Source of the DNA: a virus
IMG/VR virus record: IMGVR_UViG_3300045988_115788
Reading direction: 5' to 3' (one strand)
Length of the DNA stretch: 64,000 nt
The notes beneath the pieces were generated by a model. The model ran no database searches. It saw only the letters and a list, made by a program, of their open reading frames with translations, and was not told the DNA's origin. Below, piece by piece: positions 1 through 64,000 of this stretch. Positions within the stretch are counted from its first letter, which is position 1, and every line of letters begins with the position of its first letter. Both the position numbers and the translations under genes were made by a program.

Positions 1-466
1 GACTCATATCCTCGTGAAATACCAATTTACCAACGCCGCCAACTTCAACGCCATTAAGTATGGTAAGAATAGAATTGATAAACAAATCACCTCGCGCTAC
101 TGGCGCACCATCCAGTTCAACTGTTGCCATCTTTCCACCAAACAAGAAATCAAAAGCAAATACTACATTAGCAGTATATAATTGAACAGGATGCACAAAA
201 TAAGTATACATTTTTAGAATACATTTTGATTCTGCTATTGCATCCTCAATTAAACTTGTTAGAAAAATATTATAATCTGCTTGCGGCCCATACTTACTAA
301 CCAAATCCATCTTTTCTTTAAAAGTAAGATTTGGTTGAGAAAGAGCATTATAATCAGGATACTTAATAATTTTCCACAAATTTTCTGCTTCAGTATCCTT
401 ACTTGTAGCAAGATAAGTCATTATTTTATAAGGGGCTGTAGGCAAAGCAGATAAACTATTATACAT
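1..466 (-). CDS. late-module structural protein, N-terminal part (gene continues beyond window start)
   Basis: ATG at 466-464 shortly after AGGAGG; frame open to position 1; directly follows 477..1748 on the same strand. Confidence 0.5.
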   Translation of the reverse strand, partial: MYNSLSALPTAPYKIMTYLATSKDTEAENLWKIIKYPDYNALSQPNLTFKEKMDLVSKYGPQADYNIFLTSLIEDAIAESKCILKMYTYFVHPVQLYTANVVFAFDFLFGGKMATVELDGAPVARGDLFINSILTILNGVEVGGVGKLVFHEDMS

Positions 467-476
467 ACATACCTCC

Positions 477-1748
477 TTATCCCATCATTGATACAAGTCG
501 CACACTTACTATTTTAATAATATCTCGCCCGTCTTGTAAATGAGCTTTGATATTTATATTATGTAACTGTCCATCACGTTTAATACATGTTGCCATAACA
601 GTATTTTTCGTAAATTTCAGTTCCAAATTTTTATCCTTAGTTGTTCCGTTGTCCAAAGTTGCAGAAATCTCAGCAGAAACTTCCTTGCCATCCACAAGAA
701 CTTGGACAACAAAGTATGCAGTGTCGTACTCTCTAATTTTAGTAGGACATGTCTTTAACTCAATATAAGGCTCAGTATTGACTTCTACTACTTTAATGGT
801 AATAGTTGTTTCCAAATCTCCAAAAATAGCAGAAACAACAGCAGAGCCAAGTTTTTTCGCCCAGTATCTACCAGTCTCATCAACAGTCACAACACTATCA
901 TCAGAAGAGCGCCACTTTATTTCACGCTTAACATCATCACCGTTTAATGTAACATTAGCATGAAGTTGTCCTGAACCAGAAGCCGCCACTTCAATGTTAT
1001 CTTCTGCGATTCTGAGTTCATAATTATATTCGCCATTATAGGCTACTTGCCGTTCAAAGTCATCTCTGGCATGTTTTTCATCAAGATATAAATCCAAATA
1101 TAAAATTTGAGAATCTTCTATACCTTCCTTATAAAGCAAAGCATTTTGATACCCATTTAATTTAAATGGTCTGCCACCAAGAATATATCTAGTATTAGTG
1201 ACAAATAAGCGCCTTGTGTCGCTATTAGATTGAACCATAACAGATGCATGGTTGTTTGGTGTCAACACATACATAGAAATTTGAGTAGCTGGTGAACCCA
1301 TATCATATTCTACCACACATGGAATTTCAAATATGCTGCCATCCATTGGGTCTACAATTCTTAAAGCATTGTTACATCGTCTTACCAAAGTGTCAGCAGG
1401 AATACCTTGAAACTTACTATAAAAATAAGCTAACCAATAATTATCATTAAAACGATAATATAGTCCTTGCGACAAACTATGGTTGATGTTTCTAAAGAAG
1501 AATTGAAGATAATCCTGGCCAGAGCGAGAGCCAGAAGTAGATGTCGCAATTACATTATTGACCCATGCCTCTATCTTATGGAAATTTAATTCTCCATAAC
1601 CATCTTGCTCTTCAATAGTGTAGCGAATACTTGTATTTTCCCAGTTATCGTCTATATATTCTTGTTCTAAATCGCGGTACTGCTCATTGGGGTCGCAACC
1701 AAATACGTTATTATCCAATGTATTTTCAAAATACTTGAGATTAAGCAC
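477..1748 (-). CDS. virion structural protein with C-terminal Ig-like (Big_2-type) repeats
   Basis: 423-aa ORF in late operon; C-terminal part has Ig-like signatures (SSDDSVVTVDETGRYWAKKLGSAVVSA...ITIKVV). Confidence 0.55.
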   Translation of the reverse strand: MLNLKYFENTLDNNVFGCDPNEQYRDLEQEYIDDNWENTSIRYTIEEQDGYGELNFHKIEAWVNNVIATSTSGSRSGQDYLQFFFRNINHSLSQGLYYRFNDNYWLAYFYSKFQGIPADTLVRRCNNALRIVDPMDGSIFEIPCVVEYDMGSPATQISMYVLTPNNHASVMVQSNSDTRRLFVTNTRYILGGRPFKLNGYQNALLYKEGIEDSQILYLDLYLDEKHARDDFERQVAYNGEYNYELRIAEDNIEVAASGSGQLHANVTLNGDDVKREIKWRSSDDSVVTVDETGRYWAKKLGSAVVSAIFGDLETTITIKVVEVNTEPYIELKTCPTKIREYDTAYFVVQVLVDGKEVSAEISATLDNGTTKDKNLELKFTKNTVMATCIKRDGQLHNINIKAHLQDGRDIIKIVSVRLVSMMG

Positions 1749-2010
1749 TTAACCCTTCCCCCTTTTTAATTAAATCTATCATGTGAAACACAATAGACCG
1801 AACAGTATCATGGGGAAGACGGTCGCGCCCATTATGAAGCCCCTGTAAAATTGCAGAGATTTCAACTTGATTTATTGCCTCATAAGTAAAATGAAGTCGT
1901 TCCAGATATTTAAGATAGTTGTCTAAATTAACTTCTGTTTCAGGTTTGCCTAGTTCTTCAAACAACAGAAGGATGGAATAAAGATTATAAATTTCTTTAG
2001 CTCTTGTCAT
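1741..2010 (-). CDS. hypothetical late-module protein
   Basis: 89-aa ORF, overlaps next gene by 8 nt; operon context only. Confidence 0.4.
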   Translation of the reverse strand: MTRAKEIYNLYSILLLFEELGKPETEVNLDNYLKYLERLHFTYEAINQVEISAILQGLHNGRDRLPHDTVRSIVFHMIDLIKKGEGLSA

Positions 2011-2020
2011 AAGTACCTCC

Positions 2021-2467
2021 TTACACTACAAAGTCGATACCAGACAAATCTTCTAATTGATAATCGGTAATTTTTTGATACACCTTTTCACGAATCTTGT
2101 CTTCATAAGCTGACTTCTCTTTTAATGCTTGTGCCGCACTATGGCTCTTAAAGGAACCACTAGCTTGTAGCTTACCATTAAACTGAGAAGCGTTTCTAAC
2201 TTCTCTTCCAAACCAACTTAGAATCCAAAAATCACCAAGAATAGAGATTTCAGTATCCGTAAGGTCAGACTTAAATTCTCTGTTTTCTAGGTCATATTCT
2301 AATGATTGCCGACATTGAAAGAAATTAGGAATAGCATCAATCAAAAAACCATCCATCTGTGTTTGAAATCTATCCAAGTCTTGATTATATAACTTTCTTA
2401 GCTTATAATCATTTACTGTAATAAGCGCACGGTCAATTACAGTGTCAAAAGAAGTGGGCATTATCAA
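2021..2467 (-). CDS. hypothetical head/neck-module protein
   Basis: 148-aa ORF, 4-nt overlap with upstream ORF (translational coupling). Confidence 0.45.
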   Translation of the reverse strand: MIMPTSFDTVIDRALITVNDYKLRKLYNQDLDRFQTQMDGFLIDAIPNFFQCRQSLEYDLENREFKSDLTDTEISILGDFWILSWFGREVRNASQFNGKLQASGSFKSHSAAQALKEKSAYEDKIREKVYQKITDYQLEDLSGIDFVV

Positions 2468-3093
2468 CCCTCCTCTTCAATAGGTTCGATAGAAATTAAA
2501 TCCTTACGACACAGCTTACCTAGTTCAATTAGAATATTGGCATCAATTTCTTGCCCATTTAGCTTCTTTTCAGACACCATATCAATAATAATTTGCTTTT
2601 GGGTATCATTAGCATTTTTATATACATCTACTACATGTCTTGCGTTCATAGACAGTAGTTCTTTTAGTTGTGCATCTGTAATTAAATGAGCATACACCGC
2701 TTCAAGATTATGTTCCTTAACAAATTGTGCATCTGCAATATAAACAATACCATTGCGGATAGCATTATTCATATTAGACAAAATTGCTTCTGCTTCAGAT
2801 TCCATAATAGAACGACTATTAAATTGGCCTTCAATCTTCCAAATGGTCGTACCTTTCAGAACAAGAGTACCAGGAACCATAGATACAAACGTAATTTCAC
2901 GATTAGACTTTGTGGCTTGTGTAGGTTTGTCACCCATCATTTGTGCCATCAAAGCCATCTGTGCTTTTAGTTCTTCTAGCTGTGCTTTAAGTTCTTCTTT
3001 TTCTTTATCAACAGTAGAAGTTTTTTCAGTCTTGACTTTAGTTTCTTCTACTGTATTTTCTACTTCAGATTCAGACTTCTTTCTATAAGCCAT
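2464..3093 (-). CDS. hypothetical protein with charged coiled-coil N-terminus
   Basis: 209-aa ORF just downstream of capsid candidate; KEELKAQLEELKAQMALMAQ heptad-like stretch. Confidence 0.45.
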   Translation of the reverse strand: MAYRKKSESEVENTVEETKVKTEKTSTVDKEKEELKAQLEELKAQMALMAQMMGDKPTQATKSNREITFVSMVPGTLVLKGTTIWKIEGQFNSRSIMESEAEAILSNMNNAIRNGIVYIADAQFVKEHNLEAVYAHLITDAQLKELLSMNARHVVDVYKNANDTQKQIIIDMVSEKKLNGQEIDANILIELGKLCRKDLISIEPIEEEG

Positions 3094-3134
3094 TATTTTC
3101 TCCTTTTATAATCCTTTTATTCCTATATGCTTAA

Positions 3135-4175
3135 TTAAGCATCAATATTATAGACTCCTGCGTGTGCGGCACTTGCGTAAACAAAGTTAAATGCGCGGCG
3201 ATAAGTCTGATTGCTGGTAAGGTCAGCGTTATCGAAGAACTGATTACCGTTCTGGAAGCCAGCAGTCATAACGCCCTTAACAAGCTTATCCTGAGAAGGA
3301 GAAACAACAAAAATCTTGTTATCAGGTAGGATTAGCTTGCCAGCGGGAGAAACTGCGTTGTCTAGCTTCATTACAGTATAACCCATAATGGACTTTAGAA
3401 GCTCGATACGACCATTACCTTCGCCATCAACATTTAGACGATAGCCAGAAGTAGAATCAGGAATAACATTCATTAGAGCAGTAGCAGAGCCACAGATAAT
3501 AGGTCTTACACCAGAGTTGCGATACTGAACAGTTTCACACATCTGAACTAGAGTCTTCATATCAAAGGCACCAGTAACATTCTGAGCACCAACAGGAATA
3601 GATTCTAGGCCAGTCATTAGAGCACCTAGAGCATCGTCATACATAGCGTTCTCTAGGGAACGTACAACTAGGGTAAACATATCAGTAGGAGATTCCTTGC
3701 CAGACATAACACGGAACCAATCAGTATAAACAGTAATAATATGGTCGATAGGAGCCACAACCAGGTCAGTGTTATACTTCTTCTGTCTATGAGTGGTTCT
3801 CTCGCCATTTGCGCTCAGAGAAACAGTGTAAAAGCTATTAGGTTTGATGGTGAACTTGGTAATATCACCAGGAGCCTGAGTACGGAAATCGGCAAAAATA
3901 CCAAACTGAGGTAGAATGGTAGTAGGAATAATAGCATCAATTACAGCATCACGAACGGCAAAATAAGCCCACTGAACAGAGGGATTACTTGCCCAAGCCA
4001 TAGAATCAAGACCTTCACGAGAAACACCAGACTTACGTTCAATCTCAGAGAAGAAAGCCATATCTAGTAGATTCTTGTTCTCCTGAGACTGTTGCTTGTC
4101 GCAAAAATAAGAGACTGCGGCTTCATAAAAATCAGTCTTACCATCGGAGAACTTAATTAGTTCATTACTTAGCAT
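3135..4175 (-). CDS. major capsid protein candidate
   Basis: 346-aa ORF downstream of protease/scaffold; locally higher GC and biased codons as in highly expressed genes; call from position and size. Confidence 0.6.
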   Translation of the reverse strand: MLSNELIKFSDGKTDFYEAAVSYFCDKQQSQENKNLLDMAFFSEIERKSGVSREGLDSMAWASNPSVQWAYFAVRDAVIDAIIPTTILPQFGIFADFRTQAPGDITKFTIKPNSFYTVSLSANGERTTHRQKKYNTDLVVAPIDHIITVYTDWFRVMSGKESPTDMFTLVVRSLENAMYDDALGALMTGLESIPVGAQNVTGAFDMKTLVQMCETVQYRNSGVRPIICGSATALMNVIPDSTSGYRLNVDGEGNGRIELLKSIMGYTVMKLDNAVSPAGKLILPDNKIFVVSPSQDKLVKGVMTAGFQNGNQFFDNADLTSNQTYRRAFNFVYASAAHAGVYNIDA

Positions 4176-4204
4176 AATATATCAACACTCCTTTCTTTCT
4201 ATAA

Positions 4205-4768
4205 TTATAGCTGGTTAGCCATACAACGTAGTAGAACAGTAGGTACAATTTCATTGCCGCAAGCAATAGAATGTAGACCTTCTACCTTAAAATAAGCGCC
4301 AGAACTAGGAGCTTCAGCGACAGGAGCGGCATACTTACCGTTTGCGGCAGGAGCAACATACTGACCAATCTGAGCTAGAGTGGGTAGAGTTTCACCTACA
4401 AAAGCTTCCTTAGTAATTTCTAGCACATCAACACCAGACATAATAGCCTTGATGGACATGGGGCGACCGGCTTCATTATAGAAGTAACGAGGGTCAGACA
4501 TCATTTGCATTTCAATAGTATAACCAACTTCAGGGGTATTTACTACATATACATTGTTAGCCCCAGCCTTTGCGGGTTCAACAATATATTCAAAACCCTT
4601 AACTGCACCAGAAGTGCTATCATGATTGATTTCCTTTAGAGTAACTAGCGTACCATTATCTAGGTCGCCACCCGCATAAATACCAGCGTGATTTAGTGCA
4701 TCAACATCCCAGCACATGCAGTTCATCGTACTCACTACACAGTGATTCTTAGCCATATACGAAATCAT
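4205..4768 (-). CDS. hypothetical capsid-associated (decoration-like) protein
   Basis: 187-aa ORF between scaffold and capsid genes; real start may be the MAKNH methionine near 4753. Confidence 0.4.
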   Translation of the reverse strand: MISYMAKNHCVVSTMNCMCWDVDALNHAGIYAGGDLDNGTLVTLKEINHDSTSGAVKGFEYIVEPAKAGANNVYVVNTPEVGYTIEMQMMSDPRYFYNEAGRPMSIKAIMSGVDVLEITKEAFVGETLPTLAQIGQYVAPAANGKYAAPVAEAPSSGAYFKVEGLHSIACGNEIVPTVLLRCMANQL

Positions 4769-4791
4769 TCCTTTCTATATAAATTTTATTA

Positions 4792-6342
4792 TTAAATATT
4801 TTTCTTTAGGCGTTCCCAAACATTCTTAGGCTCGTCCTGAGATGGAGCAACAGGAGCAGAGAAAGACCAAATACTCTTCTTTTCCTTCTTGCCCTTAGAA
4901 GCTTCAAAAGATACGGCTTTAGCTTTATTCGTCCAACCATCAATTTCAGAGAACTTACACGCCATGCCTTCTGCCTTTAGAGATTCAAACTGTTCAGAAT
5001 TAACAAAGGGTTTAATTTCTTCAAGAGTTGCGGCAACAGCCATATTTCTCTTCTCTTCTTCCACGCCAGCCTTAAAAGCTCTTAGCTCTTCAAGCTCTTT
5101 GTCCTTTTCCATAATAATAGCGTCCTTATCCTCAATGTCCTTCTGTAGTTTTGCAATATCACACATAGCTACATCTTCAGACATCTTCTTTTCTTCGGGT
5201 TCGGACATTTTTTCATCTTCATCCTTGTTTTTATCTTTTTCAGAATCAGACTTGTCTTCGGGTGTAGGTTCAGCCATCTTTTCGGGTTCCTCAAGCTTAT
5301 TTAGCTTATCTTTATCTTCCATTTTAGCTTCACCCTCCTTTCCATTATCATCTAGTCCTAAAGACTTATAGATTTTATTTAGTTTATTGATAACTTCTGT
5401 CTCATTATGTTGTCTAGCATAAGCCAGAGCGCTTGCTAGTGCATTTCTATTATACACTACACTATCACCCTTAATTTGCATTACAGGATAACCTAGCTTC
5501 TCAGAAGGGGCTTCCTGCCACCCAGATTCAACTTTTAGATAAACATCATTAACAAGACTAGAAGCATTTTTAGCTTCAGTAATCTTCTTTCTTAAATCAG
5601 ACTTGTTCACATCTGACCAATCTGCATTAGAAAGAGATTCTTTAGACTTATCTACTTTATAACTTTTCTTTTCTTCCATTTGAACTTTCCTTTGATTTGA
5701 AAATTGTTCTAATTGAGTAGGATGCTTTTGTAATTCATTAAAGAAATTATTAGCTTCTTCTGAGAATCGAATAAGATTTATTTCTGCGTTTCTATCGCTA
5801 GGATTTACATAACGGCCAAGCACAGTCACGCCAAAAATATCAAAAGAAATAGGATTTACCTTTTCAATATCATCTTCTGCGAATTGACAAGTCATTTCTA
5901 TGGACACAGCTCTGTGGTTATGAGCTTTAAAAGCTTCATAAGCGTTATTAGCATACATTTTACTAAATACTGCATAAGCCCAAGCTTTGGTTACTGGTAC
6001 ACCGTTAACTTCTGTTTCTTCAAACTCGACTTCTTTCTCAACAGGAAAATAACCAATAGGTATTTCATCCCGTTCGTGCCCCATAAAATCATTTCCGAAC
6101 ATTCTTCCTACAAGAAATTGTCCGCGAACTGTACCCGCGTCTCTTCGCAAAATTTCATCCGTAATATTAAAGCCATGAGCATTTGGCCCCGTACTTAAAA
6201 TACAGACTTTTGCTATAGCAAACTTTTCATCATCATACTCTTGGAAATTCTCAATAATAGAATCATATTCAAAAGAGATTTTCTTTTCCAACAAATCCAC
6301 CTCCCTTCCCAGAGAGTTATTCTCCAATTTCTTCAATATCAA
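4792..6342 (-). CDS. prohead protease / scaffold fusion candidate
   Basis: 516 aa; globular N-terminal ~200 aa then a very long Lys/Glu/Asp-rich coiled region; sits between portal and capsid. Confidence 0.5.
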   Translation of the reverse strand: MILKKLENNSLGREVDLLEKKISFEYDSIIENFQEYDDEKFAIAKVCILSTGPNAHGFNITDEILRRDAGTVRGQFLVGRMFGNDFMGHERDEIPIGYFPVEKEVEFEETEVNGVPVTKAWAYAVFSKMYANNAYEAFKAHNHRAVSIEMTCQFAEDDIEKVNPISFDIFGVTVLGRYVNPSDRNAEINLIRFSEEANNFFNELQKHPTQLEQFSNQRKVQMEEKKSYKVDKSKESLSNADWSDVNKSDLRKKITEAKNASSLVNDVYLKVESGWQEAPSEKLGYPVMQIKGDSVVYNRNALASALAYARQHNETEVINKLNKIYKSLGLDDNGKEGEAKMEDKDKLNKLEEPEKMAEPTPEDKSDSEKDKNKDEDEKMSEPEEKKMSEDVAMCDIAKLQKDIEDKDAIIMEKDKELEELRAFKAGVEEEKRNMAVAATLEEIKPFVNSEQFESLKAEGMACKFSEIDGWTNKAKAVSFEASKGKKEKKSIWSFSAPVAPSQDEPKNVWERLKKNI

Positions 6343-6532
6343 TCCCTAATTTTTTGACAATTTTTAGGGTCTTTTTATTCTTTTTAAACCACAAAGTTCC
6401 ATCACCGCTTTTAAATTTAGGCACACAACCGGCTTGATGAAGATAAAAAGCATCATCGCCATCTAATGCAATATAATTAGTATAATCGCTAGGTTCACCT
6501 AATACTACCATTATTTGTCCCCCAAAATCCAA
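6317..6532 (-). CDS. hypothetical protein
   Basis: 71-aa ORF overlapping both neighbours in the operon. Confidence 0.35.
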   Translation of the reverse strand: MDFGGQIMVVLGEPSDYTNYIALDGDDAFYLHQAGCVPKFKSGDGTLWFKKNKKTLKIVKKLGIDIEEIGE

Positions 6533-7017
6533 AACGTAGAAATATCATGGTCAAAAGCCATTGCATTACTTCCATAAGCCTTAATCTTATCATGTAACAA
6601 GATAAGCTGTTCTACAATATTATTATAACCTCGAAGAATTTCAATAAGGTCACTATATACATGAATATCATTATTATCACAAGAAATTTTACAAGCCCCC
6701 ATGATGGCAATTTGAAATTCAATACTTCTAGCTTTCATTCTCGCAATAATTTCTTCTACGCTATTGTAATTCTCTTCTGCGGCAGGAGTCGCACCATATT
6801 TAACAGAAATGTTATATCGCTCTAAACATCTCGCTCCAAAATCATCAGCCAATGCAGGAAAAGCATGGGCAATGTTTTTATGAATTAGTTCGGCGCTATT
6901 ACTACAAGCAAAATCAACGCCAAGAACTGAAACCATTCTATCAAATGCACGGTTTTCTTCAAAGCATTTCTTAATCAGCTCTGTAACAGCTTGAATAGTA
7001 TTCTCACTTACAATCAT
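6511..7017 (-). CDS. hypothetical protein
   Basis: 168-aa ORF with GAGGGA-type SD; follows a 210-bp intergenic gap after the portal gene. Confidence 0.45.
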   Translation of the reverse strand: MIVSENTIQAVTELIKKCFEENRAFDRMVSVLGVDFACSNSAELIHKNIAHAFPALADDFGARCLERYNISVKYGATPAAEENYNSVEEIIARMKARSIEFQIAIMGACKISCDNNDIHVYSDLIEILRGYNNIVEQLILLHDKIKAYGSNAMAFDHDISTFWILGDK

Positions 7018-7228
7018 ATTTATCCCTCATTATAAATTAAAAAAATTTCTGAATAATTTTTTTACAATTCCAACGCATTATTACTACGCAATCACGTACA
7101 TCAATGCCGCCAGAAAAACACTGTCTATCCACAGAATTTTGTGTTCACAAAAATTATCCCAAACTTCCACAAAAGCATCTAAAATCTTTTGCTTTTTTGT
7201 CACTAATTTGGTATATTTTATCTTCCAA

Positions 7229-8698
7229 TTATTCATCAGGCATCAAATCCTCTCTTGAATCTGAACCAGAATCAGTTAAGGTATCATCAGCAATTCTAGG
7301 TCTGCCGCCTTCGCCGCCGCCCACCTGTTGACCAATATTGACATTAGCCATTAGCTGGCTATACTCATCTACCCAACCGCTAGATTTAGATTCTTGAAGC
7401 ATCTTTTCAAAATAGACAGGATTATACCCCAACACAGAAGCCCAAGCACTAGGCGGTAACACAAGACCTTTATCAGCAACTTTAGTTAGTTGGTCAAATC
7501 GTCTATTTCTTTCGTGTGCATAATTACTGCCATCAAAAATAAAATGGAATTTATACTTGCTAGTCAGTCTATTAGCATAAAAATCCATAAAATTCTCAAA
7601 CTGACCATAAACAGGACGTACAGTATTATAAACTTCATCTAATGCCGCTTGCAATTCTGCGTTAGACATTCTGTCAGAAGAATAAATAACACGACTAATG
7701 TTACTTCCAAGTCCAGCACTAATAGTTAATTGTTTTTCATAACTATCACTGTTAGTATCTTGAAATTGATACCATTTAGTGTTTTCTGTTGGAAGTGCCG
7801 CAAGTTTAACTGTTTCGCCTAAACCAGCTTTAGCTTTAGTCATAAATGCACCAACACTCTTTGGGTCAATAGCAAATTGATTAGCTTTGGTGCCACTCTT
7901 AGCATTATCAAACAGTCTTAATTCACCAGCAAGAATAGCGTGTGCCGCCGCAATGTCTTTGTTATACTGTAAAGCCCCAATTTCTTCATTTCTTAGAACA
8001 TCTTTTATATAAGGTGCTAAGAAAGGAACAGAATTAAAATTAGAGGTGTCAAACTTAAAGGCAAAAGCTCCATCACTGGGGTCAACATCGGCCCATAGAG
8101 CAAACTGGCCATCTCGATTACCAATACTTGCAGAAGGAATATAGGGCGCACCCTTGGCCTCCATAGTACGAATAAAAGTTTTCTTTAAGCTAGGGTCATA
8201 AGTATCAATATCTACACCGGCTTGAAGAAAATAATTCATGTTCATTGACCATAAAAGACCTCTATCAAAATATCCAGTCAACATACAATATTGTTGCGGC
8301 ATAACTTGTAAACAATATCTTGCTTTGCGCCCATTACCTGCTTTACTTTTTCTTAACCAAGTAAAATAGGTTTCATTAACAATGATGTTTTGTAATACAC
8401 GTCTAAATTCAGTTTTATAATCAAAATGAGTTATAAAATCTTCAATTTTCTTTTTGTCTTTTTTATATTGTGAAGTATTATAATCTGAAATATCTTCTGC
8501 ATTGATACATACTATTTGCATATCAAAAGACAAAGCATTTGCATAAGATAGTGCAACACGTTTAAACAACATATCGAAGTTCATCATATAAGCACTATAA
8601 TCTTGCAAATTTTGTTCATTTGCTTTATACTCGTTAAGAGCTTTTTTAATATCAATAGATGTCGGAATACTTGAACCATTGTTCAGTTCTTTCATCAA
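7229..8698 (-). CDS. portal protein candidate (frame open upstream to 8812)
   Basis: 489-aa ORF immediately downstream of the large terminase; acidic C-terminal tail; call from position and size. Confidence 0.6.
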   Translation of the reverse strand: MMKELNNGSSIPTSIDIKKALNEYKANEQNLQDYSAYMMNFDMLFKRVALSYANALSFDMQIVCINAEDISDYNTSQYKKDKKKIEDFITHFDYKTEFRRVLQNIIVNETYFTWLRKSKAGNGRKARYCLQVMPQQYCMLTGYFDRGLLWSMNMNYFLQAGVDIDTYDPSLKKTFIRTMEAKGAPYIPSASIGNRDGQFALWADVDPSDGAFAFKFDTSNFNSVPFLAPYIKDVLRNEEIGALQYNKDIAAAHAILAGELRLFDNAKSGTKANQFAIDPKSVGAFMTKAKAGLGETVKLAALPTENTKWYQFQDTNSDSYEKQLTISAGLGSNISRVIYSSDRMSNAELQAALDEVYNTVRPVYGQFENFMDFYANRLTSKYKFHFIFDGSNYAHERNRRFDQLTKVADKGLVLPPSAWASVLGYNPVYFEKMLQESKSSGWVDEYSQLMANVNIGQQVGGGEGGRPRIADDTLTDSGSDSREDLMPDE

Positions 8699-8836
8699 CT
8701 GATTGGATAACTGAGGATTAAATGCACTCCATCCATACTTCTCACCAAGATAAAGACCCTGTGCAAATTCTACAACATCTCTTACCTCAGTCTCATTTAA
8801 ATACTTTTCCAGTCTCTACACCTCCTCTCATATAAT

Positions 8837-10153
8837 TTACCATACACATTGAATATCATCAATATTCAAATCGTAATCAAACAACTGTTTGTTCCATGCG
8901 TTCTCAATTAAGTCAAACACATGGTTGGCATAACTTAAAACCACAATACGGTCTTTCTTTTTGTTTCTACGTTCAGACAATATAACTTTGTCCATCTTGA
9001 TAGTAGTTTGTAGATTGATAGCTTCATCAATTAAATCTTCTGTCTCGTTAAATGGCATAAGTTTATCAATATATTGTTCTGAAGTAAGTTCAAAATACTC
9101 TCCACTATCTTCCATCAAAGTTCGTTTCGTTTCAAGAGGACAAAGAAATCTAAACGTATTAGCTTCTAATTGTTTTTTCAAAGATACCCAGTTCATACTA
9201 TTAAACTCAGTTGTACCAATAATTGGTATAATACATTTAATAGCAAGTGGGTCAACAGTACGCATTACCAAGTCTTCTTGCTTTGCAGGTGGTATATCCA
9301 TATATTGACGATTATCGGTCAAAGTCAAACCATGAGAATCCCAATTATTACCACGCTCTTCACAATCTTGCGGTTCAGTAAGTTTATTATAAATAACTTC
9401 TCCGCCCGAACGCTGGTCAATAACAACATAGTCAGCGTCATAATCTGCTCTAAGCTTCTTAATTCTTAATGCCGCACCAAGACCATCTCCACCAGGATAT
9501 GTTTCAAGATAATCGACATGACGTTCAAAATGATTTTTCTTCCAGTGTCCAGAAATACACATCATAATAGTGTTGTCCGATTTATGCGCTCCTGTCGAAT
9601 TTGTAAAAGCAAAGTCAACCACAACTAATCTTACTTCATTTTCATCTTTAGGCGGATTTCTGCCTTTGTCTAATCCTGTTAAAACTTCCATATCGGTAGG
9701 TGGCATAAAAGCATTTTCCAGCTTCTGATTTTTCTTAAAAGGAGCAAGAGAGAAAAACGAATCTTCATTTTCGCCTACTGCTTCATTAAGGTATTCAATT
9801 CTGAAATTCAACTCAGTGCTGTTTTTCTTAGCTCTTTTAATGTCACCTATCGTTTTCAATCCATTATTTAAAGTGGTAAAAATATCTGCCGCATAAATAT
9901 TGTATTTAATATGTTTATCAGTATAATACCCAGTAACATACTCGGTAAATGTGCGATACCACCATTCAAATTTATATCCAGAAGAAGTCAAAAAATAAGT
10001 TTTTGATTGTTCTACCCATCTTGGATTTTTTACATATATTTGTTTATCTAAATATATAGGTTGTCGAGGATATAGCATCGGCTCGAAAATGGAATCAACA
10101 TCGGATTTCTTTAATAATCGACATTCGTCATAAAAGAGAAAATTGGCGCGAGA
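8837..10153 (-). CDS. terL: terminase large subunit, exon 2 (Walker B + nuclease domain)
   Basis: Begins SRANFLFYDEC (hhhhDE Walker B); later VVVDFAFT and VVIDQRSGG acidic strands typical of the RNaseH-like nuclease. Confidence 0.75.
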   Translation of the reverse strand, partial: SRANFLFYDECRLLKKSDVDSIFEPMLYPRQPIYLDKQIYVKNPRWVEQSKTYFLTSSGYKFEWWYRTFTEYVTGYYTDKHIKYNIYAADIFTTLNNGLKTIGDIKRAKKNSTELNFRIEYLNEAVGENEDSFFSLAPFKKNQKLENAFMPPTDMEVLTGLDKGRNPPKDENEVRLVVVDFAFTNSTGAHKSDNTIMMCISGHWKKNHFERHVDYLETYPGGDGLGAALRIKKLRADYDADYVVIDQRSGGEVIYNKLTEPQDCEERGNNWDSHGLTLTDNRQYMDIPPAKQEDLVMRTVDPLAIKCIIPIIGTTEFNSMNWVSLKKQLEANTFRFLCPLETKRTLMEDSGEYFELTSEQYIDKLMPFNETEDLIDEAINLQTTIKMDKVILSERRNKKKDRIVVLSYANHVFDLIENAWNKQLFDYDLNIDDIQCVW

Positions 10154-10465
10154 CAATAATGTTATCGTATAAACTTTTTATTTTATACTTCTTACAGTTC
10201 GTTTCCTGCAAGTTCGGCATATCTTTTCATCCCATAGGGAGTCGGGAACTCTTGCGAACATTATATTCTTCTTTCAAAGTTTCAGTTCGTATGCTCTGCA
10301 TGTGACTGCGCTTTTAAACACAGCCTTCCATTCGGATTGGCATTTCAGCTTCCCCGCTTCTTTCCCGATTTGTAACTATTTGTTGCCAAATAGAGAGGCA
10401 ATCGCTATTTTCTCTTATTTTTTTGCATCTCTCGATTTATTTATATAATGTTATAATTGTCATTT
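10154..10465 (-). mobile_element. probable ORF-less group I intron in terL (boundaries tentative)
   Basis: 312-nt gap between two terL fragments; GC-richer than flanks; ends in G; contains GAAAAGAUAUGCC (J8/7-like) and GCCUCU complementary to exon end AGAGGU. Confidence 0.5.
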
Positions 10466-10990
10466 ACCTCTTGAACTAGAAACAGGCCCCATCACCTTTA
10501 ATGTTGAATTATTAAGAGTATTCGTTATAGTTGTTCCTTCATTTGGCTTAGTGATTTTCAAAAAATCTTTTTCATACAAGTACAATAAATAAGGAGATAA
10601 TTTGTTAATTAACTCCTTGATGATTTTATCTTCTACCATTTTATTTGCTTGCTCGACAGTAGAGGCAGTTATGACAATCCAACTATTCGGATACAAACAT
10701 AATGCACACGTAGCTGCGATAGCAGACAAAAAAGTTTTTGAAACACCACGCCCTGCTCTGAAAAAGAAAGAATCAGAAACTCCCATTAAATGCAAAGCTT
10801 CTCTTTGAAATGGCTTTAATCCAATACCAAGATAAAACTCTGCATAAATTTCCCAATTTCTTCTAAATAAAGTTGTCCACTCTATAGCATTTTCTATCGC
10901 TTCGTCTTCGATTTTATCTTTGCCAGTAGTAGAACGTATTCGGTCAGCTCTAAAAGCCTTGGTCAATGCTCTAGTATGAGGTCTAGCCAT
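10466..10990 (-). CDS. terL: terminase large subunit, exon 1 (Walker A)
   Basis: AGRGVSKT P-loop-like motif; fragment ends ...VSSSRG just before the Walker B encoded by exon 2. Confidence 0.75.
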
Positions 10991-10992
10991 AC

Positions 10993-11997
10993 TTACACCT
11001 CAATCCCTGGAATATTAGGATATGTTTTTGTTCCAGCAATGGCATTTTGAAGAACACGGAGATTGTCAGAATTATCTTTTTCAAAACCAACCATATCAAG
11101 ATACTTTTTTAAATCTTCACATTCAGCAGGTTTTTCAAATTCTATCATGTTAATCTTCTTCTCTAACAATAAATCTTCTTTAGTTTTTGTATTATTCTCA
11201 AAATGATTTAAATTCAAAAGGCTAAGTTGCTTGTTTAAAATATCTTGACATTTTGCAATTTCAGAAATATCGCCACGCTCATTCGCTTTTCTCAATCTAA
11301 GTTCAGCTATAGCCAAATCTTTATATCTATTTATAGTGTTTATATCTGGGTTAGGAACATTAGACATATAACTATCCAAACTTTGATTTAGAAAAATAAA
11401 ATCTTCACTTGAAAAGCAACCCCAGAATTTTACTTGCTCATCATAATTAAAAAATTCTGAATTAACTTCTTTTGGTTTCGATTCATTTGCTTTCCGAATT
11501 TTTATAAAATCAGATAGTTCAATATCACTCTGCCAAATACCTCTATAAGGTTTATCAAATTTATCCATAGCATCCATATATGCCATCCAAGGCCGCGAAA
11601 CATTTCCAGAATTTCTTTTCTGATTAGACATTCGACCTTGCGCTTCTGTCCATGCTTTGGCAATACAGGGAACCCCAGCTCGCATACATACCGTCCAAAT
11701 AGCTACATTACTATTAAGAGTCGCTTGATATGCTTCTGAATAAATATCATTACAACAAGAGTTGCAAAGCAAAACTCTCTTTGTTTTATTTTCATCAATC
11801 CGAAATCGCCTAAAACTAGCAGGAACTTTTCTTTTTTGACAGATAGGACAAAAAATTCGTGAATTATCGTATTCCAACTTTGCCAGTTCTTCTTCTGTCA
11901 TAGATTCAAGAATCTTTTGTTTTTCTGCCGCTTTTTCAGCTTTCACTCTTGAGGCTAACGCCATATCCTTTTTATCCTTTCTAATTATTTTGCACAT
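10993..11997 (-). CDS. Zn-finger protein, possible small terminase subunit
   Basis: 334-aa ORF directly upstream of terL; CPICQKR...CNSCC cysteine pairs; function inferred from position only. Confidence 0.4.
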   Translation of the reverse strand: MCKIIRKDKKDMALASRVKAEKAAEKQKILESMTEEELAKLEYDNSRIFCPICQKRKVPASFRRFRIDENKTKRVLLCNSCCNDIYSEAYQATLNSNVAIWTVCMRAGVPCIAKAWTEAQGRMSNQKRNSGNVSRPWMAYMDAMDKFDKPYRGIWQSDIELSDFIKIRKANESKPKEVNSEFFNYDEQVKFWGCFSSEDFIFLNQSLDSYMSNVPNPDINTINRYKDLAIAELRLRKANERGDISEIAKCQDILNKQLSLLNLNHFENNTKTKEDLLLEKKINMIEFEKPAECEDLKKYLDMVGFEKDNSDNLRVLQNAIAGTKTYPNIPGIEV

Positions 11998-12070
11998 GAT
12001 GCAATATATATTTTCCCATCCTCTCTAGTGAAAAACTAAAGAGGACGAGAAAACACATATCAAAGGAGGA

Positions 12071-12100
12071 AAAAGACCCTTGAATATTCAAGAGCCTTTT
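12071..12100 (-). terminator. possible rho-independent terminator
   Basis: Minus strand GGCTCTTGAATATTCAAGGGTC imperfect hairpin followed by TTTTT, after the stop of 12106..13338. Confidence 0.4.
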
Positions 12101-12105
12101 ATTTA

Positions 12106-13338
12106 TCAGTTAAGTATATAAGTTTTTTGCCAAGTCTTTTTTCCATCATTTTCAATCATAAAAAACAAAGCACCAGCTTTTGCAATCTTTCTTTGTTTCT
12201 TTGAAAAATCATCAATGCCCACAATAGATGGAACATGGATAACTTGTTGCTCACCAGACTTGCCACCATAACCAATACTATTTTGTTCGCCATGATGTAA
12301 ATGACCCGCAATCAAAATATCTATATCTACATTATGATAAGTTTGCCAATAATTGATTTCAGGAACATCCTTCTTGCTTCTATCACCATGATAAGCAAGA
12401 ATCTTTGTTCCCTTGATATTTTCATAAGCAAACTCTCCATAAGCTTCTACGATAATGTTTGGATTATCTTTCAATCGTAAAGAGATAAATTCACGAATAA
12501 TCTTGCCAAAATTTTCATCTGCAAAATCCCCTGCCTTGGCATTGAGCAGTCTAATTTCACAATGATTACCACCTAGACAATGGTATTTAATTGGCACCTT
12601 AATTCGCTTCTGTAACTCTGTAAGCCAAATAGATATGTAATTAGCGTATTCCAGTGCCGCGTCAACTACGCCCATTTTAAGGCGCACCAAGTCGGTCATA
12701 CGCAACGCACCTTGCAAAGCATCTCCTAAATCAAATACTTGCAAAGCATCATATTGGCAAAATTCTTCTGCATCCGAAGTTAGTTCAGATAACAGATTTT
12801 CCATTCTTTGTCTAAATACACTAGGATTATATAGATTAACAGTGTGACCAAAAACATCTTTCATGTTAATATCGACACCATAATGAGCATCAGCTATGCA
12901 AAGAACACCAATATTATTAGACTTAGTATTTTTCAACTCACCATTTTTAATAGGTTCTAGCGCGGGTAATCTTTTAATGGCGTCAACAATCTGCTCTGCA
13001 AATAATTTATCTCTTGCCTTTGCACGTTGAATTTGATTATATTCAAGATTCACAGTCTGTAGCTTTAATCGTTCTTCTTGAATATTTTCTTTCAATGCCA
13101 TAAGGTCAAGTTCTTCTGGGGTCTTGTCTTGCTTTCTTAAAGCTTCATCAACTTCACACAATTCAAGAAATCTTCTCATAAACATATTACATCGACGAGT
13201 TGTTTCAGAAGAATAAATATTCTCTCCTAAAATCATTTCGCCCCATTCATCAATATCAATAAGACGCTTTTCATAAGCATCGGTTACTCTCTTTGCAAAG
13301 GCAACATAGCTTTCATCTTTTTGTTTATCTTGTATCAT
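12106..13338 (-). CDS. calcineurin-like metallophosphoesterase
   Basis: Motifs ADAHYG, DLGDALQG, GGNHCE, GHLHHGE in canonical order. Confidence 0.7.
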   Translation of the reverse strand: MIQDKQKDESYVAFAKRVTDAYEKRLIDIDEWGEMILGENIYSSETTRRCNMFMRRFLELCEVDEALRKQDKTPEELDLMALKENIQEERLKLQTVNLEYNQIQRAKARDKLFAEQIVDAIKRLPALEPIKNGELKNTKSNNIGVLCIADAHYGVDINMKDVFGHTVNLYNPSVFRQRMENLLSELTSDAEEFCQYDALQVFDLGDALQGALRMTDLVRLKMGVVDAALEYANYISIWLTELQKRIKVPIKYHCLGGNHCEIRLLNAKAGDFADENFGKIIREFISLRLKDNPNIIVEAYGEFAYENIKGTKILAYHGDRSKKDVPEINYWQTYHNVDIDILIAGHLHHGEQNSIGYGGKSGEQQVIHVPSIVGIDDFSKKQRKIAKAGALFFMIENDGKKTWQKTYILN

Positions 13339-13445
13339 AATGACCTCTCAAAAATTAGTATTGTCCCCTAAAAGATGTATTAAAATCAAAAATTTTAAAT
13401 TTTGTTGTTAGTGTATAACTGAAATAATTAAAACAAATAAGTGCT

Positions 13446-13484
13446 AACAAAAAGCGCCACAAGACAATAATCTCGTAGCGCTTT
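13446..13484 (-). terminator. possible terminator after the RNA polymerase gene
   Basis: AAAGCGC/GCGCTTT stem (20-nt loop) followed by a T-run on the minus strand. Confidence 0.35.
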
Positions 13485-13488
13485 AAAT

Positions 13489-14155
13489 TTAGTTTCTTAA
13501 ATCAGCCATACATTCTTTTGATTTTCTTTTTCTTGATTCTCTAAAACATTTTTCACCACAATAAACTTGACTATCTTTTTCTGCCTTAAAGCGTTTTCCA
13601 CACTGAGGACAAATTTTTCCTAGATTGGCAGTGTTCACTTTCAAGTTTCCGACAATTTCTCTTCCGAAAGCACCCCACAATATTTTCTTCTTTGAGTTGG
13701 GCCGCACAGTATACAAATAAGTTACTAATGTGTTAATCACATAATCAAGACTTTTTTCTGTTGATTTTAACACCTTTTCACGAATTTGTTGATACATATA
13801 CGTTTCTTCTTTATTTACTCTATCTTCTGTTGTAGAATTAAATAGATATTGATGAGTATTCCAATAATCGTAAGTCTTGATAATCTCGCTATCAGAAGAA
13901 ATAGTAAATTCTTCTTTTTGATTCATTAACATTCGATAATCAAACTTACTTATTGTTTTACAATAACTAATCCTACTAGAAGGAATAGATTTACTAATAC
14001 GATTCATAGTTGAATCATTTGGTTTTTCAACTTGGTCTTTTGATTTATCTTTTGCAAACTCAAAGAAAGCTGGTAGCTTATTCTTTGTATATGACTTCAT
14101 CAACCTTTCTATGTCTTCTGGCGGTTCTGACAACCATAATGTTTTTGCGTAATCT
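13489..14155 (-). CDS. YonO/RdRP-like single-subunit RNA polymerase, exon 3
   Basis: In-frame extension upstream of ORF 13489..14133 reads DYAKTLW, completing the family VDxxKT motif; C-terminal CPQCG...CGEKC zinc ribbon. Confidence 0.7.
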
Positions 14156-14477
14156 CATTTCTACCGTCTTTTTCAAGATACTTTAACTTTGCTCAAAGCA
14201 AACGGATTAGACTATATCTTTACTTCATACTGAAGCAACTGGCACTTCAAAAATAGGAATTTCGCCTATTTTTTACTCCTTAAAAGGATAGTCGTTGCAC
14301 CTTCCCAGCAGGGCTTGGCACAGGATTGGCATGATAATTGTTTTTGTAAAATTTTTTAAACAATTATTTTAGCTATCCCCTGTTAGCCATTACTCTAATC
14401 ATCATTTCCTATGATTCCTATTCGTAGTAATGACACCCTATATTTATAGGTTCACCAGTTTAAGTGACCGATTGTTA
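14156..14477 (-). mobile_element. group I intron 2 in RNA polymerase gene (ORF-less)
   Basis: P1 AGUGAU|uaacaaucgGUCACU with U.G at splice site; terminal G at 14156; AAGAUAUAGUCUAA core (14207-14220); 80-nt core shared with intron 1. Confidence 0.7.
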
Positions 14478-14763
14478 ATCACTTGGTTGTTCCTCATGCA
14501 GAGCCATTTAACAATATTTAATTGTTCTTCTCCAACAGTTCCGCAATTCCACACCTTAGAAATATTATTTGACACAATTCCAATATTGCCGCCATTATAA
14601 GCCGCAATCATTCCATCGTACATTGTATTATTGTTAATCTCTTGACTTTTTGCTTTCTTTAATTCATACGCTAATGGAACTATACCTTCCATATTGCGCT
14701 TGGCGACTGTTGTTAATGTTTTATCTTTTATCACTAGCAATTTATCACCGTCACAATCGACAG
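14478..14763 (-). CDS. YonO/RdRP-like RNA polymerase, exon 2 (catalytic DxDGD)
   Basis: Reads (S)VDCDGDKLLVIKD...IGIVSNNISKVW...WLCMRNNQV(I); DxDGD is the metal-binding loop of two-barrel RNAPs and RdRPs. Confidence 0.7.
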
Positions 14764-15753
14764 CCTACTAACATAGTAGGTTAGACTATATCTTAACCAT
14801 GCCCTTTCAGGTTTAGGTTCTTCGCACTTCCACTTAAAGAATTTCACTTTAAATGTACTTTACTCGGTTACTCGGTTACACCTAAAAACGGTGCTTTCCT
14901 ATCCTTTCAATAGTCGTTTGAGATTTTATTTAAACTTACTTCAAACAGTCACTCTTTATATCTTTTATTTTTCTTCACATTACATTGCAAAGTGTGTGGA
15001 TTATAGTTGTGCGCTCGTGCAAAATCAGCAAGGCAAGTGACTTCTTCTTTTTCACCAGTTACAGAATTATAAGCATATCCACTGTATTTTCTTCTTGAGC
15101 GGTCAGAATTTGCTTTTCTTGAAATCCATCGACAATTATCTGCAACATAATTTTTATTTCCATTTATTCTATCTATTGTTAAATTATCACTATAACCATT
15201 GCTTTTTGCCCAAGCAGAAAAATTACTATAATCTAACCACTCTTCACATATAACAACACCTTTTCCACCATAATATTTATATGCTACGTTATTAGGATTA
15301 TAACATCTATCTTTCATGTCGCACCAAATTTGATACAATCTAGTTTTACTTTCGCCATGTTTTAAACCATGTTCATGTTTCCGCGACTCCCAATAACATC
15401 CGCAACTCATAGTGTTTCCACTTTTTAAATGTCTACCATAAACTACAACTTCTTTTCCACAATCACATTTACATTTCCATCGACTCATTCCATTTTGAAC
15501 ATCATAAAACTCCAAAACAGTAAGCATATTAAATTTTTGTCCTTTTAAATCTAGTCTTTTTGGCATTTTTACACCCCCTTTTTTGTTTTTGTAAGTTTAA
15601 ATAACTTTCCACAGGATTGCATTTCTGTTTCCCCTGTTAGCCATTATCCTAATCATCATTTCCTATGACTCCTTAACGTGATAATGACACCCTATATTTA
15701 TAGGTTCACGAAGTTTTATATCCTCATGTTTCCAAGAGGTACAGCAAGATTTT
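14764..15753 (-). mobile_element. group I intron 1 in RNA polymerase gene, carrying an HNH ORF
   Basis: P1 ACAGU|aaaaucuuGCUGU with U.G; terminal G at 14764; AAGAUAUAGUCUAA core (14781-14794); 15631-15710 nearly identical to 14377-14456. Confidence 0.7.
14949..15566 (-). CDS. intron-encoded HNH-type (His-Me finger) homing endonuclease
   Basis: 205 aa; WKCKCDCG...SCGC zinc motif shared with the 22305 and 37440 endonucleases; TIDRINGNKNYVADNCRWIS motif; lies inside intron 1. Confidence 0.7.
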   Translation of the reverse strand: MPKRLDLKGQKFNMLTVLEFYDVQNGMSRWKCKCDCGKEVVVYGRHLKSGNTMSCGCYWESRKHEHGLKHGESKTRLYQIWCDMKDRCYNPNNVAYKYYGGKGVVICEEWLDYSNFSAWAKSNGYSDNLTIDRINGNKNYVADNCRWISRKANSDRSRRKYSGYAYNSVTGEKEEVTCLADFARAHNYNPHTLQCNVKKNKRYKE

Positions 15754-17377
15754 ACTGTAAAATGCGACTAATTAAATCTCTAGTGCTAGTATAAATACAT
15801 TGTGTATTGCCAAACCATTTCTCAGTTAATTCATTCCGAACATTCTTTCTAATAGGCCACTCTCTGTAAAGATGAGGGCTTCTTAAACAAGCTAACTCTG
15901 AACCATTTCTAAAATTTTTAGTATAAACCTCTCCATCTTCAAGAAGTCCTTTTGGATTCTTTTCGCCTAAAAACAGCCATTGACAAAAAGCAAATAAATC
16001 TGGTGACACAAATTCATATTCACCATTAACTCTAAGCCTTCCTGCTTTCGCTTGTTTGATTAGACTCTTTTTGGTTTGCTTTAAAACATCTCTGCTGTAA
16101 GGGTCGCGAAACAATTCAGGATAAATCATTACAGCTTTTTGGAACCATGATTTTTCTTCATTTTCTTCAACAGCTCCAATCAATTTCATAGTAGTTCTAA
16201 AATCTTTACCTATATTTTCAGCTTCAAATTTAGACTGTTGAGTAATTTTTTCGATTTCTTTATCACTCATATCCGTCAAAGTCTGAAGCATCTGATAATT
16301 GATTTTAGCTTTAGGAATATTTTCTTCTTCTACATTACAGCAAGAAAATTCACAGCCATATTTTTTAAAATAATATTTATACTCTTCCCAAGAATAATAA
16401 ATTTTGTTCAACTTGAACTGACTAGCCGTAAGGATATTTTGAATATTTTCTTTAACAATATCATGCTTAATACCGTATATATCCTCTACAATAGCTCTGC
16501 CGCCAGGACAATACTCTTTTATCCAAGATTGAAAATCAAAAGAAACAAGTAAACCTTTTATCCACGGAGCGCGAACCATTCTTGTAGGAGACAACATTGT
16601 TATACCACAACCATCTGTATGTGGAATCGGTGTTTCTGTCCATTCTCGCGTAATTTCATAAGTTCGATAGTCAATAAAATCAACATGTCCAAAAACGCCT
16701 GTTTCAAAATCCGAAACAACAATAGTCCTATCAATGTCAAACTCAGGCCAAAAATCAGTAGCCGAATTATTCAAAGCAAGATAAGCACTATACTTATTTA
16801 CATTCATGCCGCCACGTCGGTTTAATTCTTCGGGAGTTAAGCCGCACATCATTTTCTTTTGAATAGCTAAATAAGCCGATTCTTTAACAAAAACTGCACG
16901 TTTTGTTCGTATTTGCCCAGCAGAAGCCGTTAATAGAATATATTTTTCATTATTATGAACAAATCCATTTTTAACAATTCCTTCAAACACTTGGAAGAAA
17001 AATACGCTTACAATCATAATGTCTTCTGTCAGTTCATTGGTTTTTATTCCTAATGCTCTAGTTAAAGAAGATTCAAAAAGAGAAATCACATTTTTGTCTT
17101 TCAATTCCTCTGGATTTAATTGCCGCGGCGAAGTATCTTTTAACCGTTCGTTCAATAAATCAGTCAATCTTTGCTTTTCCTTTTTTATGACTCTATTAAC
17201 AGAAGCTTTCTTCCATTTTTCTTCTAAGCCATCTTTCTTTTTCTTCTTTTTCTTTTCGTCTAAATTCTTTTTTAATTTATACAGCTTCAGCAAACGCCTA
17301 TGAACATATCTCTCTTCGCCTTCATAAAAAGCATCTGTTCCAATTCCATAAAGGTGTATTTGCTTATCAAGCGCCAT
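15754..17377 (-). CDS. YonO/RdRP-like RNA polymerase, exon 1
   Basis: 541-aa fragment ending LRSPHLYREWP...IYTSTRDLISRILQ, matching the (K/R)xPxLHxxD...SG(G)DxDGD architecture of cellular-type RdRPs. Confidence 0.7.
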
Positions 17378-17478
17378 TAAATCACCTTAACTTTCCATTT
17401 GAAAAACTGCAACATATATTCATTTGTCAAAATTTTTTCCTCCTAAAAATGCTTATTGGTTCTTTTAAACCCAATATT

Positions 17479-17507
17479 ACTATACCATACTTTTTATTTT
17501 TTGTCAA
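17479..17507 (-). promoter_or_regulatory. sigma-A-type promoter with extended -10 for the RNA polymerase gene
   Basis: Minus strand TTGACA-17 nt-TGgTATAGT about 100 nt upstream of the start at 17377. Confidence 0.65.
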
Positions 17508-17551
17508 GAAACAAAAGCAGAGCCAGACAAAAATCTGACCCTACCATATAT

Positions 17552-17824
17552 TCAACAAATTTCTCCTTGTCTCGACGGCACTTCTCCCGTATAAGCAACA
17601 AAAGATTCCCCATACATCCTTTGACTACCACAATCTGTAACATCTTCAGGGTGACATAGCATAACAATTCCAATCCCTTCAACAACATCAGCGCCCCAAG
17701 GAATGGCCCAATAACCGCTATTTTCCATTGCTTCAAGAATGTATACAGGAGTTCCTTGTCTTTCTAATAATTCTTCCCATGTCAGCATTTTAGGTTCTAC
17801 TTTATTCATCTCCAAGTTTCTCAT
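17552..17824 (-). CDS. hypothetical protein
   Basis: Track ORF 17552..17845; AGGAGGA precedes the ATG at 17824; overlaps the deaminase 3' end. Confidence 0.45.
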   Translation of the reverse strand: MRNLEMNKVEPKMLTWEELLERQGTPVYILEAMENSGYWAIPWGADVVEGIGIVMLCHPEDVTDCGSQRMYGESFVAYTGEVPSRQGEIC

Positions 17825-18257
17825 AACACCATCCTCCTGGTTCATCTAAAGTATAATATACATTCTTAATTCCCATAGACTTGATAATGCCGCCACATGC
17901 TGGACAATATCTAGCTAATCCTTGACTTCCATCTTTTTTAATTCTATAAGTAAATAAATGCGCCTTGCTGAAATCAATATTAGCGCCCCTAGCTCTAATC
18001 AAACAAGAACACTCACTATGAATTGTATTCTTTACACCAGAGCAATTTGGGTCAAATCCTCTAAGAGCATTATACTCTTTTTGTAAAGGCGAAGTTTTTT
18101 CGCCTTCATTGTAGCCAATAGAAATAATTCGTCCTTTATAGACAAGAACGCTCCCCAATTTAGCTCTTTTATTGTTACTATAATGAGAAGCGTTCCTTGC
18201 CAGCTCGAAATATTTCTGTACTCTTTTATCAGAAAGTCTCGACATTTTTTCTACCAC
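17802..18257 (-). CDS. dCMP (deoxycytidylate) deaminase
   Basis: Zinc-binding HSE...CPAC cytidine/dCMP deaminase motifs; GTG start abuts the TAA of the upstream small ORF. Confidence 0.75.
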   Translation of the reverse strand: MVEKMSRLSDKRVQKYFELARNASHYSNNKRAKLGSVLVYKGRIISIGYNEGEKTSPLQKEYNALRGFDPNCSGVKNTIHSECSCLIRARGANIDFSKAHLFTYRIKKDGSQGLARYCPACGGIIKSMGIKNVYYTLDEPGGWCYEKLGDE

Positions 18258-18434
18258 TTAATAATCTACAACAATCGTTATAAGTTCTGCTCCTGTACTT
18301 ACATCTTCATCTTCATATACATAAGACATTAGTTCTAGCCAAGTCATATCATCTTTTTCATAAAAATCTTTTTCGTACATTTGACTCCCTCTATTGCTAA
18401 AATTGTTGTAGGACATTTCGTCCCACCATGCCAT
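18258..18434 (-). CDS. small acidic hypothetical protein (58 aa)
   Basis: ATG overlaps upstream stop (TAATG); reads MAWWDEMSYNNF...; below the ORF-track size cutoff. Confidence 0.4.
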   Translation of the reverse strand: MAWWDEMSYNNFSNRGSQMYEKDFYEKDDMTWLELMSYVYEDEDVSTGAELITIVVDY

Positions 18435-18799
18435 TAAAATGACACCTCCCTTCTCTTTTCCTCAGAAGCGCCGTAATAAATCAAAGCGCAAACTTCTTCA
18501 AAATTTGTCGCCAAAACCAACTCATCTTTCTGAACAATCCATCCTAAGTTTTCATCTCCATAAGGCTCGAATTGTTCATCAACATGCCAAAGTTCTGACA
18601 TAATATCTAAATAATCTTCTTGTTTAATTTCAAAATATTTACACAAATCTTTTAAAGAATACCACTTTTTTCCAAGCTCTTCGACCGAAAAAACATGTTG
18701 CTCAAGTAGCCGTTCTACCTTAGTAAAGTCTACATTCTGCTGAACTTCTTCTAATTTTAGTAAAAACACAACGTTTCCTCCTTTGAGTTTTACAAGCAC
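18434..18799 (-). CDS. hypothetical protein
   Basis: 121-aa ORF, GTG start, operon context. Confidence 0.45.
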   Translation of the reverse strand: MLVKLKGGNVVFLLKLEEVQQNVDFTKVERLLEQHVFSVEELGKKWYSLKDLCKYFEIKQEDYLDIMSELWHVDEQFEPYGDENLGWIVQKDELVLATNFEEVCALIYYGASEEKRREVSF

Positions 18800-18857
18800 T
18801 TTCTTGCGTTCTCTTGTCTTTTGTATGACTTTATTATATCATAACTCAAGACAGTTG

Positions 18858-19862
18858 TCAATAGGTTTTACTATTACAACACTCTTTTTCTTGTAAAATT
18901 TTTTCATAATCAATTCTAGGACATGCTTCTATTAAATCCGAAATTAGTTTTCTTCTTACAACGCCTGTCAGTTCATCTAAAGTCATAGTAGTTAAACATT
19001 TTTGAACTACTATCTCATTTAATCTTTTTTGAGCGTCCTTTGCTACCCTATGTGCTATTTTTTTCGTTGAGACAAGATGAACACAACGAACAAAGAACTC
19101 CATTTCTGGATGTTGCTTTTGCAACAGTTCTTTACAATGTCCTGTAAATTTTTGACGTGTAAGATAATTAGGCATATAGCCAACTGATACATGTAAATCC
19201 CTACTAGCTTGCTCTTCTATTTCAAGAAAAGTCCTTCCCAATTCCGAATCAGCAGATACAGCAAGAAAAGGGCCGTTTGCTATCTTATACATATAACCGA
19301 TATTTTTAATCAACTTTGCTTCATTATGCAAAGTTCTTAAAATTCTGTTGACAGATGGATACAAAACTTTTGTCAGCATAGCGTCCATAAACAAATCCAT
19401 ATCTTTAACAGAATAGTTTAGTCTGCTTGCTAAGAAAAAACGATTTACTCCATCCATTGCAAATTTAAAATTTTCATTTACCATGCCTAACTTTTCAAGC
19501 AAAGTTCTTCGCGAGAAAAATAATGACTCATTTTCTTCTAAAAGCGAGAAGACCATTTCCTCCACGAGAGCAAAAAGCATCCCTTTCCTTTTTGGATTAA
19601 AATTTTCTTTTTGCTTCGCCACCTCTTGCTTTTTGAACTTTGTGATAACATATCTAGTTGGGCTTCTTGTTATTTCATAATCACAATACTGCTTCAACTG
19701 CCTCAGTTGCGTCTCTTTCCCCGTTCCTGTCTTTTGTTCAATTTGTAACCTAACACACATTTTTGCATAACTAAGAGGCTCTTTTGTCTTCGCTAATTCT
19801 TTCAGCTCATCCAGTGAGATATTTTCAAGATGATTAACTTCTCTCATTTTAACTCCTTTCAT
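18858..19862 (-). CDS. regulator-like protein, paralog of 29441..30451
   Basis: 334 aa; full-length similarity to 29441..30451; N-terminal ~65-aa domain (KEPLSYAKMC...PTRYVITKF) also heads the HNH protein 30492..31253. Confidence 0.65.
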   Translation of the reverse strand: MKGVKMREVNHLENISLDELKELAKTKEPLSYAKMCVRLQIEQKTGTGKETQLRQLKQYCDYEITRSPTRYVITKFKKQEVAKQKENFNPKRKGMLFALVEEMVFSLLEENESLFFSRRTLLEKLGMVNENFKFAMDGVNRFFLASRLNYSVKDMDLFMDAMLTKVLYPSVNRILRTLHNEAKLIKNIGYMYKIANGPFLAVSADSELGRTFLEIEEQASRDLHVSVGYMPNYLTRQKFTGHCKELLQKQHPEMEFFVRCVHLVSTKKIAHRVAKDAQKRLNEIVVQKCLTTMTLDELTGVVRRKLISDLIEACPRIDYEKILQEKECCNSKTY

Positions 19863-20040
19863 TTTTGCCCCATTGCCTATAACTTTAGACCCAGACCCTA
19901 ATCATCCAGGGCTTGCGCCCTCTTATTCATCTTATTATTTTTTGCCTATACCTGCACACATATTATATATATTAGTATAATTTAGGTGTGCAGTTATAGA
20001 CAAATTTTCATCTCCCTTCCTCTCTCCCTAAGATGGGTTA

Positions 20041-20069
20041 ATTATAACACATCATTGAAAATATATCAA
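20041..20069 (-). promoter_or_regulatory. sigma-A-type promoter with extended -10
   Basis: Minus strand TTGATA-17-TGtTATAAT; about 170-nt structured leader before the start at 19862. Confidence 0.6.
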
Positions 20070-20105
20070 GTGTTTTTTTCAAAAAACTTCACCGCACCAC
20101 AAACA

Positions 20106-20275
20106 ATTTAAAAGAAGGGACAGCCGCAGGACTTCTCGATTTCTCGCTTTCAAGCGGAACGCAGTGACGCGCAGAAACGAAAATCGAAAGTTCAAGGCAC
20201 GATTGTATTTTTGGATTCGCAGACGTAGCGTAGCGAAGTCAAGAATACACAAAATACAATCGGCCCCCTCTACTC
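20106..20275. other. GC-rich structured orphan element
   Basis: GC-rich patch in AT-rich spacer; perfect 12-bp inverted repeat CGATTGTATTTT/AAAATACAATCG plus smaller hairpins; no start-containing ORF. Confidence 0.4.
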
Positions 20276-20424
20276 TTTAATATTATATGTAGTCTTTGTT
20301 TGTCCCAAAATCACTTCTACAAGCTTTTAACCCATCAAGTAGTCAAATTCTTTCTATGCCTTAAAACACATTATAAAAACAAATAAAGCTATTTAATCTT
20401 TTTTAAAATTTTATCAAAAAACAC

Positions 20425-20453
20425 TTGACAACCAATTTTTTCAATGATATACT
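20425..20453 (+). promoter_or_regulatory. sigma-A-type promoter with extended -10
   Basis: TTGACA-17-TGaTATACT upstream of 20493. Confidence 0.7.
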
Positions 20454-20492
20454 AACGTCAAGATAAATCGAAAGAAACCGGAGGTTCAAATT

Positions 20493-20918
20493 ATGAATCC
20501 TTATGAAAAGATGAGCATGGAAGAAATGGAAATTGTGTATCAGGCTTATGTAAAGCAAAACAAAATCAATTCCTTCTTTCAGTGTTATATTGAAAGACTG
20601 AAAAGCTCCGTTACTTCAAGCCCAGTACATGGAAAAACAGTATGGGCACAACAAGTCAAAGGGCTTGTGCAGTCTGCCGCAACAGGCAACAAGGCAACAG
20701 CCAAAAAACTTTATTCTAAGCTTTATGCTGAGTTTGATTTCATTTATGATTGTTCTGTAGGAAAAGACACGGCTCTCTATTGTCGAAACACAGGGGAAAA
20801 GTTGCTTATTGTAGACTACATCTGCGATGTGATGCAAAAAGGCAAACAACTGTATGACATGGCTTACAAAATGTTCAATGTTCCCGTAGTGGTATTAGAT
20901 AGTTCTGAAACAATGTGA
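20493..20918 (+). CDS. hypothetical early protein (paralog of next gene)
   Basis: 141 aa, GGAGG SD; C-terminal region similar to 20936..21388 (KKLYSKLYAEFD...VDYICDVMQKGKQL). Confidence 0.55.
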   Translation: MNPYEKMSMEEMEIVYQAYVKQNKINSFFQCYIERLKSSVTSSPVHGKTVWAQQVKGLVQSAATGNKATAKKLYSKLYAEFDFIYDCSVGKDTALYCRNTGEKLLIVDYICDVMQKGKQLYDMAYKMFNVPVVVLDSSETM

Positions 20919-20935
20919 TTAAAGGAGATTTTATT

Positions 20936-21388
20936 ATGAGCAAGAATATGTATGAACAGCTTCCTTTCTTCGAGCTTAAAGCTCTTTGTGCTAATTACTT
21001 AAACAAGAAAGAATATCACCCTAGCATTGCGGCCTATGTCAAACGATTAAACGAAAGACTGGTAGAAAGTAACTTGACTGACGAGCAAGTTGATGAAAAG
21101 GCGAAAAGCAAATCAAAACATCCGCGACACAAAGTAGTAAACAAAACTATTCTTAATGAGATTAAGGATGTTGTCAACAAAGCTATGCAAAATGGCGCAG
21201 GAGGCCGCAAGAAAGCGTACAACGCATTGTACCACGCTTTTGATGTAAAATATAATACAGAAATCATGGTGTCTGCAAAGCAATATGCGGCCTCTCAGAA
21301 CGTATCTATTCTTGTGATAGAATATGTATGCGATATTGAACAGAAAGGTGAAGAATTATTGGAAGTAGCAAAAGAAATTTTCAATTAA
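20936..21388 (+). CDS. hypothetical early protein (paralog of previous gene)
   Basis: AAAGGAG SD before the ATG at 20936; KKAYNALYHAFD...IEYVCDIEQKGEEL matches the upstream gene. Confidence 0.55.
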   Translation: MSKNMYEQLPFFELKALCANYLNKKEYHPSIAAYVKRLNERLVESNLTDEQVDEKAKSKSKHPRHKVVNKTILNEIKDVVNKAMQNGAGGRKKAYNALYHAFDVKYNTEIMVSAKQYAASQNVSILVIEYVCDIEQKGEELLEVAKEIFN

Positions 21389-21391
21389 CAC

Positions 21392-21420
21392 TTGACTTTT
21401 GCGACGCAATGTGTTACAAT
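21392..21420 (+). promoter_or_regulatory. sigma-A-type promoter with extended -10
   Basis: TTGACT-17-TGtTACAAT. Confidence 0.65.
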
Positions 21421-21478
21421 AAGTACAAGGGTTAATAGGACTCTACATCCTTGCCCAAGAATAAATTGAGGTGATTTA

Positions 21479-22294
21479 ATGTATACTGGTTATCGTGAAG
21501 TTCAGGCGTCTGAAGCTTACGAACTTTATCAACATCCAGAAGATAACATTTTAGGATTATTCACTAATGAGTATTTGATTGTAAAAGACGAAAACGACAA
21601 TGTGGTAGATATAAAGAAATGGGATGGTTATGGCTACTGTGGTATTGATTCTAGTGGCGTCACCAGTCACTTTCTTGGAACGTTGAAAGCTCGTAACTTA
21701 GAACAAAAACTCGCTATTGATATGCTTCGCGACCCTGAAACAAAAGTGAAATTTATTGATGGGCCAGCAGGAAGTGGTAAAGATGTATTGATGCTAAGTT
21801 ACGCTATTCATCTCTTAGAGAGAGGGAAATTTGAAAAAATCGTGTTTGTAAGAAATAATATACAGGTAAAAGACACTAACCCCATTGGTTATCTTCCAGG
21901 CTCTCAAGATGATAAGCTTAGACCTTACGCCATGCTTCTTGCTGACCACCTTGGTGGCATAGACGCTTTAGAAAGAATGATTACTTCAGAAAGATTGGAA
22001 TTATGTTATTTAGGGCTTATGCGGGGGCGTTCTATTAGGAACAGCCTAATTTATGTAAGTGAAGGACAAAATCTTTCTCTTGACCATTTAAAAATGCTTA
22101 TAACTCGTGTAGACGATAATTCAGAATTATGGTTAAATTTTGACCTTGCTCAATTTGACATGAAAGTATTTGAAACTAATAGCGGTGTGCGTCAAGCTAT
22201 TGATAGATTAAAAGGAAATCCTTTATTTGGATATGTGAGATTACAGAAAATTGAGCGTTCTGCTGTGGCACAACTCGCAGGATTATTAGATTAA
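21479..22294 (+). CDS. phoH: PhoH-like ATPase
   Basis: GPAGSGKD Walker A and overall PhoH-family pattern. Confidence 0.7.
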   Translation: MYTGYREVQASEAYELYQHPEDNILGLFTNEYLIVKDENDNVVDIKKWDGYGYCGIDSSGVTSHFLGTLKARNLEQKLAIDMLRDPETKVKFIDGPAGSGKDVLMLSYAIHLLERGKFEKIVFVRNNIQVKDTNPIGYLPGSQDDKLRPYAMLLADHLGGIDALERMITSERLELCYLGLMRGRSIRNSLIYVSEGQNLSLDHLKMLITRVDDNSELWLNFDLAQFDMKVFETNSGVRQAIDRLKGNPLFGYVRLQKIERSAVAQLAGLLD

Positions 22295-22304
22295 GTGAAT
22301 AAAA

Positions 22305-22994
22305 ATGGGAACTATCATAAATTTAATTGGAAAACGATTTGGAAAATTGTTCGTAGTTGATAAAAGTAAAAAAAGAACAAAAAGTGGTAATGTTTATTGG
22401 ACTTGTCATTGTAAATGTGGAAAATATATTGAAGTAATTGGGACTAACCTAAGAAGAGGTAATACTTCTTCATGCGGATGCGGACTTTTTTCACTAAACA
22501 AATTTGATTTAACACACGAATTTGGAATAGGATATTGTTCAAATGGAACAAAATTTTTATTTGACCTTGAAGATTATGAAAAAATAAAAAATTATAAATG
22601 GCAAGTTGGTTCTAAAGGTTATATAGTTGCAGGTTGCGAAAATGAAAGAAAAAATAAATCAACTATTCGTTTACACCGTTTGGTGATGAACGCACCAAAA
22701 GACAAACAAGTAGACCACAAATTCGGAAATGTCCTCGACAACAGAAAAGAAAATTTAAGAATCGCAACCCCACAGCAAAATTCTATGAATCAAAAAAAGA
22801 GAAAAACAAACAAAAGTGGTTATTCTGGCGTTGGCTATATAAAAGAAACCGGAAAATGGAGAGCGAGTCTTTATTTTAAAAGAAAACATATTTCATTAGG
22901 ATGTTATAAAACCAAAGAAGAAGCTATACAAGCAAGAATACGAGGAGAAGAAAAATTTTTTGGAGAATTTAAGCGCCCAGAAGAATTTAAATAA
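22305..22994 (+). CDS. free-standing HNH-AP2 homing endonuclease
   Basis: HRLVM...VDHK...NRKENLRIATPQQN HNH motif plus AP2-like SGYSGVGYIKETGKWRASLYF...GCYKTKEEA. Confidence 0.8.
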   Translation: MGTIINLIGKRFGKLFVVDKSKKRTKSGNVYWTCHCKCGKYIEVIGTNLRRGNTSSCGCGLFSLNKFDLTHEFGIGYCSNGTKFLFDLEDYEKIKNYKWQVGSKGYIVAGCENERKNKSTIRLHRLVMNAPKDKQVDHKFGNVLDNRKENLRIATPQQNSMNQKKRKTNKSGYSGVGYIKETGKWRASLYFKRKHISLGCYKTKEEAIQARIRGEEKFFGEFKRPEEFK

Positions 22995-23010
22995 AGGAGT
23001 ATAAAAATAA

Positions 23011-23379
23011 ATGCTAATGCGTAAGCCCGAATTTTGTCAAGAAATGAAAAAAAGAAAGGGAGTTTCTTACAAAGACGCAAGTTTTATTTATAATGTTTTT
23101 TGTGACACTCTAACTGAAGTTCTTGCAGAAGATAATGACGTAGTTCTTTTGAATGTAGGTGTTTTATACATTAAGGACAAACCTGCTTACAGTTCCCACA
23201 ATCCTAGGACACAAGAAAAAATTGAAGTGCCACCTAGAAAGTTGCTACGCTTTAGAGAAGCAACAGCCATTAAAGATTTTCTTGCAGGAAAAAGAGATAC
23301 TTACAATAGAAGAGGTCTTGGTGGCCTAAACGCAAAAAAAGACGAATATTATTTAGAAGACGAAGAAAAAGAAATTTAA
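23011..23379 (+). CDS. HU/IHF-family DNA-binding protein
   Basis: HNPRTQEKIEVPPRKLLRFREATAIKDFL matches the HU arm signature. Confidence 0.7.
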   Translation: MLMRKPEFCQEMKKRKGVSYKDASFIYNVFCDTLTEVLAEDNDVVLLNVGVLYIKDKPAYSSHNPRTQEKIEVPPRKLLRFREATAIKDFLAGKRDTYNRRGLGGLNAKKDEYYLEDEEKEI

Positions 23380-23432
23380 CATCAAAGTCAAAAAGTTTCT
23401 TAAATAAAAAGTTTTTAACTTCAATTTCAAAA

Positions 23433-23466
23433 AGTATGCTAGGATATGCTTGTATCCTAGCATACT
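23433..23466 (+). terminator. perfect 14-bp hairpin between HU and ligase genes
   Basis: AGTATGCTAGGATA tgcttg TATCCTAGCATACT; no clear T-run, so terminator or processing/regulatory hairpin. Confidence 0.4.
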
Positions 23467-23488
23467 GCATAAACGAAAGGAACATTTA

Positions 23489-24787
23489 ATGGAAAATACT
23501 AAACTTTTATATGAACTATGCGAAGAGTTAAAAAATATCAATAGCGTAACCGCTAAGAAGGCTTTTTTAAAACTGCATCAAGAAAATGAAGAACTTATCA
23601 ATTTATTAAAGTTTTTATTAGACGATAAAATTGTAACAGGAATTTCTAAAGCCAAATTAAAAAAGAAAATTCCTGTTATTAGAGCGTATTGTCCTAGTCT
23701 TAAAGCTTTAATGGATTATCTTGAACAGCATAATACTGGACGCGACCAAGACATTTCTTTTTGTCAAAATTATATGAATCAATATGAAGGCAAGATTAAA
23801 GATTTTATCGCTTCAATTATTACAAAGACTCTCAAGCTTGGAGTTAATACAAAAACTGTAAACAATGTTTATGGAGACGATTTTATTAAAGTACATCAAG
23901 TACAGTTAGGTAGTCCTAAAGAAAAATTAAGACTAAAAAACAATGAAACCTTTTTTCTTACTCAAAAGTTGAATGGTATTCGCTGTACTTATGTAAATGG
24001 AAATTTATTCTCGCGGCAAGGACAAAAATTTGAAGGCTTTAATGAAATTGTTTGCGAACTTTCTGAAGTTGAAAAAAGATTTGGTACACCTATGGTGTTC
24101 GACGGTGAATTGATTCGCCGCAATGATGAAGAATTAAATGACAATGATAATTTCAGATTGACCACAAGTGCAGTTAATGGCAGTGACTTAGAAGCAAAAA
24201 GAAACATTGTATTTAATGTTTTTGATACCTTTCCGCTTGAAGAATTTGAAAAGGGAGAAAGCAAAGAAAATTATGAGCAACGCAGAAAGTGGCTAGATAA
24301 ATTTGATATTGATTTTGATGTCTTGTTCGGGTATGGACGCAAGGTAAAAATTGTACCACTTTGGTACCAAGGAAGCGACACAAAAGAAATTGACAAATGG
24401 TTAGAATATGCTGACAGCCATAATATGGAAGGTGTAATGTTAAATAAAAACGCTCCATATCAATGCAAAAGAACGACTAATCTTATTAAGGTAAAAAGCT
24501 TTAAAGAAATTGACCTTGAAGTAATTGCTGTCGAAGAAGGAAAAGGTAGAAATATCGGCACTCTTGGAGCGTTAGTCGTTGGATACAAAGGAAATGAAGT
24601 AAACGTAGGAGCTGGATACACAGATGCCCAAAGAAAGGCGATTTGGGAAAACAAAGATGATGTAATTGGAAAGATTATCACTGTAAAGTATAAAGACATT
24701 AGCAAAGATAAAGACACAGGACTGGAAAGCTTGCAATTTCCTGTTTTCATTGCGCTAAGAGAAGATAAAAAAGAAGCACAAGCATGA
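23489..24787 (+). CDS. ATP-dependent DNA ligase
   Basis: Nucleotidyltransferase motifs in order: KLNGIR (I), FDGEL (III), VFNVFD (IV), EGVMLNK and LIKVK (V). Confidence 0.85.
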   Translation: MENTKLLYELCEELKNINSVTAKKAFLKLHQENEELINLLKFLLDDKIVTGISKAKLKKKIPVIRAYCPSLKALMDYLEQHNTGRDQDISFCQNYMNQYEGKIKDFIASIITKTLKLGVNTKTVNNVYGDDFIKVHQVQLGSPKEKLRLKNNETFFLTQKLNGIRCTYVNGNLFSRQGQKFEGFNEIVCELSEVEKRFGTPMVFDGELIRRNDEELNDNDNFRLTTSAVNGSDLEAKRNIVFNVFDTFPLEEFEKGESKENYEQRRKWLDKFDIDFDVLFGYGRKVKIVPLWYQGSDTKEIDKWLEYADSHNMEGVMLNKNAPYQCKRTTNLIKVKSFKEIDLEVIAVEEGKGRNIGTLGALVVGYKGNEVNVGAGYTDAQRKAIWENKDDVIGKIITVKYKDISKDKDTGLESLQFPVFIALREDKKEAQA

Positions 24788-24790
24788 CGC

Positions 24791-24819
24791 TTGACAAAAA
24801 TAATTAAAAATGATACAAT
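24791..24819 (+). promoter_or_regulatory. sigma-A-type promoter with extended -10
   Basis: TTGACA-17-TGaTACAAT. Confidence 0.7.
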
Positions 24820-24877
24820 AAAACAAAAGGATAGACTTAATTTAGTTTATTAAAAGCAATTAAAGGAGAAAAATTTT

Positions 24878-25696
24878 ATGTCAGAAAACAATAAGCTACG
24901 AATTTTTGAGAATGAAGAATTTGGTTTTATTAGAACAATTACCAAAGAAGACAAAGTTTTATTTTGTGCAAGTGATGTGGCAAAAGCATTAGGGTATGCA
25001 AGACCCAATGACGCAATTTCCCAACATTGTAGGTATACGGCGAAACACCGTATACCTCACCCTCAGTCTCCTGATAAAGAAATTGAAATGATTTTTATTC
25101 CAGAAGGAGATGTTTATCGTCTTATTGTTAGAAGCAAACTTCCTTCTGCACAAAAGTTTGAATCTTGGGTATTTGATGAAGTTCTTCCTGACATTAGAAA
25201 ACATGGAATGTATTTAACTGACCCTCTTGCCGCAATGCTAGAAGACGATGCTGATGAAGATAAATTCCTAGAAGTGGCACAAAAATATGTTGCCGAAAAG
25301 AAGCGCCGCAAGGCACTAGAAAAAGAAGTTGAAAGACTTGAAGGAGAAGTAGAGTACAAAGAAGATGTTATTGTCGGCCTTGTTGATGATATTGACCTTG
25401 CGACAAAGCGGCAAAGAATTAACCAAATTATTCGACATGGTGTTACTAAATCTGAAAATTATCAAAAGCGTTGGGCGATGTTTTATACTGAGTTTGAGAA
25501 GAAATATCACATGAATCTAAGTATGAGATTTGAAAACCACAAGAAAGATTTTAGACCCCAGCTTAAAAACAAAATTGACTATATTGAGCGTGGCCTAAAG
25601 ATGGTTCCACAAGCTTATGAAGTTTGTTGTAAACTGTTTGAAAATGATGTCGAGGAACTAATGAAAGAGTGGCGTTTTTGCGTTGAAGATATTTAA
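24878..25696 (+). CDS. Bro-N domain antirepressor-like protein
   Basis: N-terminal FENEEFGFIRTI...LFCASDVAKALGY is the Bro-N signature. Confidence 0.7.
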   Translation: MSENNKLRIFENEEFGFIRTITKEDKVLFCASDVAKALGYARPNDAISQHCRYTAKHRIPHPQSPDKEIEMIFIPEGDVYRLIVRSKLPSAQKFESWVFDEVLPDIRKHGMYLTDPLAAMLEDDADEDKFLEVAQKYVAEKKRRKALEKEVERLEGEVEYKEDVIVGLVDDIDLATKRQRINQIIRHGVTKSENYQKRWAMFYTEFEKKYHMNLSMRFENHKKDFRPQLKNKIDYIERGLKMVPQAYEVCCKLFENDVEELMKEWRFCVEDI

Positions 25697-25707
25697 GGAG
25701 TGACACT

Positions 25708-26223
25708 ATGCAAAAAATTGTAGTCATAAATGGTTATCCGCAAGTAGGAAAATCAACATTTGTATCAATGTGTTATGATGTCAACAAAGATGTGATTGAG
25801 TTGTCTATGGTTGATAGCGTTAAAAAGGTCGCCACCTACGCTGGATGGAATGGAAAGAAAGATGAAAAGGGACGGAAGTTTTTAGCGGCAATTAAGCAAG
25901 CCATGATGGAATATGATGAAGGCCCAAGAAAAGCTATTGATAGATATATTCTCAGCCACCCAGAGAAAGTCTGTTTCATCAACGCAAGAAATCCAGAAGA
26001 TATTCAATATTTTGTTGACAAATATGATGCGGTAACTTTATATATTGCTCTTGCGCCAAATGTAGAAAGTGGACAAATATGGTATTCCAATGAAGAAGAT
26101 ACTGTTGCCGCATTTGATGCTTATGATTACGAATATACTGTATGGAATAGAAAGATTCCAGAAGAATATAAAGAACAAGCAAAAAAATTTATGGAGTGGC
26201 TTAACAATAGCACGAAAGAATAA
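25708..26223 (+). CDS. P-loop (d)NMP kinase-like protein
   Basis: INGYPQVGKST Walker A near the N-terminus; ~170 aa as in small nucleotide kinases. Confidence 0.5.
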   Translation: MQKIVVINGYPQVGKSTFVSMCYDVNKDVIELSMVDSVKKVATYAGWNGKKDEKGRKFLAAIKQAMMEYDEGPRKAIDRYILSHPEKVCFINARNPEDIQYFVDKYDAVTLYIALAPNVESGQIWYSNEEDTVAAFDAYDYEYTVWNRKIPEEYKEQAKKFMEWLNNSTKE

Positions 26224-26229
26224 AATACA

Positions 26230-26261
26230 ATCAGGACATCAAAAAAAGATGTCCTGATTTT
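26230..26261 (+). terminator. rho-independent terminator
   Basis: ATCAGGACATC aaaaaaa GATGTCCTGAT followed by TTT. Confidence 0.7.
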
Positions 26262-26272
26262 CCTTAAAGGGG

Positions 26273-26301
26273 TTGACAAAGCAATGAAAATGTGTTATAC
26301 T
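26273..26301 (+). promoter_or_regulatory. sigma-A-type promoter with extended -10
   Basis: TTGACA-17-TGtTATACT. Confidence 0.7.
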
Positions 26302-26321
26302 TAATTCAGTAAAGAGAGGTG

Positions 26322-26777
26322 ATGAATTTGGTTGAATATATTGACAAGCAACAGCTTTTAAAATATCTTGAAGAGAATTGGCCTGAAAATTGGACTAGTT
26401 CTGACACTGAAAGTCAAGAGCAACGGGACTGGGATATGTTTTATCATACTGTAGAAGATTTTCCTTCAGTTGACCCAGGAGAAGTAGAAGAAGACGATAC
26501 TACCTATGCAGAAACTTGTGTAGATTCTTATTTTGACCCATATCAATTTTATGATTTGGTTGTGGAAGGAACTACTCAATGTTGCATTTGCGAACACCCT
26601 TTTCCTGTTCAATACAATACAATAGAATTTAACAAAGATGGTGATGATACAGGAGAATGGATTTCTGAAGACAGAATTTTTGAGCTTGAAAATCAAATGG
26701 TAAGAGACTTAAAAAAGAAAGTTATTTCTTGGAATTTCTGTCCTGGATGTGGTAGAAAAATTAAAGGATATTGTTAA
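26322..26777 (+). CDS. hypothetical acidic protein with C-terminal zinc ribbon
   Basis: Track ORF 26319..26777; CCIC...CPGCG cysteine pairs; start uncertain (ATG 26322 or TTG 26328). Confidence 0.5.
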   Translation: MNLVEYIDKQQLLKYLEENWPENWTSSDTESQEQRDWDMFYHTVEDFPSVDPGEVEEDDTTYAETCVDSYFDPYQFYDLVVEGTTQCCICEHPFPVQYNTIEFNKDGDDTGEWISEDRIFELENQMVRDLKKKVISWNFCPGCGRKIKGYC

Positions 26778-26790
26778 AAAGGAGAATTAA

Positions 26791-27498
26791 ATGAAAAAGC
26801 GACGATGTATTGCGGCAGGACTAATTTTAAGTTCTGTATTAACGTTAGGTTGCACAGCAAAAGAAAGTCATTCTGCTGATTATATGGCGGCGATTCAGCA
26901 ATCAGTAAGTGTCGGTGATTTTGATACGGCAAAGCTATATGAATCTGCAAGAAATCAAAAAATTAAAGAACTTGGCCTCAACTATGACACTACTGATTTC
27001 TTTTCTGAGAAAAATGTGACAAAAGTACATGAAAACATACAGAATTATGTGCAAAATGGGTGCAAAGCGCCGCCAACTCAGCCAGAATATGTAAGATATT
27101 TCAGTGATAATGATGTTGCTATGTTGGCTAAAGTAGCTTATTGTGAAGCTAGAGGAATCAAAAGTAAAACTGAAATTGCTTGCGTGATGTGGACAATTCT
27201 TAATAGATATGATGCTGGATATGCAAAAAGCATTAGTGCAGTTATTCTTAGTCCTAACCAATTTGCGTATCGTTCTTCTGCACCAATGGTGAGTGATTAT
27301 GGTTATGACCTTTATGCTCTAGCTTACGATGTGTTGGAAAATTGGAGTAAAGAGCATAGCGGCAGAACTGATGTAGTAAGAGTTCTTCCTAAAGAGTTTA
27401 TGTGGTATGCAGGAAATGGCGTAAGCAACAGATTCAGATGCCATTATCGTTGCGGTCATTATTATCAATATTATTTGGGGTATTATTATGATGCTTAA
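26791..27498 (+). CDS. SleB/CwlJ-like cell-wall hydrolase lipoprotein
   Basis: Lipoprotein signal MKKRRCIAAGLILSSVLTLGC; Hydrolase_2-like LAKVAYCEARG...MWTILNRYD...ILSPNQFAY. Confidence 0.65.
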   Translation: MKKRRCIAAGLILSSVLTLGCTAKESHSADYMAAIQQSVSVGDFDTAKLYESARNQKIKELGLNYDTTDFFSEKNVTKVHENIQNYVQNGCKAPPTQPEYVRYFSDNDVAMLAKVAYCEARGIKSKTEIACVMWTILNRYDAGYAKSISAVILSPNQFAYRSSAPMVSDYGYDLYALAYDVLENWSKEHSGRTDVVRVLPKEFMWYAGNGVSNRFRCHYRCGHYYQYYLGYYYDA

Positions 27499-27772
27499 GA
27501 AAGAAGATTCTGTGATGAAGCTTTACAAGGTGGATATTTATCTTAAAAATGGAGACCCTTTAGAAACGGGTTGGCTTGTGGGCAGAACGGCAGTAGAAGT
27601 AGCTAACAAAATTCACACACAACCAACTGTTCTCCTTGCATCAAGTTATCGCGAACTTGTAGAAACTGGATACAATATGTCTGAAGTACAAGGAATTAGT
27701 GGATATAATTCGTCTGAGATTGTAAAATACCGTGTTCAAGAATATGAGGTGATTCCTTGCAATATCAAGTAA
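27488..27772 (+). CDS. hypothetical protein
   Basis: 94-aa ORF overlapping the upstream stop. Confidence 0.45.
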   Translation: MMLKKEDSVMKLYKVDIYLKNGDPLETGWLVGRTAVEVANKIHTQPTVLLASSYRELVETGYNMSEVQGISGYNSSEIVKYRVQEYEVIPCNIK

Positions 27773-27957
27773 TTTTGCATTTTGTAAATGGTGAATCTCA
27801 AGCCATCAGTGTCGTAGCAGAAGATGAGCAAGAATGTGTAGCTGTTGTTTATGGCAACAATGAAGTAGGACTTGTAATTGCTGACAAATATGATGGCGAA
27901 GGTGTGATTGCTTACACTATTGATAACATTGAATATTTGGAAATTCTGGAGGACTAA
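27757..27957 (+). CDS. hypothetical protein
   Basis: 66-aa ORF, TTG start 4 nt after GAGGTGA. Confidence 0.4.
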   Translation: MQYQVILHFVNGESQAISVVAEDEQECVAVVYGNNEVGLVIADKYDGEGVIAYTIDNIEYLEILED

Positions 27958-27959
27958 GC

Positions 27960-28304
27960 ATGAGTAAAGAGTTTGATAACATCATTGCGCAATTTTCTGA
28001 AGAAATGCTCGAAAAACCTGCAACTTGTAGAGACATCGTAGAGTGCTTGAAAGGATTGTCCGAATCTGTTGATGTGCAAGTCCGCCTTAATTTTGCTATT
28101 GAAGAACAACGTAAATTTAGCAATATTGCTATTGGCGCAATGATTGATTATTTAGGTTTTTATATTAAAGTCATTGCAGAAAAAACAAGTTATGTCTTTG
28201 ATGAAAATCGTTATTTTGATGATTTTCTCAAATTTTTTGAGAAAAGACTAAAGCCTTATAATAAAATGATTGAGGAACATCAAGATGTACTCAAGAATCT
28301 CTAA
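27960..28304 (+). CDS. hypothetical protein
   Basis: 114-aa ORF, GGAGGA SD. Confidence 0.5.
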   Translation: MSKEFDNIIAQFSEEMLEKPATCRDIVECLKGLSESVDVQVRLNFAIEEQRKFSNIAIGAMIDYLGFYIKVIAEKTSYVFDENRYFDDFLKFFEKRLKPYNKMIEEHQDVLKNL

Positions 28305-28707
28305 AAAACAATACTATCTTGAAATTGCAAAAGCTGTGGCGCAGAGGTCTACTTGTCTGAAACGACAATATGGCGCGGTTATTGTTAGCGCTAATGACGA
28401 GATAATTGCTACAGGATATAACGGAGCGCCCAGAGGATATAGTAATTGTACCGATAATGGCTTTTGCCCCAGGATGAATGTGGCGCATAACAGTGGTGAT
28501 TATGGAACTTGTTCTTCTGTTCATGCAGAACAAAACGCAATGCTTTCTGCGGCAAGAAGAGACATGATTGGTGGTACACTCTATCTTGTAGGAAGAGATA
28601 ATGGGAATTGGTTTGCGGCAGAACCTTGTCCCATTTGCAATAGAATGATTCAAAACAGCGGCATTAAGAATACTGTAACTATTAAGGAGGAATTATATTC
28701 ATGCTAA
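28285..28707 (+). CDS. dCMP deaminase (second copy)
   Basis: VHAEQNA...PCPICNRMIQNSGI zinc motifs; ATG at 28285 after GAGGAA. Confidence 0.8.
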   Translation: MYSRISKKQYYLEIAKAVAQRSTCLKRQYGAVIVSANDEIIATGYNGAPRGYSNCTDNGFCPRMNVAHNSGDYGTCSSVHAEQNAMLSAARRDMIGGTLYLVGRDNGNWFAAEPCPICNRMIQNSGIKNTVTIKEELYSC

Positions 28708-29048
28708 AAGAAGAGTATTTTGTGAACAAAGATGCAGGTACGGTAACTTGCGTGTTGTGGTCACAGAAGGTTGCGGCAATGGATTATATCAACAAGCATT
28801 TTATGCAGAATAATCTCGGAATTTATTATCAAGCTTATAACTTTAATGAAAAATTTCACATGCCAGCTAAATTTGTTGGTCTTGCAAGATGCAGTGTACA
28901 TGATGAATTTGATGTAGAAACAGGCAAGAGAATTGCGCGGCGTAGAGCTATAGAGTTGTATCAAAAGAGTTTGTGGAAGCATATTAGCAACATTTATGAT
29001 TCTATGACTGCCGCAATGGTTGAAATGGAAGATAAGATTTTTTTCTAA
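28701..29048 (+). CDS. hypothetical protein
   Basis: 115-aa ORF, GGAGGA SD, overlaps the deaminase stop. Confidence 0.5.
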   Translation: MLKEEYFVNKDAGTVTCVLWSQKVAAMDYINKHFMQNNLGIYYQAYNFNEKFHMPAKFVGLARCSVHDEFDVETGKRIARRRAIELYQKSLWKHISNIYDSMTAAMVEMEDKIFF

Positions 29049-29255
29049 TGTTATCAAGAGTAAATGTATGATATCTTAATAGGCGTCCAACATATTATGA
29101 ACTCAAGAACCTAATTGAAGAATGTGCTGACTATAATACTATAGCTATCTTATATTATGAGGCAGAAAACCTGGGCCGCATGAGACTGGTATTAGATAAA
29201 AATTCTGATTTTGAATCTTTGTATAATACAATTTGCATTAAGGAAGGAAATTAAA

Positions 29256-29381
29256 ATGAACAGAACTGTTGAACATTATGAACTGAGAATTGACCGCCTA
29301 AAAAAGAAAGACCCTGTAGCTAATGAAAAGCTAATTAAGAAGGCTAAGAGAAATCTTGAAAAGTGTCGGATTGAAAACTAA
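29256..29381 (+). CDS. small basic coiled-coil protein (41 aa)
   Basis: AAGGAAGGAAA SD then ATG; MNRTVEHYELRIDRLKKKDP...; followed by a terminator. Confidence 0.4.
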   Translation: MNRTVEHYELRIDRLKKKDPVANEKLIKKAKRNLEKCRIEN

Positions 29382-29401
29382 AAATCAATAAGAATATAAA
29401 C

Positions 29402-29435
29402 AAAGAGACTAAGCTTTGCGGCCTAGTCTCTTTTT
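29402..29435. terminator. bidirectional terminator between convergent genes
   Basis: 10-bp stem AAAGAGACTA/TAGTCTCTTT flanked by A-run and T-run. Confidence 0.65.
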
Positions 29436-29440
29436 CTTAT

Positions 29441-30451
29441 TTATTTACCTTGAAGTCTCTTTTTCATATCGTCGCGCTTTCTTCTGCCTTCCTTAACAAT
29501 TTCCTTGTAATCAATATCAGGGTCAGGGGTAATCGTGTCTTTGATAAAAATTTCTTTTTCCTTAGAATAGATTGCTACAAGACTTTTAGAATTTCTAATA
29601 TTCTCTGTAACTTGTGTATTCAGTCGCATAATCGCCGCATAAAAATCAGGTAGGCGGCGCTCAACAATTTCAGGATGTGTTACAATGCAATGGCATCTAA
29701 AAAATTTATCAACGCCAAATTTCTCCTTGGCTCTTTGACTGCATAGAGTATAGAAATAATCCCACATAAAGGGCGGCAGATAAGAGTTTGTATTGATAGA
29801 TTTTTCTTTTGCTATCTCTTCTTCTATGTTCAGAAAATCTTTTCCCAGCAAATCTTTAGTAGTAGTATTATGAAAAACATCTCGCGGCTCATTCTCAAAT
29901 CTAAAAGCATAAGCAGGAATAATAGCAATCATATATTCGCGCTCTAGTCGCTTTAGTGTATCTCTTAAAATGGGCCGCAAGATATTGTTATATGTCTTCT
30001 CAACAAAAGTAGAAAATTGAGAGAGATTATATTTTAATTCTGAACTAATGAATTTTCTATTTTCTTCGTTCATCGCCTCTATGAAGTTTTTGTTTATCAT
30101 AGAACAGCGCCGCAAAAGTTCAGTATTGGTTAAATATAATGTACTATGTTCTTTCAGCATTTGAAGAATAATCGCCGCAAAACAAGGCCACCACTTCTCA
30201 CTTTCTTCTAACAGGGCCTCTATATTGACATTTTCATACACCTTTTTGACGCAATATCTTGTGGGCTTAAAATACATTTTCAAATCACATATCGCCGCAA
30301 GCTGTTCTAATTGATTTCTTTTTGCGTCGCCGCCGCCCTTATAATATTTTAGATTTAAAAAATCGCATAATTCTTTATACTTTAGTTCTTTTTGCAAATC
30401 TGCTAAAATATAAAGCTTTCTTAGGTTTAGTGTGGTTAAATGGTTTTTCAT
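29441..30451 (-). CDS. regulator-like protein, paralog of 18858..19862
   Basis: 336 aa; N-terminal KELKYKELCDFLN...NQLEQLAAICD...KPTRYCV domain and collinear similarity over the rest. Confidence 0.65.
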   Translation of the reverse strand: MKNHLTTLNLRKLYILADLQKELKYKELCDFLNLKYYKGGGDAKRNQLEQLAAICDLKMYFKPTRYCVKKVYENVNIEALLEESEKWWPCFAAIILQMLKEHSTLYLTNTELLRRCSMINKNFIEAMNEENRKFISSELKYNLSQFSTFVEKTYNNILRPILRDTLKRLEREYMIAIIPAYAFRFENEPRDVFHNTTTKDLLGKDFLNIEEEIAKEKSINTNSYLPPFMWDYFYTLCSQRAKEKFGVDKFFRCHCIVTHPEIVERRLPDFYAAIMRLNTQVTENIRNSKSLVAIYSKEKEIFIKDTITPDPDIDYKEIVKEGRRKRDDMKKRLQGK

Positions 30452-30491
30452 TCAATCATTCCTTTTCATTTAATTTTATTTCATCCAATTT

Positions 30492-31253
30492 TTACCGCGC
30501 TTCTTCTTTTGTTTTAAAGTATCCTAATTCAGGATGTTCAGTAATTTGGTAGAAGCAAAGCTTTGAAATTGGATTTTTATTTTTATTTGGTCTTCTGTTT
30601 TGCATATTTTCTAATTTAGTAACAAGTCTTAGTTTTTCTCTTCGATTATCATTCCTTGCATGATAAATATGGTCAACTTCTAACTCTGGATGCTCTTCAA
30701 GTTTCTCTTCCATTATGAAACGATGCAAAAGCATAATTCTATTGGTTACCCAGCCGCTAGGAAGAACATACCAAGTGTGTTTAGAAACTCTATCATAATC
30801 TTCTGTACTAAAAAAGAAAATATTTCCGTTGGTGTCTGTTCCAATATAATATTTTCCATCAGCAGAAAGAGTAAAAGTATTTTTGCTTTTAAATTTCTTT
30901 CGCCATTGACATGAGCATAATCCAAATTTGTTCTTTTTAATATCTCGTAAAGATGCAACAAAGGTATTGCCACAATCACACTTTACTTTATATCTTTCAG
31001 TGTCAATTTGTTCGATAGTTGTAAAGGTATGATATTTTTTATTGACTTGCGACTCAATAGGATATTTGTCAATAATATATCTCGTTGGTTTCCTGTCAAT
31101 ATGAAAATCACAGATTGCCGCAAGCTGTTCTAGCTGGTTACTCTTTGCTTCTCCTGTTTTTATTTCAATATTTAAAAATTCACATAATTCTTTGTACTTT
31201 AAAGGTTCTTTAGTTTCTGATAATTCTTTTAGTTTAACAAAATTTAACTCCAT
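30492..31253 (-). CDS. HNH endonuclease fused to the regulator-family N-terminal domain
   Basis: N-terminal KEPLKYKELCEFLN...NQLEQLAAICD...KPTRYII; then CDCG...CSC zinc motif and LLHRFIM...VDHIYHARNDNRREKLRLVT..EN HNH. Confidence 0.65.
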   Translation of the reverse strand: MELNFVKLKELSETKEPLKYKELCEFLNIEIKTGEAKSNQLEQLAAICDFHIDRKPTRYIIDKYPIESQVNKKYHTFTTIEQIDTERYKVKCDCGNTFVASLRDIKKNKFGLCSCQWRKKFKSKNTFTLSADGKYYIGTDTNGNIFFFSTEDYDRVSKHTWYVLPSGWVTNRIMLLHRFIMEEKLEEHPELEVDHIYHARNDNRREKLRLVTKLENMQNRRPNKNKNPISKLCFYQITEHPELGYFKTKEEAR

Positions 31254-31345
31254 AGTATAATATCCTTTCAGATTTTAAAAATCATCTGACATACTACTAC
31301 TATATGTCAAGAATAGATATTAGAAGTATACCAGATGATTTTTTT

Positions 31346-31374
31346 ATTATACCATAAAAACCTCATTTTGTCAA
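31346..31374 (-). promoter_or_regulatory. sigma-A-type promoter with extended -10
   Basis: Minus strand TTGACA-17-TGgTATAAT upstream of 31253; leader contains an 11-bp hairpin (AAAATCATCTG/CAGATGATTTT). Confidence 0.65.
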
Positions 31375-31548
31375 GAGAAAAAATTAAAATTTTTGTTTAT
31401 TTGCAAAAAATAATAATTGTCAATTTTGAATTTCATCAATTTTGCACCAGTTTTCATTTTTTCTATATGAACCAATTTTTTCTAGTGATTGACAAGATTT
31501 CTTAAAATAATTGCATTGATTGTTAAAATAATTGTTTTTGGGATGTAA

Positions 31549-31607
31549 TTGACTTCATGTCAACAACAGTAAAGCTCATGTCAGCAATAGCAAAAAAGTG
31601 TTGACAT
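31549..31607. promoter_or_regulatory. operator-like ATGTCA(A/G)CA sites
   Basis: CATGTCAACAACAG (31556), CATGTCAGCAATAG (31577), inverted GTGTTGACAT (31598), palindrome TTGACttcatGTCAA (31549-31563). Confidence 0.35.
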
Positions 31608-31740
31608 AAAGGACTGTGAATTTAAAAAAATAAAAAATGAAGTATTGTTCTTTTTTTAAATGGAAACGAAAAATAGAGTAGGGAGTGGTAAAGTTAATGA
31701 GATTGTGCGAATAATGGTGAAGTTAAAGAGTTGTTGTTAA

Positions 31741-31790
31741 TAACTAGGAAGTTATGTGAATAACTAAGAAGTTATGTAAATAACTAGAAA
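31741..31790. repeat. 2.5 tandem 20-bp units, each an internal palindrome
   Basis: TAACTAGGAAGTTATGTGAA / TAACTAAGAAGTTATGTAAA / TAACTAGAAA; each unit holds ATAACTnnnnAGTTAT. Confidence 0.7.
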
Positions 31791-32081
31791 AAATTTTTGA
31801 AAAATATTTGTGTAATTGTCTAGCACACTACGAAAAACGTTTGTTTTTGAAAGGCATTTGCTATAACCAACCCCCTATCATTAACAAATAAGGAACTGAC
31901 ACAAAAAGTGCATGATAACAACTGTTAGACGGTAAACTGGAAAACGTGAAGTGTTATCTATAACTGCCCCCTTGTTATTGAAAAATATTTAAAATTTTGG
32001 AACTTTGTGGTCTGGTGAAAAGGGCAAAAAAGAAATAGAACATTTGTTCTAAAATTGTATTACGTGATTAATACAATTTTG

Positions 32082-32281
32082 AAACAACAAAAAATTTCAT
32101 AACAACAAATATAACATAATATCAAACATATTCTATAACATATTTCACAACACCAAACATAACAACAAACCTAACATATTTTTATAGCAACCTTCACAAC
32201 AACAACTATCCAATCATTTCACTATCACCAGACCCCCAAAAAATCATCTATCTCTAATCATTATAATCAAATCAAACTTTC
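32082..32281. repeat. almost G-free A/C-rich tract with ~60-nt degenerate duplication
   Basis: Only two G (32177, 32231) in 200 nt of plus strand; CATAACAACAAA repeats at 32098 and 32158. Confidence 0.8.
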
Positions 32282-32288
32282 GCCTAAA

Positions 32289-32383
32289 ATCGCCTATACA
32301 AGCTTTTAGCACCTTTGGGTATGTATAGATATAGGTAAGACCTTCCTTGCTTCTCAGCGCGTTCTAGGTGCCTTATAGGCGAT
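32289..32383. other. compound hairpin at the strand-switch point
   Basis: ATCGCCTATA (32289-98) pairs TATAGGCGAT (32374-83); GCACCT (32309-14) pairs AGGTGC (32366-71). Confidence 0.6.
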
Positions 32384-32600
32384 ATGATGTTTAGTTGTGC
32401 ATTATATACATATTCTTTGTTATTATCTTTATAATCTTTGTTGATATTGACGTTGTTCGTCAATATATACAAGTGCGGCCTTGTGTTGTTGTGCATGTTG
32501 ACTATATCATTATGTTATCATTATACTTATAGTATTGTGATTGGTGCGGCCCTTGGTTAATGTGTTGTGTTTTGTTGTTGTATTTTGTGCAAGTTGGCTA

Positions 32601-32628
32601 TTGCTTTTTGCCGCCGTTCTGATATAAT
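32601..32628 (+). promoter_or_regulatory. promoter of the GC-rich island operon (cassette copy C)
   Basis: TTGCTT-16-TGaTATAAT, preceded by ATTTTGTGCAA (32582-32592). Confidence 0.6.
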
Positions 32629-32702
32629 GGGTACTGTCGAAAGGGCAAGGGCGAAAGCTTTTGAGCGAGTAGGCGGGCACCTTGACAATTAAATAGAACG
32701 CA

Positions 32703-32786
32703 GCAAGGCTCTATCAAAGACTATGTAATTAAGGCTGTCAGATAGTATAGATGCAGGACTATTGGATAGCTGAGATAGAGCCTTGC
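32703..32786 (+). ncRNA. long hairpin in the ~240-nt leader of the island operon
   Basis: Perfect 13-bp closing stem GCAAGGCTCTATC/GATAGAGCCTTGC enclosing 58 nt; lies between promoter and first SD. Confidence 0.45.
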
Positions 32787-32868
32787 AAAATGGGGAAAGG
32801 TTTAATAGAGTATATTAAGTAATGTAATATATTGTATTAAGTCTTTATATCAAAGGAGGATATATATT

Positions 32869-33018
32869 GTGATAAAAAGCATCATTAAGTCTTTCCGCGC
32901 TGATAATAAAAAGCTGGCGGCGGAACACAAAAGGACGATGCAGGAAGCGGAGGCGGCATTGCGGCAGATGAAGGCTGCAATGGATAAAATCGGAACAAGA
33001 AAGGAGCGTTTGTTATGA
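32869..33018 (+). CDS. small coiled-coil protein (49 aa)
   Basis: GTG 8 nt after AAAGGAGGATAT; stop overlaps the next ATG (ATGA). Confidence 0.5.
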   Translation: MIKSIIKSFRADNKKLAAEHKRTMQEAEAALRQMKAAMDKIGTRKERLL

Positions 33019-33221
33019 AAAAGTATAAGTATACAAAAAAACACGCGTAAGAATGTGTAGAAGCCTACGCCCATTTGACGGGGTGGTTTGACGAAAGCAT
33101 AACTCAACGAGAAATGTTTGAGATGCTACGGTACAGGATGCAGTTTGGAGAAGCCGAAAGCCGAGTGATTGTTGCGGCGCTGGTTATGGCAGGAGCAAAA
33201 TTCAAAACAAGCGCAGAGTGA
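33015..33221 (+). pseudogene. small ORF interrupted by an in-frame TAA at codon 12
   Basis: Coupled ATG start, MKKYKYTKKHA-TAA-ECVEAYAHLTGWFDES...KFKTSAE; 56 open codons after the stop lack their own SD or start. Confidence 0.45.
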
Positions 33222-33292
33222 CGGGGGAGCAATCCCCTGGTAATGCGGCTAAGAGTGGTCACAAGCCCACCGCAAAGAAAGGATGGTTTTTT

Positions 33293-33631
33293 ATGACAAA
33301 CACAAAAGAAGAGCTGCGTCGCATGATGCAAGGTATCCGCCATGATTTGGAGCTTGCCTTTGAAGGTGAGCTTAAAAATGAGGACGGGGAGCCAGTAGAC
33401 CTCTGGGAATATCTGGCGGACGGCCTAGCGCTAGATTACCGCGTAGGCCCTGATAAAAGCCCTACTGCGTGCCGCGTGTGGCTTGTGTTGGGTGGGCCTA
33501 ATATCTGGGTGGATACCGAAACGGATTCTATTCACGGCGCTTGGGGGAGCGACAGAGAAGAAATTTATATCAACTCTGAGCTGTCCGATGCTATTTTAGA
33601 TTCTATGACCTTCGATTGGGATTGCTATTGA
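33293..33631 (+). CDS. hypothetical acidic protein
   Basis: Track ORF 33218..33631; first ATG at 33293 (MTNTKEEL...). Confidence 0.55.
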   Translation: MTNTKEELRRMMQGIRHDLELAFEGELKNEDGEPVDLWEYLADGLALDYRVGPDKSPTACRVWLVLGGPNIWVDTETDSIHGAWGSDREEIYINSELSDAILDSMTFDWDCY

Positions 33632-33647
33632 AAGGAGGATATCTACC

Positions 33648-33794
33648 ATGAAAAAATATCTCGCAATCCTGTTGCTGTCTGCCTTGTGTTTTGTCGCAGG
33701 GATTGCGGCAACTGTAGCGGAGGCAATGCCGGAACAGTCAGCAGTTGTTAGCTATTTCAACGGATTGATTGTAAAGGAATATTTCAATCCGTAA
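33648..33794 (+). CDS. small secreted/membrane peptide (48 aa)
   Basis: AAAGGAGGATAT SD; MKKYLAILLLSALCFVAGIAATVAEA signal-like N-terminus. Confidence 0.5.
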   Translation: MKKYLAILLLSALCFVAGIAATVAEAMPEQSAVVSYFNGLIVKEYFNP

Positions 33795-33891
33795 ATATTC
33801 AGCGCCTTTAGTCGTTGGGCTTAAAACGACTAACCAGAGCGCAACATGGCCGCGCATTGAAAAGAGCTATGAGAAAGGAGGATATTTAACA

Positions 33892-34113
33892 ATGGCAAAT
33901 GTCAAGAAGTCTGCAACGTTGGAAGTTGAGGATGTGTTTACTCAACAGGTAAACGCCAACTACAAACGTTGCAAGGAAGCACGGGAGAAGGCCGCAAAAC
34001 AGAGGCAGGAAGAGCTGAAGCGCATGTATCGCAATAGCAAACGTGTCGCAGTGTGGGGCATTGTGGGTTGTATAGCGGTATTGATTGCCGCCTATGCTAT
34101 GTGGTTCATTTAA
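33892..34113 (+). CDS. tail-anchored small membrane protein
   Basis: AAAGGAGGATAT SD; basic coiled N-terminus and C-terminal VAVWGIVGCIAVLIAAYAMWFI helix. Confidence 0.55.
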   Translation: MANVKKSATLEVEDVFTQQVNANYKRCKEAREKAAKQRQEELKRMYRNSKRVAVWGIVGCIAVLIAAYAMWFI

Positions 34114-34126
34114 GGAGGCACATACT

Positions 34127-34525
34127 ATGATAACAAGCATCAATCTAAAGGCACTGAGTGGGGCTATCCTTGCAGCATTGAGCGCCTATATGCCAACGTC
34201 CGTCCCCTGCGTGGTGGACAGGATAGAGCAGGACGGCGGGGATAGAATTGCAGTGGTGGAGATTGCGGACAAGGACACAGGGGACATTCTTTTCTGTGAT
34301 ATTGATAGCGATACATTGGTTGACGATGAACATCTGACCATGCAGCGCTTGTCAGGGGAAGTTGTAGACTGTGAAGCATACGGCGGCAACTGGTATACTG
34401 TGTCTGTAGCAGTAGGGGACGAAATACATTCTGTAGTAGAAGGTATTAGCTATCCTGTGGGCGCTATCGTGTGGGCCTATATGTATAAAGGAAATATGCA
34501 AACTATTGCAGTGCAACACCAGTAA
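34127..34525 (+). CDS. hypothetical acidic protein
   Basis: TAAGGAGG SD before the ATG at 34127 (track ORF starts 34085). Confidence 0.55.
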   Translation: MITSINLKALSGAILAALSAYMPTSVPCVVDRIEQDGGDRIAVVEIADKDTGDILFCDIDSDTLVDDEHLTMQRLSGEVVDCEAYGGNWYTVSVAVGDEIHSVVEGISYPVGAIVWAYMYKGNMQTIAVQHQ

Positions 34526-34540
34526 GGAGGATATTTTGTA

Positions 34541-34981
34541 ATGGGTACTATTAACTACGGAAGCAACTGCACCAATGAGGGCCTTCTCAATATCGGCCTT
34601 AACTTGAACCGGTTTAATTCGCCTATAACAATTATGCGCCGCGCAAATATGATGCGGGAAATCGTTGACGATTATAACGGTACTTGGTTCAAAGTAAACG
34701 TTGAACCAGGATACTACGAGGGCGCGTGGGTCTCCGTTGAATGGGACGAGGATATACTATTCTATAACGGGCCTTGGTCTTTCGAAGAGGTGCGCTCAGA
34801 AATAACGTACTTGAATACGATGCTTCAGCTTTTGGTTAATGCTGGGTGCGTGGAATATTGGCCAGGGTGGTGCACAGGATATAGTACGGCGGCAGAAACG
34901 AGAAAGGCAATTATAGCCAACGTCGAGCGCTTATGGACGTACTACAAAGAAACATATCAGGAGGATGAAGGGGATGATTAA
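34541..34981 (+). CDS. hypothetical protein, acidic C-terminus
   Basis: TAAGGAGGATAT SD; 146 aa ending QEDEGDD. Confidence 0.55.
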   Translation: MGTINYGSNCTNEGLLNIGLNLNRFNSPITIMRRANMMREIVDDYNGTWFKVNVEPGYYEGAWVSVEWDEDILFYNGPWSFEEVRSEITYLNTMLQLLVNAGCVEYWPGWCTGYSTAAETRKAIIANVERLWTYYKETYQEDEGDD

Positions 34982-35138
34982 CAAGAAAGACTTGGAAATT
35001 ATCCTATCTATGGATAATGAACTTGAACGTTTGCGAATGTTTTTCAACAAACGACGTGACAGCCAAGCAGACAAGAGGAAATGGACAGCAGAAAGCAAGC
35101 TGTTCATTAACAAGGTTGAATCAAAGAAAGGAGTATAA
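34974..35138 (+). CDS. small hypothetical protein (54 aa)
   Basis: ATG overlaps the upstream gene end; MINKKDLEIILSMDNELERL... Confidence 0.4.
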   Translation: MINKKDLEIILSMDNELERLRMFFNKRRDSQADKRKWTAESKLFINKVESKKGV

Positions 35139-35143
35139 TTGTT

Positions 35144-35497
35144 ATGGAAAAGTATCTGGTGAACACTTACGGCAATCATTGGGTGGAATGTGACAGCGCA
35201 GAAAGTGCCGCGCAGGAAGTAATCGAAAATGTAGAGGATTGCTATTGGGACGATTTACTTGATGAGGCATGGGGAGAAGTCGAAGTATGCGGTTATACAT
35301 ACTGTGCTTCTCGTGCGTTGTCTCTGATTGATGAGGTAGCTTATAGGTGTGGAAAAAACGATTGGTTAGACGGGGAATATCGGGATATAGTATACAGTCT
35401 CGAAAGAATGATGGACGGCGACGAAGAGGAATATTTCGGGGTAACTGTTCGTTATGAAGAGGTATCCGACAACGAAGAGGAGGAAGAAGATGAATGA
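35144..35497 (+). CDS. highly acidic small protein
   Basis: AAAGGAG SD; 117 aa ending EEVSDNEEEEEDE. Confidence 0.55.
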   Translation: MEKYLVNTYGNHWVECDSAESAAQEVIENVEDCYWDDLLDEAWGEVEVCGYTYCASRALSLIDEVAYRCGKNDWLDGEYRDIVYSLERMMDGDEEEYFGVTVRYEEVSDNEEEEEDE

Positions 35498-35636
35498 TAT
35501 AATTCATTGGAAACTATATGCAGAGTGGTTAGACAACGGTAACTTTTGCGCTGATTTCTTTATGAGTTATGACGAGTTATGGGACAGCTTGTTCAATCCT
35601 GAGCTTGAGCTGCTTACAATAGTTGAGCGCAAGTAA
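35490..35636 (+). CDS. small hypothetical protein (48 aa)
   Basis: ATG at 35490 (MNDIIHW...) overlapping the upstream stop; track ORF starts 35454. Confidence 0.4.
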   Translation: MNDIIHWKLYAEWLDNGNFCADFFMSYDELWDSLFNPELELLTIVERK

Positions 35637-35649
35637 CCATTAAATATAG

Positions 35650-35680
35650 GCTAGGGTATTTTATCCTAGCTTATATTTTT
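35650..35680 (+). terminator. possible terminator ending the island operon
   Basis: GCTAGGG tatttta TCCTAGC hairpin then TTATATTTTT. Confidence 0.45.
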
Positions 35681-35908
35681 ATACTTATATTTGTTAATAA
35701 CAATTATATCAATTTGCATCTGGTACCATATAACGCAGCCCAGCATCTCAAAACAAGGGCCTAGAATCGTCTGTACTGCGTTGTAATGTATTGGGCAGGG
35801 TAGTTATAGCCATAGTGCAAAGTGGCCCTTGTGGCGCGTTCTGGAGGCTGTCAGGAGGTGTTGGATAAATTGCATAAAAAAGCAAAATAATTTTGTGCAA
35901 TTTGATTA

Positions 35909-35937
35909 TTGCTTTTCGTCCTGATTTTTGGTAAAAT
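35909..35937 (+). promoter_or_regulatory. promoter (cassette copy A)
   Basis: TTGCTT-17-TGgTAAAAT preceded by ATTTTGTGCAA (35890-35900). Confidence 0.55.
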
Positions 35938-36117
35938 CTTTATAGAAAATAAGAAAGGGGGTAAAAAGAAAATAAGGGAGACTGCTTCACAGTGCAAGAG
36001 GCAGGGGCAATTCTGAGAAAGCCCATAAGTGAGGAGAGGGAAAGCGCGGGGAGGTTGGTATGATTTCCTATTCAGCTAGTAGGTTTAATGCATTAAAAAG
36101 TAAAAGAAAAATTTTTC

Positions 36118-36146
36118 TTGACTTCCTGGACAGATTTTGATATTAT
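36118..36146 (+). promoter_or_regulatory. sigma-A-type promoter with extended -10
   Basis: TTGACT-17-TGaTATTAT upstream of 36197. Confidence 0.6.
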
Positions 36147-36196
36147 AATAATAGTATAAAATAGAAAGGGCGGCGCAAGCCGTAAAGGTGAAGGCT

Positions 36197-36373
36197 ATGA
36201 TTACTAAAAAAGAATACTCTGAACGTTGGGAACGTTTTCTTGTGGAATATTGCCATTGTTACGCGGACGAGAACGGAAATCGCCCTTGCGATAATGGAAC
36301 ACTGTGCAACTACTGTGATAGTATGATAGATATTTTTTGGGATGAAATCAATAGAGTAATCAATACAAATTAA
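36197..36373 (+). CDS. small Cys-rich protein (58 aa)
   Basis: ATG at 36197 (track GTG at 36188); seven Cys incl. CHC and CNYC (CHCYADENGNRPCDNGTLCNYCDS). Confidence 0.5.
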   Translation: MITKKEYSERWERFLVEYCHCYADENGNRPCDNGTLCNYCDSMIDIFWDEINRVINTN

Positions 36374-36387
36374 AAGCAAATATCGGA

Positions 36388-36419
36388 AAAGAAAGAGGCA
36401 CCAGTCTCTTTCTTTTTTT
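36388..36419 (+). terminator. rho-independent terminator
   Basis: GAAAGAG gcaccagt CTCTTTC followed by T7. Confidence 0.7.
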
Positions 36420-36836
36420 GTCCTTATATTTCTTATAAACCAATATCTAAAATAAAAAATCCTGGTCTAAGTGTTTCAATTTTGAAACAGTCAATTTGCA
36501 CAATTTTATAATATTTTTTTGTTCATTTTGCAAATTGATTTTCTTAAAAATAAAGTGTAAAATTGAGGGCGGAGGGAGGGTATAGATAAAATAGATATTT
36601 GTTTATAAAAGATATAATCTTGTGTCTTCCTTCTTTGCATCTGCGTCAATGCGCACAGCAAAAACCGATACTGCGCCGCTCAGACCTGCGAGAATGGGCC
36701 TAGAAACAATTCTAGCATTAAATAGGTCAAACTATACCGATTTACAATGTGGGCCTTATAGCGCATTTTAGACGGGTCACAGAATGTTTTGTGTAAAATA
36801 GTCAAAAAAATAATATAATTTTGTGCAACTTGCTAA

Positions 36837-36865
36837 TGGACAAGTAGGTAGATTTTTGATAAAAT
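36837..36865 (+). promoter_or_regulatory. promoter (cassette copy B)
   Basis: TGGACA-17-TGaTAAAAT preceded by ATTTTGTGCAA (36818-36828). Confidence 0.45.
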
Positions 36866-36878
36866 CGTGTTATGGTGC

Positions 36879-36907
36879 TTGACTTGCACTCTTTTTTATG
36901 TTATTAT
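36879..36907 (+). promoter_or_regulatory. sigma-A-type promoter firing directly into a terminator hairpin
   Basis: TTGACT-17-TGtTATTAT. Confidence 0.6.
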
Positions 36908-36962
36908 AGCCTTGCAAATCAGGAACGGAAAAAACCGGTTTGATTGCAAGGCTTGTTTTTTT
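36908..36962 (+). ncRNA. promoter-proximal hairpin + U-tract: ~50-nt small RNA or attenuator
   Basis: AGCCTTGCAAATCA...TGATTGCAAGGCT (13 bp, one bulge) followed by TGTTTTTTT, starting at the predicted +1 of promoter 36879..36907. Confidence 0.5.
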
Positions 36963-36964
36963 AA

Positions 36965-37310
36965 GAAAAATTTGTTATCGGTTAGCATGGCAACAAAAAA
37001 ATCTCTTAAGAGCAAGTGCAAACCTTGAAAAATAGTGGTGGATTGCTAAACACCCAATAAAGTATAATTTTTATTGAAAAGTATGCGGCTGGATTAAGTC
37101 GATAGCAAATTTTTTTGTTGAAAAGTATCTTTTAAGTTCGATATTTGGCAATAAAAGATACTTTTCGCCGGAGTTATTTGGTTTTGTGATAACAAATATT
37201 TGTTGTACAAAATGCACAAATTAGGTATTTATCATTAACAAATATCTTTCAATGATTGATACTTGTTTTTGAAAAAACATTTGATTTTGGTGAATATTTG
37301 TTATTATCAA
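36965..37310. repeat. iteron-like repeat field (candidate origin or regulatory region)
   Basis: TTGAAAAGTAT x2 plus an inverted copy; 14-bp perfect IR 37120-37133/37153-37166; palindrome AACAAATATTTGTT 37191-37204; GATAACAAA words in both orientations. Confidence 0.45.
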
Positions 37311-37439
37311 ATCGGGTTCGCGTTCGCGTCGCATTACGTTGTTTTTAAAATTCTGGGGCAAATAAAAAATTCCCCCAGATATATACATTAAGTATTTATT
37401 GGTGTACTATATAATGTATAATATTATTTTATTAAGGAG

Positions 37440-38120
37440 ATGATTGTTATTTTAAAAGATTTAACAGGAAAGCGCTTCGGACGTTTATTTGTTGTTGGCC
37501 CTGCTCCCAGAAAGAATAATCGAACTGCTTGGCGTTGTAGATGTAATTGTGGAAACTATACAGATGTTTTAACTCGCAATTTAACAACAGGAAACACAAA
37601 GTCTTGTCGTTGCCTTGAAAAAGATGTTTTTAAACCTAATTTATATTCTTTAGGAGATAAAGTTAGCATAGGTTATTGTGCAAATGGGAGAATTTTTCTT
37701 TTTGATACCGAAGACTATGACAGAATTAAAAAATATAAATGGCGCTCAAATAAAAAAGGATATATTTCAACTCAAATCAACGGAAGAACAACAAGTTTAC
37801 ATCGTTTTATTTTGAACGTGGACAAAGAAAAAGAAGTTGACCATATCGAAGGAAAACCCTGGGACAACCGAAAAGAAAAACTACGAATCGTAACTCATCA
37901 AGAGAATATGATGAATAGAAAAAAGTCTGCTAGAAATTCAACTGGTGTTACAGGGGTTAGCATTGATAAAGACACAGGAAAATTTCGTTCTGAAATTTAT
38001 TATAATGGGAAGAAGTATTCGTTAGGTCGCTTCAAAACTTTGGAAGAAGCAAAACGAGTAAGAATACAAGCAGAAGAAGAATTTTTTAAAGACTACGCTA
38101 GGAAGGAAGAGTTTAGATGA
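37440..38120 (+). CDS. free-standing HNH-AP2 homing endonuclease (paralog of 22305..22994)
   Basis: WRCRCNCG...SCRC, LHRFIL...VDHIEGKPWDNRKEKLRIVTHQEN, AP2-like TGVTGVSIDKDTGKFRSEIYY. Confidence 0.8.
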   Translation: MIVILKDLTGKRFGRLFVVGPAPRKNNRTAWRCRCNCGNYTDVLTRNLTTGNTKSCRCLEKDVFKPNLYSLGDKVSIGYCANGRIFLFDTEDYDRIKKYKWRSNKKGYISTQINGRTTSLHRFILNVDKEKEVDHIEGKPWDNRKEKLRIVTHQENMMNRKKSARNSTGVTGVSIDKDTGKFRSEIYYNGKKYSLGRFKTLEEAKRVRIQAEEEFFKDYARKEEFR

Positions 38121-38398
38121 ACATCGAGCTGTACAGGGAGGGGGTCGCAAAGTTCTACACCGAAGACGAACGGAAGAAAATGAAGCAAGCCATGACAACG
38201 TTTAAAGAAAAGCTTGTGGAAAAGCTCGGTTTGTTCTACGATGAAACAGAAATGACACAAGAAGAGCGCGTAGCTTATGCAGAGCATGAAGTCTCTTTGT
38301 TTTTGATTGAGGCTCTTGTTGCTAAGATGTACGAGGAAGGTGTACCAAAAGAAGAAATTCTGGAGGTGCAAAACAACTTGTGGAATCCTTTTGATTGA
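38117..38398 (+). CDS. hypothetical protein
   Basis: 93-aa ORF overlapping the HNH stop (ATGA). Confidence 0.5.
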   Translation: MNIELYREGVAKFYTEDERKKMKQAMTTFKEKLVEKLGLFYDETEMTQEERVAYAEHEVSLFLIEALVAKMYEEGVPKEEILEVQNNLWNPFD

Positions 38399-38640
38399 GC
38401 CAGAAAATTTAATTTTATTTTTCTGTTGAAGGAATAAGTCAAAAGTTTTGTCGCCAAAACCACCCCTTCACGAGCCAGAAAATTCAAATCGAAAATCGAG
38501 ACTGAGATTCAAAATTAGATTTATTACCGCCAAAACTACCCCTATCAAATAAAAACAGAAAACTTGTTAATAAATGACAAAAACAGCTTGAAGAGCCAGA
38601 AAATTGAAATTTAAAATCGAGATTGATGTTTTTTATTTGT
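38397..38640. repeat. interleaved A/B direct repeats
   Basis: A = GAGCCAGAAAATT at 38397, 38473, 38593 (copies 2 and 3 extend to ..AAAATCGAGAyTGA); B = CGCCAAAACyACCCCT at 38452, 38528. Confidence 0.6.
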
Positions 38641-38706
38641 AGGAGTTTAATTTTAATTGTGGCTTCGAGCGGACAAAGTTCTGAAAAATTTTTTCAAAAA
38701 AAAGAC

Positions 38707-38735
38707 TTGACAAATCAAGAAAAATATGGTATAGT
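38707..38735 (+). promoter_or_regulatory. sigma-A-type promoter with extended -10
   Basis: TTGACA-17-TGgTATAGT; ~45 nt nearly identical to the promoter at 39022. Confidence 0.7.
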
Positions 38736-38761
38736 AAATACAATTAAAGGAGGTGAATAAA

Positions 38762-39013
38762 ATGCTGATTGAAACTACTGAAGATTTTAAAACAGCAAAG
38801 AATGTAATTCTAAAAGGGGGCATCCAAACAATTACCCCTCATGCAGGTACAAATATTAAAGTTCTAGCATACAAGGATGAAATGCTTTTTCTTGAAGTTG
38901 AATCTAATTACATTAAAGAAGTTATTCTTAATCTAAAGACTGGAACGAAGTATTGGTTATCTACCGAACCCGTGTCCTATATATTATATAAAATACGGGA
39001 CAGAAAATTTTAA
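38762..39013 (+). CDS. hypothetical protein
   Basis: AAAGGAGG SD before the ATG at 38762 (track GTG at 38753). Confidence 0.5.
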   Translation: MLIETTEDFKTAKNVILKGGIQTITPHAGTNIKVLAYKDEMLFLEVESNYIKEVILNLKTGTKYWLSTEPVSYILYKIRDRKF

Positions 39014-39021
39014 AAAAGGGC

Positions 39022-39050
39022 TTGACAAATTAAGAAAAATATGATATAGT
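39022..39050 (+). promoter_or_regulatory. sigma-A-type promoter of the tRNA cluster
   Basis: TTGACA-17-TGaTATAGT, ~20 nt upstream of the first tRNA. Confidence 0.7.
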
Positions 39051-39070
39051 AAATACAGAAATTAAGAAAC

Positions 39071-39147
39071 GGGCCTTTAGCTCAGTTGGTTAGAGCCTCC
39101 AGCTCATAACTGGAAGGTCGTGGTTTCGATTACCACAGGGCCCACCA
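39071..39147 (+). tRNA. tRNA with CAU anticodon (Met or lysidine-Ile), canonical cloverleaf, encoded CCA
   Basis: GGGCCTT/AGGGCCC acceptor, GCTC-AGTTGGTTA-GAGC D arm, loop CTCATAA, GTGGT-TTCGATT-ACCAC T arm. Confidence 0.85.
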
Positions 39148-39148
39148 T

Positions 39149-39223
39149 TGCGGGTTGAGTGTTGGCGCTCCGCTTGGTCTCATAAGCCAAGTTACCTCAG
39201 TTCGATTCTGGGACTCGCTTCCA
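39149..39223 (+). tRNA. second CAU-anticodon tRNA-like gene with non-canonical D region
   Basis: Identical loop CTCATAA, T arm CTCAG-TTCGATT-CTGGG, encoded CCA; U1:U72 mismatch; D region folds as 5-bp stem + TTGG loop. Confidence 0.55.
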
Positions 39224-39375
39224 CCCCATTTCAGCCACAATGACCTACGGGCTCGTGGCTGAAATGTTAAAACTTGTATCTACGCTGAAACTGTGCAAGC
39301 TCCTAACTCTTCGAGAAGGATGAAGGTGATTCAGCTCAAAGTTGGCAGTCTTTGAGAAGTTAAAACTGCCTCTAT

Positions 39376-39450
39376 ACTGGTGTAGCTCAATTGGTAGAGC
39401 GACTGCCTTGTAGCAGCAGGTCGGGGGGTCGAGTCCGTCCACCAGCTCCA
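39376..39450 (+). tRNA. tRNA-Thr(UGU)-like gene with aberrant anticodon arm
   Basis: D arm TAGCTCAATTGGTAGAGC and CTTGTA loop core resemble Firmicute tRNA-Thr; loop is 6 nt (or 9 in alternative fold); A1:C72 mismatch; encoded CCA. Confidence 0.5.
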
Positions 39451-39613
39451 GCGCAGATTGTTGAGTGATTTAACTGCGTGTAAACAAAAATAAAATCACA
39501 TTGCAAAAAGATTTTCCTTCGGGAGTAGCCAAAGATATGTTAGAGATAAGTATTTTTGGCGATTAAGCAAATCTGTTTGCGGTAAGCAGGGTATGAACCA
39601 AAAACCGCTTTAT

Positions 39614-39693
39614 GGCAAAGGTGATGTAACAGCAAACCATCTTAGTTTTGCGATGACTAAGTTATGCGGGTTGGAGTCCCGCCCTTGCCGCCA
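39614..39693 (+). tRNA. tRNA-like gene, anticodon GCG (Arg) in best fold
   Basis: Acceptor GGCAAAG/CCTTGCC (one mismatch), D stem GATG/CATC, loop TTGCGAT, T arm GCGGG-TTGGAGT-CCCGC, encoded CCA; lacks D-loop GG, has G at T-loop position 56. Confidence 0.45.
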
Positions 39694-40018
39694 ACACGCA
39701 TTGAAAATTAAATAGTAAATTCTTTGGTTCTCTATCTCCTCCGTTGTTTAATTTTTCATTTATCTCCTTTCTTTTTTGTTTTTGCTATTTAGTTTATCAA
39801 TGCGTTATATCGGGCAACAAACCGCATGAAGTTTGAAGCCTGCTGATGATTTGTTTTTAGAAAAAGCGCTTTTATGGTTCTCTTCCCCCATCGAATCATT
39901 TAAGCGCTTTTTCTGTACTCCCTGTAAAAAATGTGAAAATGAAGCAAAAACTCGCTGTAAAAAGTGTAAATTGTGATTATCAATAAAACACTGGCTTGTT
40001 TTTTGTATTAATTACCTA

Positions 40019-40047
40019 TTGTAAAGAAGGGAAAGAAGTTGTATAAT
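40019..40047 (+). promoter_or_regulatory. sigma-A-type promoter in front of the TnpB remnant
   Basis: TTGTAA-17-TGtTATAAT. Confidence 0.5.
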
Positions 40048-40073
40048 ACAATTTAGAAAGGAGGCGAAGTAAC

Positions 40074-40326
40074 ATAATTAAGTCCTTTAAGATACGTTTA
40101 TATCCAACAAAAGAACAAGAAGCGGCTGAAATATAAATCTGAATGGGCTGGTATTGAATTTGTTCAGGTTAGTAGATTCTATCCAAGTTCTAAAACTTGT
40201 TCTTACTGTGGCAGTGTTAAAAAAGATTTGAAATTAAGTGATAGAACTTATATTTGTAATATGTGTGGCGCAGTAATTGACCGTGATTACAATGCCGCTA
40301 TTAACCTTAGTAGATATGTAATTTAA
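40074..40326 (+). pseudogene. tnpB: internally deleted TnpB remnant
   Basis: N-terminal IKSFKIRLYPTKEQE fused out of frame to C-terminal FYPSSKTCSYCGSVKKDLKLSDRTYICNMCGAVIDRDYNAAINL (Zn ribbon + last RuvC motif). Confidence 0.75.
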
Positions 40327-40445
40327 ACAGAGAAATTGCAATCTTGAGGTGTCGTTACACCTGTATGTTGTGGAGGGTTACACAAACTTGAGTAGCTTTG
40401 GCGAAAGAGAATCCAATGAAACAGTAAGTTGATTTTTAATTAACA
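40327..40445 (+). ncRNA. omega-RNA-like right end of the TnpB remnant
   Basis: Structured tail; CACAAACTTGAGTAGCTTTGGC is homologous to 58910-58936 downstream of the other remnant. Confidence 0.4.
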
Positions 40446-40473
40446 TAACGAAAAATATAAGGAGGTCAACGGA

Positions 40474-41010
40474 ATGAAAAAGTTGATTGTTATGATTCTT
40501 GCAGGTATGATGGTATTGAGTATGGCGGCTTGCGAAAATCAGCCATCAGAAGAAGCAAGTAGTGAATCATTAACTCAAAACGCAACTCAGGAAGAGAGTT
40601 TTTATCTAAGCCCCAATACTATGGTCGCTCTTCAGCGTTGTTATAATAATCTTAAAGAACTGGGCGATGCTGGTATGGTTATTTGTGACGATGTGGTTGT
40701 GTTTGATGCAGGAAGCAAGAGCGGTGAAGTTGTTTGCGCTAAAGTTATGTATGCTGAATACGAAGGTGTTATTGAGGGTACAGAAATCGAAATTAGCTTT
40801 GATGAATATGGGCTGATTGATGGTATTTACGTTGAAGGCAATCCTTGCTTCATTGGCGCGAGAGAGTGGTATTTAAGCGCAGATGCGGAAACTCGAAGAA
40901 AAGCAAGCGAGAAATTTACTTGTTACAATGCCGCAAAGGTGGTATCAGAAATGCGCTCCTGGAAGGGATATGAAAGCACTTTTCTCGCAAGAAATTATCT
41001 AAAAAATTAA
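40474..41010 (+). CDS. lipoprotein
   Basis: MKKLIVMILAGMMVLSMAAC lipobox; AAGGAGG SD. Confidence 0.65.
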   Translation: MKKLIVMILAGMMVLSMAACENQPSEEASSESLTQNATQEESFYLSPNTMVALQRCYNNLKELGDAGMVICDDVVVFDAGSKSGEVVCAKVMYAEYEGVIEGTEIEISFDEYGLIDGIYVEGNPCFIGAREWYLSADAETRRKASEKFTCYNAAKVVSEMRSWKGYESTFLARNYLKN

Positions 41011-41018
41011 AAAAGTTC

Positions 41019-41047
41019 TTGACAATGCCGCAAATCTGTGCTATATT
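41019..41047 (+). promoter_or_regulatory. sigma-A-type promoter with extended -10
   Basis: TTGACA-17-TGcTATATT. Confidence 0.65.
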
Positions 41048-41077
41048 ATAGTTACAGAAACAAAGGGGGACTTAAAA

Positions 41078-41914
41078 ATGTTGAAGCAGTATGAAGCTTA
41101 TCTAAAAGCAGAACACAGAAGTCAGCGGACGATTGATTCTTATCTTGACACTTGTGCTAAGATGATGAACTATATTAGCAAAAAAGTAAGCGACATCACT
41201 TATTCTGACTTAATGGAATGGAAAGGCACTTTAGCAAATTTAAGTCCTTCTAGCGTAAACCAGAAGACTGCGGCGGTTAAGAACTTCTTCTCTTGGTGCC
41301 AGTCTGTGGGATATACTGAAAGTAATCCTGCGGCTGATATGAAACGTCTGAGAGCGAATCCTAAAGAAAGCATCTATATAGGTGCAGAAGAAATTGAAGC
41401 GTTTCTGGGCGCTTGTAGAAGTATCAGAGACAAAGCTATGCTAACTGTCATGGTGAAAACAGGTGTTCGTCAGCATGAACTTGCAAATCTTACAATTCGT
41501 TCATATCTCAAGATGAGAAACGAAGGCTCCAATTTTTTAGTAATTGTTGGTAAAGGAAATAAGGAACGTAAGATTTACTTCAGTGATGAAGTTATGGATT
41601 TAGTTGATGAGTACGTCATTTGGAGAAATAACCATGCTGTCAATAGCGACAGGTTGTTCTTGACTTTTGCTGGATTGCCGCTTAATGATTCTGGTATGAA
41701 CAGAGTTATTAAGAATACAGCCAAAAGAGCTGGACTTGCAAACGCCGAAGAGTACACTTGTCATTCGTTAAGAAGGGCTTTTGCTACCATTAAGTCGAAT
41801 AATAACGTCCCTATTGCTATTATTAGTAAAGCGTTGGGTCATTCTAATATTGCAACAACTACAAGATATATTAAAACCAATGACGAGCTTATTGAAACCG
41901 CCATGACGATGTGA
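41078..41914 (+). CDS. tyrosine recombinase (XerC/D-like integrase)
   Basis: N-terminal SAM-like domain; catalytic-domain pattern GVRQHEL...HSLRRAFAT...LGHSNIATTTRYI (R..HxxR..H..Y). Confidence 0.85.
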   Translation: MLKQYEAYLKAEHRSQRTIDSYLDTCAKMMNYISKKVSDITYSDLMEWKGTLANLSPSSVNQKTAAVKNFFSWCQSVGYTESNPAADMKRLRANPKESIYIGAEEIEAFLGACRSIRDKAMLTVMVKTGVRQHELANLTIRSYLKMRNEGSNFLVIVGKGNKERKIYFSDEVMDLVDEYVIWRNNHAVNSDRLFLTFAGLPLNDSGMNRVIKNTAKRAGLANAEEYTCHSLRRAFATIKSNNNVPIAIISKALGHSNIATTTRYIKTNDELIETAMTM

Positions 41915-41927
41915 AAGGAGTTAAATC

Positions 41928-42203
41928 ATGCCTGAGAACATTAAGTATGTTATCTCGAAGACGGAAGACAATGCGAAATTCTATCTTTGTCCGCATGAAG
42001 ATGGAAATGTAGGTTTTTATAGTTTTCCTGATGAGGAGCATTATGAATGGGAGAAAGAGAACCTATTTAACGCTGTTAAGTTTTCTACTGCCAGTCTTGC
42101 TAGAAGCTATGCTGACAGTCTTCCTAGCGCTATTGTGCAAGCCGTTATCTGGGAAGATGATGTAGGATGTTTTGGCGGCTATAAGTTAGAGGAGGAAACA
42201 TGA
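41928..42203 (+). CDS. hypothetical protein
   Basis: 91-aa ORF, AAAGGAG SD. Confidence 0.5.
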   Translation: MPENIKYVISKTEDNAKFYLCPHEDGNVGFYSFPDEEHYEWEKENLFNAVKFSTASLARSYADSLPSAIVQAVIWEDDVGCFGGYKLEEET

Positions 42204-42910
42204 GAAAGCTTACAGGACGTGATGAAGGATTTGGATTTTTGGCTCCATTTCTTAATGATTTTAAAAGAGCGTTAGACGAAGAGATGAAGTGTGATACTGG
42301 AACTGACTTCTTGTGGATGAACTACAGTGGCTCTTCTGGTTGGCATCGAGCTTTTGTTGAAGCATGTATTGACAATGAAGAAGAAGATTTACTGATGTTT
42401 TACGAGAATCTTGAATGGTTTGAGTCTGACAAATTTGATAGTTTTTTGATTGATGTTGCTGTTTTCGTTGGTGTTATTAAACATGATAAGATGATGTTTA
42501 ATGAAGCAAAAGACGAAAAGAACAGTAGTGAGATTAAAATGTTGAATGGTCTAGTTGGCGCAAGTCTCGTTGGGCTAAATGAGCGTAGTTTTATTGTCAA
42601 TAAAGATGATATGCTAGTTTGCTTTACTCTTGAAGAAGACAAAGGTGTTTGTTGTGGATTTAATGAAATCACAACAAACTTGTTCGTTAGCGAAGAAGAA
42701 CTGGATAGAAATCCAATTATTACCAGTATACAAACAGAAAGAGATGCCGGTAATAACGAAGATAGACTCATTATTACTCTTTTTGGAGAGCAGAAACAGC
42801 TTGCAGAAATTGAATCTATGTCTAGCAGTGGGTCTGGTTGGAGTTGTGGCGCAACTGTGACTCTTCACTGTCTTAAAACAAACGAAAAAGAAGTTTTAAC
42901 AAGTTGGTAA
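42200..42910 (+). CDS. hypothetical protein
   Basis: 236-aa ORF, start overlaps upstream stop (ATGA). Confidence 0.55.
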   Translation: MRKLTGRDEGFGFLAPFLNDFKRALDEEMKCDTGTDFLWMNYSGSSGWHRAFVEACIDNEEEDLLMFYENLEWFESDKFDSFLIDVAVFVGVIKHDKMMFNEAKDEKNSSEIKMLNGLVGASLVGLNERSFIVNKDDMLVCFTLEEDKGVCCGFNEITTNLFVSEEELDRNPIITSIQTERDAGNNEDRLIITLFGEQKQLAEIESMSSSGSGWSCGATVTLHCLKTNEKEVLTSW

Positions 42911-42917
42911 AAATCTC

Positions 42918-42946
42918 TTGACAAACAAAAAGAAATGTGGTATAGT
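42918..42946 (+). promoter_or_regulatory. sigma-A-type promoter with extended -10
   Basis: TTGACA-17-TGgTATAGT (the track ORF 42918 starts on the TTG of the -35 box). Confidence 0.7.
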
Positions 42947-42974
42947 AGATACACTGAAGGTGGTGGTGATACAC

Positions 42975-43229
42975 ATGATTGTCGAGTCCGATAATCGTTG
43001 CGAGTTTTGCGGCAAAAAGATGTTGACTCAAATTTATAAGGAATCTTATGGAGAGTATAACATGTTTGATTTTTGTCCTGATTGCGACGGCAGACCTGGT
43101 GGAATGGCTTACCTCAAAGTGGCGTCAAAGCCCCCTTGTTTCAGCTATGGGGATATAAGTCACACTGTGTTCCATGTAGTTAAGGGAACGCAGTTTTGCA
43201 GTAAATTTGCATCAGATGGAGTGCAGTAG
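42975..43229 (+). CDS. small zinc-ribbon protein whose 3' end runs into the IS
   Basis: ATG at 42975 after GAAGGTGGTGG; CEFCG...CPDCD ribbon; sequence past ~43090 is GC-rich IS DNA, so the C-terminus is probably IS-derived. Confidence 0.45.
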   Translation: MIVESDNRCEFCGKKMLTQIYKESYGEYNMFDFCPDCDGRPGGMAYLKVASKPPCFSYGDISHTVFHVVKGTQFCSKFASDGVQ

Positions 43230-43280
43230 TATAATATTGCTATAGAATTTAAGAGCAACAACATTATGTGAGGTGTCGAG

Positions 43281-44399
43281 ATGGAATACAGCTATAGGTT
43301 TCGTATCTATCCCAGTATCGCACAAGCGCAACAGATACGCCGGACATTTGGATGCTGTCGCTTTGTCTGGAATCACTATCTTTCGCAGCGAATAGAAGCA
43401 TACAGGGAAACAGGAAAGTCTCTTACACGATTCATGCAAGACAAAAATCTAACGTCCCTGAAGAAACAGGAGGAAACCATTTGGCTACGAGAAGTTGATG
43501 CCACGGCCTTGCAGTCCTCTCTACGGGATTTGGATATAGCTTATCGAAACTTCTTTCGGCGCGTCAAAAAGAGGGAGAAGCCCGGTTATCCAAAATTCAA
43601 AAGCAAGAAAAATCATCGGCAAAGCTATAAGAGCAAATGCGTTGGCAACAACATTAAAGTATTAGAAGGGGCTGTACAACTCCCTAAGCTAGGTAAGGTA
43701 AAATGCCAGGTCAGCAAGCATGTAGAGGGACGTATTCTGTCCGCAACCGTTAGCCAGACCCCAAGCGGAAAATACTTTGTAGCCCTGTGCTGTACAGATG
43801 TTGATATGGAGCCGCTACCATCTACAGGGGCAGCGGTCGGCATCGACATGGGGTTAAAAGCACTTGCAATTACCTCCGATGGTGTGGAGTATCCGAACCA
43901 TAAGCATCTATCCAAGAGCCAGAAGGAACTTACAAAACTCCAACGGAAACTCTCCCGAAAAACAAAGGGGAGTAACCGCTGGGATAAGGCAAAGCAAAAG
44001 GTTGCACGGCTATATGAACGGATTACAAACCAAAGAAAGGACACGTTACACAAGCTTTCCACAAAGCTCATTCGTGAAAATGATATTATTTGCATAGAAA
44101 ATTTGGCTGTCAAGAATATGGTCAAGAATCATAATTTAGCAAGAGCTATTGCAGATGCTTCATGGGGCGAGTTTCGTAGACAACTAACCTATAAAGCAAA
44201 ATGGTATGGTCGAAAGTTAGTCGTTATAGACAGATTCTATCCTTCCAGTCAGATTTGCTCTGCTTGCGGTGCAAAGTGGCCTGGAACAAAGGATTTGTCC
44301 GTTCGGGAGTGGACTTGCCCAAAGTGCAGCACGGTACATGATAGAGATGTTAATGCGGCAAAGAATATTCTAGCAGAAGGACTTCGCATGTTGGCATAA
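43281..44399 (+). CDS. tnpB: TnpB RNA-guided endonuclease (intact)
   Basis: MEYSYRFRIYPSIAQAQ N-terminus; RuvC D (VGIDMG), E (ICIENL), Zn ribbon CSACG...CPKCS, RuvC D (HDRDVNAAKNI). Confidence 0.9.
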   Translation: MEYSYRFRIYPSIAQAQQIRRTFGCCRFVWNHYLSQRIEAYRETGKSLTRFMQDKNLTSLKKQEETIWLREVDATALQSSLRDLDIAYRNFFRRVKKREKPGYPKFKSKKNHRQSYKSKCVGNNIKVLEGAVQLPKLGKVKCQVSKHVEGRILSATVSQTPSGKYFVALCCTDVDMEPLPSTGAAVGIDMGLKALAITSDGVEYPNHKHLSKSQKELTKLQRKLSRKTKGSNRWDKAKQKVARLYERITNQRKDTLHKLSTKLIRENDIICIENLAVKNMVKNHNLARAIADASWGEFRRQLTYKAKWYGRKLVVIDRFYPSSQICSACGAKWPGTKDLSVREWTCPKCSTVHDRDVNAAKNILAEGLRMLA

Positions 44400-44532
44400 A
44401 CTTAATTTTTACAGTAGGGTGGGACACACCCAAACATATACGCTCGTGGAGATTGTGTGAGACCCGCCTATTTGGTGGGCTACGGTCAGCGAACCGAGAA
44501 TCCCCTGTCTTTAGGTGTGGGGAGTGTCAAAA
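44400..44532 (+). ncRNA. omega RNA scaffold (3' portion) of the TnpB element
   Basis: GC-rich structured region directly after tnpB, e.g. GGTGGGACACACC and CCCCTGTCTTTAGGTGTGGGG hairpins, ending at the GC/AT boundary. Confidence 0.55.
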
Positions 44533-44577
44533 GAAGAATATTATAAAAATGATGATTGATAAAAGGAGAAATATTTA

Positions 44578-45615
44578 ATGAAGGATGTTCTAAATCAGAC
44601 TAAGACAAGTTTTGTTTGCGTAGGCACCGCTTATGAGGTGTCCCTGGAAGAAAAGGTAAATTCTAATGGCGATGAGTGTATCATGGGTAGCATCATTCTT
44701 CGTGTTCCTGGCGGCACTCAGAGATTTAGAGTGTATAGCAATAAGTTTTACAAGTCCGGCAAGAACGCTGGTAAGCTACATTATCTATACAACGCTCTTG
44801 TCTCTGCATACAACTGGAACACTGAAATCAATGGCAATGGTGGCGAACCCACCCGTGTTATGCTGAAGGGCGAATTTGATATTAACGATTATGCTTCTAC
44901 AACTTTTAATCGTGTTGTTTCTACTCTTGATTTCAAAACCAAGAGCATTACTCATCGAGTCTCTGAAGATACTGAAGACGGTATGATTATGGAGTTTGAC
45001 GGTATTTGCACCAAGTTTGCTCCTGAGATTAAGGACGATGAAGAGACTGGAAGACTCGTTGGTCAGTTTATGGCTGTCAATTATAATGGTCAGGTAATTC
45101 CTATTGACTTTGTAGTCGAAAAGGAAGGTGCAGAGCTAGTTGTTGATGGTGATAGCGAGATTGAGGCGCTATGTGTGGGTCAGACCAGAACTACTGTTTC
45201 TATGGATGTTCGTCACACCACTCAGGGTGTAGCAAAGGCTCCTGTCAAGAAGGCTGTTTTTGGTAAGTCTCATGGCCCAAAGATGGTTGATACTCCTCGT
45301 GAAATTGTCGAATATGTTCTGACTTCTTATGATTATGAAGCTGTGAAGGAGCCAGAAGATGAAGATGAAAACTCTGTATGGATTAACCCCAAGACTGTTG
45401 CAGAAGCCGTGAAACAGCGTAGAATCCATTTGGAAGAGCTTGAGCAGTCTTTAAAGGATGGTACCGCGGCAAAGTCTAATAACACCCAGAGAAAGACTAA
45501 TGCGGCTTCTAGCGCTCTTAATATGGCTAAGAACGCAAGTCGTCCTTCTACCCCTATCAACGATGACCCCTTTAATGGCGTAAATGTTGATGATGTTTTT
45601 GGTGGTCTAATGTAA
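44578..45615 (+). CDS. putative ssDNA-binding protein
   Basis: 345 aa heading the replication module; acidic/aromatic C-terminal tail INDDPFNGVNVDDVFGGLM resembles SSB tails; weak call. Confidence 0.3.
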   Translation: MKDVLNQTKTSFVCVGTAYEVSLEEKVNSNGDECIMGSIILRVPGGTQRFRVYSNKFYKSGKNAGKLHYLYNALVSAYNWNTEINGNGGEPTRVMLKGEFDINDYASTTFNRVVSTLDFKTKSITHRVSEDTEDGMIMEFDGICTKFAPEIKDDEETGRLVGQFMAVNYNGQVIPIDFVVEKEGAELVVDGDSEIEALCVGQTRTTVSMDVRHTTQGVAKAPVKKAVFGKSHGPKMVDTPREIVEYVLTSYDYEAVKEPEDEDENSVWINPKTVAEAVKQRRIHLEELEQSLKDGTAAKSNNTQRKTNAASSALNMAKNASRPSTPINDDPFNGVNVDDVFGGLM

Positions 45616-45620
45616 TTTAG

Positions 45621-45664
45621 AATTGTCCTGGTAGATGGGGTTGTTTTCTATCTACCAGGACAAT
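45621..45664 (+). terminator. 15-bp perfect hairpin after the SSB-like gene
   Basis: ATTGTCCTGGTAGAT ...13 nt... ATCTACCAGGACAAT; no clear T-run. Confidence 0.45.
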
Positions 45665-45700
45665 ATAAAAATAAATTAAGATAGGAGTTAAGTGATAATT

Positions 45701-46750
45701 ATGGCAAAAATTAACTTATTTGACCTTGAACCAGAAAATATTGTAGGGTCAATGGCAGGGCAAAAGTTGTATCTCTACTCTATGAATAATTGCGGCAAGA
45801 CGAAGGTTGCTTCAAAGTTACCTAAAGCTCTTCTTATGATGTGTGAACCTGGTGGCAACGGTGTTAAATGCTTAAAGGTTCGTGTTGATAAGTGGAGTGT
45901 ATTTAAGGATTTTGTCAATCAGCTTACGAGTGAAAAACTTGTTACAGACCCCAATGACGAAAATGTTAAATTACCTCAATGGGAACTAATGCAACGTAAG
46001 ATTCAGACAGTGGTTATTGATACTGTTGATGAATTGGTTGAATATGCTGAAACTGCAACTTGTCAGGAGTATGGAGTAAGTGACCTTTCTGAAATCACAG
46101 GAAAGGTCAATGGTTATTCTATTTATCGTAAGGATTTTAAAAAGCAAATCAATCGACTTTGTTCTTATGGATATACTTGTGTCTTTCTTGGGCATGAGGA
46201 GAGAGTGACTATTACTGATGAGCTAACTGGTAAAGAATATGAATTTATTCAGCCAAAGGGTAGTAGTAATGTGAAAGCATCTACTCGTTTTATTCGAGAT
46301 ATTTGTGATTTCTGTATTTATCTGAAACCCAATGGTATTGATTCTGCTGGTAACACTATTCTTTCTACTGGTATCAGCAAGCAAACAAAGCAGGTTTTTG
46401 CTCGAAGCCGCTATAATATGCAGACTTTGATTGAGCCATTTACTGCAAAAAATCTTGAAGAAGCGATTTTAAAGGCTATTGAAAAGACAGCAGAAGAAGA
46501 AGGTTCTGAAATCAATGAGTGGAAGCGTGATAGCAGTAGCTATGATAAGCATGATTGGCTTGAACTAATTAAGCCTTATTTTGCCGCCATTGGTAAGCGC
46601 TATCCTGAAAAGCTACAAGAAATTGTGATTACTGAAATTGGTGAAGGGCGCAAGCTGTCCGACATTCCAGAAGAAGACCTTGTTCCTTTGGAAAATGTTT
46701 TCAATAAGCTAGTTACTTTTGCCTGTGATAGAGATATTATTGTAGACTAA
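45701..46750 (+). CDS. AAA/RecA-like ATPase (Sak4 / AAA_24-like)
   Basis: P-loop MNNCGKTK, Walker B-like VVIDTVDE; ATG at 45701 (track GTG at 45692). Confidence 0.45.
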   Translation: MAKINLFDLEPENIVGSMAGQKLYLYSMNNCGKTKVASKLPKALLMMCEPGGNGVKCLKVRVDKWSVFKDFVNQLTSEKLVTDPNDENVKLPQWELMQRKIQTVVIDTVDELVEYAETATCQEYGVSDLSEITGKVNGYSIYRKDFKKQINRLCSYGYTCVFLGHEERVTITDELTGKEYEFIQPKGSSNVKASTRFIRDICDFCIYLKPNGIDSAGNTILSTGISKQTKQVFARSRYNMQTLIEPFTAKNLEEAILKAIEKTAEEEGSEINEWKRDSSSYDKHDWLELIKPYFAAIGKRYPEKLQEIVITEIGEGRKLSDIPEEDLVPLENVFNKLVTFACDRDIIVD

Positions 46751-46760
46751 AAGACAAAAA

Positions 46761-46798
46761 GAAAGCGGCGAGACTAAATCTTGTCGCTTTCTTTTTTT
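46761..46798 (+). terminator. rho-independent terminator
   Basis: GAAAGCG ...17 nt... CGCTTTC followed by T7. Confidence 0.65.
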
Positions 46799-46828
46799 AT
46801 TTTATATAAAATAACGAATAAAAACCTC

Positions 46829-46857
46829 TTGACTTTTTATTCGCAATCTGTTATACT
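46829..46857 (+). promoter_or_regulatory. sigma-A-type promoter with extended -10
   Basis: TTGACT-17-TGtTATACT. Confidence 0.7.
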
Positions 46858-46886
46858 AAAACCACAAACAAGGGGAGGTCAACAAT

Positions 46887-47216
46887 ATGACTGAACAAGA
46901 GTTTATAGAAGTTTGCAAGGAATTATCAGCACTACTTGTTGCCGGTTACAAAGGAAGGTGCAAAGACATCTATCATTTTCATGGAGAACATGTAGGATAT
47001 GATGTTTGGTACAATTCTAAAACAGGAAATGTTCATTTCTTGCTGGATGGCGCCATTCAAAGCACAGATATTTGGTTTCCTGATGCAAAATACTTTAGAG
47101 GCACAGTGCTTCTTTTGTATAGCAGACAAACTTTTTCTGCGGCAAATAACTTCTTGCATAGAAAAAAGAGACAAATGGAAAATTATTTTGAAAAGGAGAG
47201 AGTTGAAAATGACTAA
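46887..47216 (+). CDS. hypothetical protein
   Basis: 109-aa ORF, GGGGAGG SD. Confidence 0.5.
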   Translation: MTEQEFIEVCKELSALLVAGYKGRCKDIYHFHGEHVGYDVWYNSKTGNVHFLLDGAIQSTDIWFPDAKYFRGTVLLLYSRQTFSAANNFLHRKKRQMENYFEKERVEND

Positions 47217-47430
47217 CTTTCTGAACGCTTTTGACTATTATTACTATTTTGGTTCTTTGGGAGCCACTTTGGAGGGGATGCGCCAGGCAGTGAAGCATGG
47301 AAAGCTGAAGAAGTCCGTAACTATTCGTATTCTGAGACATGGTCTGGCTAGAGATATTCAGTATGGCTATAATAACGCGCAAATCAGTGAAGTGGTGTCT
47401 AATTTTAAGAAGGAGCTGAATGATGGCTGA
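47209..47430 (+). CDS. small protein, tandem paralog A
   Basis: AAAAGGAGAG SD; MTNFLNAFDYYYYFGSLGATLEGMRQAVKHGKLK... parallels the next gene. Confidence 0.5.
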   Translation: MTNFLNAFDYYYYFGSLGATLEGMRQAVKHGKLKKSVTIRILRHGLARDIQYGYNNAQISEVVSNFKKELNDG

Positions 47431-47659
47431 TTTTTTAAAGCAGTATTATAACAACTATTTCTTAGGCAGCTTGGATAGAACTCTTGCTTGCCTAAGGAAG
47501 AATGTGGAAGCAGGTATCCTTAAACCTACTGTTGCTGTGCAGATTCTCAAAAAAGGACTGAAACAGGATAGATGCTTAAAGCTAACCAAAGAACAAGTTT
47601 TGACGATTGCAGGGGAGTTTCGTAACGAATTGAGAGAGAAAGGGTTGTGGAAGAAATGA
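47420..47659 (+). CDS. small protein, tandem paralog B
   Basis: AAGGAG SD; MMADFLKQYYNNYFLGSLDRTLACLRKNVEAGILK... Confidence 0.5.
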   Translation: MMADFLKQYYNNYFLGSLDRTLACLRKNVEAGILKPTVAVQILKKGLKQDRCLKLTKEQVLTIAGEFRNELREKGLWKK

Positions 47660-47844
47660 AAGATGGTTGGGTTTTAAATATATCGAAAAATTCAGTTATT
47701 CCACGATGGACTGTTGGAAGAATACTAGCAAAAGAATCAAAACATTCTTGTGTTGAATGGTTTTATAAAAGCGGAAAAGTAATGATATGGACAGTACCAA
47801 ACGAAAACTTTATTAAATGGAGAAAACCTAGATGGCAAAAGTAA
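47656..47844 (+). CDS. hypothetical protein
   Basis: Track ORF 47647..47844; first ATG at 47656. Confidence 0.4.
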   Translation: MKDGWVLNISKNSVIPRWTVGRILAKESKHSCVEWFYKSGKVMIWTVPNENFIKWRKPRWQK

Positions 47845-47978
47845 AAACTAAAGTTGGCTACAAACTTTTTGAGATGGATTTTTATGATAATCTTCATCCT
47901 CTTAAAGTAGAAAAGTTAATAAAATTCTTACTGAAGAAGAGAGATTGGATATTTTAAACAAGAAAAAGGAGAGGTAAT

Positions 47979-48206
47979 ATGAGACTTGTAAATGTAGATA
48001 CAGCCCCTATTTATCTAAACACTGCGGCTTGCGAACAAATCAAAAAAATGCCTACAGTTGAATTAGAGGTAGCACAAGAAGAAAAATGCGGCCTATGCAG
48101 TCGTAAGAAACAACTTTCTGGGCAAGGAATGATGATGTTGGGAGACAAAATGAATTGTCATATTTTTATTGTTAATTATTGTCCTAATTGTGGAGCAAAG
48201 TGGTGA
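47979..48206 (+). CDS. small zinc-ribbon protein
   Basis: AAAGGAGAGG SD; CGLCS...CPNCG. Confidence 0.5.
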   Translation: MRLVNVDTAPIYLNTAACEQIKKMPTVELEVAQEEKCGLCSRKKQLSGQGMMMLGDKMNCHIFIVNYCPNCGAKW

Positions 48207-48209
48207 TAA

Positions 48210-48467
48210 ATGATGGCTAAACTTTCTGATATGGCTAAACTTTATGGGAACAAAGCTCCTTACTGCTGGACTGTTTATTCTGCTTTAAAAAAGCGTAAGT
48301 CAAAAAAAGACGGAAAAACAAGAAGAACTGCTGTTCAACTAACGGAAGAATGTGGAATTAGTTTTAACACTCTTTATTTGGCTATTGACCTTTTAGAAAA
48401 AGAAGGGTATATTAGCAGAACTCGCGCAGGAGATTTTAAGAGAAATACTTATGAAGTTCTAAAATAA
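48210..48467 (+). CDS. winged-helix DNA-binding protein
   Basis: 85 aa; TEECGISFNTLYLAIDLLEKEGYISRTR resembles a wHTH recognition unit. Confidence 0.4.
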   Translation: MMAKLSDMAKLYGNKAPYCWTVYSALKKRKSKKDGKTRRTAVQLTEECGISFNTLYLAIDLLEKEGYISRTRAGDFKRNTYEVLK

Positions 48468-48470
48468 GTA

Positions 48471-48499
48471 TTGACTTTGGGTGACGAAAGTGGTATGAT
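48471..48499 (+). promoter_or_regulatory. sigma-A-type promoter with extended -10
   Basis: TTGACT-17-TGgTATGAT (track ORF 48471 starts on the -35 TTG). Confidence 0.65.
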
Positions 48500-48524
48500 A
48501 TATAAAGAAAGGAGGCGAAGGCAA

Positions 48525-49019
48525 ATGGGCAAGTCAACTTGCAAAGGTTGCGGCGAAAAGTTCCCAACAGAAACACGTTATATTGGAGAAAAATATAAGC
48601 AGTTAAAGTTCTGTTGCCAAGAATGTTATCAAAATTATGTTAATGAGCATAGTAATGAAATTGACAGGAACAGGGATGATTTAATTAAATACTTAGATAC
48701 AATTTATGAAAATCCAAATTATAGGATGCTTGGAGCGCAAATTAAATACTTTCGAGATGAATGTAATGTATCTAGCTTGGCTTTGAGACTCATTATAGAA
48801 TATGCTGTCAAGTATGAAAATTATGTTGTACGTCAGGAAGATGGGCTAGGTCAATTTTATCCTAGATACTATCAGCCAGCCTTAGAGTTTTACAAAAAGA
48901 TTGAAGAAAACAAAAAGTATGCAAGTGAACATCCTGAATTGTTTACTCCTGAAGTTATTCGAGTAAAGCCCAAAAATAGTATGCGAAAATTTTTTACAAA
49001 AGCAGAGTTAGAACTTTAA
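48525..49019 (+). CDS. Zn-ribbon protein upstream of helicase (possible replication organizer/loader)
   Basis: AAAGGAGG SD before the ATG at 48525; CKGCG...CCQECY; function from position only. Confidence 0.4.
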   Translation: MGKSTCKGCGEKFPTETRYIGEKYKQLKFCCQECYQNYVNEHSNEIDRNRDDLIKYLDTIYENPNYRMLGAQIKYFRDECNVSSLALRLIIEYAVKYENYVVRQEDGLGQFYPRYYQPALEFYKKIEENKKYASEHPELFTPEVIRVKPKNSMRKFFTKAELEL

Positions 49020-49043
49020 GCAAGTAAGTAGGTGTATGCAATA

Positions 49044-50627
49044 ATGGAAAACACTTTATATGACAGAAATGCCGCGAGTGCATTGTTGGGCTGTTTGATG
49101 AAAGACCCTGCTCTGTTATTGAATCCTTCTTTTCCTTTGTGTAAAAAGGATTTTGAGTGCATCGCAATGCACGGGATTCTTTTTATTTGTATCGGAAAAC
49201 TTTTGAAAGCAGGAACTAGAGAAATCAGTGCTTTAGAAATTGATACTGTAGCAAAAACCAATTCTCAGTATTACGACATTCTTGTTCAAAATGATTATAT
49301 TGGATATATTGATGCCATCAAAGAATTAGCTAATCACAATAGCTTTGAATATTTTTATACAGTTGTTAGAAAGTATTCATTACTTAGAGAAATGAAAGAA
49401 AATGGTATTTCCATCACTGATTTCTTTGACCCCATTACTGGACAAGCAACAAATTTGGAAAAATTTGAATCTATTACTCTCGAAGAAATGGTTACAAGAG
49501 TAAACAATATAGCTTCAAATCTGAGAAATAAATACGATGTGCGGTTTGTCCGCAATCAAATTTCAGTGGGTGAAGATACAGAAGGACTACTAGAATTTTT
49601 TGAACAAGCTCCTGCTTTTGGCGCTTGCTTGCAGAGCGGAGTCTTGAGTACCATTGTTCAAGGTTGGAATAGAGGACACTTGCTGTGTCGTTCTGGCCCG
49701 TCAGGAGCGAGTAAAACAAAACAAGGTGTAGGTGATTTGTGCATGGTTTCTGTCCCTGCCTACTATTCAGAAGAGACAGGAGACTTTGTAGTAAATCCAA
49801 ATTATCAAGGCCCAGGATTCTATATTCACACAGAAATGGACAGTAGAACAGAAGTCGAGCCAGCATTTTTAAGTTTTGTTGCTTGTGTAGAATATAGAAA
49901 AATGAGAAATGGTTTGCTTACAAAAGAAGAAAGACTTCGTGTTCTTAAAGCAGGTGAAATTTTAAAAAAGTCAAATCTACAGGTCATTGATATGCCTGAA
50001 TACACTTCTGCTTCACTAGAGCAAAAGATTCGTGATATGGCTGAATTTGGTTGTCCTTTTGGCGTGTTTGACTATGTGGAGTTAAACAGCTCTCTTGGCG
50101 CGGAGTTTAAAAGTGTATCCAATATGCCGGTAAGAGAAGATTTGGTGTTAAAATCTTTAGTGACAGACCTTAAAGGTTACGCAGAAAAATATAATGTTGG
50201 TATACTTACTGGAACTCAGCTTAATGACACTTGGAAAGAAAAGGCTTTTCCTGATGAATCTTGTCTTTCTGGCGCGAAGTCTATTAAAAATAAGCTAGAT
50301 GCGGGAACTATTATTATTCCTTTTAATCAAAGAAGGAAAGAGATGGAATGTTTAAAAGCTTTCTTACCTAAACCTCGCTTTGGTGAACCTGCACCGATGA
50401 TGCCCAATATGATAGAATATGTGTATAAATCCCGTTTTGGCACATATGGCGATGAAAAAGTTAAAATTATATATTATTTTGACAAGGGTACTTCAAGAAG
50501 ATACGATTTCTTTTGTGCTGATGATAAGGACAAAATAGTAAATGTCCCTAAAACAGAATTAGAGCCTGGAGGTATTTATAATGCGAATGACGCAGAATGT
50601 GAAGCAAGTATTAAAGAAACTGTATGA
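49044..50627 (+). CDS. DnaB-like replicative helicase
   Basis: N-terminal AASALLGCLMKDPALL (DnaB N-domain-like), Walker A GPSGASKT, RecA-like C-terminal half. Confidence 0.65.
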   Translation: MENTLYDRNAASALLGCLMKDPALLLNPSFPLCKKDFECIAMHGILFICIGKLLKAGTREISALEIDTVAKTNSQYYDILVQNDYIGYIDAIKELANHNSFEYFYTVVRKYSLLREMKENGISITDFFDPITGQATNLEKFESITLEEMVTRVNNIASNLRNKYDVRFVRNQISVGEDTEGLLEFFEQAPAFGACLQSGVLSTIVQGWNRGHLLCRSGPSGASKTKQGVGDLCMVSVPAYYSEETGDFVVNPNYQGPGFYIHTEMDSRTEVEPAFLSFVACVEYRKMRNGLLTKEERLRVLKAGEILKKSNLQVIDMPEYTSASLEQKIRDMAEFGCPFGVFDYVELNSSLGAEFKSVSNMPVREDLVLKSLVTDLKGYAEKYNVGILTGTQLNDTWKEKAFPDESCLSGAKSIKNKLDAGTIIIPFNQRRKEMECLKAFLPKPRFGEPAPMMPNMIEYVYKSRFGTYGDEKVKIIYYFDKGTSRRYDFFCADDKDKIVNVPKTELEPGGIYNANDAECEASIKETV

Positions 50628-50793
50628 ATCAGAAATTCCGATTCCAAAACTTGATGGTCTTGATGAGACGAGTTTTTTGGCAGGTGTTCAGTGGCTAGGT
50701 ATTTATATTAAGGCTGTAGCTGAGACAGGAAGGTTTGATTTTACAGTAGAACAATTAGCTGAAATTGGAGGTTTGAGTAATGAAGAAGTTTAA
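50581..50793 (+). CDS. hypothetical protein
   Basis: 70-aa ORF overlapping the helicase 3' end by 47 nt; weak. Confidence 0.3.
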   Translation: MRMTQNVKQVLKKLYESEIPIPKLDGLDETSFLAGVQWLGIYIKAVAETGRFDFTVEQLAEIGGLSNEEV

Positions 50794-50977
50794 GATAGCT
50801 AATACGATTGCGTGTATTTTAAACGGCATGTGTCTTTCTTATGCAGGAGGTCAAGCGGCATACTATGCCCAGCAAAATGAACTTCCTTGGTTTCTTGTGA
50901 GTATTGGTTTAGCTGGATTATTTACTTTTCTGCTTGTTGACCTTATTCACATGAGGATTAAAAACTGGGAGGACTAA
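50780..50977 (+). CDS. small two-helix membrane protein
   Basis: 65 aa with two hydrophobic spans; GGAGG SD. Confidence 0.45.
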   Translation: MKKFKIANTIACILNGMCLSYAGGQAAYYAQQNELPWFLVSIGLAGLFTFLLVDLIHMRIKNWED

Positions 50978-50980
50978 TAG

Positions 50981-52027
50981 ATGGAAAGACGGATAGTCTA
51001 TTTGGACAGTGCAGCCACTATGCTTCCCACTTTTTGGTCAAAAGATTTTATGGGATACTCTGGAAATCCTAATGCAAAGCACAAAATGGGACAAATGGTG
51101 CGATATAAATACGAAGAGTGCAAACAGAGACTAAAAGATATTCTTGGAGTGTCCAGTGGAGAGATTTTCTTTGCTAGATGTGCCACAGAAATTGCTAATG
51201 AACTTTGGTTAGAATCTTTTTTTGGTAATAGAGGTCGTAATTTTGATATTTGGTGCAGCCCTTGGGAGCATGATTCATGTTATGTTAATTCTTGTGAATT
51301 TAACAAAGATAGAGATATATTTGCTACAGACTATTATCAAATTGTATTTTGGCAATATGTAAATCACATGACAGGAAACCAATTTTTTATGGAGTTGCCT
51401 AAGAAGCATGATAATACTCTACTGTTCAGTGATTTCACTGCGGCAATCGGTAAGGTCGAAATCCCAAAAATTGAAGGGAATTTTGATGCAATCTGGTGTT
51501 CTGGACATAAGTTTGGCGCAGAAGGTGGCGGTTGGCTTTGGGTATCTGATAAAGCTTTAGATTGGTTGCCTGGAATTAAATATTCTTTTGGCGGAACTCC
51601 TAATGTACCACAAGTTGTAGCCTTGACAACCGCAACAGAGTGTGCTATAATGGGGACAAAGGAAAACTTTAAGCATTATGTTTTTCTTTGGACTGCGGTT
51701 CAAAATCAACTATTTGACGAAGGCATTGAGCATGAGATTATTGGAGACAACAACCTGCCTATTACTTGTGCTGTAATGACTCTGCGTTTTCCTGGAATGA
51801 ATGCAGATGCTCTTGCTACATATCTCAGCGCTAGGAAAATTTATGTCTCTATGGGAAAATCTGCTTGTTCAGAAGATGATGATTTTAGAGCCTTAGAATC
51901 TTGGGGTCTGACCAAAGAACAAGCAGAAGAGTGCATCCGAATTTCTTTTGACCCTGGTAGCACAACGGCAGATACAGATGATTTTGTTAAAGCAGTGGCG
52001 GCATTTAAAGAAGAATATTTAAATTAA
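50981..52027 (+). CDS. cysteine desulfurase (NifS/IscS-like, class V aminotransferase fold)
   Basis: YLDSAAT N-terminus, PLP-lysine motif SGHKFGAEGG, active-site loop SMGKSACSE. Confidence 0.7.
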   Translation: MERRIVYLDSAATMLPTFWSKDFMGYSGNPNAKHKMGQMVRYKYEECKQRLKDILGVSSGEIFFARCATEIANELWLESFFGNRGRNFDIWCSPWEHDSCYVNSCEFNKDRDIFATDYYQIVFWQYVNHMTGNQFFMELPKKHDNTLLFSDFTAAIGKVEIPKIEGNFDAIWCSGHKFGAEGGGWLWVSDKALDWLPGIKYSFGGTPNVPQVVALTTATECAIMGTKENFKHYVFLWTAVQNQLFDEGIEHEIIGDNNLPITCAVMTLRFPGMNADALATYLSARKIYVSMGKSACSEDDDFRALESWGLTKEQAEECIRISFDPGSTTADTDDFVKAVAAFKEEYLN

Positions 52028-52039
52028 GGAGAGTTTATT

Positions 52040-53125
52040 ATGGGGCGGATTGATGTAAAAAAATTAAAAGCAAGTCTGTCCCTTTTAGATATTGAGCATG
52101 TAATGAATCGGCTTGGGATTCCTATGTATAGTAAGGGCAACAGAGAATGGATTTTCTATCCAGGAACTAAATACAAAGACCCTTATGCAGGGAAACCCAA
52201 GCTGTATTTTTATACTGATTCCAAAATATTCATAAGTTACACTGAGTCATGCTCTATGGATATTATAGGTGTAGTACAAAAAAGATTGGCGTTACTGAAT
52301 GAACCTTGTAGTTTCTTGGATGCGGTCAATTATATTCTTGAAACAACAGGAAAAGAAGTCACTAATCTGCATGAATTAACTAAATCTTCATCCTATGACT
52401 GGGAAAACGACTTAGGCAAATTTTCTAAGTTTGGCAGCAGAGGTAATGGTTTGAAGTGTTATGATGCTAGTGTATTGAATCATTTATCCCAGTTATACCC
52501 TTTAAGATGGATTGATGAGGGTATAAGTTGGGATTCTATGAAAAAGTATCGGATAGGTTTTTATGACCGAATGAATCAAACAACTATTCCGGTTTTTGGA
52601 AACGATGGTAGCTTGTTGGGGATTCGGTGTAGGAATTGGACAGAAGATATGCTTGCACAAGCTAAATACATTCCATTAACATTACTTGATGGAACAACTT
52701 ATAAATTCCCTACACACAGTGTTTTGTATGGATTAAATTATAATTGGCCCGCCATTGAAAGAAAGAAAGAGGTGTGGATTGCTGAAGGCGAAAAATCAGT
52801 ATTGAAATTAGATACTTGGTATGGTACAGAATCTTGCGCTGTAGCAATGTTTGGAAATAATCTGGGACTTCAAAGAAGACAACAGTTGTTGAGTCTTGGT
52901 GTGAACAAGGTTTTTTATATCCCTGACCATGATTTTGTGGGACTCGGAGACAAAGAATTCGATTTATGGACAACTAAACTAAATAAATTTTGCGAGTTGT
53001 GGCATGGATTTGCTACTGTCAACGTTTTGCTTGATACTAAAGGTTATCTTGGCGCAAAAGACAATGCAACTGATTATAATAAAGAAATTTTTACAGAGCT
53101 GTTGGAAAATTCAGTTCAAATGTGA
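52040..53125 (+). CDS. Toprim-domain DNA primase
   Basis: Toprim glutamate IAEGEKSVLKL and acidic IPDHDFVGLGD; adjacent to the helicase. Confidence 0.55.
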   Translation: MGRIDVKKLKASLSLLDIEHVMNRLGIPMYSKGNREWIFYPGTKYKDPYAGKPKLYFYTDSKIFISYTESCSMDIIGVVQKRLALLNEPCSFLDAVNYILETTGKEVTNLHELTKSSSYDWENDLGKFSKFGSRGNGLKCYDASVLNHLSQLYPLRWIDEGISWDSMKKYRIGFYDRMNQTTIPVFGNDGSLLGIRCRNWTEDMLAQAKYIPLTLLDGTTYKFPTHSVLYGLNYNWPAIERKKEVWIAEGEKSVLKLDTWYGTESCAVAMFGNNLGLQRRQQLLSLGVNKVFYIPDHDFVGLGDKEFDLWTTKLNKFCELWHGFATVNVLLDTKGYLGAKDNATDYNKEIFTELLENSVQM

Positions 53126-53192
53126 GGAGAAAAAAGGTGAAGAGTTAAGTGAAAAAATGTTTGACTTTTATAAAAAAATAAATAAAAAGCGC

Positions 53193-53221
53193 TTGACAAT
53201 TCTGAAAAAATGTGGTATATT
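53193..53221 (+). promoter_or_regulatory. sigma-A-type promoter with extended -10
   Basis: TTGACA-17-TGgTATATT. Confidence 0.7.
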
Positions 53222-53261
53222 ATAAATAGTCCAAAGGACAATATAATTTTTGGAGGTATTT

Positions 53262-54089
53262 ATGACGTTTGTAACTTTTACCAGCGAAGAGCTGGCGACC
53301 GGCCCCCTAGCTGACATCTACCCTCGGCTAGGCAGTGTAGGAATTATTATTGGTCAAATGGATGATGAATATAATGTTCAGTTCTCTCCTGACTGTTTTG
53401 ATGATGGCCTTCATAAAAGCACAGAAGAGTGTGCGCTAATTCTTAGTAGAGACGAATTTGAGAGCGCAGATATTTTTGCGGCACAGGTGCTAAATAACTA
53501 CAATGTAGTTAATTCTGTTCCCACAGGCTCACTTGGAGAAGAATCTTGTGATTGCAAATCTGATTATAAATCTGATTGTTGCAATTACGATGAAAGAGAA
53601 GAAGGTGAACTTACAGAAGAAGATGCCGAAAACCTAGAGATTTATAAGATGCTTCTTCCCAAGTTCAAGAAGAATGGTTTTATTACGGAAGATAATAAGA
53701 TTGAAGAAGGTCTTGACGTTATTAGAATGGTTTCTTTGGCCTATAAGAGTGCTTACAAGCGTGGAAAAGCAGGAAGACCTTTCTTTTTTAAGAAGGACAA
53801 TCAAGATAGATGGAGAGAGATGAAGCCAAACGATGTTTACAACACTAGCCTTAGAGTTATGTATGTAAATAAGCCTAGTGAGGCTCAGTACCCAGAAGGG
53901 CCTTGGGATGATGGAAAGGGTTATTTCCCGCCTGAAGGCACTGTTGGAAAAATGTCTCGTCCTGCTTGGGATGATGCTGAAAGTGATGAAGATATTTGGG
54001 TTCAATTTGAGGGAACCGAATACGAACACACTTGCTACGGACAGATGTTTGATTGTTTTCTTGTAAGAGAGGTAGATGAAGATGATTAA
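53262..54089 (+). CDS. hypothetical acidic protein
   Basis: GGAGG SD before the ATG at 53262. Confidence 0.5.
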   Translation: MTFVTFTSEELATGPLADIYPRLGSVGIIIGQMDDEYNVQFSPDCFDDGLHKSTEECALILSRDEFESADIFAAQVLNNYNVVNSVPTGSLGEESCDCKSDYKSDCCNYDEREEGELTEEDAENLEIYKMLLPKFKKNGFITEDNKIEEGLDVIRMVSLAYKSAYKRGKAGRPFFFKKDNQDRWREMKPNDVYNTSLRVMYVNKPSEAQYPEGPWDDGKGYFPPEGTVGKMSRPAWDDAESDEDIWVQFEGTEYEHTCYGQMFDCFLVREVDEDD

Positions 54090-54513
54090 AATCATCAAAA
54101 AGCCTGAAGAAGTAAAAGAAGTTAAGTGTCAATTTTGCGGCTGTGTGTTAGAATACAGTAATGCAGATATTACTCAAACTACAAACGCATTATCTAGTAT
54201 TATTTGTCCGAACTGTGAAAACATCATCACACTGTCCAAAGAAGAGCATTTCAAACCTGACGTTTGGCCCGATTTTTACAGTTATGATGGGCCTAACGTG
54301 AAGCATTTGTCAAATGAAACGATTAGTCAGTATATTGACAAATGTGTTGAATACACAATGCAAAACAAAGATATAGCGTATATGGCAAGTGGTGATACTT
54401 TTGTTCTAAGTCTTCCTGACTGCGATAGTTCTGGAGAAATTGAATCTATTTCTGTTATTGTTGCACAAGGGTACAAAGAAGGCTTGGTCTATGAAAGAGA
54501 GGGACTTTGTTGA
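54076..54513 (+). CDS. hypothetical zinc-ribbon protein
   Basis: CQFCG...CPNCE near the N-terminus. Confidence 0.5.
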   Translation: MKMIKIIKKPEEVKEVKCQFCGCVLEYSNADITQTTNALSSIICPNCENIITLSKEEHFKPDVWPDFYSYDGPNVKHLSNETISQYIDKCVEYTMQNKDIAYMASGDTFVLSLPDCDSSGEIESISVIVAQGYKEGLVYEREGLC

Positions 54514-56162
54514 GATACAATTCCATATTAAAGGAATTTAATCCCAACACTTTTTTGACCGATTATCTGCAAGCAAAGGGTATCCAGGGTGGAGAGATTG
54601 AAGAATTTCTCCACCCTGACGAAAAAGTGTTGGATAATCCTTTTGATTACAAGAACATGGATAAAGCTGTTGAAGAGTTATCTGTCTTAAAGCAAAAAAA
54701 TGATATGTGGGGAACAAAGAAGATTGGTGTTTTAATTGATTGCGATGTTGACGGCATTATGTCGGCCTCAATCATTTCTGATTTTGTTCTAAAGTTAGGA
54801 ATTAAACCAGAAAATCTCTATCTTTATGCTCACAATGAAAAGGCGCATGGTCTTGGCGCAGAGGGAGATAGCCTTTGTGAAAAAATGATTCAAGATGAAC
54901 TTGACCTTGTATTCACTCCTGACAGTAGTAGTAATGACATTGGTGAACTTAAATTTTTAACAGAGCAGTCTATTTCTGTTATTGTACTTGACCACCATGA
55001 AGTTGAAACAGAGAGTAGCTGGGGAATTATAGTTAATCATCATCTGTCGGAAGGATTGAATAAATCTCTTTCTGGCGCAGGCGTGACAGATAAATTTGTT
55101 CGAGCTTTTTGCGAAAAAGAACAGCTTGAATATCCTGGTTATGAAGATTTTGTAGCAATTAGTCTAGTAAGTGATGTTTGTAACCTTCGGGTATTAGAAA
55201 ATAGATGGTATATTGAAAAGGGATTAAAAAATATCAAACACCCTGCACTTAAAATGATAGTAGATAAATTCTGTCGCTATGGTGTCAGCCCAAAAGGACT
55301 GAGCTTTGGCTGTATTCCCCCTATGAACGCTCTTACACGGCTTTCAGGCACCCTAGAAACGATTGAACTTGTTAAAGCTATCATCGGTATCGGGGATATG
55401 GAACAAGCCCTTAAAATGCTTTCTAGGGCGCACAGAACACAAAAGAAGACAGTTAAAGATATGACTGATGAATTGCAACCTAATATGGATAATACACACA
55501 AGGTTGCTGTGGGTTTTGCAGATGATGAAAACAGGAATTATATTGGGCTTGTTGCTAATAAAATTCGTTATCATTTGAACAAACCTACGTTTGTTTTAAG
55601 AGACACAGGAGCGTCTTATACGGGGTCTTTGAGAAGCCCGATAGATTTGTTGGATATACTCAATGAAAGTGGTCTAGCGATTTGTCAAGGGCATCAGAGG
55701 GCGTGTGGAATTACTTTTAAGAAGGAAAACTATGACCAAGTTATTGACTTGATGGATAGTATGGATTTAGATGTAGACCCCCCTGTTGATGTTGCCGCAA
55801 AAGTAAAATTGAGCGACCTAGATATTGATGTAGCACAGTTAATTGAAGATAATGATTTGCTTTGGGGTGAAGGTGTAGAGTTGCCTACATTTTACACTGA
55901 AGTAAAACTAAATAAAGATGATGTTCATGTCTATAAGAAAAGAGCAACATTTATTAGAATAACCGGCGGAGATGTCGTAATGACGCTACCTTTTGCTTCT
56001 ACTTTAGATAAAATGAAATTAACCGAATATAGTGAATTTACTTTACAAGCTGTTGTAGAACTTGAAGTAAATGAATATAATGGTTATGTAAATCCTCAAT
56101 GTAAGATTATTCAATATGAAGTTGTCCCTGTAGAAACAAAAGAATTCGAAAATTTATGGTAA
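54507..56162 (+). CDS. RecJ-like DHH-family ssDNA exonuclease
   Basis: DHH motifs IDCDVDG, TPDSSS, VLDHHE and a DHHA1-like C-terminal half. Confidence 0.7.
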   Translation: MLRYNSILKEFNPNTFLTDYLQAKGIQGGEIEEFLHPDEKVLDNPFDYKNMDKAVEELSVLKQKNDMWGTKKIGVLIDCDVDGIMSASIISDFVLKLGIKPENLYLYAHNEKAHGLGAEGDSLCEKMIQDELDLVFTPDSSSNDIGELKFLTEQSISVIVLDHHEVETESSWGIIVNHHLSEGLNKSLSGAGVTDKFVRAFCEKEQLEYPGYEDFVAISLVSDVCNLRVLENRWYIEKGLKNIKHPALKMIVDKFCRYGVSPKGLSFGCIPPMNALTRLSGTLETIELVKAIIGIGDMEQALKMLSRAHRTQKKTVKDMTDELQPNMDNTHKVAVGFADDENRNYIGLVANKIRYHLNKPTFVLRDTGASYTGSLRSPIDLLDILNESGLAICQGHQRACGITFKKENYDQVIDLMDSMDLDVDPPVDVAAKVKLSDLDIDVAQLIEDNDLLWGEGVELPTFYTEVKLNKDDVHVYKKRATFIRITGGDVVMTLPFASTLDKMKLTEYSEFTLQAVVELEVNEYNGYVNPQCKIIQYEVVPVETKEFENLW

Positions 56163-56177
56163 AAAAGGAGAGTAAAA

Positions 56178-56351
56178 ATGCGTATTAGAATGATGATTGA
56201 CCTTGAAACGCCTCAGACGGAAGAAGAAATTAAGCAGGTTTACGCTAAGATGGAAGACTACGAAGCAAAGCTTGAACAGGCTTTCATTGAAGGTTGGAAG
56301 GATGAAGGCGCAAAGATTACAAACATTAAAGCAAAGGCTGTAACAAAGTAA
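56178..56351 (+). CDS. small hypothetical protein (57 aa)
   Basis: AAAGGAGAG SD; stop overlaps the next ATG (TAATG). Confidence 0.45.
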   Translation: MRIRMMIDLETPQTEEEIKQVYAKMEDYEAKLEQAFIEGWKDEGAKITNIKAKAVTK

Positions 56352-56791
56352 TGGGCAACAATCAAAAAAATATTGATTTTGCATATCTTAACGCTGGAAA
56401 CGCTTGTTATACATTAAATAAGTATCTTAACAAATGGCTTAATCAAACAGATTTAATTTCTGATAGTGATGAACATTTTCTAAAGAAGATTGTAAAAATT
56501 TGTTCTGATGTATCGCAAGCAGGATGCAACACTTTTGGCCGACCTTTTTGCACAGACCCTATTTACTATATGACTGACGGAGAGGCAATAAGAACTAGGT
56601 TTGAAGACATCATATCAAAGCTAGTTGATGTTGGCATCATTGGTGAACAGTATGAATATAATGAATTAAAAGTAGTTAACGATGTATTAGTAAATATTTG
56701 GCTAGCTAATGCTATTACAACTTTTAATCCCGTACCTTCAGATAAAGAATGGTTTTGGCGTTTTAAATGTGAGTCAAAAGAGGTACATTGA
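56351..56791 (+). CDS. hypothetical protein
   Basis: 146-aa ORF, translationally coupled. Confidence 0.5.
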   Translation: MGNNQKNIDFAYLNAGNACYTLNKYLNKWLNQTDLISDSDEHFLKKIVKICSDVSQAGCNTFGRPFCTDPIYYMTDGEAIRTRFEDIISKLVDVGIIGEQYEYNELKVVNDVLVNIWLANAITTFNPVPSDKEWFWRFKCESKEVH

Positions 56792-56835
56792 TAGGAAGTG
56801 TTGTTAATAGATTATTGAGGCAAAGGCGGAAGTAA

Positions 56836-57264
56836 ATGAGACTCAAAGAGTTATTTCTTTTTTGGTTTGGCGGCAGTTTTTATGTAACTTTAGAAGTTTT
56901 TTATCGAGGCTATAGTCATATTTCAATGTTTATTCTTGCTGGCGTTGTTTTTAGTCTTGTCGGCCTTTTGAACGAAGTTTTTCCCTGGGAGTTTGATTTA
57001 GTTTGGCAGGATATAATCGGTACTGGCGTTGCTTTGATTGGCGAATACTTTACTGGCATGTTAGTTAATGTCAAATTAGGACTAAATGTTTGGGACTATT
57101 CCAATGAATTTCTAAATTTAAATGGACAAATATGTTTGAAATTTGGTTTAATTTGGATTCCTTTGATTCTGTTAGCTATTGTAATAGATGATATTATTCG
57201 ATGGCGTTTTTATGGAGAAGAGCGGCCCAGATATTATTTATTTGGTAAAATGATAAAAATCTAA
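56836..57264 (+). CDS. integral membrane protein
   Basis: 142 aa with about four hydrophobic helices. Confidence 0.5.
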   Translation: MRLKELFLFWFGGSFYVTLEVFYRGYSHISMFILAGVVFSLVGLLNEVFPWEFDLVWQDIIGTGVALIGEYFTGMLVNVKLGLNVWDYSNEFLNLNGQICLKFGLIWIPLILLAIVIDDIIRWRFYGEERPRYYLFGKMIKI

Positions 57265-57271
57265 ATAAAAC

Positions 57272-57300
57272 TTGACAAACCTCCTGTCTTGTGGTACAAT
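57272..57300 (+). promoter_or_regulatory. sigma-A-type promoter with extended -10
   Basis: TTGACA-17-TGgTACAAT. Confidence 0.7.
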
Positions 57301-57328
57301 AAATGTATCGAAGATAGGAGGTTTTGTT

Positions 57329-57571
57329 ATGCTGTGTTATGTTAGAAACAATATTTTTAAAAGATTATTACAAAAGTGTGATAGATGTAGAATGAGTTCT
57401 GCTAAATATGGATTTGATTACAGAAGCGATTACGAATCAGGTTATATTTGGACAAATCTTTGTGCTGATTGTATAAGAGAATTAAAGAAACGCGACCCTA
57501 TTACTCCTGAAGCAAAAAGTCTTTCCGCAATAGCTAAACGACTTGAACCAAAAACAATTACGATTTTTTAA
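57329..57571 (+). CDS. small Cys-containing protein
   Basis: TAGGAGG SD before the ATG at 57329. Confidence 0.5.
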   Translation: MLCYVRNNIFKRLLQKCDRCRMSSAKYGFDYRSDYESGYIWTNLCADCIRELKKRDPITPEAKSLSAIAKRLEPKTITIF

Positions 57572-57580
57572 GGTGATATA

Positions 57581-58051
57581 ATGAGTGAATTTATTGAATT
57601 TAACACTTATCAAGAAGAATTAAAGCAATGTGTCAAATGCAATAGACGGCTTGCTAGATTCAAGGATGTGAATGGTAAATACTATTGTTCGCAATGCGTA
57701 GGTAAAGACCCTACATTATTTGGAAAATGTTATTATAGTAACAATAGAGAAGATTTATATACTATTGCGCGACATGAGTGTAGAGACAATACGATAGAAG
57801 ATGGAGAATTATTAGATTATGAGCAACAAATAAGGTTCTGCGACCCTAAGAAATTCTATTATCGACATGAATCACCAAAGAGAAAGTGGTGGATAGTGAC
57901 CCATGAATTTGATTGGGATTGGGACTCTGAGTGGGACGAAGGTAAAATGATTGTGGAATATTGTCCTTTCTGTGGCAAGAAATTGGAGGCTCCTGATGGA
58001 AACGAAGATGGCAAAAGAGATGCTGAGAATAGTTCAAACAAGATTGGATAA
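57581..58051 (+). CDS. hypothetical protein with two zinc ribbons
   Basis: CVKCN...CSQC and CPFCG motifs. Confidence 0.5.
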   Translation: MSEFIEFNTYQEELKQCVKCNRRLARFKDVNGKYYCSQCVGKDPTLFGKCYYSNNREDLYTIARHECRDNTIEDGELLDYEQQIRFCDPKKFYYRHESPKRKWWIVTHEFDWDWDSEWDEGKMIVEYCPFCGKKLEAPDGNEDGKRDAENSSNKIG

Positions 58052-58196
58052 TCGCGGAGTATTAAAACCTATTGAATACAAGACGCTAGAAATTTGTTGT
58101 GGAGTTTTGAACGGTTATGCTATTATGGAAGAGTGTGATGGGTTAGTTAGACAAGGAGAAAATGATGATTGGTGGGACAAGGAGGATGTGTGTTAG
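57996..58196 (+). CDS. small hypothetical protein
   Basis: TTGGAGG SD before the ATG at 57996 (track ORF starts 57951). Confidence 0.4.
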   Translation: METKMAKEMLRIVQTRLDNRGVLKPIEYKTLEICCGVLNGYAIMEECDGLVRQGENDDWWDKEDVC

Positions 58197-58223
58197 TTAA
58201 AAATAAGTTATAAAAAGTTGTAA

Positions 58224-58841
58224 ATAATTAATGAAGGTATCGGAATTGATTTAGGTATTAAAGATTTAGCAATATGCTCTGATAAGAATAAGTATCAGAA
58301 CATAAACAAAACACAAAAAGTAAAGAAAATAGAAAAAAGAAAACGTAGGTTGCAACGTTCCGTATCAAGAAGATATGAGAAAAATAAGAAAGGAGCAAGT
58401 TACTGTAAAACAAGTAACATTATAAAAAGAGAAAAAGAACTTTTAAAATTGAATCACAGACTAACAAATATTCGTCAAAATTATTTACATCAAACAACAT
58501 CTGAGATAGTGAAACGAGAACCAAGTTTCATTTGTATTGAAGATTTGAATGTAAGTGGAATGATGAAAAATAAACATTTATCCAAAGTAGTGCAACAGCA
58601 AGGGTTTTATGAATTTAAACGACAGATTGAATACAAGTCAACATGGAACAATATACCAGTTGTTATAGCAGATAGATTTTTTCCAAGTTCTAAATTATGT
58701 AGTTGTTGCGGTAATGTTAAAAAAGATTTAAAGCTATCAGACCGTGTTTACAAATGTAAATGTGGAAATGTAATTGATAGAGATTTTCAGGCAAGTTTAA
58801 ATCTAAAACAGTATGGAGAAAATGTTTTAAATAATCTGTAG
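58224..58841 (+). pseudogene. tnpB: 5'-truncated TnpB (RuvC + Zn ribbon only, no ATG)
   Basis: Frame opens at 58224 with ..EGIGIDLGIKDLA (RuvC-I), then ICIEDLNV, CSCCG...CKCG, VIDRDFQASLNL; the N-terminal ~180 aa of a full TnpB are missing. Confidence 0.7.
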
Positions 58842-59015
58842 CATAACACTTTCAAGTTATTACAGATATGTACTGATATGTTAGTCAGGAATTTACGCCT
58901 ATGGAGAGCACAAGAACTTGTGAGTAGTGATTGGCTTGTCAACACAAAAACATACTCGTTGAAGTAGGAATGGAACATAAAAGTTTATAACTTTTTATAA
59001 GTTTTCAGTAACGGA
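58842..59015 (+). ncRNA. omega-RNA-like tail of the truncated TnpB, abutting the dnaE start
   Basis: CACAAGAACTTGTGAGTAGTGATTGGC is homologous to the tail of the 40074 remnant; ends a few nt before the ATG at 59022. Confidence 0.4.
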
Positions 59016-59021
59016 TGAAGA

Positions 59022-62000
59022 ATGGTAGATACTTATTTTTCATTACACAACCATAGTGATTATAGTAATCCAAGTTTAGGTTTTAGTGATTCTATTTGTA
59101 AAGTGAGTGGCTTGATTCAAAGAGCTTATGATATTGGTTTACAAGGTGTTACTATCACTGACCATGAATCACTTTCTTCTTTTGTTGAAGCATTAAATTA
59201 TTATGAATCAATGGAGCAAACTAGACCTTTTACTCTAGCTTTAGGCAATGAAATTTATCTTTTAACTGAAGAAGAATATGAAGAAAATCGTTATAACAAT
59301 GGTACGATTCCCTATTTTCATTTCATTCTTATCGCAAAAGACGATGAAGGTTATCGACAACTTTGTAAATTATCCACAAGAGCTTGGGAACGAGCTTATA
59401 TGAAAGGTTGTTGGCGTAGACCAACTTTAATGGAAGATTTGGTTGAAATTATTCAGCCAAATCAAGGACATGTGTTTGGATTGAGCGCTTGTTTAGGTTC
59501 TCGTATCGACAAAATGCTTCTTGAAAGAAACAAAGCACTGTTTGAAAAAACTGGACACCTAACACAGATTCAACAGATTTTTGGCAAAGATAATTTCTAT
59601 TTAGAAGTGCAACCTTCGGAAATAAAAGGAAACGAACAAAGCACTGTCAATACAATGCTTATGAAGGTAGCCAAACAACTGAAGCTCCCTATTGTTGTCA
59701 GTACAGATAGTCACTATTTAAAAAAAGATGATGCTATTATTCACGAAGTTTTTTTAAAAAGTCAAGATGGCGAAAGAGAAGTAAGTGATTTTTATGCTAC
59801 TGCTTACATGATGGAACCATCTGATTTACGAGAACATTTACGACATGAATTTAATGATGAAGAAATTGACTTTTTGATGTCAAATACAGTGGAATTAGGC
59901 CAACGTATAGGTAAATATAGTTTTAAGCATAAACCAATCATTCCTGAAATTCCTGAAGAAAAAATTCCTGATTTTAAAACCCAACATACTTTTAAACAAT
60001 ATTATTCTGAATATGAGTATTTTGGCTATTATGCTAAAGAAGATTTAGATATACATGAGCGTTATTTCTTTTATCAAATTGAGCAAGGACTAAAGCAAAA
60101 AGTTGTATTGAAACATAAGGATGTAAAAACCTATGTTGACCGGCTTAACACTGAATGGAGAGAACTAAAGTTAATTAGTGATGAATTAAATGGTTTCATG
60201 GTGGCATATTATTCAACTATGAGTAAAATAGTAGACCTTATGTGGGAAGCTAATAGTATAGTAGGCCCAGGAAGAGGCTCTTCTTCTGCTTTTTTAACTT
60301 GTTATTTGTTGGACATTACAGCTATAGACCCTGTTCCGCTAGGTGACTATATGCCTTATTGGAGACATCTTAGCGCAGAAAGAAAGGCGGAGCTTCCTGA
60401 TATTGATACTGACTCAGAACCCAGTAAAAAATACGCTATCATAGAAGAAGTTAAAAAGTTTTTTGGAGAAGATAAAGTATTAAATGTTGCTACATTTTCT
60501 TCAATTTCATCGAAAATAGCTATTGAAAAGGCTTGCCGTGGTTTAGGGATTGATGATACAACTGCGGCATATTTAAAATCTTTGATTCCTATTAATAGAG
60601 GCAAAATTGCTAAACTTAAAGATTGTTTATACGGTAGTGATAAAACACCTGTAGTTCATGCTCTTGTTGAAGAAATGAAAAAATACCCTAATCTTGAAAA
60701 GTGCGCTTTAGGGTTGTGCGACATTATTTCTCAAAAGGGACTTCATGCTGCGGGCCTTACGATTAGTAATAAGCCATATACAGAATATTGTAGTATGATG
60801 AGAGCGCCTAACGGCACTCCTTGTACTTGCTACAATCTTTGGGACGCAGAAGAAGTAAGTTTAGTTAAATTTGATTTGTTGACAGTTGATGCTCTACAAA
60901 AAGTTCATGGTGCATTAGACGCCATGGTAAATGATGGAACCATTGAATGGCAGGGCAATCTTCGAGACACATACAACAAATATATTCACCCAGACGTTAT
61001 TGATTATGACACTCCTGAGATGTGGGATTGTATCAATAAAATGTATTCTATATTTCAGTGGGCCACACCTTTTTCTGTTGCGGCACTAAAGCAAATTCAG
61101 CCAACAACTTTATCAGAACTTTCAGCAGGAAATAGCCTAATTAGACTTATGCCAGACGGAGACGGTGAAACACCTCTTGATACCTATGTTCGATATAAAA
61201 ATCATCCTGAACAATGGAGTGTAGAAGCTTCTGCGTATGGGCTTAATGAAGAAGAAAAATCAATCATAGCCAAATACACCAAAGACGCTCATTATCTTGC
61301 AGATTGTCAAGAAAAGATTATGCGACTTTCTATGGATGAACATATTGCTGGTTATACTCTAAAAGAAAGCAACCAACTTCGCAAAAGCGTAGCTAAAAAA
61401 GACGAAGCTTTGCAAGAAAAAGCCAAGCAACAATTTTATGAATACGGAAAAAAGCAAGGCACTAGACAAGTGATGCTTGATTATGTTTGGAATGTACTGT
61501 TTAGTAAATCATTTGGATATTCTTTTTCAAGCATCCACAGTTGGGCTTATTCAATGATTGCTCTTCAGGAACTAAACATTTTTTATCATTACGGTGCTAT
61601 ATATTGGAACATTGGTTGTTTACTTACAGAAACAAGTGACGAAGGGTCTGGTTCTGGTGCAGATTACGGTAAGATAGCAAAAGCAATTTATAAAATGCTT
61701 GCATTTGGTGTAAATATTGTATCTCCTAATGTTAATGAATCTAAAGACAACTTTACTCCAAACGCAAAAGAGAACACTATTTATTACGGATTAGCTACAA
61801 TTTCTGGAATTAACTCTCAGATAGCGAATCAAATCATTTCTATGCGGCCTTATAATTCATTTTTAGATTTTTATCGCAAAAATACATTTCCTGGTTCTCT
61901 CGTTACAAAGTCTAAAATTATTCAACTAATCAAAGCTGGATGTTTTGATTGTTTTAATACAAATAGAATTAAGGTGATGCAAGAATATTTCTGTTTATCT

Positions 62001-62906
62001 ACGCCACAAAAAACAAAGCTTACAACATCTAATTTGCCTGAAATGATTAAAATTGGTGTTGAAATTCCAGAAGAACTTATCAAACCTTATAATTTTAAAA
62101 AGTATGTTTGTCAAAAGCAATTCTTTTACAGTGTACATCCTTTGTCTAAATCTAAAAAATTATATAAAGTAGATACTACTGTAATGTCATATTGTGAGGA
62201 ATACTTTATTTCCGTAATGAAAGAAGGGGCAGATTATTGGTTTGTTGATAGCGAGGTCGTTATTTGCGACAAATCTATTGATAAATGCTTTAAGCCTGTT
62301 TTTAATGAGTTAAAGTCTTGGCTACAAAGACCTGAAACAATTAAAGAATATAACAAAAAAGCTATTATTGCCGCGTACAACACACTAGATTGTGTAGATG
62401 TCGATAGATGGGCAATGCAATCTACGAGTTATTACCATAACAACGGACATGAATTAAAGAATTTAGATTTTAAGCGTTACGGCATTAGTAGATTTTCCGA
62501 CCTTCCAGAAGAACCAGTATTTGTTGAAAAAAACTTTGGACAGCGTTCTTGGCGGCAATACGAAATCAGCGCCATAGCTGGAACATTGATTGCTAAAGAC
62601 GATACTAAGCATATAATTACTTTGCTAACTACTGATTATGATGTAGTAAACTGTAAGCTTACTAGAGAAGCCTATGCTCATTATAAACGAGTGATTAGTT
62701 CTGGTAGTGGGAAAGATAAAGTAGTGTATGATGATGCTTGGATTCAAAGAGGGTCTTTGCTGATTGTTTGTGGCTATCGAAACGGTGACGATTTTAGATG
62801 TAAAAAATACAAAAACAGTGTATATGACCATCAAATGATATTGATTAAACATGTATATGAAGATGGGAGTGCAGACTTGCAGACGGAAAGGGTGTTGATG
62901 GAATAA
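59022..62906 (+). CDS. dnaE: DNA polymerase III alpha subunit (DnaE-type, N-terminal PHP domain)
   Basis: 1294 aa; PHP motifs HNHSDYS, ITDHES; polymerase core GPGRGSSSAF and PDIDTD catalytic aspartates. Confidence 0.85.
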   Translation: MVDTYFSLHNHSDYSNPSLGFSDSICKVSGLIQRAYDIGLQGVTITDHESLSSFVEALNYYESMEQTRPFTLALGNEIYLLTEEEYEENRYNNGTIPYFHFILIAKDDEGYRQLCKLSTRAWERAYMKGCWRRPTLMEDLVEIIQPNQGHVFGLSACLGSRIDKMLLERNKALFEKTGHLTQIQQIFGKDNFYLEVQPSEIKGNEQSTVNTMLMKVAKQLKLPIVVSTDSHYLKKDDAIIHEVFLKSQDGEREVSDFYATAYMMEPSDLREHLRHEFNDEEIDFLMSNTVELGQRIGKYSFKHKPIIPEIPEEKIPDFKTQHTFKQYYSEYEYFGYYAKEDLDIHERYFFYQIEQGLKQKVVLKHKDVKTYVDRLNTEWRELKLISDELNGFMVAYYSTMSKIVDLMWEANSIVGPGRGSSSAFLTCYLLDITAIDPVPLGDYMPYWRHLSAERKAELPDIDTDSEPSKKYAIIEEVKKFFGEDKVLNVATFSSISSKIAIEKACRGLGIDDTTAAYLKSLIPINRGKIAKLKDCLYGSDKTPVVHALVEEMKKYPNLEKCALGLCDIISQKGLHAAGLTISNKPYTEYCSMMRAPNGTPCTCYNLWDAEEVSLVKFDLLTVDALQKVHGALDAMVNDGTIEWQGNLRDTYNKYIHPDVIDYDTPEMWDCINKMYSIFQWATPFSVAALKQIQPTTLSELSAGNSLIRLMPDGDGETPLDTYVRYKNHPEQWSVEASAYGLNEEEKSIIAKYTKDAHYLADCQEKIMRLSMDEHIAGYTLKESNQLRKSVAKKDEALQEKAKQQFYEYGKKQGTRQVMLDYVWNVLFSKSFGYSFSSIHSWAYSMIALQELNIFYHYGAIYWNIGCLLTETSDEGSGSGADYGKIAKAIYKMLAFGVNIVSPNVNESKDNFTPNAKENTIYYGLATISGINSQIANQIISMRPYNSFLDFYRKNTFPGSLVTKSKIIQLIKAGCFDCFNTNRIKVMQEYFCLSTPQKTKLTTSNLPEMIKIGVEIPEELIKPYNFKKYVCQKQFFYSVHPLSKSKKLYKVDTTVMSYCEEYFISVMKEGADYWFVDSEVVICDKSIDKCFKPVFNELKSWLQRPETIKEYNKKAIIAAYNTLDCVDVDRWAMQSTSYYHNNGHELKNLDFKRYGISRFSDLPEEPVFVEKNFGQRSWRQYEISAIAGTLIAKDDTKHIITLLTTDYDVVNCKLTREAYAHYKRVISSGSGKDKVVYDDAWIQRGSLLIVCGYRNGDDFRCKKYKNSVYDHQMILIKHVYEDGSADLQTERVLME

Positions 62907-63103
62907 TGAAATGTATTTGGTGTGGAAAGGAAGCTATAAGGATGCCCCTGGTTATGTTTGGGCAAAGGGTAGGTGACACTTACGTTTGTGCATCTTGCGG
63001 CTATCATTGGGATAACTATGGAAAGAGCTATTCTTCGGACTGGAAACCTGATAAAGAATCGCTATGGAATAAAATAAAGAAATTTTTTAGAAAATTAAAA
63101 TAA
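62906..63103 (+). CDS. small zinc-ribbon protein
   Basis: CIWCG...CASCG; start overlaps the dnaE stop. Confidence 0.5.
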   Translation: MKCIWCGKEAIRMPLVMFGQRVGDTYVCASCGYHWDNYGKSYSSDWKPDKESLWNKIKKFFRKLK

Positions 63104-63106
63104 TAC

Positions 63107-63135
63107 TTGACAACCCCTTCTTCGTGTGATATGAT
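63107..63135 (+). promoter_or_regulatory. sigma-A-type promoter with extended -10
   Basis: TTGACA-17-TGaTATGAT; overlapped by inverted repeat CCCCTTCTT/AAGAAGGGG. Confidence 0.65.
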
Positions 63136-63165
63136 TAGGTCACAGCAAAAGAAGGGGTTATTTTT

Positions 63166-63342
63166 ATGGAACATGAATTTTTAATCGCATGGGTAAAGGC
63201 GGTTTTTACAACGATTGGCATTGGAGCGCTGCTAACCGCTTATCTTGCTTTCAAACAGAAAACAATGTGTGACACAATAATTGGAGCAGGGCTTCTGGTT
63301 GCAACAATTCTTTTGTTTGTAGTAATTAGTATGGTACAATAA
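63166..63342 (+). CDS. small two-helix membrane protein (58 aa)
   Basis: GAAGGGG SD; MEHEFLIAWVKAVFTTIGIGALLTAYLAF... Confidence 0.45.
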   Translation: MEHEFLIAWVKAVFTTIGIGALLTAYLAFKQKTMCDTIIGAGLLVATILLFVVISMVQ

Positions 63343-63355
63343 AGGGGGACTTAAA

Positions 63356-63745
63356 ATGTTTCGTATTTTTACAATTTGCGTATGTGTTTGTGCGCTTATT
63401 CTTATGATAATTGTTGCTTTTATTTTTATTTTTCATGTAATTCTTGAAAGAAAAGTAAAAAAGTCAGAGCATCCTAAAATTAAATTTAAAGATTTTAAAG
63501 CATGGTTTTTGCTTTGTCCAGAAGCTTACGCTTTGAAAGAAGACAGTATATACCGTTTCGGTCTTGGGGATTTTTACTTTAATATCATTGATATTATTCG
63601 ATACAAGTTTTGGAGAAAAAGAGAATACTGCCGTCAGACTGAAGAAAAAAATACGAAACAGATTCACATGCTCTTGTCATACGTCAAGCATGATATTGAA
63701 GCGTATGAAAACAAAACAAGAAAGGAGATTGAGCGACTTGGATGA
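63356..63745 (+). CDS. membrane-anchored protein
   Basis: AAAGGGGGA SD; N-terminal hydrophobic helix. Confidence 0.5.
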   Translation: MFRIFTICVCVCALILMIIVAFIFIFHVILERKVKKSEHPKIKFKDFKAWFLLCPEAYALKEDSIYRFGLGDFYFNIIDIIRYKFWRKREYCRQTEEKNTKQIHMLLSYVKHDIEAYENKTRKEIERLG

Positions 63746-64000
63746 TTTTTTTGATATGGTTGCCACAACGGAGCCAGAAAAAATTGAAGTAAAGTGTAAA
63801 CCATGTAAGGAACTTTATTTTGATGCCACTACTGGATACAGAGTTATGGCATGTATCCCTGTTGGCCCCCCTCCAAATGGTCTTGAGCTTAATAAATATG
63901 GAAATTTTAGCGTTTCTGGAAATGGATTAAATCTTCTAAAAGAAGGTGTTCCTATCAATCTCAAATTAACAGAAGCTAAAAGCAAATATTCAGCGTCTTA
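63736..64000 (+). CDS. hypothetical protein, 5' part (runs off the window end)
   Basis: TTG at 63736 (or ATG at 63754); frame open to 64000, LDDFFDMVATTEPEKIEVKCKPCKELY... Confidence 0.35.

Follow-up and report, generated by a model that had tools for sequence, protein, structure and literature searches.

Introduction

The large terminase gene (terL) of Lactobacillus phage LL-H contains a group I intron whose splicing is experimentally established. Spliced terL group I introns have likewise been demonstrated experimentally in the Bastillevirinae phages SIOphi and phiAGATE (PMC11878797) and in the gut Jug jumbo phages (PMC12880540), and the introns of both of these groups were found by means of Rfam, GISSD or GISSD-derived subtype models. 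Other described cases are the annotated introns in terL and the tape-measure gene of Lactobacillus delbrueckii phage JCL1032 (EU409559); the tape-measure intron is a BLASTN match of term-IVS1 of the Bacillus cereus group, in which TMP-IVS3 was assigned to IA1 (Tourasse & Kolsto 2008, PMC2504315).

The window analyzed here is a stretch of 64,000 nucleotides from a viral record of IMG/VR (IMGVR_UViG_3300045988_115788), in which the terL of an SPbeta-like gut phage is interrupted on the minus strand, at 10154..10465, by an ORF-less insert of 312 nt that is very probably an IA1-like group I intron. As in SIOphi, phiAGATE, Jug and LL-H, it is the large terminase that is interrupted and that splicing restores, or in the window would restore; the introns of those four, often located at conserved ATPase motifs and with or without homing endonuclease genes, are nevertheless different lineages from the family described here. 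The JCL1032 introns share with the window the core words, the P7.1/P7.1a, P9 and P9.1 layout and terL as host gene, but the terL intron of that phage lies in Walker A, between GRKNG and KT, whereas that of the window precedes Walker B. Within the family, JCL1032 included, P1 is adapted to differing sites, and some copies have an endonuclease gene and others lack one. The term-IVS1 and TMP-IVS3 introns of B. cereus-group prophages are linked to the window intron via JCL1032 and the listing in PMC2504315; their carriers and JCL1032 are Bacillus and Lactobacillus siphoviruses, in contrast to the SPbeta-like gut phage of the window.

The interrupted terminase and its uninterrupted relatives

The minus-strand ORFs 10460..10990 and 8837..10156 are two halves of one large terminase, as the original prediction held. 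The first encodes 176 aa, contains FFFRAGRGVSKTF and terminates with ...VSSSRGK and a stop; the second has a TTG start one codon 5' of SRANFLFYDEC, and joining GGT (10466) to TCT (10153), with the nucleotides ...CAAGAGGT-TCTCGCGCC... at the exon junction, yields an open frame of 613 aa that has both Walker A and Walker B (hhhhDE), with the conserved RG eight residues ahead of the DE (Table 1). The resemblance of this spacing to that of T4 gp17 (DAVRGNSFAMIYIDE) was borne out by a profile of the joined protein and three homologues, which aligned with T4 gp17 (3EZK, 2O0H, 3CPE) from Walker A to Walker B (E=4.5e-4), DAVRGNSFAMIYIDE standing opposite SSSRGSRANFLFYDE. Pfam gave no match for the two separate ORFs; the joined protein scores 19.2 bits for Terminase_6N (cut-off 22) and 12.9 bits for Terminase_6C (cut-off 22.6), and the Pfam terminase cut-off is exceeded by its homologues YonF (35.0), PMBT24 (24.3) and TR-TP1 (23.9 for 6N and 28.4 for 6C). 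A portal gene lies directly downstream of terL.

The terminases of PMBT24, SPbeta (YonF) and TR-TP1 align without gaps across the exon junction, and exon 1 is collinear with the intact homologues; in these phages and in the relative G001, which has the identical join, the terminase is unsplit and the insert absent, and the related phages encode intact terminases and not two polypeptides divided at this place. G001, with 98.2% exon identity to the window, carries the 613-aa gene without interruption (...VSSSRGSRANFLFYDEC...), and the DNA missing from it is exactly 10154-10465. Because this intron-less gene reads ...SSSRG-SRANFLFYDEC... unbroken, the junction of GGU with UCU is proven, and its empty site fixes the insert at 312 nt with G (10154) as the last base, so the bounds formerly proposed as tentative are exact. 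Inverted terminal repeats and a target duplication are absent, and the flanks join in G001 without an extra base. The G+C content of the insert (0.41-0.45) exceeds that of the flanks (about 0.23-0.36), and the two words pointed out before are found within it, GAAAAGATATGCC at 10216-10228 and, 66 nt from the 5' end of the intron, GCCTCT at 10394-10399. The reading frame of exon 1 closes within two codons of entering the intron (AAA UGA). The antisense ORFs 10159..10305 and 10302..10448 on the plus strand were rejected as spurious.

Table 1. Coordinates of the terL exons and of the intron elements in the window, in the order of transcription
Feature	Position	Strand	Remarks
terL exon 1	10466..10990	-	175 codons; N-terminal ATPase part with Walker A RAGRGVSKT; ends ...SSSRG on GGU
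Insert, assigned as group I intron	10154..10465	-	312 nt, no ORF; base-exact absence in G001; R1 score 259 bits over 10154-10401; covariation
P1 5' strand	10466..10471	-	last six exon bases AGAGGU; U.G at splice site
P1 loop	10400..10465	-	66 nt, A+T-rich; deletion scar of LAGLIDADG gene; breakpoint at intron nt 38/39 (between window 10428 and 10427)
Internal guide sequence GCCUCU (P1 3' strand)	10394..10399	-	
P2 hairpin CUAUUUG-GCAA-CAAAUAG	10376..10393	-	GNRA loop; compensatory changes in 7/7 pairs
P3 5' strand UCGGGA	10363..10368	-	partner 10242-10247; compensatory changes in 5/6 pairs
Reduced P4-P6 domain	10304..10356	-	P4 CGGG/UCCG; small P5, loop UGAAAU; P6 GGCUGUG-UUUAAAAG-CGCAGUC
P7 5' strand G[A]GCAUA, bulged A	10290..10296	-	partner 10216-10221 UAUGCC; pseudoknot with P3
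P7.1 (CGAAC/GUUCG)	10255..10289	-	encloses small hairpin P7.1a and conserved word AGAAUAUAAU; 5/5 P7.1 pairs covary
P3 3' strand UCCCGA	10242..10247	-	
P8, J8/7 and P7 3' strand	10216..10240	-	P8 UCCC-UAU-GGGA; J8/7 UGAAAAGA; P7 3' UAUGCC; includes the word GAAAAGAUAUGCC of the original prediction
P9 (CUUGCAG/CUGUAAG), P9.1 (GUAUAAA-AUAAAAAG-UUUAUAC) and tail GAUAACAUUAUUG	10154..10212	-	terminal G of tail is 10154
terL exon 2	8837..10153	-	438 codons and stop; SRANFLFYDEC (Walker B) first, then remaining ATPase and RNaseH-like nuclease domain

Fold of the intron

The fold (P2-P9.1, with the P3/P7 pseudoknot) was derived by hand and evaluated on nine homologues aligned with MAFFT, where 97.6% of the cells at its 59 pairs are paired vs 30-39% with slid partners, and where double (compensatory) changes occur at 42 of the 59, a number reached by none of 500 shuffles; in the 126 copies aligned to the covariance model the corresponding values are 93.8% and 34-44%. 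P9 and P9.1 are each 100% paired, with 5/7 and 7/7 covarying pairs; P7, presumably the guanosine-binding helix, is likewise paired in 100% of the cells, and two of its six pairs covary (GC to AU, AU to GC), the pair flanking the bulge changing from GC to AU with the bulge retained. Of all helices P8 is the weakest, with 80.6% of its cells paired, and both P4 (4 bp) and P5 (2-3 bp) are very short, the outer P5 pair being an A.C in the window. P1 has the form foreseen for it, with exon AGAGGU paired to intron GCCUCU, a U.G at the splice site and a large loop; in the 160 nt upstream, nothing but AGAGGU complements the guide sequence at all six positions, and among the homologues the pairing recurs unchanged in L006 and is replaced in L089, inserted at the same site, by the compensatory AGGGGU/GCCCCU. 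By eye, a P10 may be formed by exon 2 UCGC...AUUUU and the intron bases AAAAU.GCGA that immediately precede the guide sequence.

The topology, which combines a P3/P7 pseudoknot with the U.G pair and a terminal G, is specific to group I. An additional P7.1/P7.1a element is an extension typical of subgroup IA. In the scheme of Michel and Westhof from 1990, IA1 is reportedly defined by P7.1/P7.1a between P7 and the P3 3' strand, with P2 present and P5abc absent. The nested P7.1/P7.1a is present in the window and covaries; IA1 stands here as a tentative label, taken from that definition and from an indirect tie to the IA1 introns of PMC2504315.

Family membership and detection

The standard Rfam model RF00028 returned no group I match in the window at gathering score, nor in 10050-10560 (511 nt) even at E<=10, and three further Rfam searches of homologous inserts left the family members that they covered unmatched; as these same searches did match, at 88-96 bits, a canonical intron of a different kind in each of L006, L013 and L046, the miss is read as a gap in model sensitivity. 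A purpose-built covariance model, R1, applied to loci retrieved from IMG/VR via the single 14-base word AGAAUAUAAU, scores the window copy at 259 bits, the fourth best of the 126 R1 matches listed. The covariance-model search first proposed for this region was negative with Rfam and positive with R1, and the comparative structure together with the purpose-built model overrides the Rfam non-match.

R1 matches at least 126 copies in at least 95 viral loci of IMG/VR. In at least nine other phage loci a homologous insert interrupts the terminase at this very codon position, and two terminase sites recur among the matches listed, one before Walker B (between RG and xR) and one around residue 421-429; elsewhere the family interrupts gyrase A (phiR1-37), tape-measure genes (Javan355, MissB1, JCL1032) and further genes. 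For JCL1032, the introns annotated in terL and in the tape-measure gene score 86.7 and 83.7 bits with R1, and the annotation of terL joins two exons across a member of the family. No R1 match was obtained in SPbeta, PMBT24, TR-TP1, Twort, T4, Tuc2009, PH15, K1E or DT1, and LL-H gave a weak one of only 24 bits. Within the window, no second family copy was detected by blastn, word search or R1, which found only that in terL, and the introns of the RNA polymerase are therefore a different lineage; Rfam likewise gave no match on them. The kinship with those introns suggested by the original prediction is unsupported, R1 being without a match there, and the likeness of the J8/7 word is that expected by chance (29 matches at <=3 mismatches vs 28.3 expected).

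Three alleles at one site

Sister phages have three alleles at this site: intron-less, endonuclease-bearing and endonuclease-deleted. In G002 the same intron, at the same site, contains a 320-aa LAGLIDADG ORF in the P1 loop (Pfam LAGLIDADG_3, 41.1 bits), and the P1 loop region measures 925 nt vs 66 nt in the window. The window intron equals the G002 intron minus nt 39-897, exactly 859 nt, with AGA microhomology at the breakpoints; no ORF for a homing endonuclease is found on the intron strand of the window copy, and the scar left by the deleted gene accounts for the large P1 loop. Alignment of this loop to L089 and L046 gave no significant endonuclease remnant (22-41 of 300 shuffles scored as high), and the question is settled by the near-identical sibling G002, which keeps the gene. 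Identity to G002 is 309/312 in the intron and 1767/1842 in the exons (Fisher p=0.0046). The exons of the window differ from G001 at 33 positions, six of them clustered at the junction (-10..+5) and each of these six synonymous; the site reads AGCTCAAGGGGCTCGAGAGCC in the intron-less G001 and AGTTCAAGAGGTTCTCGCGCC when the exon bases of the window are joined. Together with the endonuclease-bearing copy in G002, these differences are read as traces of homing.

The intron probably arrived by homing, with the LAGLIDADG endonuclease gene in its P1 loop, and the 859-nt deletion in the window lineage then removed that gene; with the endonuclease lost, the intron is now immobile by itself. A case from 2000, cited in PMC11878797, also comprised closely related phages with intron-less, endonuclease-bearing and endonuclease-deleted alleles, with the ORF deleted and the ribozyme spared; it involves a different gene, intron family and endonuclease type, and in the window the ORF had been in the P1 loop.

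Predicted splicing and alternative readings

The sequence and its fold suggest that the window copy is catalytic and spliced in vivo. Transcription of terL would run through the intron, the RNA would fold into the group I core, and the guide sequence would pair with the exon end; a free guanosine would attack after the U, the terminal G would then take the place of the guanosine, and the exons would be ligated as GGU-UCU, restoring one terminase chain, whereas translation of unspliced RNA would end at the early stop in the intron.

According to the homing-cycle model, in which intron gain is followed by endonuclease loss and intron loss, decay is expected to begin once the endonuclease is lost, so that the deletion of this gene favors a decayed, non-splicing intron, with a dead terminase and a phage that is defective or rescued only by co-infecting relatives. 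Such decay is nonetheless improbable, since all helices are intact and the R1 score is among the best of those listed, the sibling that keeps the endonuclease gene differs at only 3 of 274 positions, both exons are open, the protein has 4 amino-acid differences in 613 residues relative to that of G001, and the independent contig G003 retains the same ORF-less form with 4 intron changes. Even less probable is a terminase assembled, with no splicing of the RNA, from two separate polypeptides of 176 and about 439 aa: both ORFs are indeed open and the second has its in-frame TTG one codon before the junction, but this TTG has no Shine-Dalgarno sequence and is preceded by the conserved intron tail GAUAACAUUAUUG, the break would cut the ATPase fold, separating the conserved RG from Walker B, a single chain is encoded in all relatives, and the spacer has the fold of a ribozyme, conserved and covarying. 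Least probable of all is another element, whether a small DNA transposon, part of a group II intron or a signal for translational bypass; the missing Rfam family match could be cited in its favor, but against it stand the clean flanks, the group I-specific topology, the covariation and a length of 312 nt, well above that of any translational bypass known.

Implications

The group I intron of the window is a base-exact example of a well-known type of phage parasite, and nothing new in kind. Unlike the introns of the Bastillevirinae and Jug, found with Rfam- or GISSD-type models, its family is missed by RF00028; it appears rather likely that this is a large IA1-like phage group I family which RF00028 does not see, so that any survey or database with this model as its starting point may under-count the family in a systematic manner. 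The standard model misses a common phage intron family, for which R1 is reusable. For annotation, two "hypothetical" ORFs are to be joined as one terL, and the same correction applies to the Enterocloster phages CB457P1/P2 and CB473P1-3, to gyrA of Yersinia phage phiR1-37 and to many IMG/VR contigs. The near-identical gut phages, with their three alleles and clustered synonymous changes at the target, represent a natural set-up for the study of homing and endonuclease loss.

The interrupted terminase gene

ORF 1 is related to large-terminase families (PHROGs), and ORF 2 corresponds in tblastn to the C-terminal two-thirds of the large terminases of SPbeta-like phages, among them Enterocloster phage PMBT24 (41% identity), Thomasclavelia phage TR-TP1, SPbeta (YonF) and phiCD211. 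Since the terminase of these phages is a single gene of 589-632 codons, the two ORFs are pieces of one gene, as the original prediction had it; the insert between them is also GC-richer than its flanks, as noted there (G+C 0.41-0.45). The nearest virus record, G001, matches both exons at 98% with nothing in between, its junction DNA reading ...TCTAGCTCAAGGGGC TCGAGAGCCAAT... in an uninterrupted 613-aa protein (...VSSSRGSRANFLFYDEC...). Joining the exons of the window from GGT (10466) to TCT (10153), the junction proposed earlier, gives the G001 protein except for 4 amino acid differences in 613 residues, and this empty site proves the boundaries of the 312-nt insert. The intron-less junction word was found in G001 only, and the exact 5' junction word of the window in two further viral contigs. 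The joined protein aligns to the terminases of PMBT24, SPbeta (YonF) and TR-TP1, in which the insert is absent, with no gap at the junction, and the four proteins, combined into a profile, align with T4 gp17 over the stretch that runs from Walker A to Walker B (E=4.5e-4), placing SSSRG/SRANFLFYDE (slash, junction) opposite DAVRG NSFAMIYIDE; the spacing of eight residues between RG and DE given in the original prediction for gp17-type terminases was thus right. Production of the terminase as two polypeptides is disfavoured, as the TTG of ORF 2 has no ribosome-binding site ahead of it and the break falls within the ATPase fold.

Features of the window and of loci carrying terminase-intron copies or interruptions (window coordinates unless a phage or locus is named)
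Feature	Location	Strand	Details
ORF 1	10460..10990	minus	176 aa; contains FFFRAGRGVSKTF; C-terminal end ...VSSSRGK, then stop
Insert between the ORFs	10154..10465	minus	312 nt
ORF 2	8837..10156	minus	start TTG, one codon ahead of SRANFLFYDEC
Portal gene	7229..8698		downstream of ORF 2
Type-P5 twister ribozyme	33212-33270	+	Rfam RF02684, 62.1 bits (gathering score 37.6)
RAGATH-18 RNA	58898-58970	+	RF03064, 67.6 bits
RAGATH-18 RNA	40367-40427	+	RF03064, 55.3 bits; near two tRNA genes, 39071-39144 and 39376-39447
Enterocloster phages CB457P1/P2, CB473P1-3			terminase, same codon position as window (...LDSARG/ERATF...)
Yersinia phage phiR1-37 (L007)	AJ972879.2 244624-244903		gyrase A, split between g328 and g329; 156 bits
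Streptococcus phage Javan355			tape-measure gene; with GIY-YIG-like ORF
Streptococcus phage MissB1			tape-measure gene
Oenococcus phage Krappator149 (L008)	2371-2644		head-tail region; 116 bits
Metagenomic phage MT835481			two places interrupted
Second terminase site (~residue 421-429, after DYVVID)	L009 2992-4115; L081 6466-6713; L084 8794-9047; L035 6833-7037; L052 1408-1588; L075 4350-4583

Fold and covariation of the intron

Rfam gave no group I match in the insert, neither with the gathering score as cut-off nor when 511 nt were searched at E<=10. The fold drawn by eye from homologues in other phages comprises P1 (exon AGAGGU with intron GCCUCU), P2 closed by a GNRA loop, P3, a P4-P5-P6 domain of reduced size, P7 containing a bulged A, nested P7.1/P7.1a, P8, J8/7 (UGAAAAGA), P9, P9.1 and a tail with a terminal G; in it P3 and P7 cross, and this pseudoknot is the defining feature of group I introns. 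In a MAFFT alignment of nine copies of the family (A1), standard pairs occupy 97.6% of 531 cells, against 30-39% with partners slid by 1-3 columns, compensatory double changes occur in 42 of the 59 pairs, and none of 500 shuffles attains any of these measures. The P1 pairing had been foreseen, and it covaries: the copy in phage locus L089 has exon end AGGGGU and guide sequence GCCCCU. The P6 (UUUAAAAG) and P9.1 (AUAAAAAG) loops, conserved and alike in the family alignments A1 and A2, may be tertiary-contact motifs.

Distribution and affinities of the intron family

In sensitive blastn against GenBank phages, the insert alone, and not the rest of the gene, has counterparts of about 70-80% identity in unrelated phages, where they interrupt other genes. 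The phiR1-37 copy is unannotated, and exon 2 of its gyrase A resumes directly ahead of YHPHGD; the Krappator149 copy is overlain by four short antisense 'hypothetical protein' CDSs, which are probably annotation artefacts. R1, the covariance model built from the family, scores 259 bits in the insert region where Rfam gave nothing, and this copy (10154-10401) is its sole match in the window. One conserved 14-base word retrieved more than 111 stretches from IMG/VR, and R1 identifies 126 copies in the first 95 of these loci, with up to nine per locus, as in the very dense cluster within about 4.8 kb of contig L020 (3002-7756). In the alignment of the 126 copies, 93.8% of cells are paired versus 34-44% when slid, with double changes in 53 of 53 pairs. 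Among the loci listed, copies occupy the terminase RG/xR site in L006, L013, L009, L046, L048, L084, L089, L100 and L025; at the second site the window terminase is uninterrupted.

The Rfam group I model RF00028 did not match the family members covered by three further Rfam searches; what it did match in these searches was another intron, of canonical type, in L006, L013 and L046 (88-96 bits). The terminases of L006 (CB457P2) and L013 (CB457P1) hold two introns, one of the family at RG/ER and the canonical one (96 bits) near residue 421; they are annotated as three 'hypothetical proteins', with an I-TevI-like endonuclease gene after the second intron. The family is large and invisible to RF00028, a model already noted as incomplete for phage introns (PMC11878797).

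Lactobacillus phage JCL1032 has two copies of the family, in its tape-measure gene and in terL, which is annotated as a two-exon join with the intron in Walker A (GRKNG/KT). Tourasse & Kolsto matched the tape-measure intron to B. cereus term-IVS1, which they describe as homologous to the IA1-class TMP-IVS3 introns (PMC2504315), and because of this link and the nested P7.1/P7.1a the window intron is called IA1-like. R1 has a weak match in LL-H and none in SPbeta, Twort, T4, Tuc2009, PH15, K1E or DT1. The kinship suggested earlier with the RNA polymerase introns of the window (13000-18000) is not borne out, as these match neither Rfam at E<=1 nor R1, and they are of another lineage.

Predicted splicing and history of the intron

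Established group I chemistry implies that guanosine would attack 3' of the U in AGAGGU, the terminal G of the intron would dock, and ligation of the exons would yield the 613-aa terminase; ribosomes translating unspliced RNA would be halted two codons into the intron by an in-frame UGA, and such early stops are common in these introns (PMC2504315). Splicing of the window copy is implied on these grounds; for other terL introns, cDNA sequences and metatranscriptomes have demonstrated it (PMC11878797, PMC12880540). That the insert marks a dead gene is disfavoured by the intact core and high score of the intron, by exons that are both open and conserved, and by a second contig with the same ORF-less form.

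Among close relatives of the window, the terminase site lacks the intron in G001, carries the same ORF-less 312-nt intron with 4 changes in G003, and in G002 has the intron at 1171 nt, with a 320-aa ORF in the P1 loop in which the LAGLIDADG motif occurs twice (Pfam LAGLIDADG_3, 41.1 bits); the P1 loop of L089 holds a related LAGLIDADG ORF. The window intron equals that of G002 minus nt 39-897, with AGA common to both breakpoints and 3 differences in the remaining 312 nt (38 before the breakpoint and 274 after). Because the missing segment is where G002 has its ORF, the large P1 loop anticipated in the original prediction, of 66 nt, is, by comparison of these alleles, what was left behind when an endonuclease gene was deleted. 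The window resembles G002 more closely in the intron (309/312 identical) than in the exons (1767/1842; Fisher p=0.0046), a pattern consistent with lateral spread through homing. Of the 33 exon differences that separate the window from G001, six, all synonymous, lie within -10..+5 of the junction (P ~2e-6 for that fixed interval; AGT TCA AGA GGT/TCT CGC versus AGC TCA AGG GGC TCG AGA), a cluster that could reflect a tract of co-conversion, an allele resistant to cleavage or selection acting on the P1/P10 pairing.

Group I introns in phage terminases are already known (LL-H, JCL1032, B. cereus prophages, Bastillevirinae and Jug phages), as is endonuclease loss through deletion. The interest of the present case lies in a base-exact series of three alleles, without the intron, with its endonuclease and with the endonuclease deleted, and, secondly, in a large intron family that RF00028 does not see.

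Follow-up and report, generated by a model that had tools for sequence, protein, structure and literature searches.

Transcription of the late genes of phage SPbeta requires YonO, and mutation of the Asp triad of YonO abolishes its activity (PMC5467207). Phage RNA polymerase genes with endonuclease-bearing introns have already been published (PMC11620839, PMC12350094, PMC7886860). One such intron encodes the HNH endonuclease PhiPA3 gp210, which introduces nicks into the gene for the virion RNA polymerase of PhiKZ and provides a competitive advantage (PMC11620839). Here we analyse a stretch of 64,000 nucleotides of viral DNA (the window), probably part of the genome of a human gut phage of the SPbeta-like type. 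Very likely, mobile group I introns have entered the YonO-type polymerase gene of this phage on two occasions, and the gene is spliced to encode an enzyme of 857 aa. Introns beside catalytic residues are of the textbook selfish-element kind and reveal no new mechanism; in the YonO gene family they are apparently undescribed.

Our data support that the minus strand at 13489-17377 carries one gene for a YonO-type single-chain RNA polymerase, composed of three exons and two related group I introns. Three same-strand ORF fragments, correctly located and assigned to one protein by the first-pass annotation, are colinear with SPbeta YonO, and the peptides quoted from them (..STRDLISRILQ*, AVDCDGDKLLV, ..WLCMRNNQVI and DYAKT) are found in the sequence. 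The proposed relation of the joined product to YonO was borne out. The protein is 43% identical to SPBc2 yonO in a single tblastn piece (residues 2-836, 97% of the length), and pairwise alignment likewise reveals full-length colinearity. It matches phrog_8308 end to end in one stretch (3-827, E 9.5e-244) and Pfam RdRP PF05183 with 46.4 bits (cut-off 23.8) at residues 124-675, across both junctions. A relative with a solved structure was not found by sequence. The gene neighbours are SPbeta-like (YonJ_CC, YonD_N, HU, PhoH). The catalytic Asp triad DxDGD corresponds to D543, D545 and D547, is invariant across 70 YonO-family members and appears in the product only if the corrected splice site is taken as the start of exon 2. 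In the second interrupted motif N633, D637 and K640 are invariant in the family. Both are invariant catalytic motifs, but not the "two most conserved" ones as originally described, since their 9-residue windows rank 9th and 7th. Exon 3 encodes a zinc-finger-like Cys4 C-terminal tail. [quoted passage not shown] A candidate promoter with 11/12 consensus matches, the top score in the region, precedes the ATG by about 100 nt and may well be used. The terminator-like hairpin directly downstream of the gene was flagged as a hairpin via spurious Rfam matches and is absent from the output of the terminator scan.

The splice junctions were fixed by comparison with an allele that lacks intron 1 and with uninterrupted homologues (Table 1). 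An allele without intron 1 (P0001/L009), 97% identical, reads ..RILQFDCDGD.., and joining CAGT to TCGATTGT gives exactly its sequence at junction 1. Intron 1 therefore ends at 14761 and is 993 nt long, so that the exons total 2574 nt and the product has 857 aa. Originally, intron 1 had been assigned 990 nt with its terminal G at 14764. The resulting exon sum of 2577 nt (858 codons) was arithmetically right for those junctions, but the reading RILQ-S-VDCDGD adds a residue (QSVD) absent from every homologue. For intron 2, the ORF-free length of 322 nt and the terminal G at 14156 were retained. Homologues without interruption (60-63% identity) read ..NNAVIDYAKTLWLPEPP.. gap-free, with no indel at junction 2. 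Exon 1 ends with the U of an in-frame UAA, the stop codon of the first ORF fragment. Intron 1 is inserted within a Phe codon just ahead of the catalytic Asp triad (Q-F/DCDGD) and intron 2 within an Ile codon just ahead of the invariant Asp in NNxxIDxAKT.

Table 1. Features of the split polymerase gene (window coordinates; helices are fits to the intron family structure).
Feature	Position	Strand	Remarks
Putative sigma-70-like promoter	17479..17507	-	TTGACA-17-TATAGT with TG; consensus match only
Exon 1	15754..17377	-	1624 nt; residues 1-541 and base 1 of Phe542
Intron 1, group I	14761..15753	-	993 nt, terminal G at 14761; intron-less allele, family profile/covariation
Internal guide GCUGU	15741..15745	-	pairs with exon ACAGU (15758-15754); U.G at splice site
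Intron 1 5' core	15591..15739	-	secondary-structure fit to family; nhmmer 15713-15597, E 9.6e-23
Intron 1 P2	15739-15722	-	GAAA loop
Intron 1 P3 5' strand	15713-15707	-	CUUCGUG
Intron 1 hairpin	15704-15691	-	CCUAUAAAUAUAGG
Intron 1 stem	15686-15680 / 15648-15642	-	CAUUAUC/GAUAAUG
Intron 1 P4	15637-15631 / 15616-15611	-	
Intron 1 P6 5' strand	15604-15591	-	
Shine-Dalgarno of intron 1 ORF	15580-15572	-	AAGGGGGUG; 6 nt upstream of ORF
Homing-endonuclease-like ORF	14949..15566	-	205 aa, within P6 loop of intron 1
Intron 1 3' core	14764..14939	-	nhmmer 14932-14784, E 1.2e-12
Intron 1 P6 3' strand	14939-14926	-	
Intron 1 J6/7-P7	14920-14911	-	CAAACGACUA
Intron 1 P7.1/P7.2 region	within 3' core	-	
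Intron 1 P3 3' strand	14826-14820	-	UGCGAAG
Intron 1 P8	14819-14795	-	
Intron 1 J8/7-P7	14794-14784	-	AAGAUAUAGUC
Intron 1 P9 hairpin	14780-14764	-	
Exon 2	14478..14760	-	283 nt; rest of Phe542, DCDGD... to first two bases of Ile636
Intron 2, group I	14156..14477	-	322 nt, ORF-free, terminal G at 14156; Rfam RF00028 47.1 bits, E 5e-10
Intron 2 P1	14484-14478 / 14468-14462	-	AAGUGAU/GUCACUU; last U of exon pairs with G
Intron 2 P3	14460-14453 / 14244-14237	-	AACUGGUG/UGCCAGUU
Intron 2 P4, P5, P6		-	present; fit to family structure
Intron 2 P7		-	GACUA/UAGUC
Intron 2 P7.1	14288-14277	-	
Intron 2 P7.2	14273-14249	-	
Intron 2 P8	14236-14222	-	
Intron 2 P9	14202-14188	-	
Exon 3	13489..14155	-	667 nt incl. 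stop codon; base 3 of Ile636, DYAKT... to C-terminal tail
Terminator-like hairpin	13449..13484	-	GCGCUACGAGA-UUAUUG-UCUUGUGGCGC then UUUUU, directly 3' of stop codon
Predicted spliced junction 1			..UUACAGU^UCGAUUGUG..
Predicted spliced junction 2			..CAAGUGAU^AGAUUACGC..

Judged by sequence and covariation, the two gaps belong to a large family of phage group I introns, of which the SPO1-type DNA-polymerase intron is also a member. A nhmmer profile made from 27 cores from outside the window and searched against the 64 kb matches these two gaps only, intron 2 at 14458-14210 (E 2e-42) and intron 1 with two matches that abut at model position 131/132. In 29 family cores, both window introns included, 87.3% of the cells at 65 pairs are paired, versus 34-44% in slid controls, with a covariation score of 0.477 (controls 0.08-0.12), and the observed values were reached by 0 of 500 shuffles. 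Two-sided changes occur at 48 of the 65 pairs, and covariation is strong in P3, P4, P6, P7, P7.2 and P8, hereby including the pseudoknotted P3/P7 core. The P3 partner was detected in all 82 of 82 copies (shuffled partners: mean 50, maximum 61), and P7 of the family is either GACUA/UAGUC or GACCA/UGGUC. An additional hairpin and stem separate P3 from P4 in the family, and we know of no named group I subgroup which fits this arrangement.

The details on which the group I proposal had been based largely stood up. P1 with a U.G pair is found at both 5' splice sites (ACAGU/GCUGU and AAGUGAU/GUCACUU), and relatives keep this pairing at both insertion sites. AAUC (15751-15748) of intron 1 might form a P10 with GAUU of exon 2, as read from the sequence. 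The J8/7-P7 core word AAGATATAGTC is present in both introns (14794-14784 and 14220-14210), and the 23-nt core word GTGAACCTANAAANNTAGGGTGT has exactly two copies in the window, one per intron, where none is expected by chance. The introns had been called siblings with a shared near-identical 5' core. This holds for the 5' half, where they are mutual nearest relatives (about 88.5% identity over 87 nt), but not for the 3' cores. The proposed search with Rfam Intron_gpI (RF00028, gathering cut-off 50 bits) gave a divided result. In a 4.2-kb search intron 2 scored 47.1 bits, 3 below the cut-off, a match which is gone in whole-window scans, whereas intron 1 had no match because the 0.6-kb ORF splits its core. 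The Rfam model is also blank on homologous introns (phi3T and 20 viral loci), which we read as low sensitivity for this intron family. For the group I assignment we therefore rely largely on the covariation that we measured ourselves and on homology with introns already annotated.

The ORF of intron 1 is a putative homing endonuclease gene and occupies the loop of P6, whose closing stem has 14 bp. Its original designation as HNH agrees with the label of the PHROG families that the ORF matches strongly (among them phrog_374, "HNH endonuclease", E 2.8e-61) but finds no match among the Pfam HNH families at E up to 1, and its HNH-like motif (IDRI..nGnYeP.NCRW) has an invariant Arg at the expected position of the HNH His. 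Among PDB folds, I-HmuI is its top match, although a weak one (E 0.15, TM about 0.2). BFVD matches are phage proteins annotated as HNH or AP2, down to E 1e-23.

Intron content varies between near-identical phages. The exons show 79 differences from the intron-less allele, of which 14 fall within -7..+29 nt of the intron 1 site and form a co-conversion-like tract. In a near-identical phage, intron 2 carries an additional ORF-bearing insert of 810 nt. The arrangement had been regarded as unusual; it recurs widely, since about 10% of the cluster representatives of the YonO family are interrupted at these two hot spots. Within each hot spot, insertions occur at either of two points 4-5 nt apart. 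The intron family numbers at least 119 distinct copies among the viral loci listed.

We propose that introns from one widespread phage family invaded the polymerase gene two times. The gene would be transcribed, probably from its own sigma-70-like promoter, into a single pre-mRNA in which each intron could fold with a P1 U.G pair at the 5' splice site, a pseudoknotted P3-P8/P7, the peripheral hairpins P7.1/P7.2 and a terminal G. Both introns are predicted to splice: guanosine-initiated transesterification would allow each to excise itself and would join the three exons to the 2574-nt frame for 857 aa. During co-infection the endonuclease-like product of intron 1 might cut intron-less alleles, and recombinational repair would copy the intron in and drag flanking exon sequence along. 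Intron 2 would be an ORF-less derivative.

Split RNA polymerase subunits occur in jumbo phages, and with this precedent the three fragments, each with a possible start codon in its ORF, could be translated separately and assembled without RNA splicing. This is hardly credible here, as the exon boundaries lie outside the ORF starts, translation from the TTG "starts" of fragments 2 and 3 would leave out the catalytic DCDGD and the DYAKT motif further upstream, the breaks are within codons and the gaps are conserved ribozyme cores rather than intergenic spacers. It is also very improbable that the gene is dead, with decayed or splicing-incompetent intron remnants between pseudogene fragments. Loss of the endonuclease gene from intron 2, the lack of a demonstrable catalytic site in the intron 1 ORF and Rfam scores below threshold (intron 2) or absent (intron 1) would agree with such decay. 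However, all core helices are unbroken in both introns and match the family covariation, and every invariant YonO-family residue, including the Asp triad, is kept in the exons. Moreover, several samples contain the two-intron allele (98-99% identity), exon 1 has index entries in 47 blocks of the sequence collection, and late transcription in SPbeta requires YonO (PMC5467207).

A functional, spliced gene invaded by selfish introns remains our preferred reading. An addition to it, which we consider rather unlikely, is that the introns are more than selfish, either because the endonuclease acts against co-infecting SPbeta-like phages whose polymerase genes are intron-less or because splicing efficiency gates the timing of late transcription. 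PhiPA3 gp210 acting on PhiKZ is a precedent (PMC11620839), the 14 clustered differences have the expected look of cleavage escape or co-conversion, and each hot spot offers alternative insertion points. Yet plain homing predicts the same patterns, intron 2 is devoid of an endonuclease gene and no sequence feature bears directly on fitness or regulation; nothing points to the regulatory role which the first-pass annotation had suggested. More speculatively, and with similar doubt, co-infecting SPbeta-like phages may fight each other through their YonO-family polymerase genes. Competing introns at the two hot spots in the catalytic-site DNA would use HNH-like, GIY-YIG and other endonucleases as weapons to knock out the late transcription of a rival, comparable to PhiPA3 gp210 against PhiKZ. 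If so, dense synonymous recoding near the site in intron-less alleles would represent cleavage escape.

These findings affect annotation. In many phage and metagenome records, including the model phages phi3T and SPR, the late-gene RNA polymerase is annotated as two or three "hypothetical proteins"; in the window, recognition of the introns recovers an 857-aa enzyme with its catalytic triad. The Rfam group I model overlooks a large, well-covarying phage intron family. Phi3T (intron-plus) and SPbeta (intron-minus) provide a tractable Bacillus system in which to study possible intron-mediated phage competition.

Of the known systems near to the window gene, SPbeta yonO (PMC5467207) is an ortholog with the Asp triad, RSPHL, IDxAKT and the C-terminal Cys4 in common and a similar neighbourhood. 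SPbeta is a Bacillus prophage with an uninterrupted yonO, whereas the host of the window phage is a gut bacterium other than Bacillus and the window gene has two introns. The split yonO genes of phi3T, SPR, Goe11, Goe14, BUCT083 and SPbetaL3-L7 contain the same intron family at the same hot spot (NNxxID/xAKT), with a GIY-YIG ORF in some copies. They have a single intron, 4 nt downstream of the intron 2 site of the window, after the Asp codon, and none of them has an intron at the DxDGD site. Their records list either yonO_1 / hypothetical / yonO_2 or a pair of hypothetical proteins, and the intron is neither annotated there nor mentioned in the literature searched.

The SPO1-type DNA polymerase intron, which encodes the HNH nicking enzyme I-HmuI, has a homologous 5' core (about 75% over 80 nt; SP8, Adastra) and, like intron 1, an internal endonuclease ORF; the annotation of the SPO1-like phage Adastra shows a spliced CDS and a homing endonuclease for it. 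In contrast to the window introns it resides in a DNA polymerase gene, and the intron 1 ORF lacks the canonical HNH histidine, unlike the I-HmuI system. The crAss-like Zeta-group phages (PMC7886860) likewise have single-chain two-barrel polymerase ORFs disrupted in conserved motifs including DxDxD, and genomes dense with group I introns. Their polymerases are a very distant lineage, and the disruptions are partly explained, with stop-codon recoding in addition. In PhiPA3 (PMC11620839), too, a group I intron interrupts a phage RNA polymerase gene, with an endonuclease of the HNH type to which the intron 1 ORF is related by family label. There the polymerase is a multisubunit jumbo-phage enzyme and the nicking and competitive effect are experimental. 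A further known phage RNA polymerase gene resembles the window in having more than one self-splicing intron with homing endonuclease genes, but encodes a multisubunit enzyme and has one group II intron, while the window has a single-chain enzyme and group I introns. With the window gene, the single-chain YonO lineage joins the multisubunit enzymes of jumbo phages on the list of phage RNA polymerases whose genes harbour endonuclease-bearing introns.

The polymerase gene of the window falls into three fragments on the minus strand (13489-17377), ORFs of 541, 98 and 214 codons, and the first gap between them holds an additional ORF of 205 codons. The first-pass annotation had read the fragments as one YonO/RdRP-like RNA polymerase gene interrupted by two group I introns. 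Its quoted peptides were all found in the window sequence, and joining at its junctions again gave 2577 nt, open over 858 codons. Against PHROG 8308 the joined protein aligns in one stretch (residues 3-827, E 9.5e-244), and it matches the Pfam RdRP family PF05183 with 46.4 bits (cut-off 23.8) over residues 124-675, a match which therefore spans both junctions. By tblastn against deposited phages it aligns in a single piece (residues 2-836) with yonO of SPBc2 at 43% identity. Similar matches were obtained in a Clostridium botulinum phage and in Psychrobacillus phage Perkons, and a multiple alignment with homologues is colinear across both junctions. PHROG, Pfam and tblastn bear out the YonO/RdRP-like identity of the joined protein, which as judged by sequence is orthologous to YonO. 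Experiments have characterised YonO as a DNA-dependent RNA polymerase which transcribes the late genes of SPbeta and whose Asp triad is essential (PMC5467207). The genes around the window polymerase are SPbeta-like as well (YonJ_CC, YonD_N, HU, PhoH, portal protein). Megablast of the polymerase locus against deposited phages gave no match, and a phmmer search of PDB sequences with the joined protein detected no solved structure.

Features of the window and of related viral contigs
Feature	Coordinates	Strand	Remarks
Exon 1	15754-17377	-
Intron 1	14761-15753	-	993 nt
Intron 1 ORF	14949-15566	-	alignment A4
Exon 2	14478-14760	-
Intron 2	14156-14477	-
Exon 3	13489-14155	-
Profile match, intron 1 5' half	15713-15597	-	model 2-131, E 1e-22
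Profile match, intron 1 3' half	14932-14784	-	model 132-242, E 1e-12
Profile match, intron 2	14458-14210	-	E 2e-42
P3-P4 extra hairpin and stem	15642-15704 and 14388-14450	-	alignment A2 columns 11-83
Terminator-like hairpin and U-run	17516-17545	-	directly upstream of polymerase promoter-like site
Type-P5 twister ribozyme	33212-33270	+	62.1 bits, cut-off 37.6
RAGATH-18 motif	58898-58970	+	67.6 bits, over Rfam cut-off
RAGATH-18 motif	40367-40427	+	55.3 bits, over Rfam cut-off
DNA polymerase gene	59022-62906		1294 aa
tRNA cluster	39071-39693	+
tRNA-Met (ARAGORN)	39071-39147	+
tRNA-Met (ARAGORN)	39149-39223	+
tRNA-Arg(GCG) (ARAGORN)	39614-39693	+
tRNA (Rfam)	39071-39144
tRNA (Rfam)	39376-39447
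L009 intron 2 insert	8032-8842 of L009		absent from window intron 2
L060 intron	1600-1934 of L060
L013 core words	6724-7920 of L013		three

Both gaps are group I introns, as far as their sequences tell. Searched with the Rfam Intron_gpI model, as the first-pass annotation had proposed, intron 2 matched end to end, although sub-threshold (47.1 bits, E 5e-10 in a 4.2-kb search, 3 bits below the gathering score), and intron 1 gave no match because the ORF splits its core. Neither the window at the Rfam gathering threshold nor a permissive whole-window scan yielded a group I match. Rfam likewise found no introns in phages phi3T, Goe14 and BUCT083 and in 20 viral loci, and was therefore not taken as arbiter. 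A 23-nt core word, GTGAACCTANAAANNTAGGGTGT, is shared by the two introns and absent from the rest of the window; at least 120 loci on viral contigs have it. Core-word searches of the window turned up no other intron of the family. A sequence profile of 27 family members, from which the window introns were left out, matched the window exactly three times, always on the minus strand, and the two intron 1 halves adjoin in model coordinates and flank the ORF. Inteins were rejected in view of in-frame stops and the ribozyme cores, and group II introns by size and core. The 5' core of these group I introns also has matches in many Firmicutes phages, in the intergenic gaps where DNA polymerase and terminase genes are split. 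For one of them, the SPO1-like phage Adastra, the annotation gives the DNA polymerase as a spliced CDS and places a homing endonuclease in its gap.

The helices read off the two window introns were counted in an alignment of 29 cores. Standard pairs fill 87.3% of the cells versus 34-44% with the 3' partners slid, the covariation score is 0.477 versus 0.08-0.12, both sides change in 48 of the 65 pairs, and none of 500 shuffles reached any observed pairing or covariation measure. P3 has four positions with all four Watson-Crick combinations, and P7 alternates between GACUA/UAGUC and GACCA/UGGUC. Between P7 and J8/7, a P3 partner of at least 7/8 pairs was found in 82 of 82 copies (shuffled partners: mean 50, maximum 61), in most copies as YGC plus the reverse complement, 14-32 nt ahead of J8/7. 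The Rfam assignment of P2/P3 in intron 2 was rejected: its P3 5' strand (AAUGGCUA) is unable to pair in intron 1, and all 82 copies show covariation between the strand preceding P8 and the segment directly 5' of the core word. What Rfam aligns as P2/P3 are extra elements between P3 and P4, a near-invariant hairpin (CCUAN-AAAN-NUAGG) and a 6-bp stem (GUGU-NNNNNN ... N'N'N'N'N'N'-GCUAAC). Both covary, the stem freely, and its longer versions enclose a conserved AGGAAAUGA element. Hairpins P7.1/P7.2 lie between P7 and P3', which we take to be a hallmark of group I subgroup IA.

Intron 1 comprises P1 (ACAGU/GCUGU), P2 with a GAAA loop, P3 (CUUCGUG/UGCGAAG), P4 and a minimal P5. Its P6, a stem of 14 bp, closes the loop in which the 205-aa ORF lies together with a Shine-Dalgarno sequence. 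Next come P7, a long region with P7.1/7.2, P8 and P9, a hairpin after which the intron ends in CUG. Intron 2, 322 nt long and without P2 and ORF, has P3 (AACUGGUG/UGCCAGUU), a longer P5, a short P6, P7.1, P7.2, P8, P9 and the terminus ..AAAUG. In each intron the AAUC of the guide loop could form P10 with a GAUU close to where the next exon begins. The two had been called siblings; this holds for the 5' core, where they are mutual nearest relatives (88.6%), and fails for the 3' core, where the nearest relatives are other members of the family, L011c for intron 2 and L127 for intron 1. The term is therefore true of half of each intron, a pattern which suggests exchange between them.

Junction 2 stood as first drawn. 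More than 100 uninterrupted homologues (60-63% identity) read ..NNAVIDYAKTLWLPEPP.. where the window reads ..NNQVI/DYAKTLWLSEPP.. without gap, the break falling after base 2 of the Ile636 codon (GTGAT/A GAT). Junction 1 had to be corrected by 3 nt. Protein cluster P0001, which has 334 member sequences and shares 97% identity with the window protein, represents an allele lacking intron 1 and reads ..SRILQFDCDGD.., and contig L009, which carries this allele, has CGCATCCTCCAAT/TTGACTGTGACGGC at the junction (intron-less site ..AGTCGCATCCTCCAATTTGACTGTGACGGCGACCGCTTATTAG..). The window has CGCATTTTACAGT, the intron and TCGATTGTGACGGT; exon 1 therefore ends with the U of CAGU and intron 1 with the G of ..UAGGCUG. 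The corrected frame, CAG TTC GAT TGT GAC GGT GAT, gives QFDCDGD with the length of every homologue and a predicted spliced product of 857 aa, about 100 kDa in mass. The earlier junction, CAGT^CTGTCGATTG (QSVDCDGD), was rejected for this reading; its terminal G at 14764 lies within the P9 stem and would add one residue (QSVD). A 3' splice after UCG (QYCDGD) would lose the first Asp, and 5' splice sites farther upstream would delete the conserved LQ; both were rejected. At the corrected junction, the 5' splice site lies within the UAA ending ORF fragment 1, the U of which is the final base of the exon. Predicted ligated junctions are CGCATTTTACAGT^TCGATTGTGACGG and CAACCAAGTGAT^AGATTACGCAAAAAC, and we infer that both introns are spliced.

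The intron 1 ORF belongs to a large phage family (435 homologues) with almost no Pfam annotation. As to its HNH label, PHROG families labelled HNH endonuclease match (phrog_374, E 2.8e-61), but Pfam HNH families do not, and the HNH-like motif IDRI..nGnYeP.NCRW has an invariant Arg at the expected histidine position. The family conserves an N-terminal CxCxCG...SCGC cluster, YGGRGI and IDRI..NCRW. A confident structure model (pLDDT 89.6) has I-HmuI as best, weak PDB neighbour (E 0.15); phage proteins with HNH or AP2 annotation are strong neighbours. Database labels on relatives vary between HNH, AP2 and DNA-binding. We call the product a homing-endonuclease-like protein that may have endonuclease activity.

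The same two-intron gene is found in contigs of three other samples (98.4-99.2% identity); samples ERR16004206, ERR11478087 and ERR14114670 carry the phage. L009, otherwise near-identical, lacks intron 1; an 810-nt insert occupies the P5 loop of its intron 2 and contains a 134-aa HTH-like ORF, which finds only weak matches to HTH/sigma-like and 'endonuclease' families. Contig L035, about 99% identical to the window in exons 2-3, has a different intron, with a different ORF, 5 nt downstream of site 1. The exons of window and L009 differ at 79 positions, 14 of them, mostly synonymous, between -7 and +29 nt relative to the insertion site, compared with 0-2 per 60 nt in the surrounding 600 nt. Such a cluster is what homing co-conversion or target-site escape would leave.

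Introns recur at both sites across YonO-family genes. About 45 of the listed viral core-word loci adjoin YonO-like genes, and L058 and L103 (44-50% identity to the window protein) have introns at both. Site 1 is entered after CAGU (point 1a; window, L058, L103) or after UUCGAU (1b; L035, L052), and site 2 after GUGAU (2a; window, L060) or after CGAU (2b; phi3T and others). The intron of L060, a 63%-identical homologue, sits exactly at 2a, after CAAGUGAU, and its ORF starts with a GIY-YIG-like motif (YKITNIVNGFVYIGQT); one site therefore hosts introns with different endonuclease types. The deposited Bacillus phages phi3T, SPR, Goe11, Goe14, BUCT083 and SPbetaL3-L7 have a homologous intron in yonO after ..NNFTID, 4 nt downstream of window site 2, in some copies with a GIY-YIG ORF inside; SPbeta itself is intron-less. 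These split genes are annotated as yonO_1/yonO_2 or hypothetical proteins. Among the best 150 family cluster representatives (50% identity), 10 end ..LQFD and 5 end ..NNxxI(D/K), with no other recurring truncation point. D543, D545, D547, N633, D637 and K640 are invariant in 70 family members (29-63% identity). The sites had been placed in the two most conserved motifs; as 9-residue windows they rank 9th and 7th, below RSPHLYREW and others, and are still catalytic or invariant motifs. Contigs L013, L011 and L038 each have three core words within 1-4 kb, adjoining a distant YonO-like gene (about 29% identity) with a tblastn match that ends near residue 501, which suggests polymerase genes with at least three introns.

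Among sigma-70-like matches in the region, the best is TTGACA-17-TATAGT with TG, about 100 nt upstream of the polymerase ATG. A hairpin upstream of it separates the gene from a dCMP-deaminase-like gene cluster, and a hairpin and U-run follow the stop codon. This consensus match would fit transcription by the host polymerase in the early or middle phase, the timing to be expected for a late-gene polymerase; use of the promoter is presumed. A first scan of representative genomes for a host found nothing, and a narrower alignment matched solely gut MAG contigs of mutually inconsistent taxa. These GTDB representatives (L132-L139; Gastranaerophilales, Bacilli, Rickettsiales, Eubacteriales, Clostridia) hold 58-66% identical YonO homologues on contigs that are most likely of phage origin and were mis-binned into bacterial MAGs. 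Several of the matches are about 1 kb longer in DNA than the protein requires and therefore probably contain introns. Elsewhere in the window, the twister ribozyme overlaps the start of ORF 33218-33631, and one RAGATH-18 motif lies about 50 nt upstream of the DNA polymerase gene, the other immediately upstream of ORF 40474-41010. ARAGORN and Rfam disagree on 3 of 4 tRNA calls.

Our literature search found no paper linking YonO or phi3T with a group I intron, and introns in yonO are mentioned neither in the SPbeta-relatives preprint nor in the YonO paper (PMC5467207). It is textbook knowledge that mobile, endonuclease-bearing group I introns occupy conserved sites within essential phage genes (PMC12908238), and phage RNA polymerase genes are already known as their hosts. 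A competitive role has been demonstrated for the PhiPA3 gp210 intron, which interrupts a virion polymerase subunit gene (PMC11620839), two-barrel polymerase ORFs of the crAss-like Zeta group are disrupted within DxDxD (PMC7886860), and AR9/PBS1 is among the known intron-bearing cases according to PMC12350094.

What the first reader, a model, noticed from the sequence alone, without database searches (positions are those of the whole stretch)
32082..32600. 200-nt almost G-free tract mirrored by a C-poor tract: a decayed large inverted repeat centred on a hairpin at the strand switch
Between 32082 and 32281 the plus strand has only two G (32177, 32231) in 200 nt. It is built of ACAACAA-type words with a ~60-nt degenerate duplication (CATAACAACAAA at 32098 and 32158). 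To the right, 32387-32600 is C-poor and built of TTGTTGTG words with a ~71-nt duplication (GTGCGGCC at 32473 and 32544). The reverse complement of the left arm shares words with the right arm (TTGTTGTTGTG, ATTATGTTAT), so the two form an old inverted repeat with arms of ~200-250 bp. At the centre is a compound hairpin: 32289-32298 pairs with 32374-32383, and 32309-32314 with 32366-32371. Gene orientation flips from minus to plus exactly here. Read outward from the centre, both strands are G+T-rich and C-poor. Candidate roles are a bidirectional replication origin, a former genome end or packaging region, or divergent G/U-rich leader RNAs. Such strict exclusion of one base over 200 nt is not explained by coding or by any feature I can name.
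Basis: seen in the sequence. Interest (0 to 1): 0.65.

Follow-up and report, generated by a model that had tools for sequence, protein, structure and literature searches.

The report
G-free flank of phage packaging site
The almost guanine-free 200-base tract is real and under selection, and it is most likely one of two arms flanking the DNA-packaging start (pac) site of an SPbeta-like gut phage, not half of a decayed inverted repeat around a hairpin.

Summary
The G-free tract is confirmed: 2 G in 32082-32281, the minimum for the whole window (P about 7e-16). Its proposed mirror partner (32387-32600) is only mildly C-poor, shares no more words with it than composition predicts, and is a conserved promoter region. 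The proposed central hairpin is weak.

The real partner lies to the left. A C-poor arm (31612-31819) and the G-free arm (32082-32278) flank a highly conserved 262-bp core (31820-32081). The same layout, C-free arm, core, G-free arm, occurs without any sequence similarity at the syntenic place in Enterocloster phage PMBT24. A weaker version occurs in Bacillus phage SPbeta. In both, published virion-DNA end mapping puts the pac terminus exactly at the junction of core and G-poor arm, which corresponds to 32081|32082 here.

The arms evolve 4-5 times faster than the core yet never gain the excluded base. In this lineage the arm stays 197-198 nt long in seven variants. It carries TAAC words in a 12-bp register.

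Best reading: this is the flank of the pac site on the side that is not packaged first, and it acts as a platform for a DNA-binding oligomer. Why one base is excluded from one strand is unexplained. A replication origin cannot be ruled out.

The parts
31612..31819 (.). Left arm. It is C-poor on the + strand (7 C in 208 nt), which makes it G-poor when read 5'->3' away from the core. It contains three 20-bp tandem units (31735-31787) built from ATAAC/GTTAT half-sites, and an AT-only stretch at 31620-31661.
   Evidence: It stays C-poor (6-9 C) in relatives L005, L007 and L008, though its length varies from 190 to 228 nt.
31820..32081 (.). Conserved 262-bp core of mixed composition. It holds two direct CTATAAC-N3-4-CCCCCT motifs (about 31861-31876 and 31958-31972). 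It also holds a 19-bp-arm palindrome (32044-32062 / 32069-32087) whose perfect 12-bp inner part is AAAATTGTATTA-N6-TAATACAATTTT.
   Evidence: It is 83-93% identical among relatives, against 59-85% for the arms. The palindrome is pair I7. No ORF of 40 aa or more and no Rfam match.
32081..32082 (.). Predicted position of the initiating pac cut, with packaging predicted to run leftward toward the late genes. This is inferred by analogy and has not been measured in this phage.
   Evidence: The SPbeta opening point at 64781|64782 and PMBT24 record position 1 both lie at the junction of core and G-poor arm.
32082..32278 (+). Right arm, which is the reported tract. It is G-free on the + strand (2 G in 197 nt; A 48%, C 25%, T 25%). 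The proximal half is a degenerate 12-bp array of TAAC-containing units (TAAC at 32100, 32112, 32136, 32160, 32172). The middle is hypervariable. The distal ~45 nt are conserved (AAAAAATCATCTATCTCTAATCATTAT...).
   Evidence: The length is 197-198 nt in 7 variants, with 0-5 G each.
32279..32386 (.). Function unknown. It is moderately conserved and one relative carries an 11-nt deletion.
32387..32634 (+). It is a highly conserved T/G-rich control region for the rightward early operon. It contains a 15-bp-arm palindrome (32438-32452 / 32458-32472). It also contains one promoter-like site, TTGACT-18-TATACT (32498-32527), and a second with an extended -10, TTGCTT (32601-32606) then 16 nt then TGaTATAAT (32620-32628).
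   Evidence: It is 93-95% identical in the relatives that align without a gap. The first promoter comes and the palindrome. The second promoter is my own reading.
31346..31374 (-). Leftward consensus promoter (TTGACA-17-TATAAT with TG). It lies outside the left arm and points away from the module.
   Evidence: 12 of 12 matches.

Best explanation
The tract is the arm next to the early operon in a three-part packaging-initiation (pac) module of an SPbeta-like siphovirus. The module is a C-poor arm (31612-31819), a conserved 262-bp core (31820-32081) and a G-free arm (32082-32278).

By analogy with SPbeta and PMBT24, terminase recognises the conserved core and makes the first cut of a headful packaging series at the junction of core and G-free arm (predicted 32081|32082). 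It then packages leftward through the core and left arm toward the late genes. The G-free arm would therefore sit on the side that is not packaged first, between the cut and the early promoters.

I infer that the arm is a fixed-length platform of 197 +/- 1 bp. A DNA-binding oligomer, either small terminase or an accessory protein such as the HU-like protein, would assemble along oriented 12-bp TAAC units.

The strand-specific exclusion of G has several consequences. Neither strand can form G:C-stabilised hairpins. The arm cannot carry a TTGACA -35 box, an outward start codon or Shine-Dalgarno sequence, or any G/C-containing palindromic restriction or methylation site. This would keep the assembly zone free of competing structures and signals.

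Shown here: the composition, the selection, the length constraint, the periodic words, the synteny, and the position of the termini in relatives. Inferred: that this phage cuts at this site, which protein binds, and why G is excluded.
For: 1. The window is a phage of the SPbeta / Enterocloster-phage type. Its DnaE-like polymerase is 46% identical to PMBT24's and 37% to SPbeta yorL. TerL, portal, YonO-like RNA polymerase, helicase, primase and RecA-like genes are syntenic.

2. PMBT24 has a 215-nt C-free tract (99746-99960), a 316-bp core (1-316) and a 218-nt G-free tract (317-534). The module sits at the same syntenic position and in the same orientation relative to the early and late genes, with no sequence similarity. 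Relatives L023 and L026 have it too.

3. The PMBT24 paper reports a significant PhageTerm peak and states that the pac site was set as the start of the genome map (PMC11035940). Position 1 is the last base of the core. One arm's base-free run ends 2 nt before that junction, at the very end of the record.

4. The SPbeta yonP-yonR intergenic region has a weaker version: C-poor 64180-64530, core 64531-64781, then a 57-nt G-free run followed by G-poor sequence. Kohm et al. (bioRxiv 10.1101/2021.11.22.469490, supplement 11) give the first ~250 packaged bases with the start point at position 251. I map this to 64781|64782, the same junction. They report packaging toward the late genes.

5. There is selection for base exclusion.
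- PMBT24 against L023: the right arm has 67 substitutions in 215 nt and none involves G. The left arm has 33 and none involves C. The core has only 23 in 316.
- Window lineage: variable columns in the arm are CT 39, AC 19, AT 11 and AG 7. In the adjacent promoter region AG is the commonest class.

6. The arm is 197, 198, 197, 197, 197, 197 and 197 nt long in seven variants. These fall into at least four haplotype groups that are only 59-85% identical and need several indels to align.

7. There are oriented iteron-like words.
- ATAAC/GTTAT occurs 15 times in 700 bp here. The window mean is 2.35 +/- 1.94 and the next-best peak is 8.
- TAAC sits in a 12-nt register (arm positions 19, 31, 43, 55, 67, 79, 91) across variants, and 12 is the best period in 6 of 7.
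- In PMBT24 the word CTATC is enriched in both arms in mirrored orientation.

8. An HU-like gene is present (23011-23379, similar to SPbeta yonN).
Against: - No terminus data exist for this phage. The assignment rests on analogy of architecture and synteny, without sequence homology between the cores.
- SPbeta's arms are much weaker (5-10% of the excluded base), so strict exclusion is not needed for pac function.
- The module is about 14 kb from the YonO-like RNA polymerase gene (and about 21 kb from the terminase genes) here, and 9 kb from the YonO-like gene in PMBT24. In SPbeta it adjoins yonP/yonO.
- A protein that reads double-stranded DNA should not care which strand carries G. The platform idea therefore does not really explain the strand-specific exclusion, which extends to every linker position in PMBT24.
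- Arm length is not fixed in the PMBT24 group (215 against 227 nt; 218 against 184).
- Base composition other than the excluded base differs between lineages (A-rich here, C-rich in PMBT24), so no common mechanical property is evident.
- No small terminase was identified by profile search.
- Geobacillus phage GR1 shares only the replication module, yet has a G-poor non-coding tract facing its early genes. This hints that the arm could travel with replication genes rather than packaging genes.
- The orientation of the PMBT24 record relative to the packaging direction is my assumption.
Confidence: 0.58

Rival explanations
1. Replication origin, either instead of pac or overlapping it. The conserved core binds an initiator. 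The arms are landing zones that stay unstructured once unwound. For forks leaving the core, the strand a DnaB-type helicase tracks 5'->3' is the G-free strand on both sides. Neither melted strand can fold through G:C pairs.
For: - The mirror polarity (G-free when read 5'->3' away from the core on both sides) fits a process that leaves the core in both directions.
- Strand-specific exclusion points to a single-strand-level process.
- The module has features typical of origins. These are iteron-like ATAAC words including three 20-bp tandem units, AT-only islands and a palindrome.
- The 20-bp units contain TTATTCACA, TTATTTACA and TTATTAACA on the minus strand. These match the relaxed DnaA-box consensus TTATNCACA with 0-1 mismatch.
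- The module lies immediately upstream of the replication-gene operon, at a point of divergent transcription.
- GR1 shares only the replication genes and has a similar G-poor tract.
Against: - No origin has been mapped in any SPbeta-like phage (PMC8270828).
- The only experimental data on the module in relatives are packaging termini.
- DnaA-box-like words are not enriched in the G-free arm here. The near-consensus boxes just after the cut in PMBT24 and SPbeta are not conserved in L023 or L026.
- No initiator gene was recognised next to the module. The neighbouring 336-aa protein has only 2 close-relative protein clusters and no family or structure match.
- GC skew follows the direction of transcription and gives no independent signal.
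Confidence: 0.22
2. RNA-level element. Transcripts leaving the core through either arm would be G-free, C-containing, unstructured and untranslatable, since every start codon and the Shine-Dalgarno sequence need G. That is the signature of a Rho-loading (rut) site. The arms would then be outward-facing Rho-dependent terminators or insulators, or unstructured non-coding leaders.
For: - The arm is 25% C and 1% G here, and 48% C and 0% G in PMBT24.
- It has no ORF.
- TACAAT at 32072-32077, inside the palindrome, would place a transcription start near 32083-32085, at the start of the tract. This is my reading. The weak promoter-like hit is the mirror-image one on the minus strand.
Against: - The strong identifiable promoters lie outside the arms and point away from them (31374->31346 leftward; 32498 and 32601 rightward). 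The arms are therefore probably not in the main transcripts.
- Outward-facing rut sites would not shield the core.
- An exact length of 197 nt and a 12-bp register of TAAC words are not expected of rut sites.
- An RNA role cannot explain DNA termini at the arm edge in relatives.
- There is no Rfam match.
Confidence: 0.1
3. One reading: a decayed large inverted repeat with arms 32082-32281 and 32387-32600, centred on a compound hairpin at 32289-32383.
For: - A few shared words exist (repeat finder pairs I5, I8, I9 and I12).
- The outer 10-bp stem is perfect in the window.
- One compensatory C-G to T-A change is seen in a relative.
Against: - Word sharing and local alignment score are within chance for the composition (z 0.7-1.7).
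- The right region is only mildly C-poor and is conserved as a promoter region.
- Hairpin energy has z about -1. The covariation term is unfavourable and the 3' arm is deleted in L007.
- Distant relatives show that the conserved mirror is C-poor arm, core, G-free arm, with the partner on the left.
Confidence: 0.03
4. No function. The tract is a slippage-prone low-complexity stretch whose G-poverty reflects propagation of G-less words or a local mutational bias, for example deamination of a strand that is often single-stranded.
For: - The arms are hypervariable with many indels and repeated words.
- The complementary strand is T-rich in this lineage, as C-to-T decay would predict.
Against: - 67 point substitutions occur between PMBT24 and L023 in one arm, and none creates or removes a G.
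- The boundaries with flanks of normal composition are sharp.
- In PMBT24 the C-free strand is G-rich rather than T-rich, so deamination decay does not fit.
- Exact length is kept despite indels.
- The architecture recurs in lineages that share no sequence.
Confidence: 0.05

Closest known systems
pac ('genome opening') region of Bacillus phage SPbeta and relatives, in the yonP-yonR intergenic region (Fink & Zahler 1982; Kohm et al., bioRxiv 10.1101/2021.11.22.469490)
   Same: - It occupies a divergent non-coding region between the late genes and the early/replication cluster in a phage that shares TerL, YonO, polymerase and other genes.
- The order is C-poor arm, a core of about 250 bp, then a G-poor arm.
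- The mapped first packaged base lies at the junction of core and G-poor arm.
   Different: - SPbeta's arms are far weaker (5-10% of the excluded base, and only 57 nt strictly G-free).
- The cores share no sequence similarity.
- In SPbeta the module adjoins yonP/yonO. Here an ~11-kb block of nucleotide-metabolism genes lies in between.
- The compositional mirror is not mentioned in the passages and supplement of those papers that I searched.
pac site of Enterocloster phage PMBT24 (PMC11035940)
   Same: - It has the same three-part module at the same syntenic position.
- Base exclusion is strict (0 G in 218 nt, 0 C in 215 nt).
- The arms are hypervariable and the core is conserved.
- The PhageTerm terminus lies at the arm edge.
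   Different: - There is no sequence similarity.
- The arms are C-rich (up to 48% C) rather than A-rich.
- The enriched word is CTATC rather than TAAC.
- Arm length is not fixed within that group.
- The left arm here is only C-poor (7 C), not C-free.
SPP1 pac (pacL-pacC-pacR) and P1 pac (hexamer clusters flanking the cut). From my own knowledge; not tested here.
   Same: These are three-part packaging signals. Repeated protein-binding words on both sides of a cleavage region are bound by small terminase, and packaging proceeds in one direction.
   Different: - Those sites span about 160-270 bp, lie in or near the terminase genes, and are defined by specific boxes.
- Strand-specific exclusion of a base, 200-bp arms and a cut at the arm edge are not described for them.
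- The SPbeta review reports no similarity between the SPbeta pac region and the SPP1 pac site (PMC8270828).
Iteron-type or DnaA-type replication origins with oppositely oriented arrays of weak sites, such as E. coli oriC. From my own knowledge.
   Same: They have oriented short words in two oppositely directed arrays around a centre, AT-rich islands, and a position next to replication genes.
   Different: - The period here is 12 bp, not about 11 bp.
- No initiator was identified.
- No origin activity is known.
- Base exclusion is not a described property of origins.
Rho utilisation (rut) sites
   Same: They are C-containing, G-poor, unstructured and untranslated when read as RNA.
   Different: - This tract is 200 nt long rather than about 80.
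- It has an exact length and a 12-nt register.
- It is probably not within the major transcripts.
- In relatives it is associated with a DNA terminus.

Membership tests
Headful (pac-type) packaging initiation site | A reproducible DNA terminus, seen as a one-sided read-start peak with decaying coverage, in virion DNA at the site | not testable with these tools
   No read data exist for this phage. The feature is met in relatives at the equivalent junction: PMBT24 (PMC11035940) and SPbeta-like phages.
Headful (pac-type) packaging initiation site | The phage encodes a headful-type packaging machinery homologous to that of phages with a mapped pac | tested here: met
   TerL (8837-10156 plus 10460-10990) is 41-44% identical to PMBT24 TerL and 27-35% to SPbeta yonF. 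The portal and a yonG-like gene are also shared.
Headful (pac-type) packaging initiation site | Binding and cleavage by small and large terminase | not testable with these tools
   No small terminase was recognised by Pfam. Biochemistry is required.
SPbeta-type pac module (proposed here: C-poor arm, conserved core, G-poor arm) | A mirror of strand composition around a core of about 250-320 bp, with G excluded on the strand read 5'->3' away from the core | tested here: met
   The window has 7 C in 208 nt, a 262-bp core and 2 G in 197 nt. This is the top-scoring C-poor-then-G-poor pair in the window.
SPbeta-type pac module (proposed here: C-poor arm, conserved core, G-poor arm) | Same syntenic position and orientation: the G-poor arm faces the early/replication operon, the C-poor arm faces the late side, and transcription diverges from the module | tested here: met
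SPbeta-type pac module (proposed here: C-poor arm, conserved core, G-poor arm) | Core conserved and arms hypervariable, but with the base exclusion maintained | tested here: met
SPbeta-type pac module (proposed here: C-poor arm, conserved core, G-poor arm) | Sequence homology of the core between lineages | tested here: not met
   Local alignments of the window, PMBT24 and SPbeta cores score within shuffles (z -0.5 to 1.0). Membership therefore rests on architecture and synteny only.
Replication origin (iteron/DUE type) | Repeated initiator-binding words together with an AT-rich unwinding element | tested here: inconclusive
   ATAAC words are strongly enriched, and there are three 20-bp tandem units, DnaA-box-like 9-mers and AT-only islands. 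The same features also fit a pac site.
Replication origin (iteron/DUE type) | A demonstrated start of replication, or an adjacent initiator gene | tested here: inconclusive
   The neighbouring 336-aa protein has no family or structure match and only 2 close-relative protein clusters. Origin activity cannot be tested here.
Rho-dependent terminator (rut site) | C-rich, G-poor, unstructured, untranslated RNA lying inside a transcript | tested here: inconclusive
   The composition criterion is met. Transcription across the tract is doubtful, because the identifiable promoters lie outside it and point away.
Known RNA families (Rfam 15) | A covariance-model match | tested here: not met
   Nothing credible in 31200-33400 other than Twister-P5 at 33212-33270.

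The most novel reading that the evidence does not exclude
SPbeta-like phages, from Bacillus to gut Lachnospiraceae, carry a previously undescribed kind of cis-element. It is defined by strict strand-specific exclusion of one base in two mirror-oriented arms of about 200 bp around the packaging start, not by sequence. The exclusion would exist because the arms are handled as single strands. After the cut, or after origin melting, the strand read 5'->3' away from the core is G-free and its complement is C-free. Both are then structure-free landing pads for helicase, recombinase or the packaging motor. On this reading the module couples packaging initiation with replication or recombination restart.
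Probability: 0.2. Interest if true: 0.85.

Novelty: new variant of a known kind. Interest (0 to 1): 0.68.

Why it matters
Pac sites of large Firmicute phages are poorly defined. For SPbeta only the opening point is known, and none is known for its gut relatives.

A signature based on composition (C-poor arm, core, G-free arm) would let pac sites and the packaging direction be predicted from sequence alone in metagenomic SPbeta-like phages. That is useful for predicting transduction and for designing packaging signals for phage-based delivery in gut Firmicutes.

Purifying selection that forbids one base on one strand over 200 bp, while the sequence itself evolves 4-5 times faster than its surroundings, is also an unusual kind of constraint. 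Explaining it could reveal a single-strand step in packaging initiation or replication that current terminase models do not include.

Tried and rejected
- **DNA similarity to known phages.** Searching the 1.6-kb gap against 50,697 phage records in near and distant modes found nothing.
- **Rfam.** Gathering and permissive thresholds gave nothing in the module.
- **Sequence-level inverted repeat.** Rejected for both possible partners.
- **Central hairpin as a conserved structure.** Rejected.
- **Other skewed tracts.** 15132-15282 and 58080-58295 are mostly coding, purine-rich sequence and are unrelated.
- **Contig ends of metagenomic relatives as evidence of termini.** Rejected. Contig 133080 breaks inside the 31277-31343 palindrome with a flipped loop. 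Others start at boundaries between conserved and variable sequence, or at strain SNPs within the core. These are assembly breaks.
- **Homology between cores of the three lineages.** None found.
- **DnaA-box arrays as the cause of G-exclusion.** TTATCCACA is itself G-free, but such boxes are not enriched in the window's G-free arm, and the near-consensus boxes just after the cut in PMBT24 and SPbeta are not conserved in their relatives.
- **Chi-site protection.** The B. subtilis Chi sequence AGCGG is not visible in the SPbeta arm sequence printed. This was checked by eye only.
- **Cytosine-deamination decay.** It does not fit PMBT24, whose C-free strand is G-rich.
- **Neighbouring 336-aa gene as a clue.** It is an orphan.
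- **Literature.** Searches for base-free or strand-asymmetric pac flanks found no description.
Full report

The window is a 35%-GC phage genome segment. This is the lowest G count of any 200-nt window in the 64 kb and includes the longest G-free run (105 nt). At the window's G frequency (0.189) the probability of 2 or fewer G in 200 nt is 7e-16.

The tract lies in a 1.6-kb gap (31254-32868) with no ORF of 40 aa or more in its left two-thirds and no credible Rfam match.

**2.

- The region 32387-32600 has 23 C in 214 nt, which is only mildly low (P = 0.009 for one window).
- The reverse complement of the G-free tract shares no more 6-8-mers or local alignment score with it than dinucleotide shuffles do (z 0.7-1.7).
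- In relatives the region is 93-95% conserved. It contains an operator-like palindrome and two rightward promoter-like sites, the second with an extended -10 (TTGCTT, 16 nt, TGaTATAAT at 32601-32628). These lead into a structured leader and the first early ORF at 32869.
- The 'compound hairpin' folds no better than shuffles (z about -1). Its covariation term is unfavourable, and relative L007 has lost its 3' arm.

**3. The real partner lies to the left.**

The + strand of 31612-31819 has only 7 C in 208 nt (P 1e-9). An unbiased scan of the window for a C-poor 200-nt window followed 100-450 nt later by a G-poor one peaks at 31615 plus about 32090. The score is 1.64 against 0.00 +/- 0.19.

Between the two arms lies a 262-bp core (31820-32081). 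It is the best-conserved part of the gap among relatives. It contains two CTATAAC...CCCCCT motifs and a palindrome whose right arm runs into the first bases of the G-free tract. There is no sequence-level inverted repeat here either. The mirror is purely one of composition: read 5'->3' away from the core, both strands avoid G.

**4. What the genome is.**

PHROG and Pfam hits identify portal, DnaB-like helicase, RecJ-like exonuclease, ligase, a 1294-aa DnaE-like polymerase and HNH endonucleases. tblastn finds the polymerase at 46% identity in Enterocloster phages (PMBT24, CB457P and others) and at 37% in SPbeta yorL.

The gene order matches PMBT24 and, for the packaging and YonO genes, SPbeta. 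Late genes lie on one strand on the left, followed by a nucleotide-metabolism block, then the non-coding gap, then the early/replication operon.

**5. The same module occurs in distant relatives, at mapped packaging termini.**

PMBT24 (OQ326496.2) has a run of 215 nt without C at the end of the record (99746-99960). It is followed by a 316-bp core (1-316) and a run of 218 nt without G (317-534). The early operon lies beyond the first arm, so the arrangement is the same as in the window. No sequence is shared.

The PMBT24 paper reports a significant PhageTerm peak on one strand, classifies the phage as pac-type, and states that the pac site was chosen as the start of the genome map (PMC11035940). 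Position 1 is the last base of the core, and the base-free run of the adjoining arm starts 2 nt beyond it.

In SPbeta the pac or 'genome opening point' lies between yonP and yonR. That intergenic region shows a weaker version of the mirror: C-poor and G-rich at 64180-64530, mixed at 64531-64781, then 57 nt without G followed by G-poor sequence. Supplement 11 of Kohm et al. prints the first ~250 packaged bases and says the start point is position 251, with packaging running counter-clockwise. I located that fragment at 64531-64781, so the cut is 64781|64782. This is again the junction of core and G-poor arm, and packaging runs through the core and C-poor arm toward the late genes.

The contexts of the cut are CGAAG|ACATAATTT in SPbeta and ATATG|AGATACATT in PMBT24.

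**6. Evidence of selection.**

*PMBT24 group.* Between PMBT24 and its relative L023, the G-free arm differs at 67 of 215 aligned positions (CT 44, AC 15, AT 8) plus indels, and no difference involves G. The C-free arm differs at 33 positions and none involves C. The core differs at only 23 of 316.

*Window lineage.* I collected seven variants from IMG/VR and one metagenome scan. Their arms are only 59-85% identical between haplotype groups, against about 93% in the adjacent promoter region, and several indels are needed to align them. Each arm nevertheless has 0-5 G. The distance between the flanking conserved anchors is 197, 198, 197, 197, 197, 197 and 197 nt. Variable columns are dominated by C/T and A/C. 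A/G is rare, although A makes up 48% of the strand.

So both the exclusion of G and, in this lineage, the exact length are maintained while the sequence turns over quickly. A deamination-type mutational bias does not fit, because the C-free strand in PMBT24 is G-rich rather than T-rich.

**7. Internal anatomy of the arm.**

- The 5-mer ATAAC/GTTAT occurs 15 times in 700 bp around the module. The window mean is 2.35 +/- 1.94 and the next-best peak is 8. It forms the three 20-bp tandem units of the left arm and part of both core motifs. In the right arm all copies share one orientation.
- TAAC words sit in a 12-nt register (arm positions 19, 31, 43, 55, 67, 79, 91, which correspond to 32100 + 12k) across variants whose intervening sequence differs. 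Twelve is the best period in six of seven variants, and TRF reports period-12 and period-24 arrays.
- The distal ~45 nt of the arm are conserved.
- In PMBT24 a different word, CTATC, is enriched in both arms in mirrored orientation.

This looks like a platform for an oligomeric DNA-binding protein.

**8. Interpretation.**

The best-supported statement is that the tract is one arm of the pac module of this phage lineage. It sits on the side of the initiating cut that is not packaged first and separates the cut from the early promoters by a fixed distance.

The mechanism I commit to, at moderate confidence, has two steps. Terminase, probably with a DNA-bending accessory (an HU-like gene is present), recognises the conserved core. 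An oligomer then assembles along the 12-bp units of the arm.

The base exclusion removes every G:C-based self-structure, every canonical -35 box, every outward start codon and every G/C-containing palindromic restriction or methylation site from the assembly zone. I flag that this does not truly explain why exclusion is strand-specific and extends to every position. That fact points to a step in which the arms are single-stranded (notebook).

**9. Rivals.**

- A replication origin, alone or overlapping pac, fits the polarity, the iteron-like words, the DnaA-box-like 9-mers in the 20-bp units, the AT islands and the position next to the replication operon. Geobacillus phage GR1 shares only the replication genes and has a comparable G-poor tract. 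However, no origin has been mapped in this family, and the only experimental anchor is a packaging terminus.
- A Rho-loading or unstructured-RNA role fits the composition. It does not fit the promoter layout, the exact length, the periodic words or the DNA termini.
- Neutral low complexity is contradicted by sections 6 and 7.

**10. Novelty.**

Within the searchable literature I found no description of base-free or strand-asymmetric flanks at pac sites. In the passages and supplement I searched, the two papers that map these termini do not mention the composition.

I classify the finding as a new variant of a known kind: a headful pac region with a previously unnoticed constraint defined by composition. 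I did not test terminus position, protein binding, transcription or origin activity, and none of these can be tested with the present tools.

Noticed in passing
33212-33270 (+): A Twister-P5 ribozyme (62 bits, E 1.7e-10) overlaps the start of the mechanical ORF 33218-33631. blastn shows further copies of this ~95-nt element at other positions in relatives (for example L005 7667-7759 and L003 3960-4058), which suggests a mobile or duplicated element.
   Followed up: partly
40367-40427 and 58898-58970 (+); 58350-58841; 43281-44399: There are two RAGATH-18 RNAs. The second lies about 55 nt downstream of an ORF that looks to me like a TnpB C-terminus (58350-58841; judged by eye from the DNA, not tested). 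A full IS200/IS605-type transposase (phrog_506) is at 43281-44399. The RNA may belong to the transposon's guide or 3'-end RNA.
   Followed up: no
13489-17377 (-): The YonO-like single-chain RNA polymerase gene is in three pieces (15752-17377, 14444-14740, 13489-14133, all matching SPbeta yonO). An ORF at 14949-15566 lies between them. By eye its N-terminus resembles the HNH/AP2 endonuclease at 37440-38120; I ran no profile or comparison on it. This looks like an intron or intein insertion.
   Followed up: partly
8837-10990 (-): The large terminase is split into 10460-10990 (N-terminal part) and 8837-10156 (C-terminal part), with a ~300-nt gap. Both parts match the single TerL genes of PMBT24 and SPbeta.
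   Followed up: partly
30492-31253 (-): This HNH endonuclease gene is absent from the otherwise collinear relatives L003 and L008, so it is a mobile insertion next to the module.
   Followed up: partly
31277-31343: A palindrome with 27-bp arms is flanked by A5 and T6 runs and resembles a bidirectional terminator. It sits at the 5' end of the leftward transcript predicted from the consensus promoter 31374->31346. A 119.7-kb IMG/VR contig breaks inside it with the loop flipped, which is an assembly artefact.
   Followed up: partly
31735-31787: Three 20-bp tandem units alternate ATAAC and GTTAT half-sites. On the minus strand each contains a DnaA-box-like 9-mer (TTATTAACA, TTATTCACA, TTATTTACA). 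This could be an operator or an iteron array.
   Followed up: partly
32635-32868 (+): This is the likely 5' leader of the early operon, with a perfect 13-bp stem (32703-32715 / 32774-32786). The first ~60 nt are conserved in all relatives. In L007 the rest is replaced by a protein-coding gene with its own ribosome-binding site.
   Followed up: no
33000-35600: An island of about 47% GC in a 35% GC genome. It encodes small acidic proteins of unknown function at the start of the early operon.
   Followed up: no
17802-18257 (-) and 28270-28707 (+): Two separate genes with the dCMP/cytidine-deaminase fold occur in one phage genome.
   Followed up: no
L036/L037 (Geobacillus phage GR1, OK896991.1) 78845-78990: A non-coding G-poor tract (4 G in 150 nt) faces the early cluster in a phage that shares only the replication module with the window. 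A second G-poor spot at 38583 lies next to an actin-like segregation gene.
   Followed up: partly
L015-L022, L027-L032 (IMG/VR contigs of about 47-220 kb): These contigs, many of them 148-220 kb long, encode a distant homologue of the dNMP kinase (25-39% identity). None has base-exclusion arms within 10 kb of that gene.
   Followed up: no
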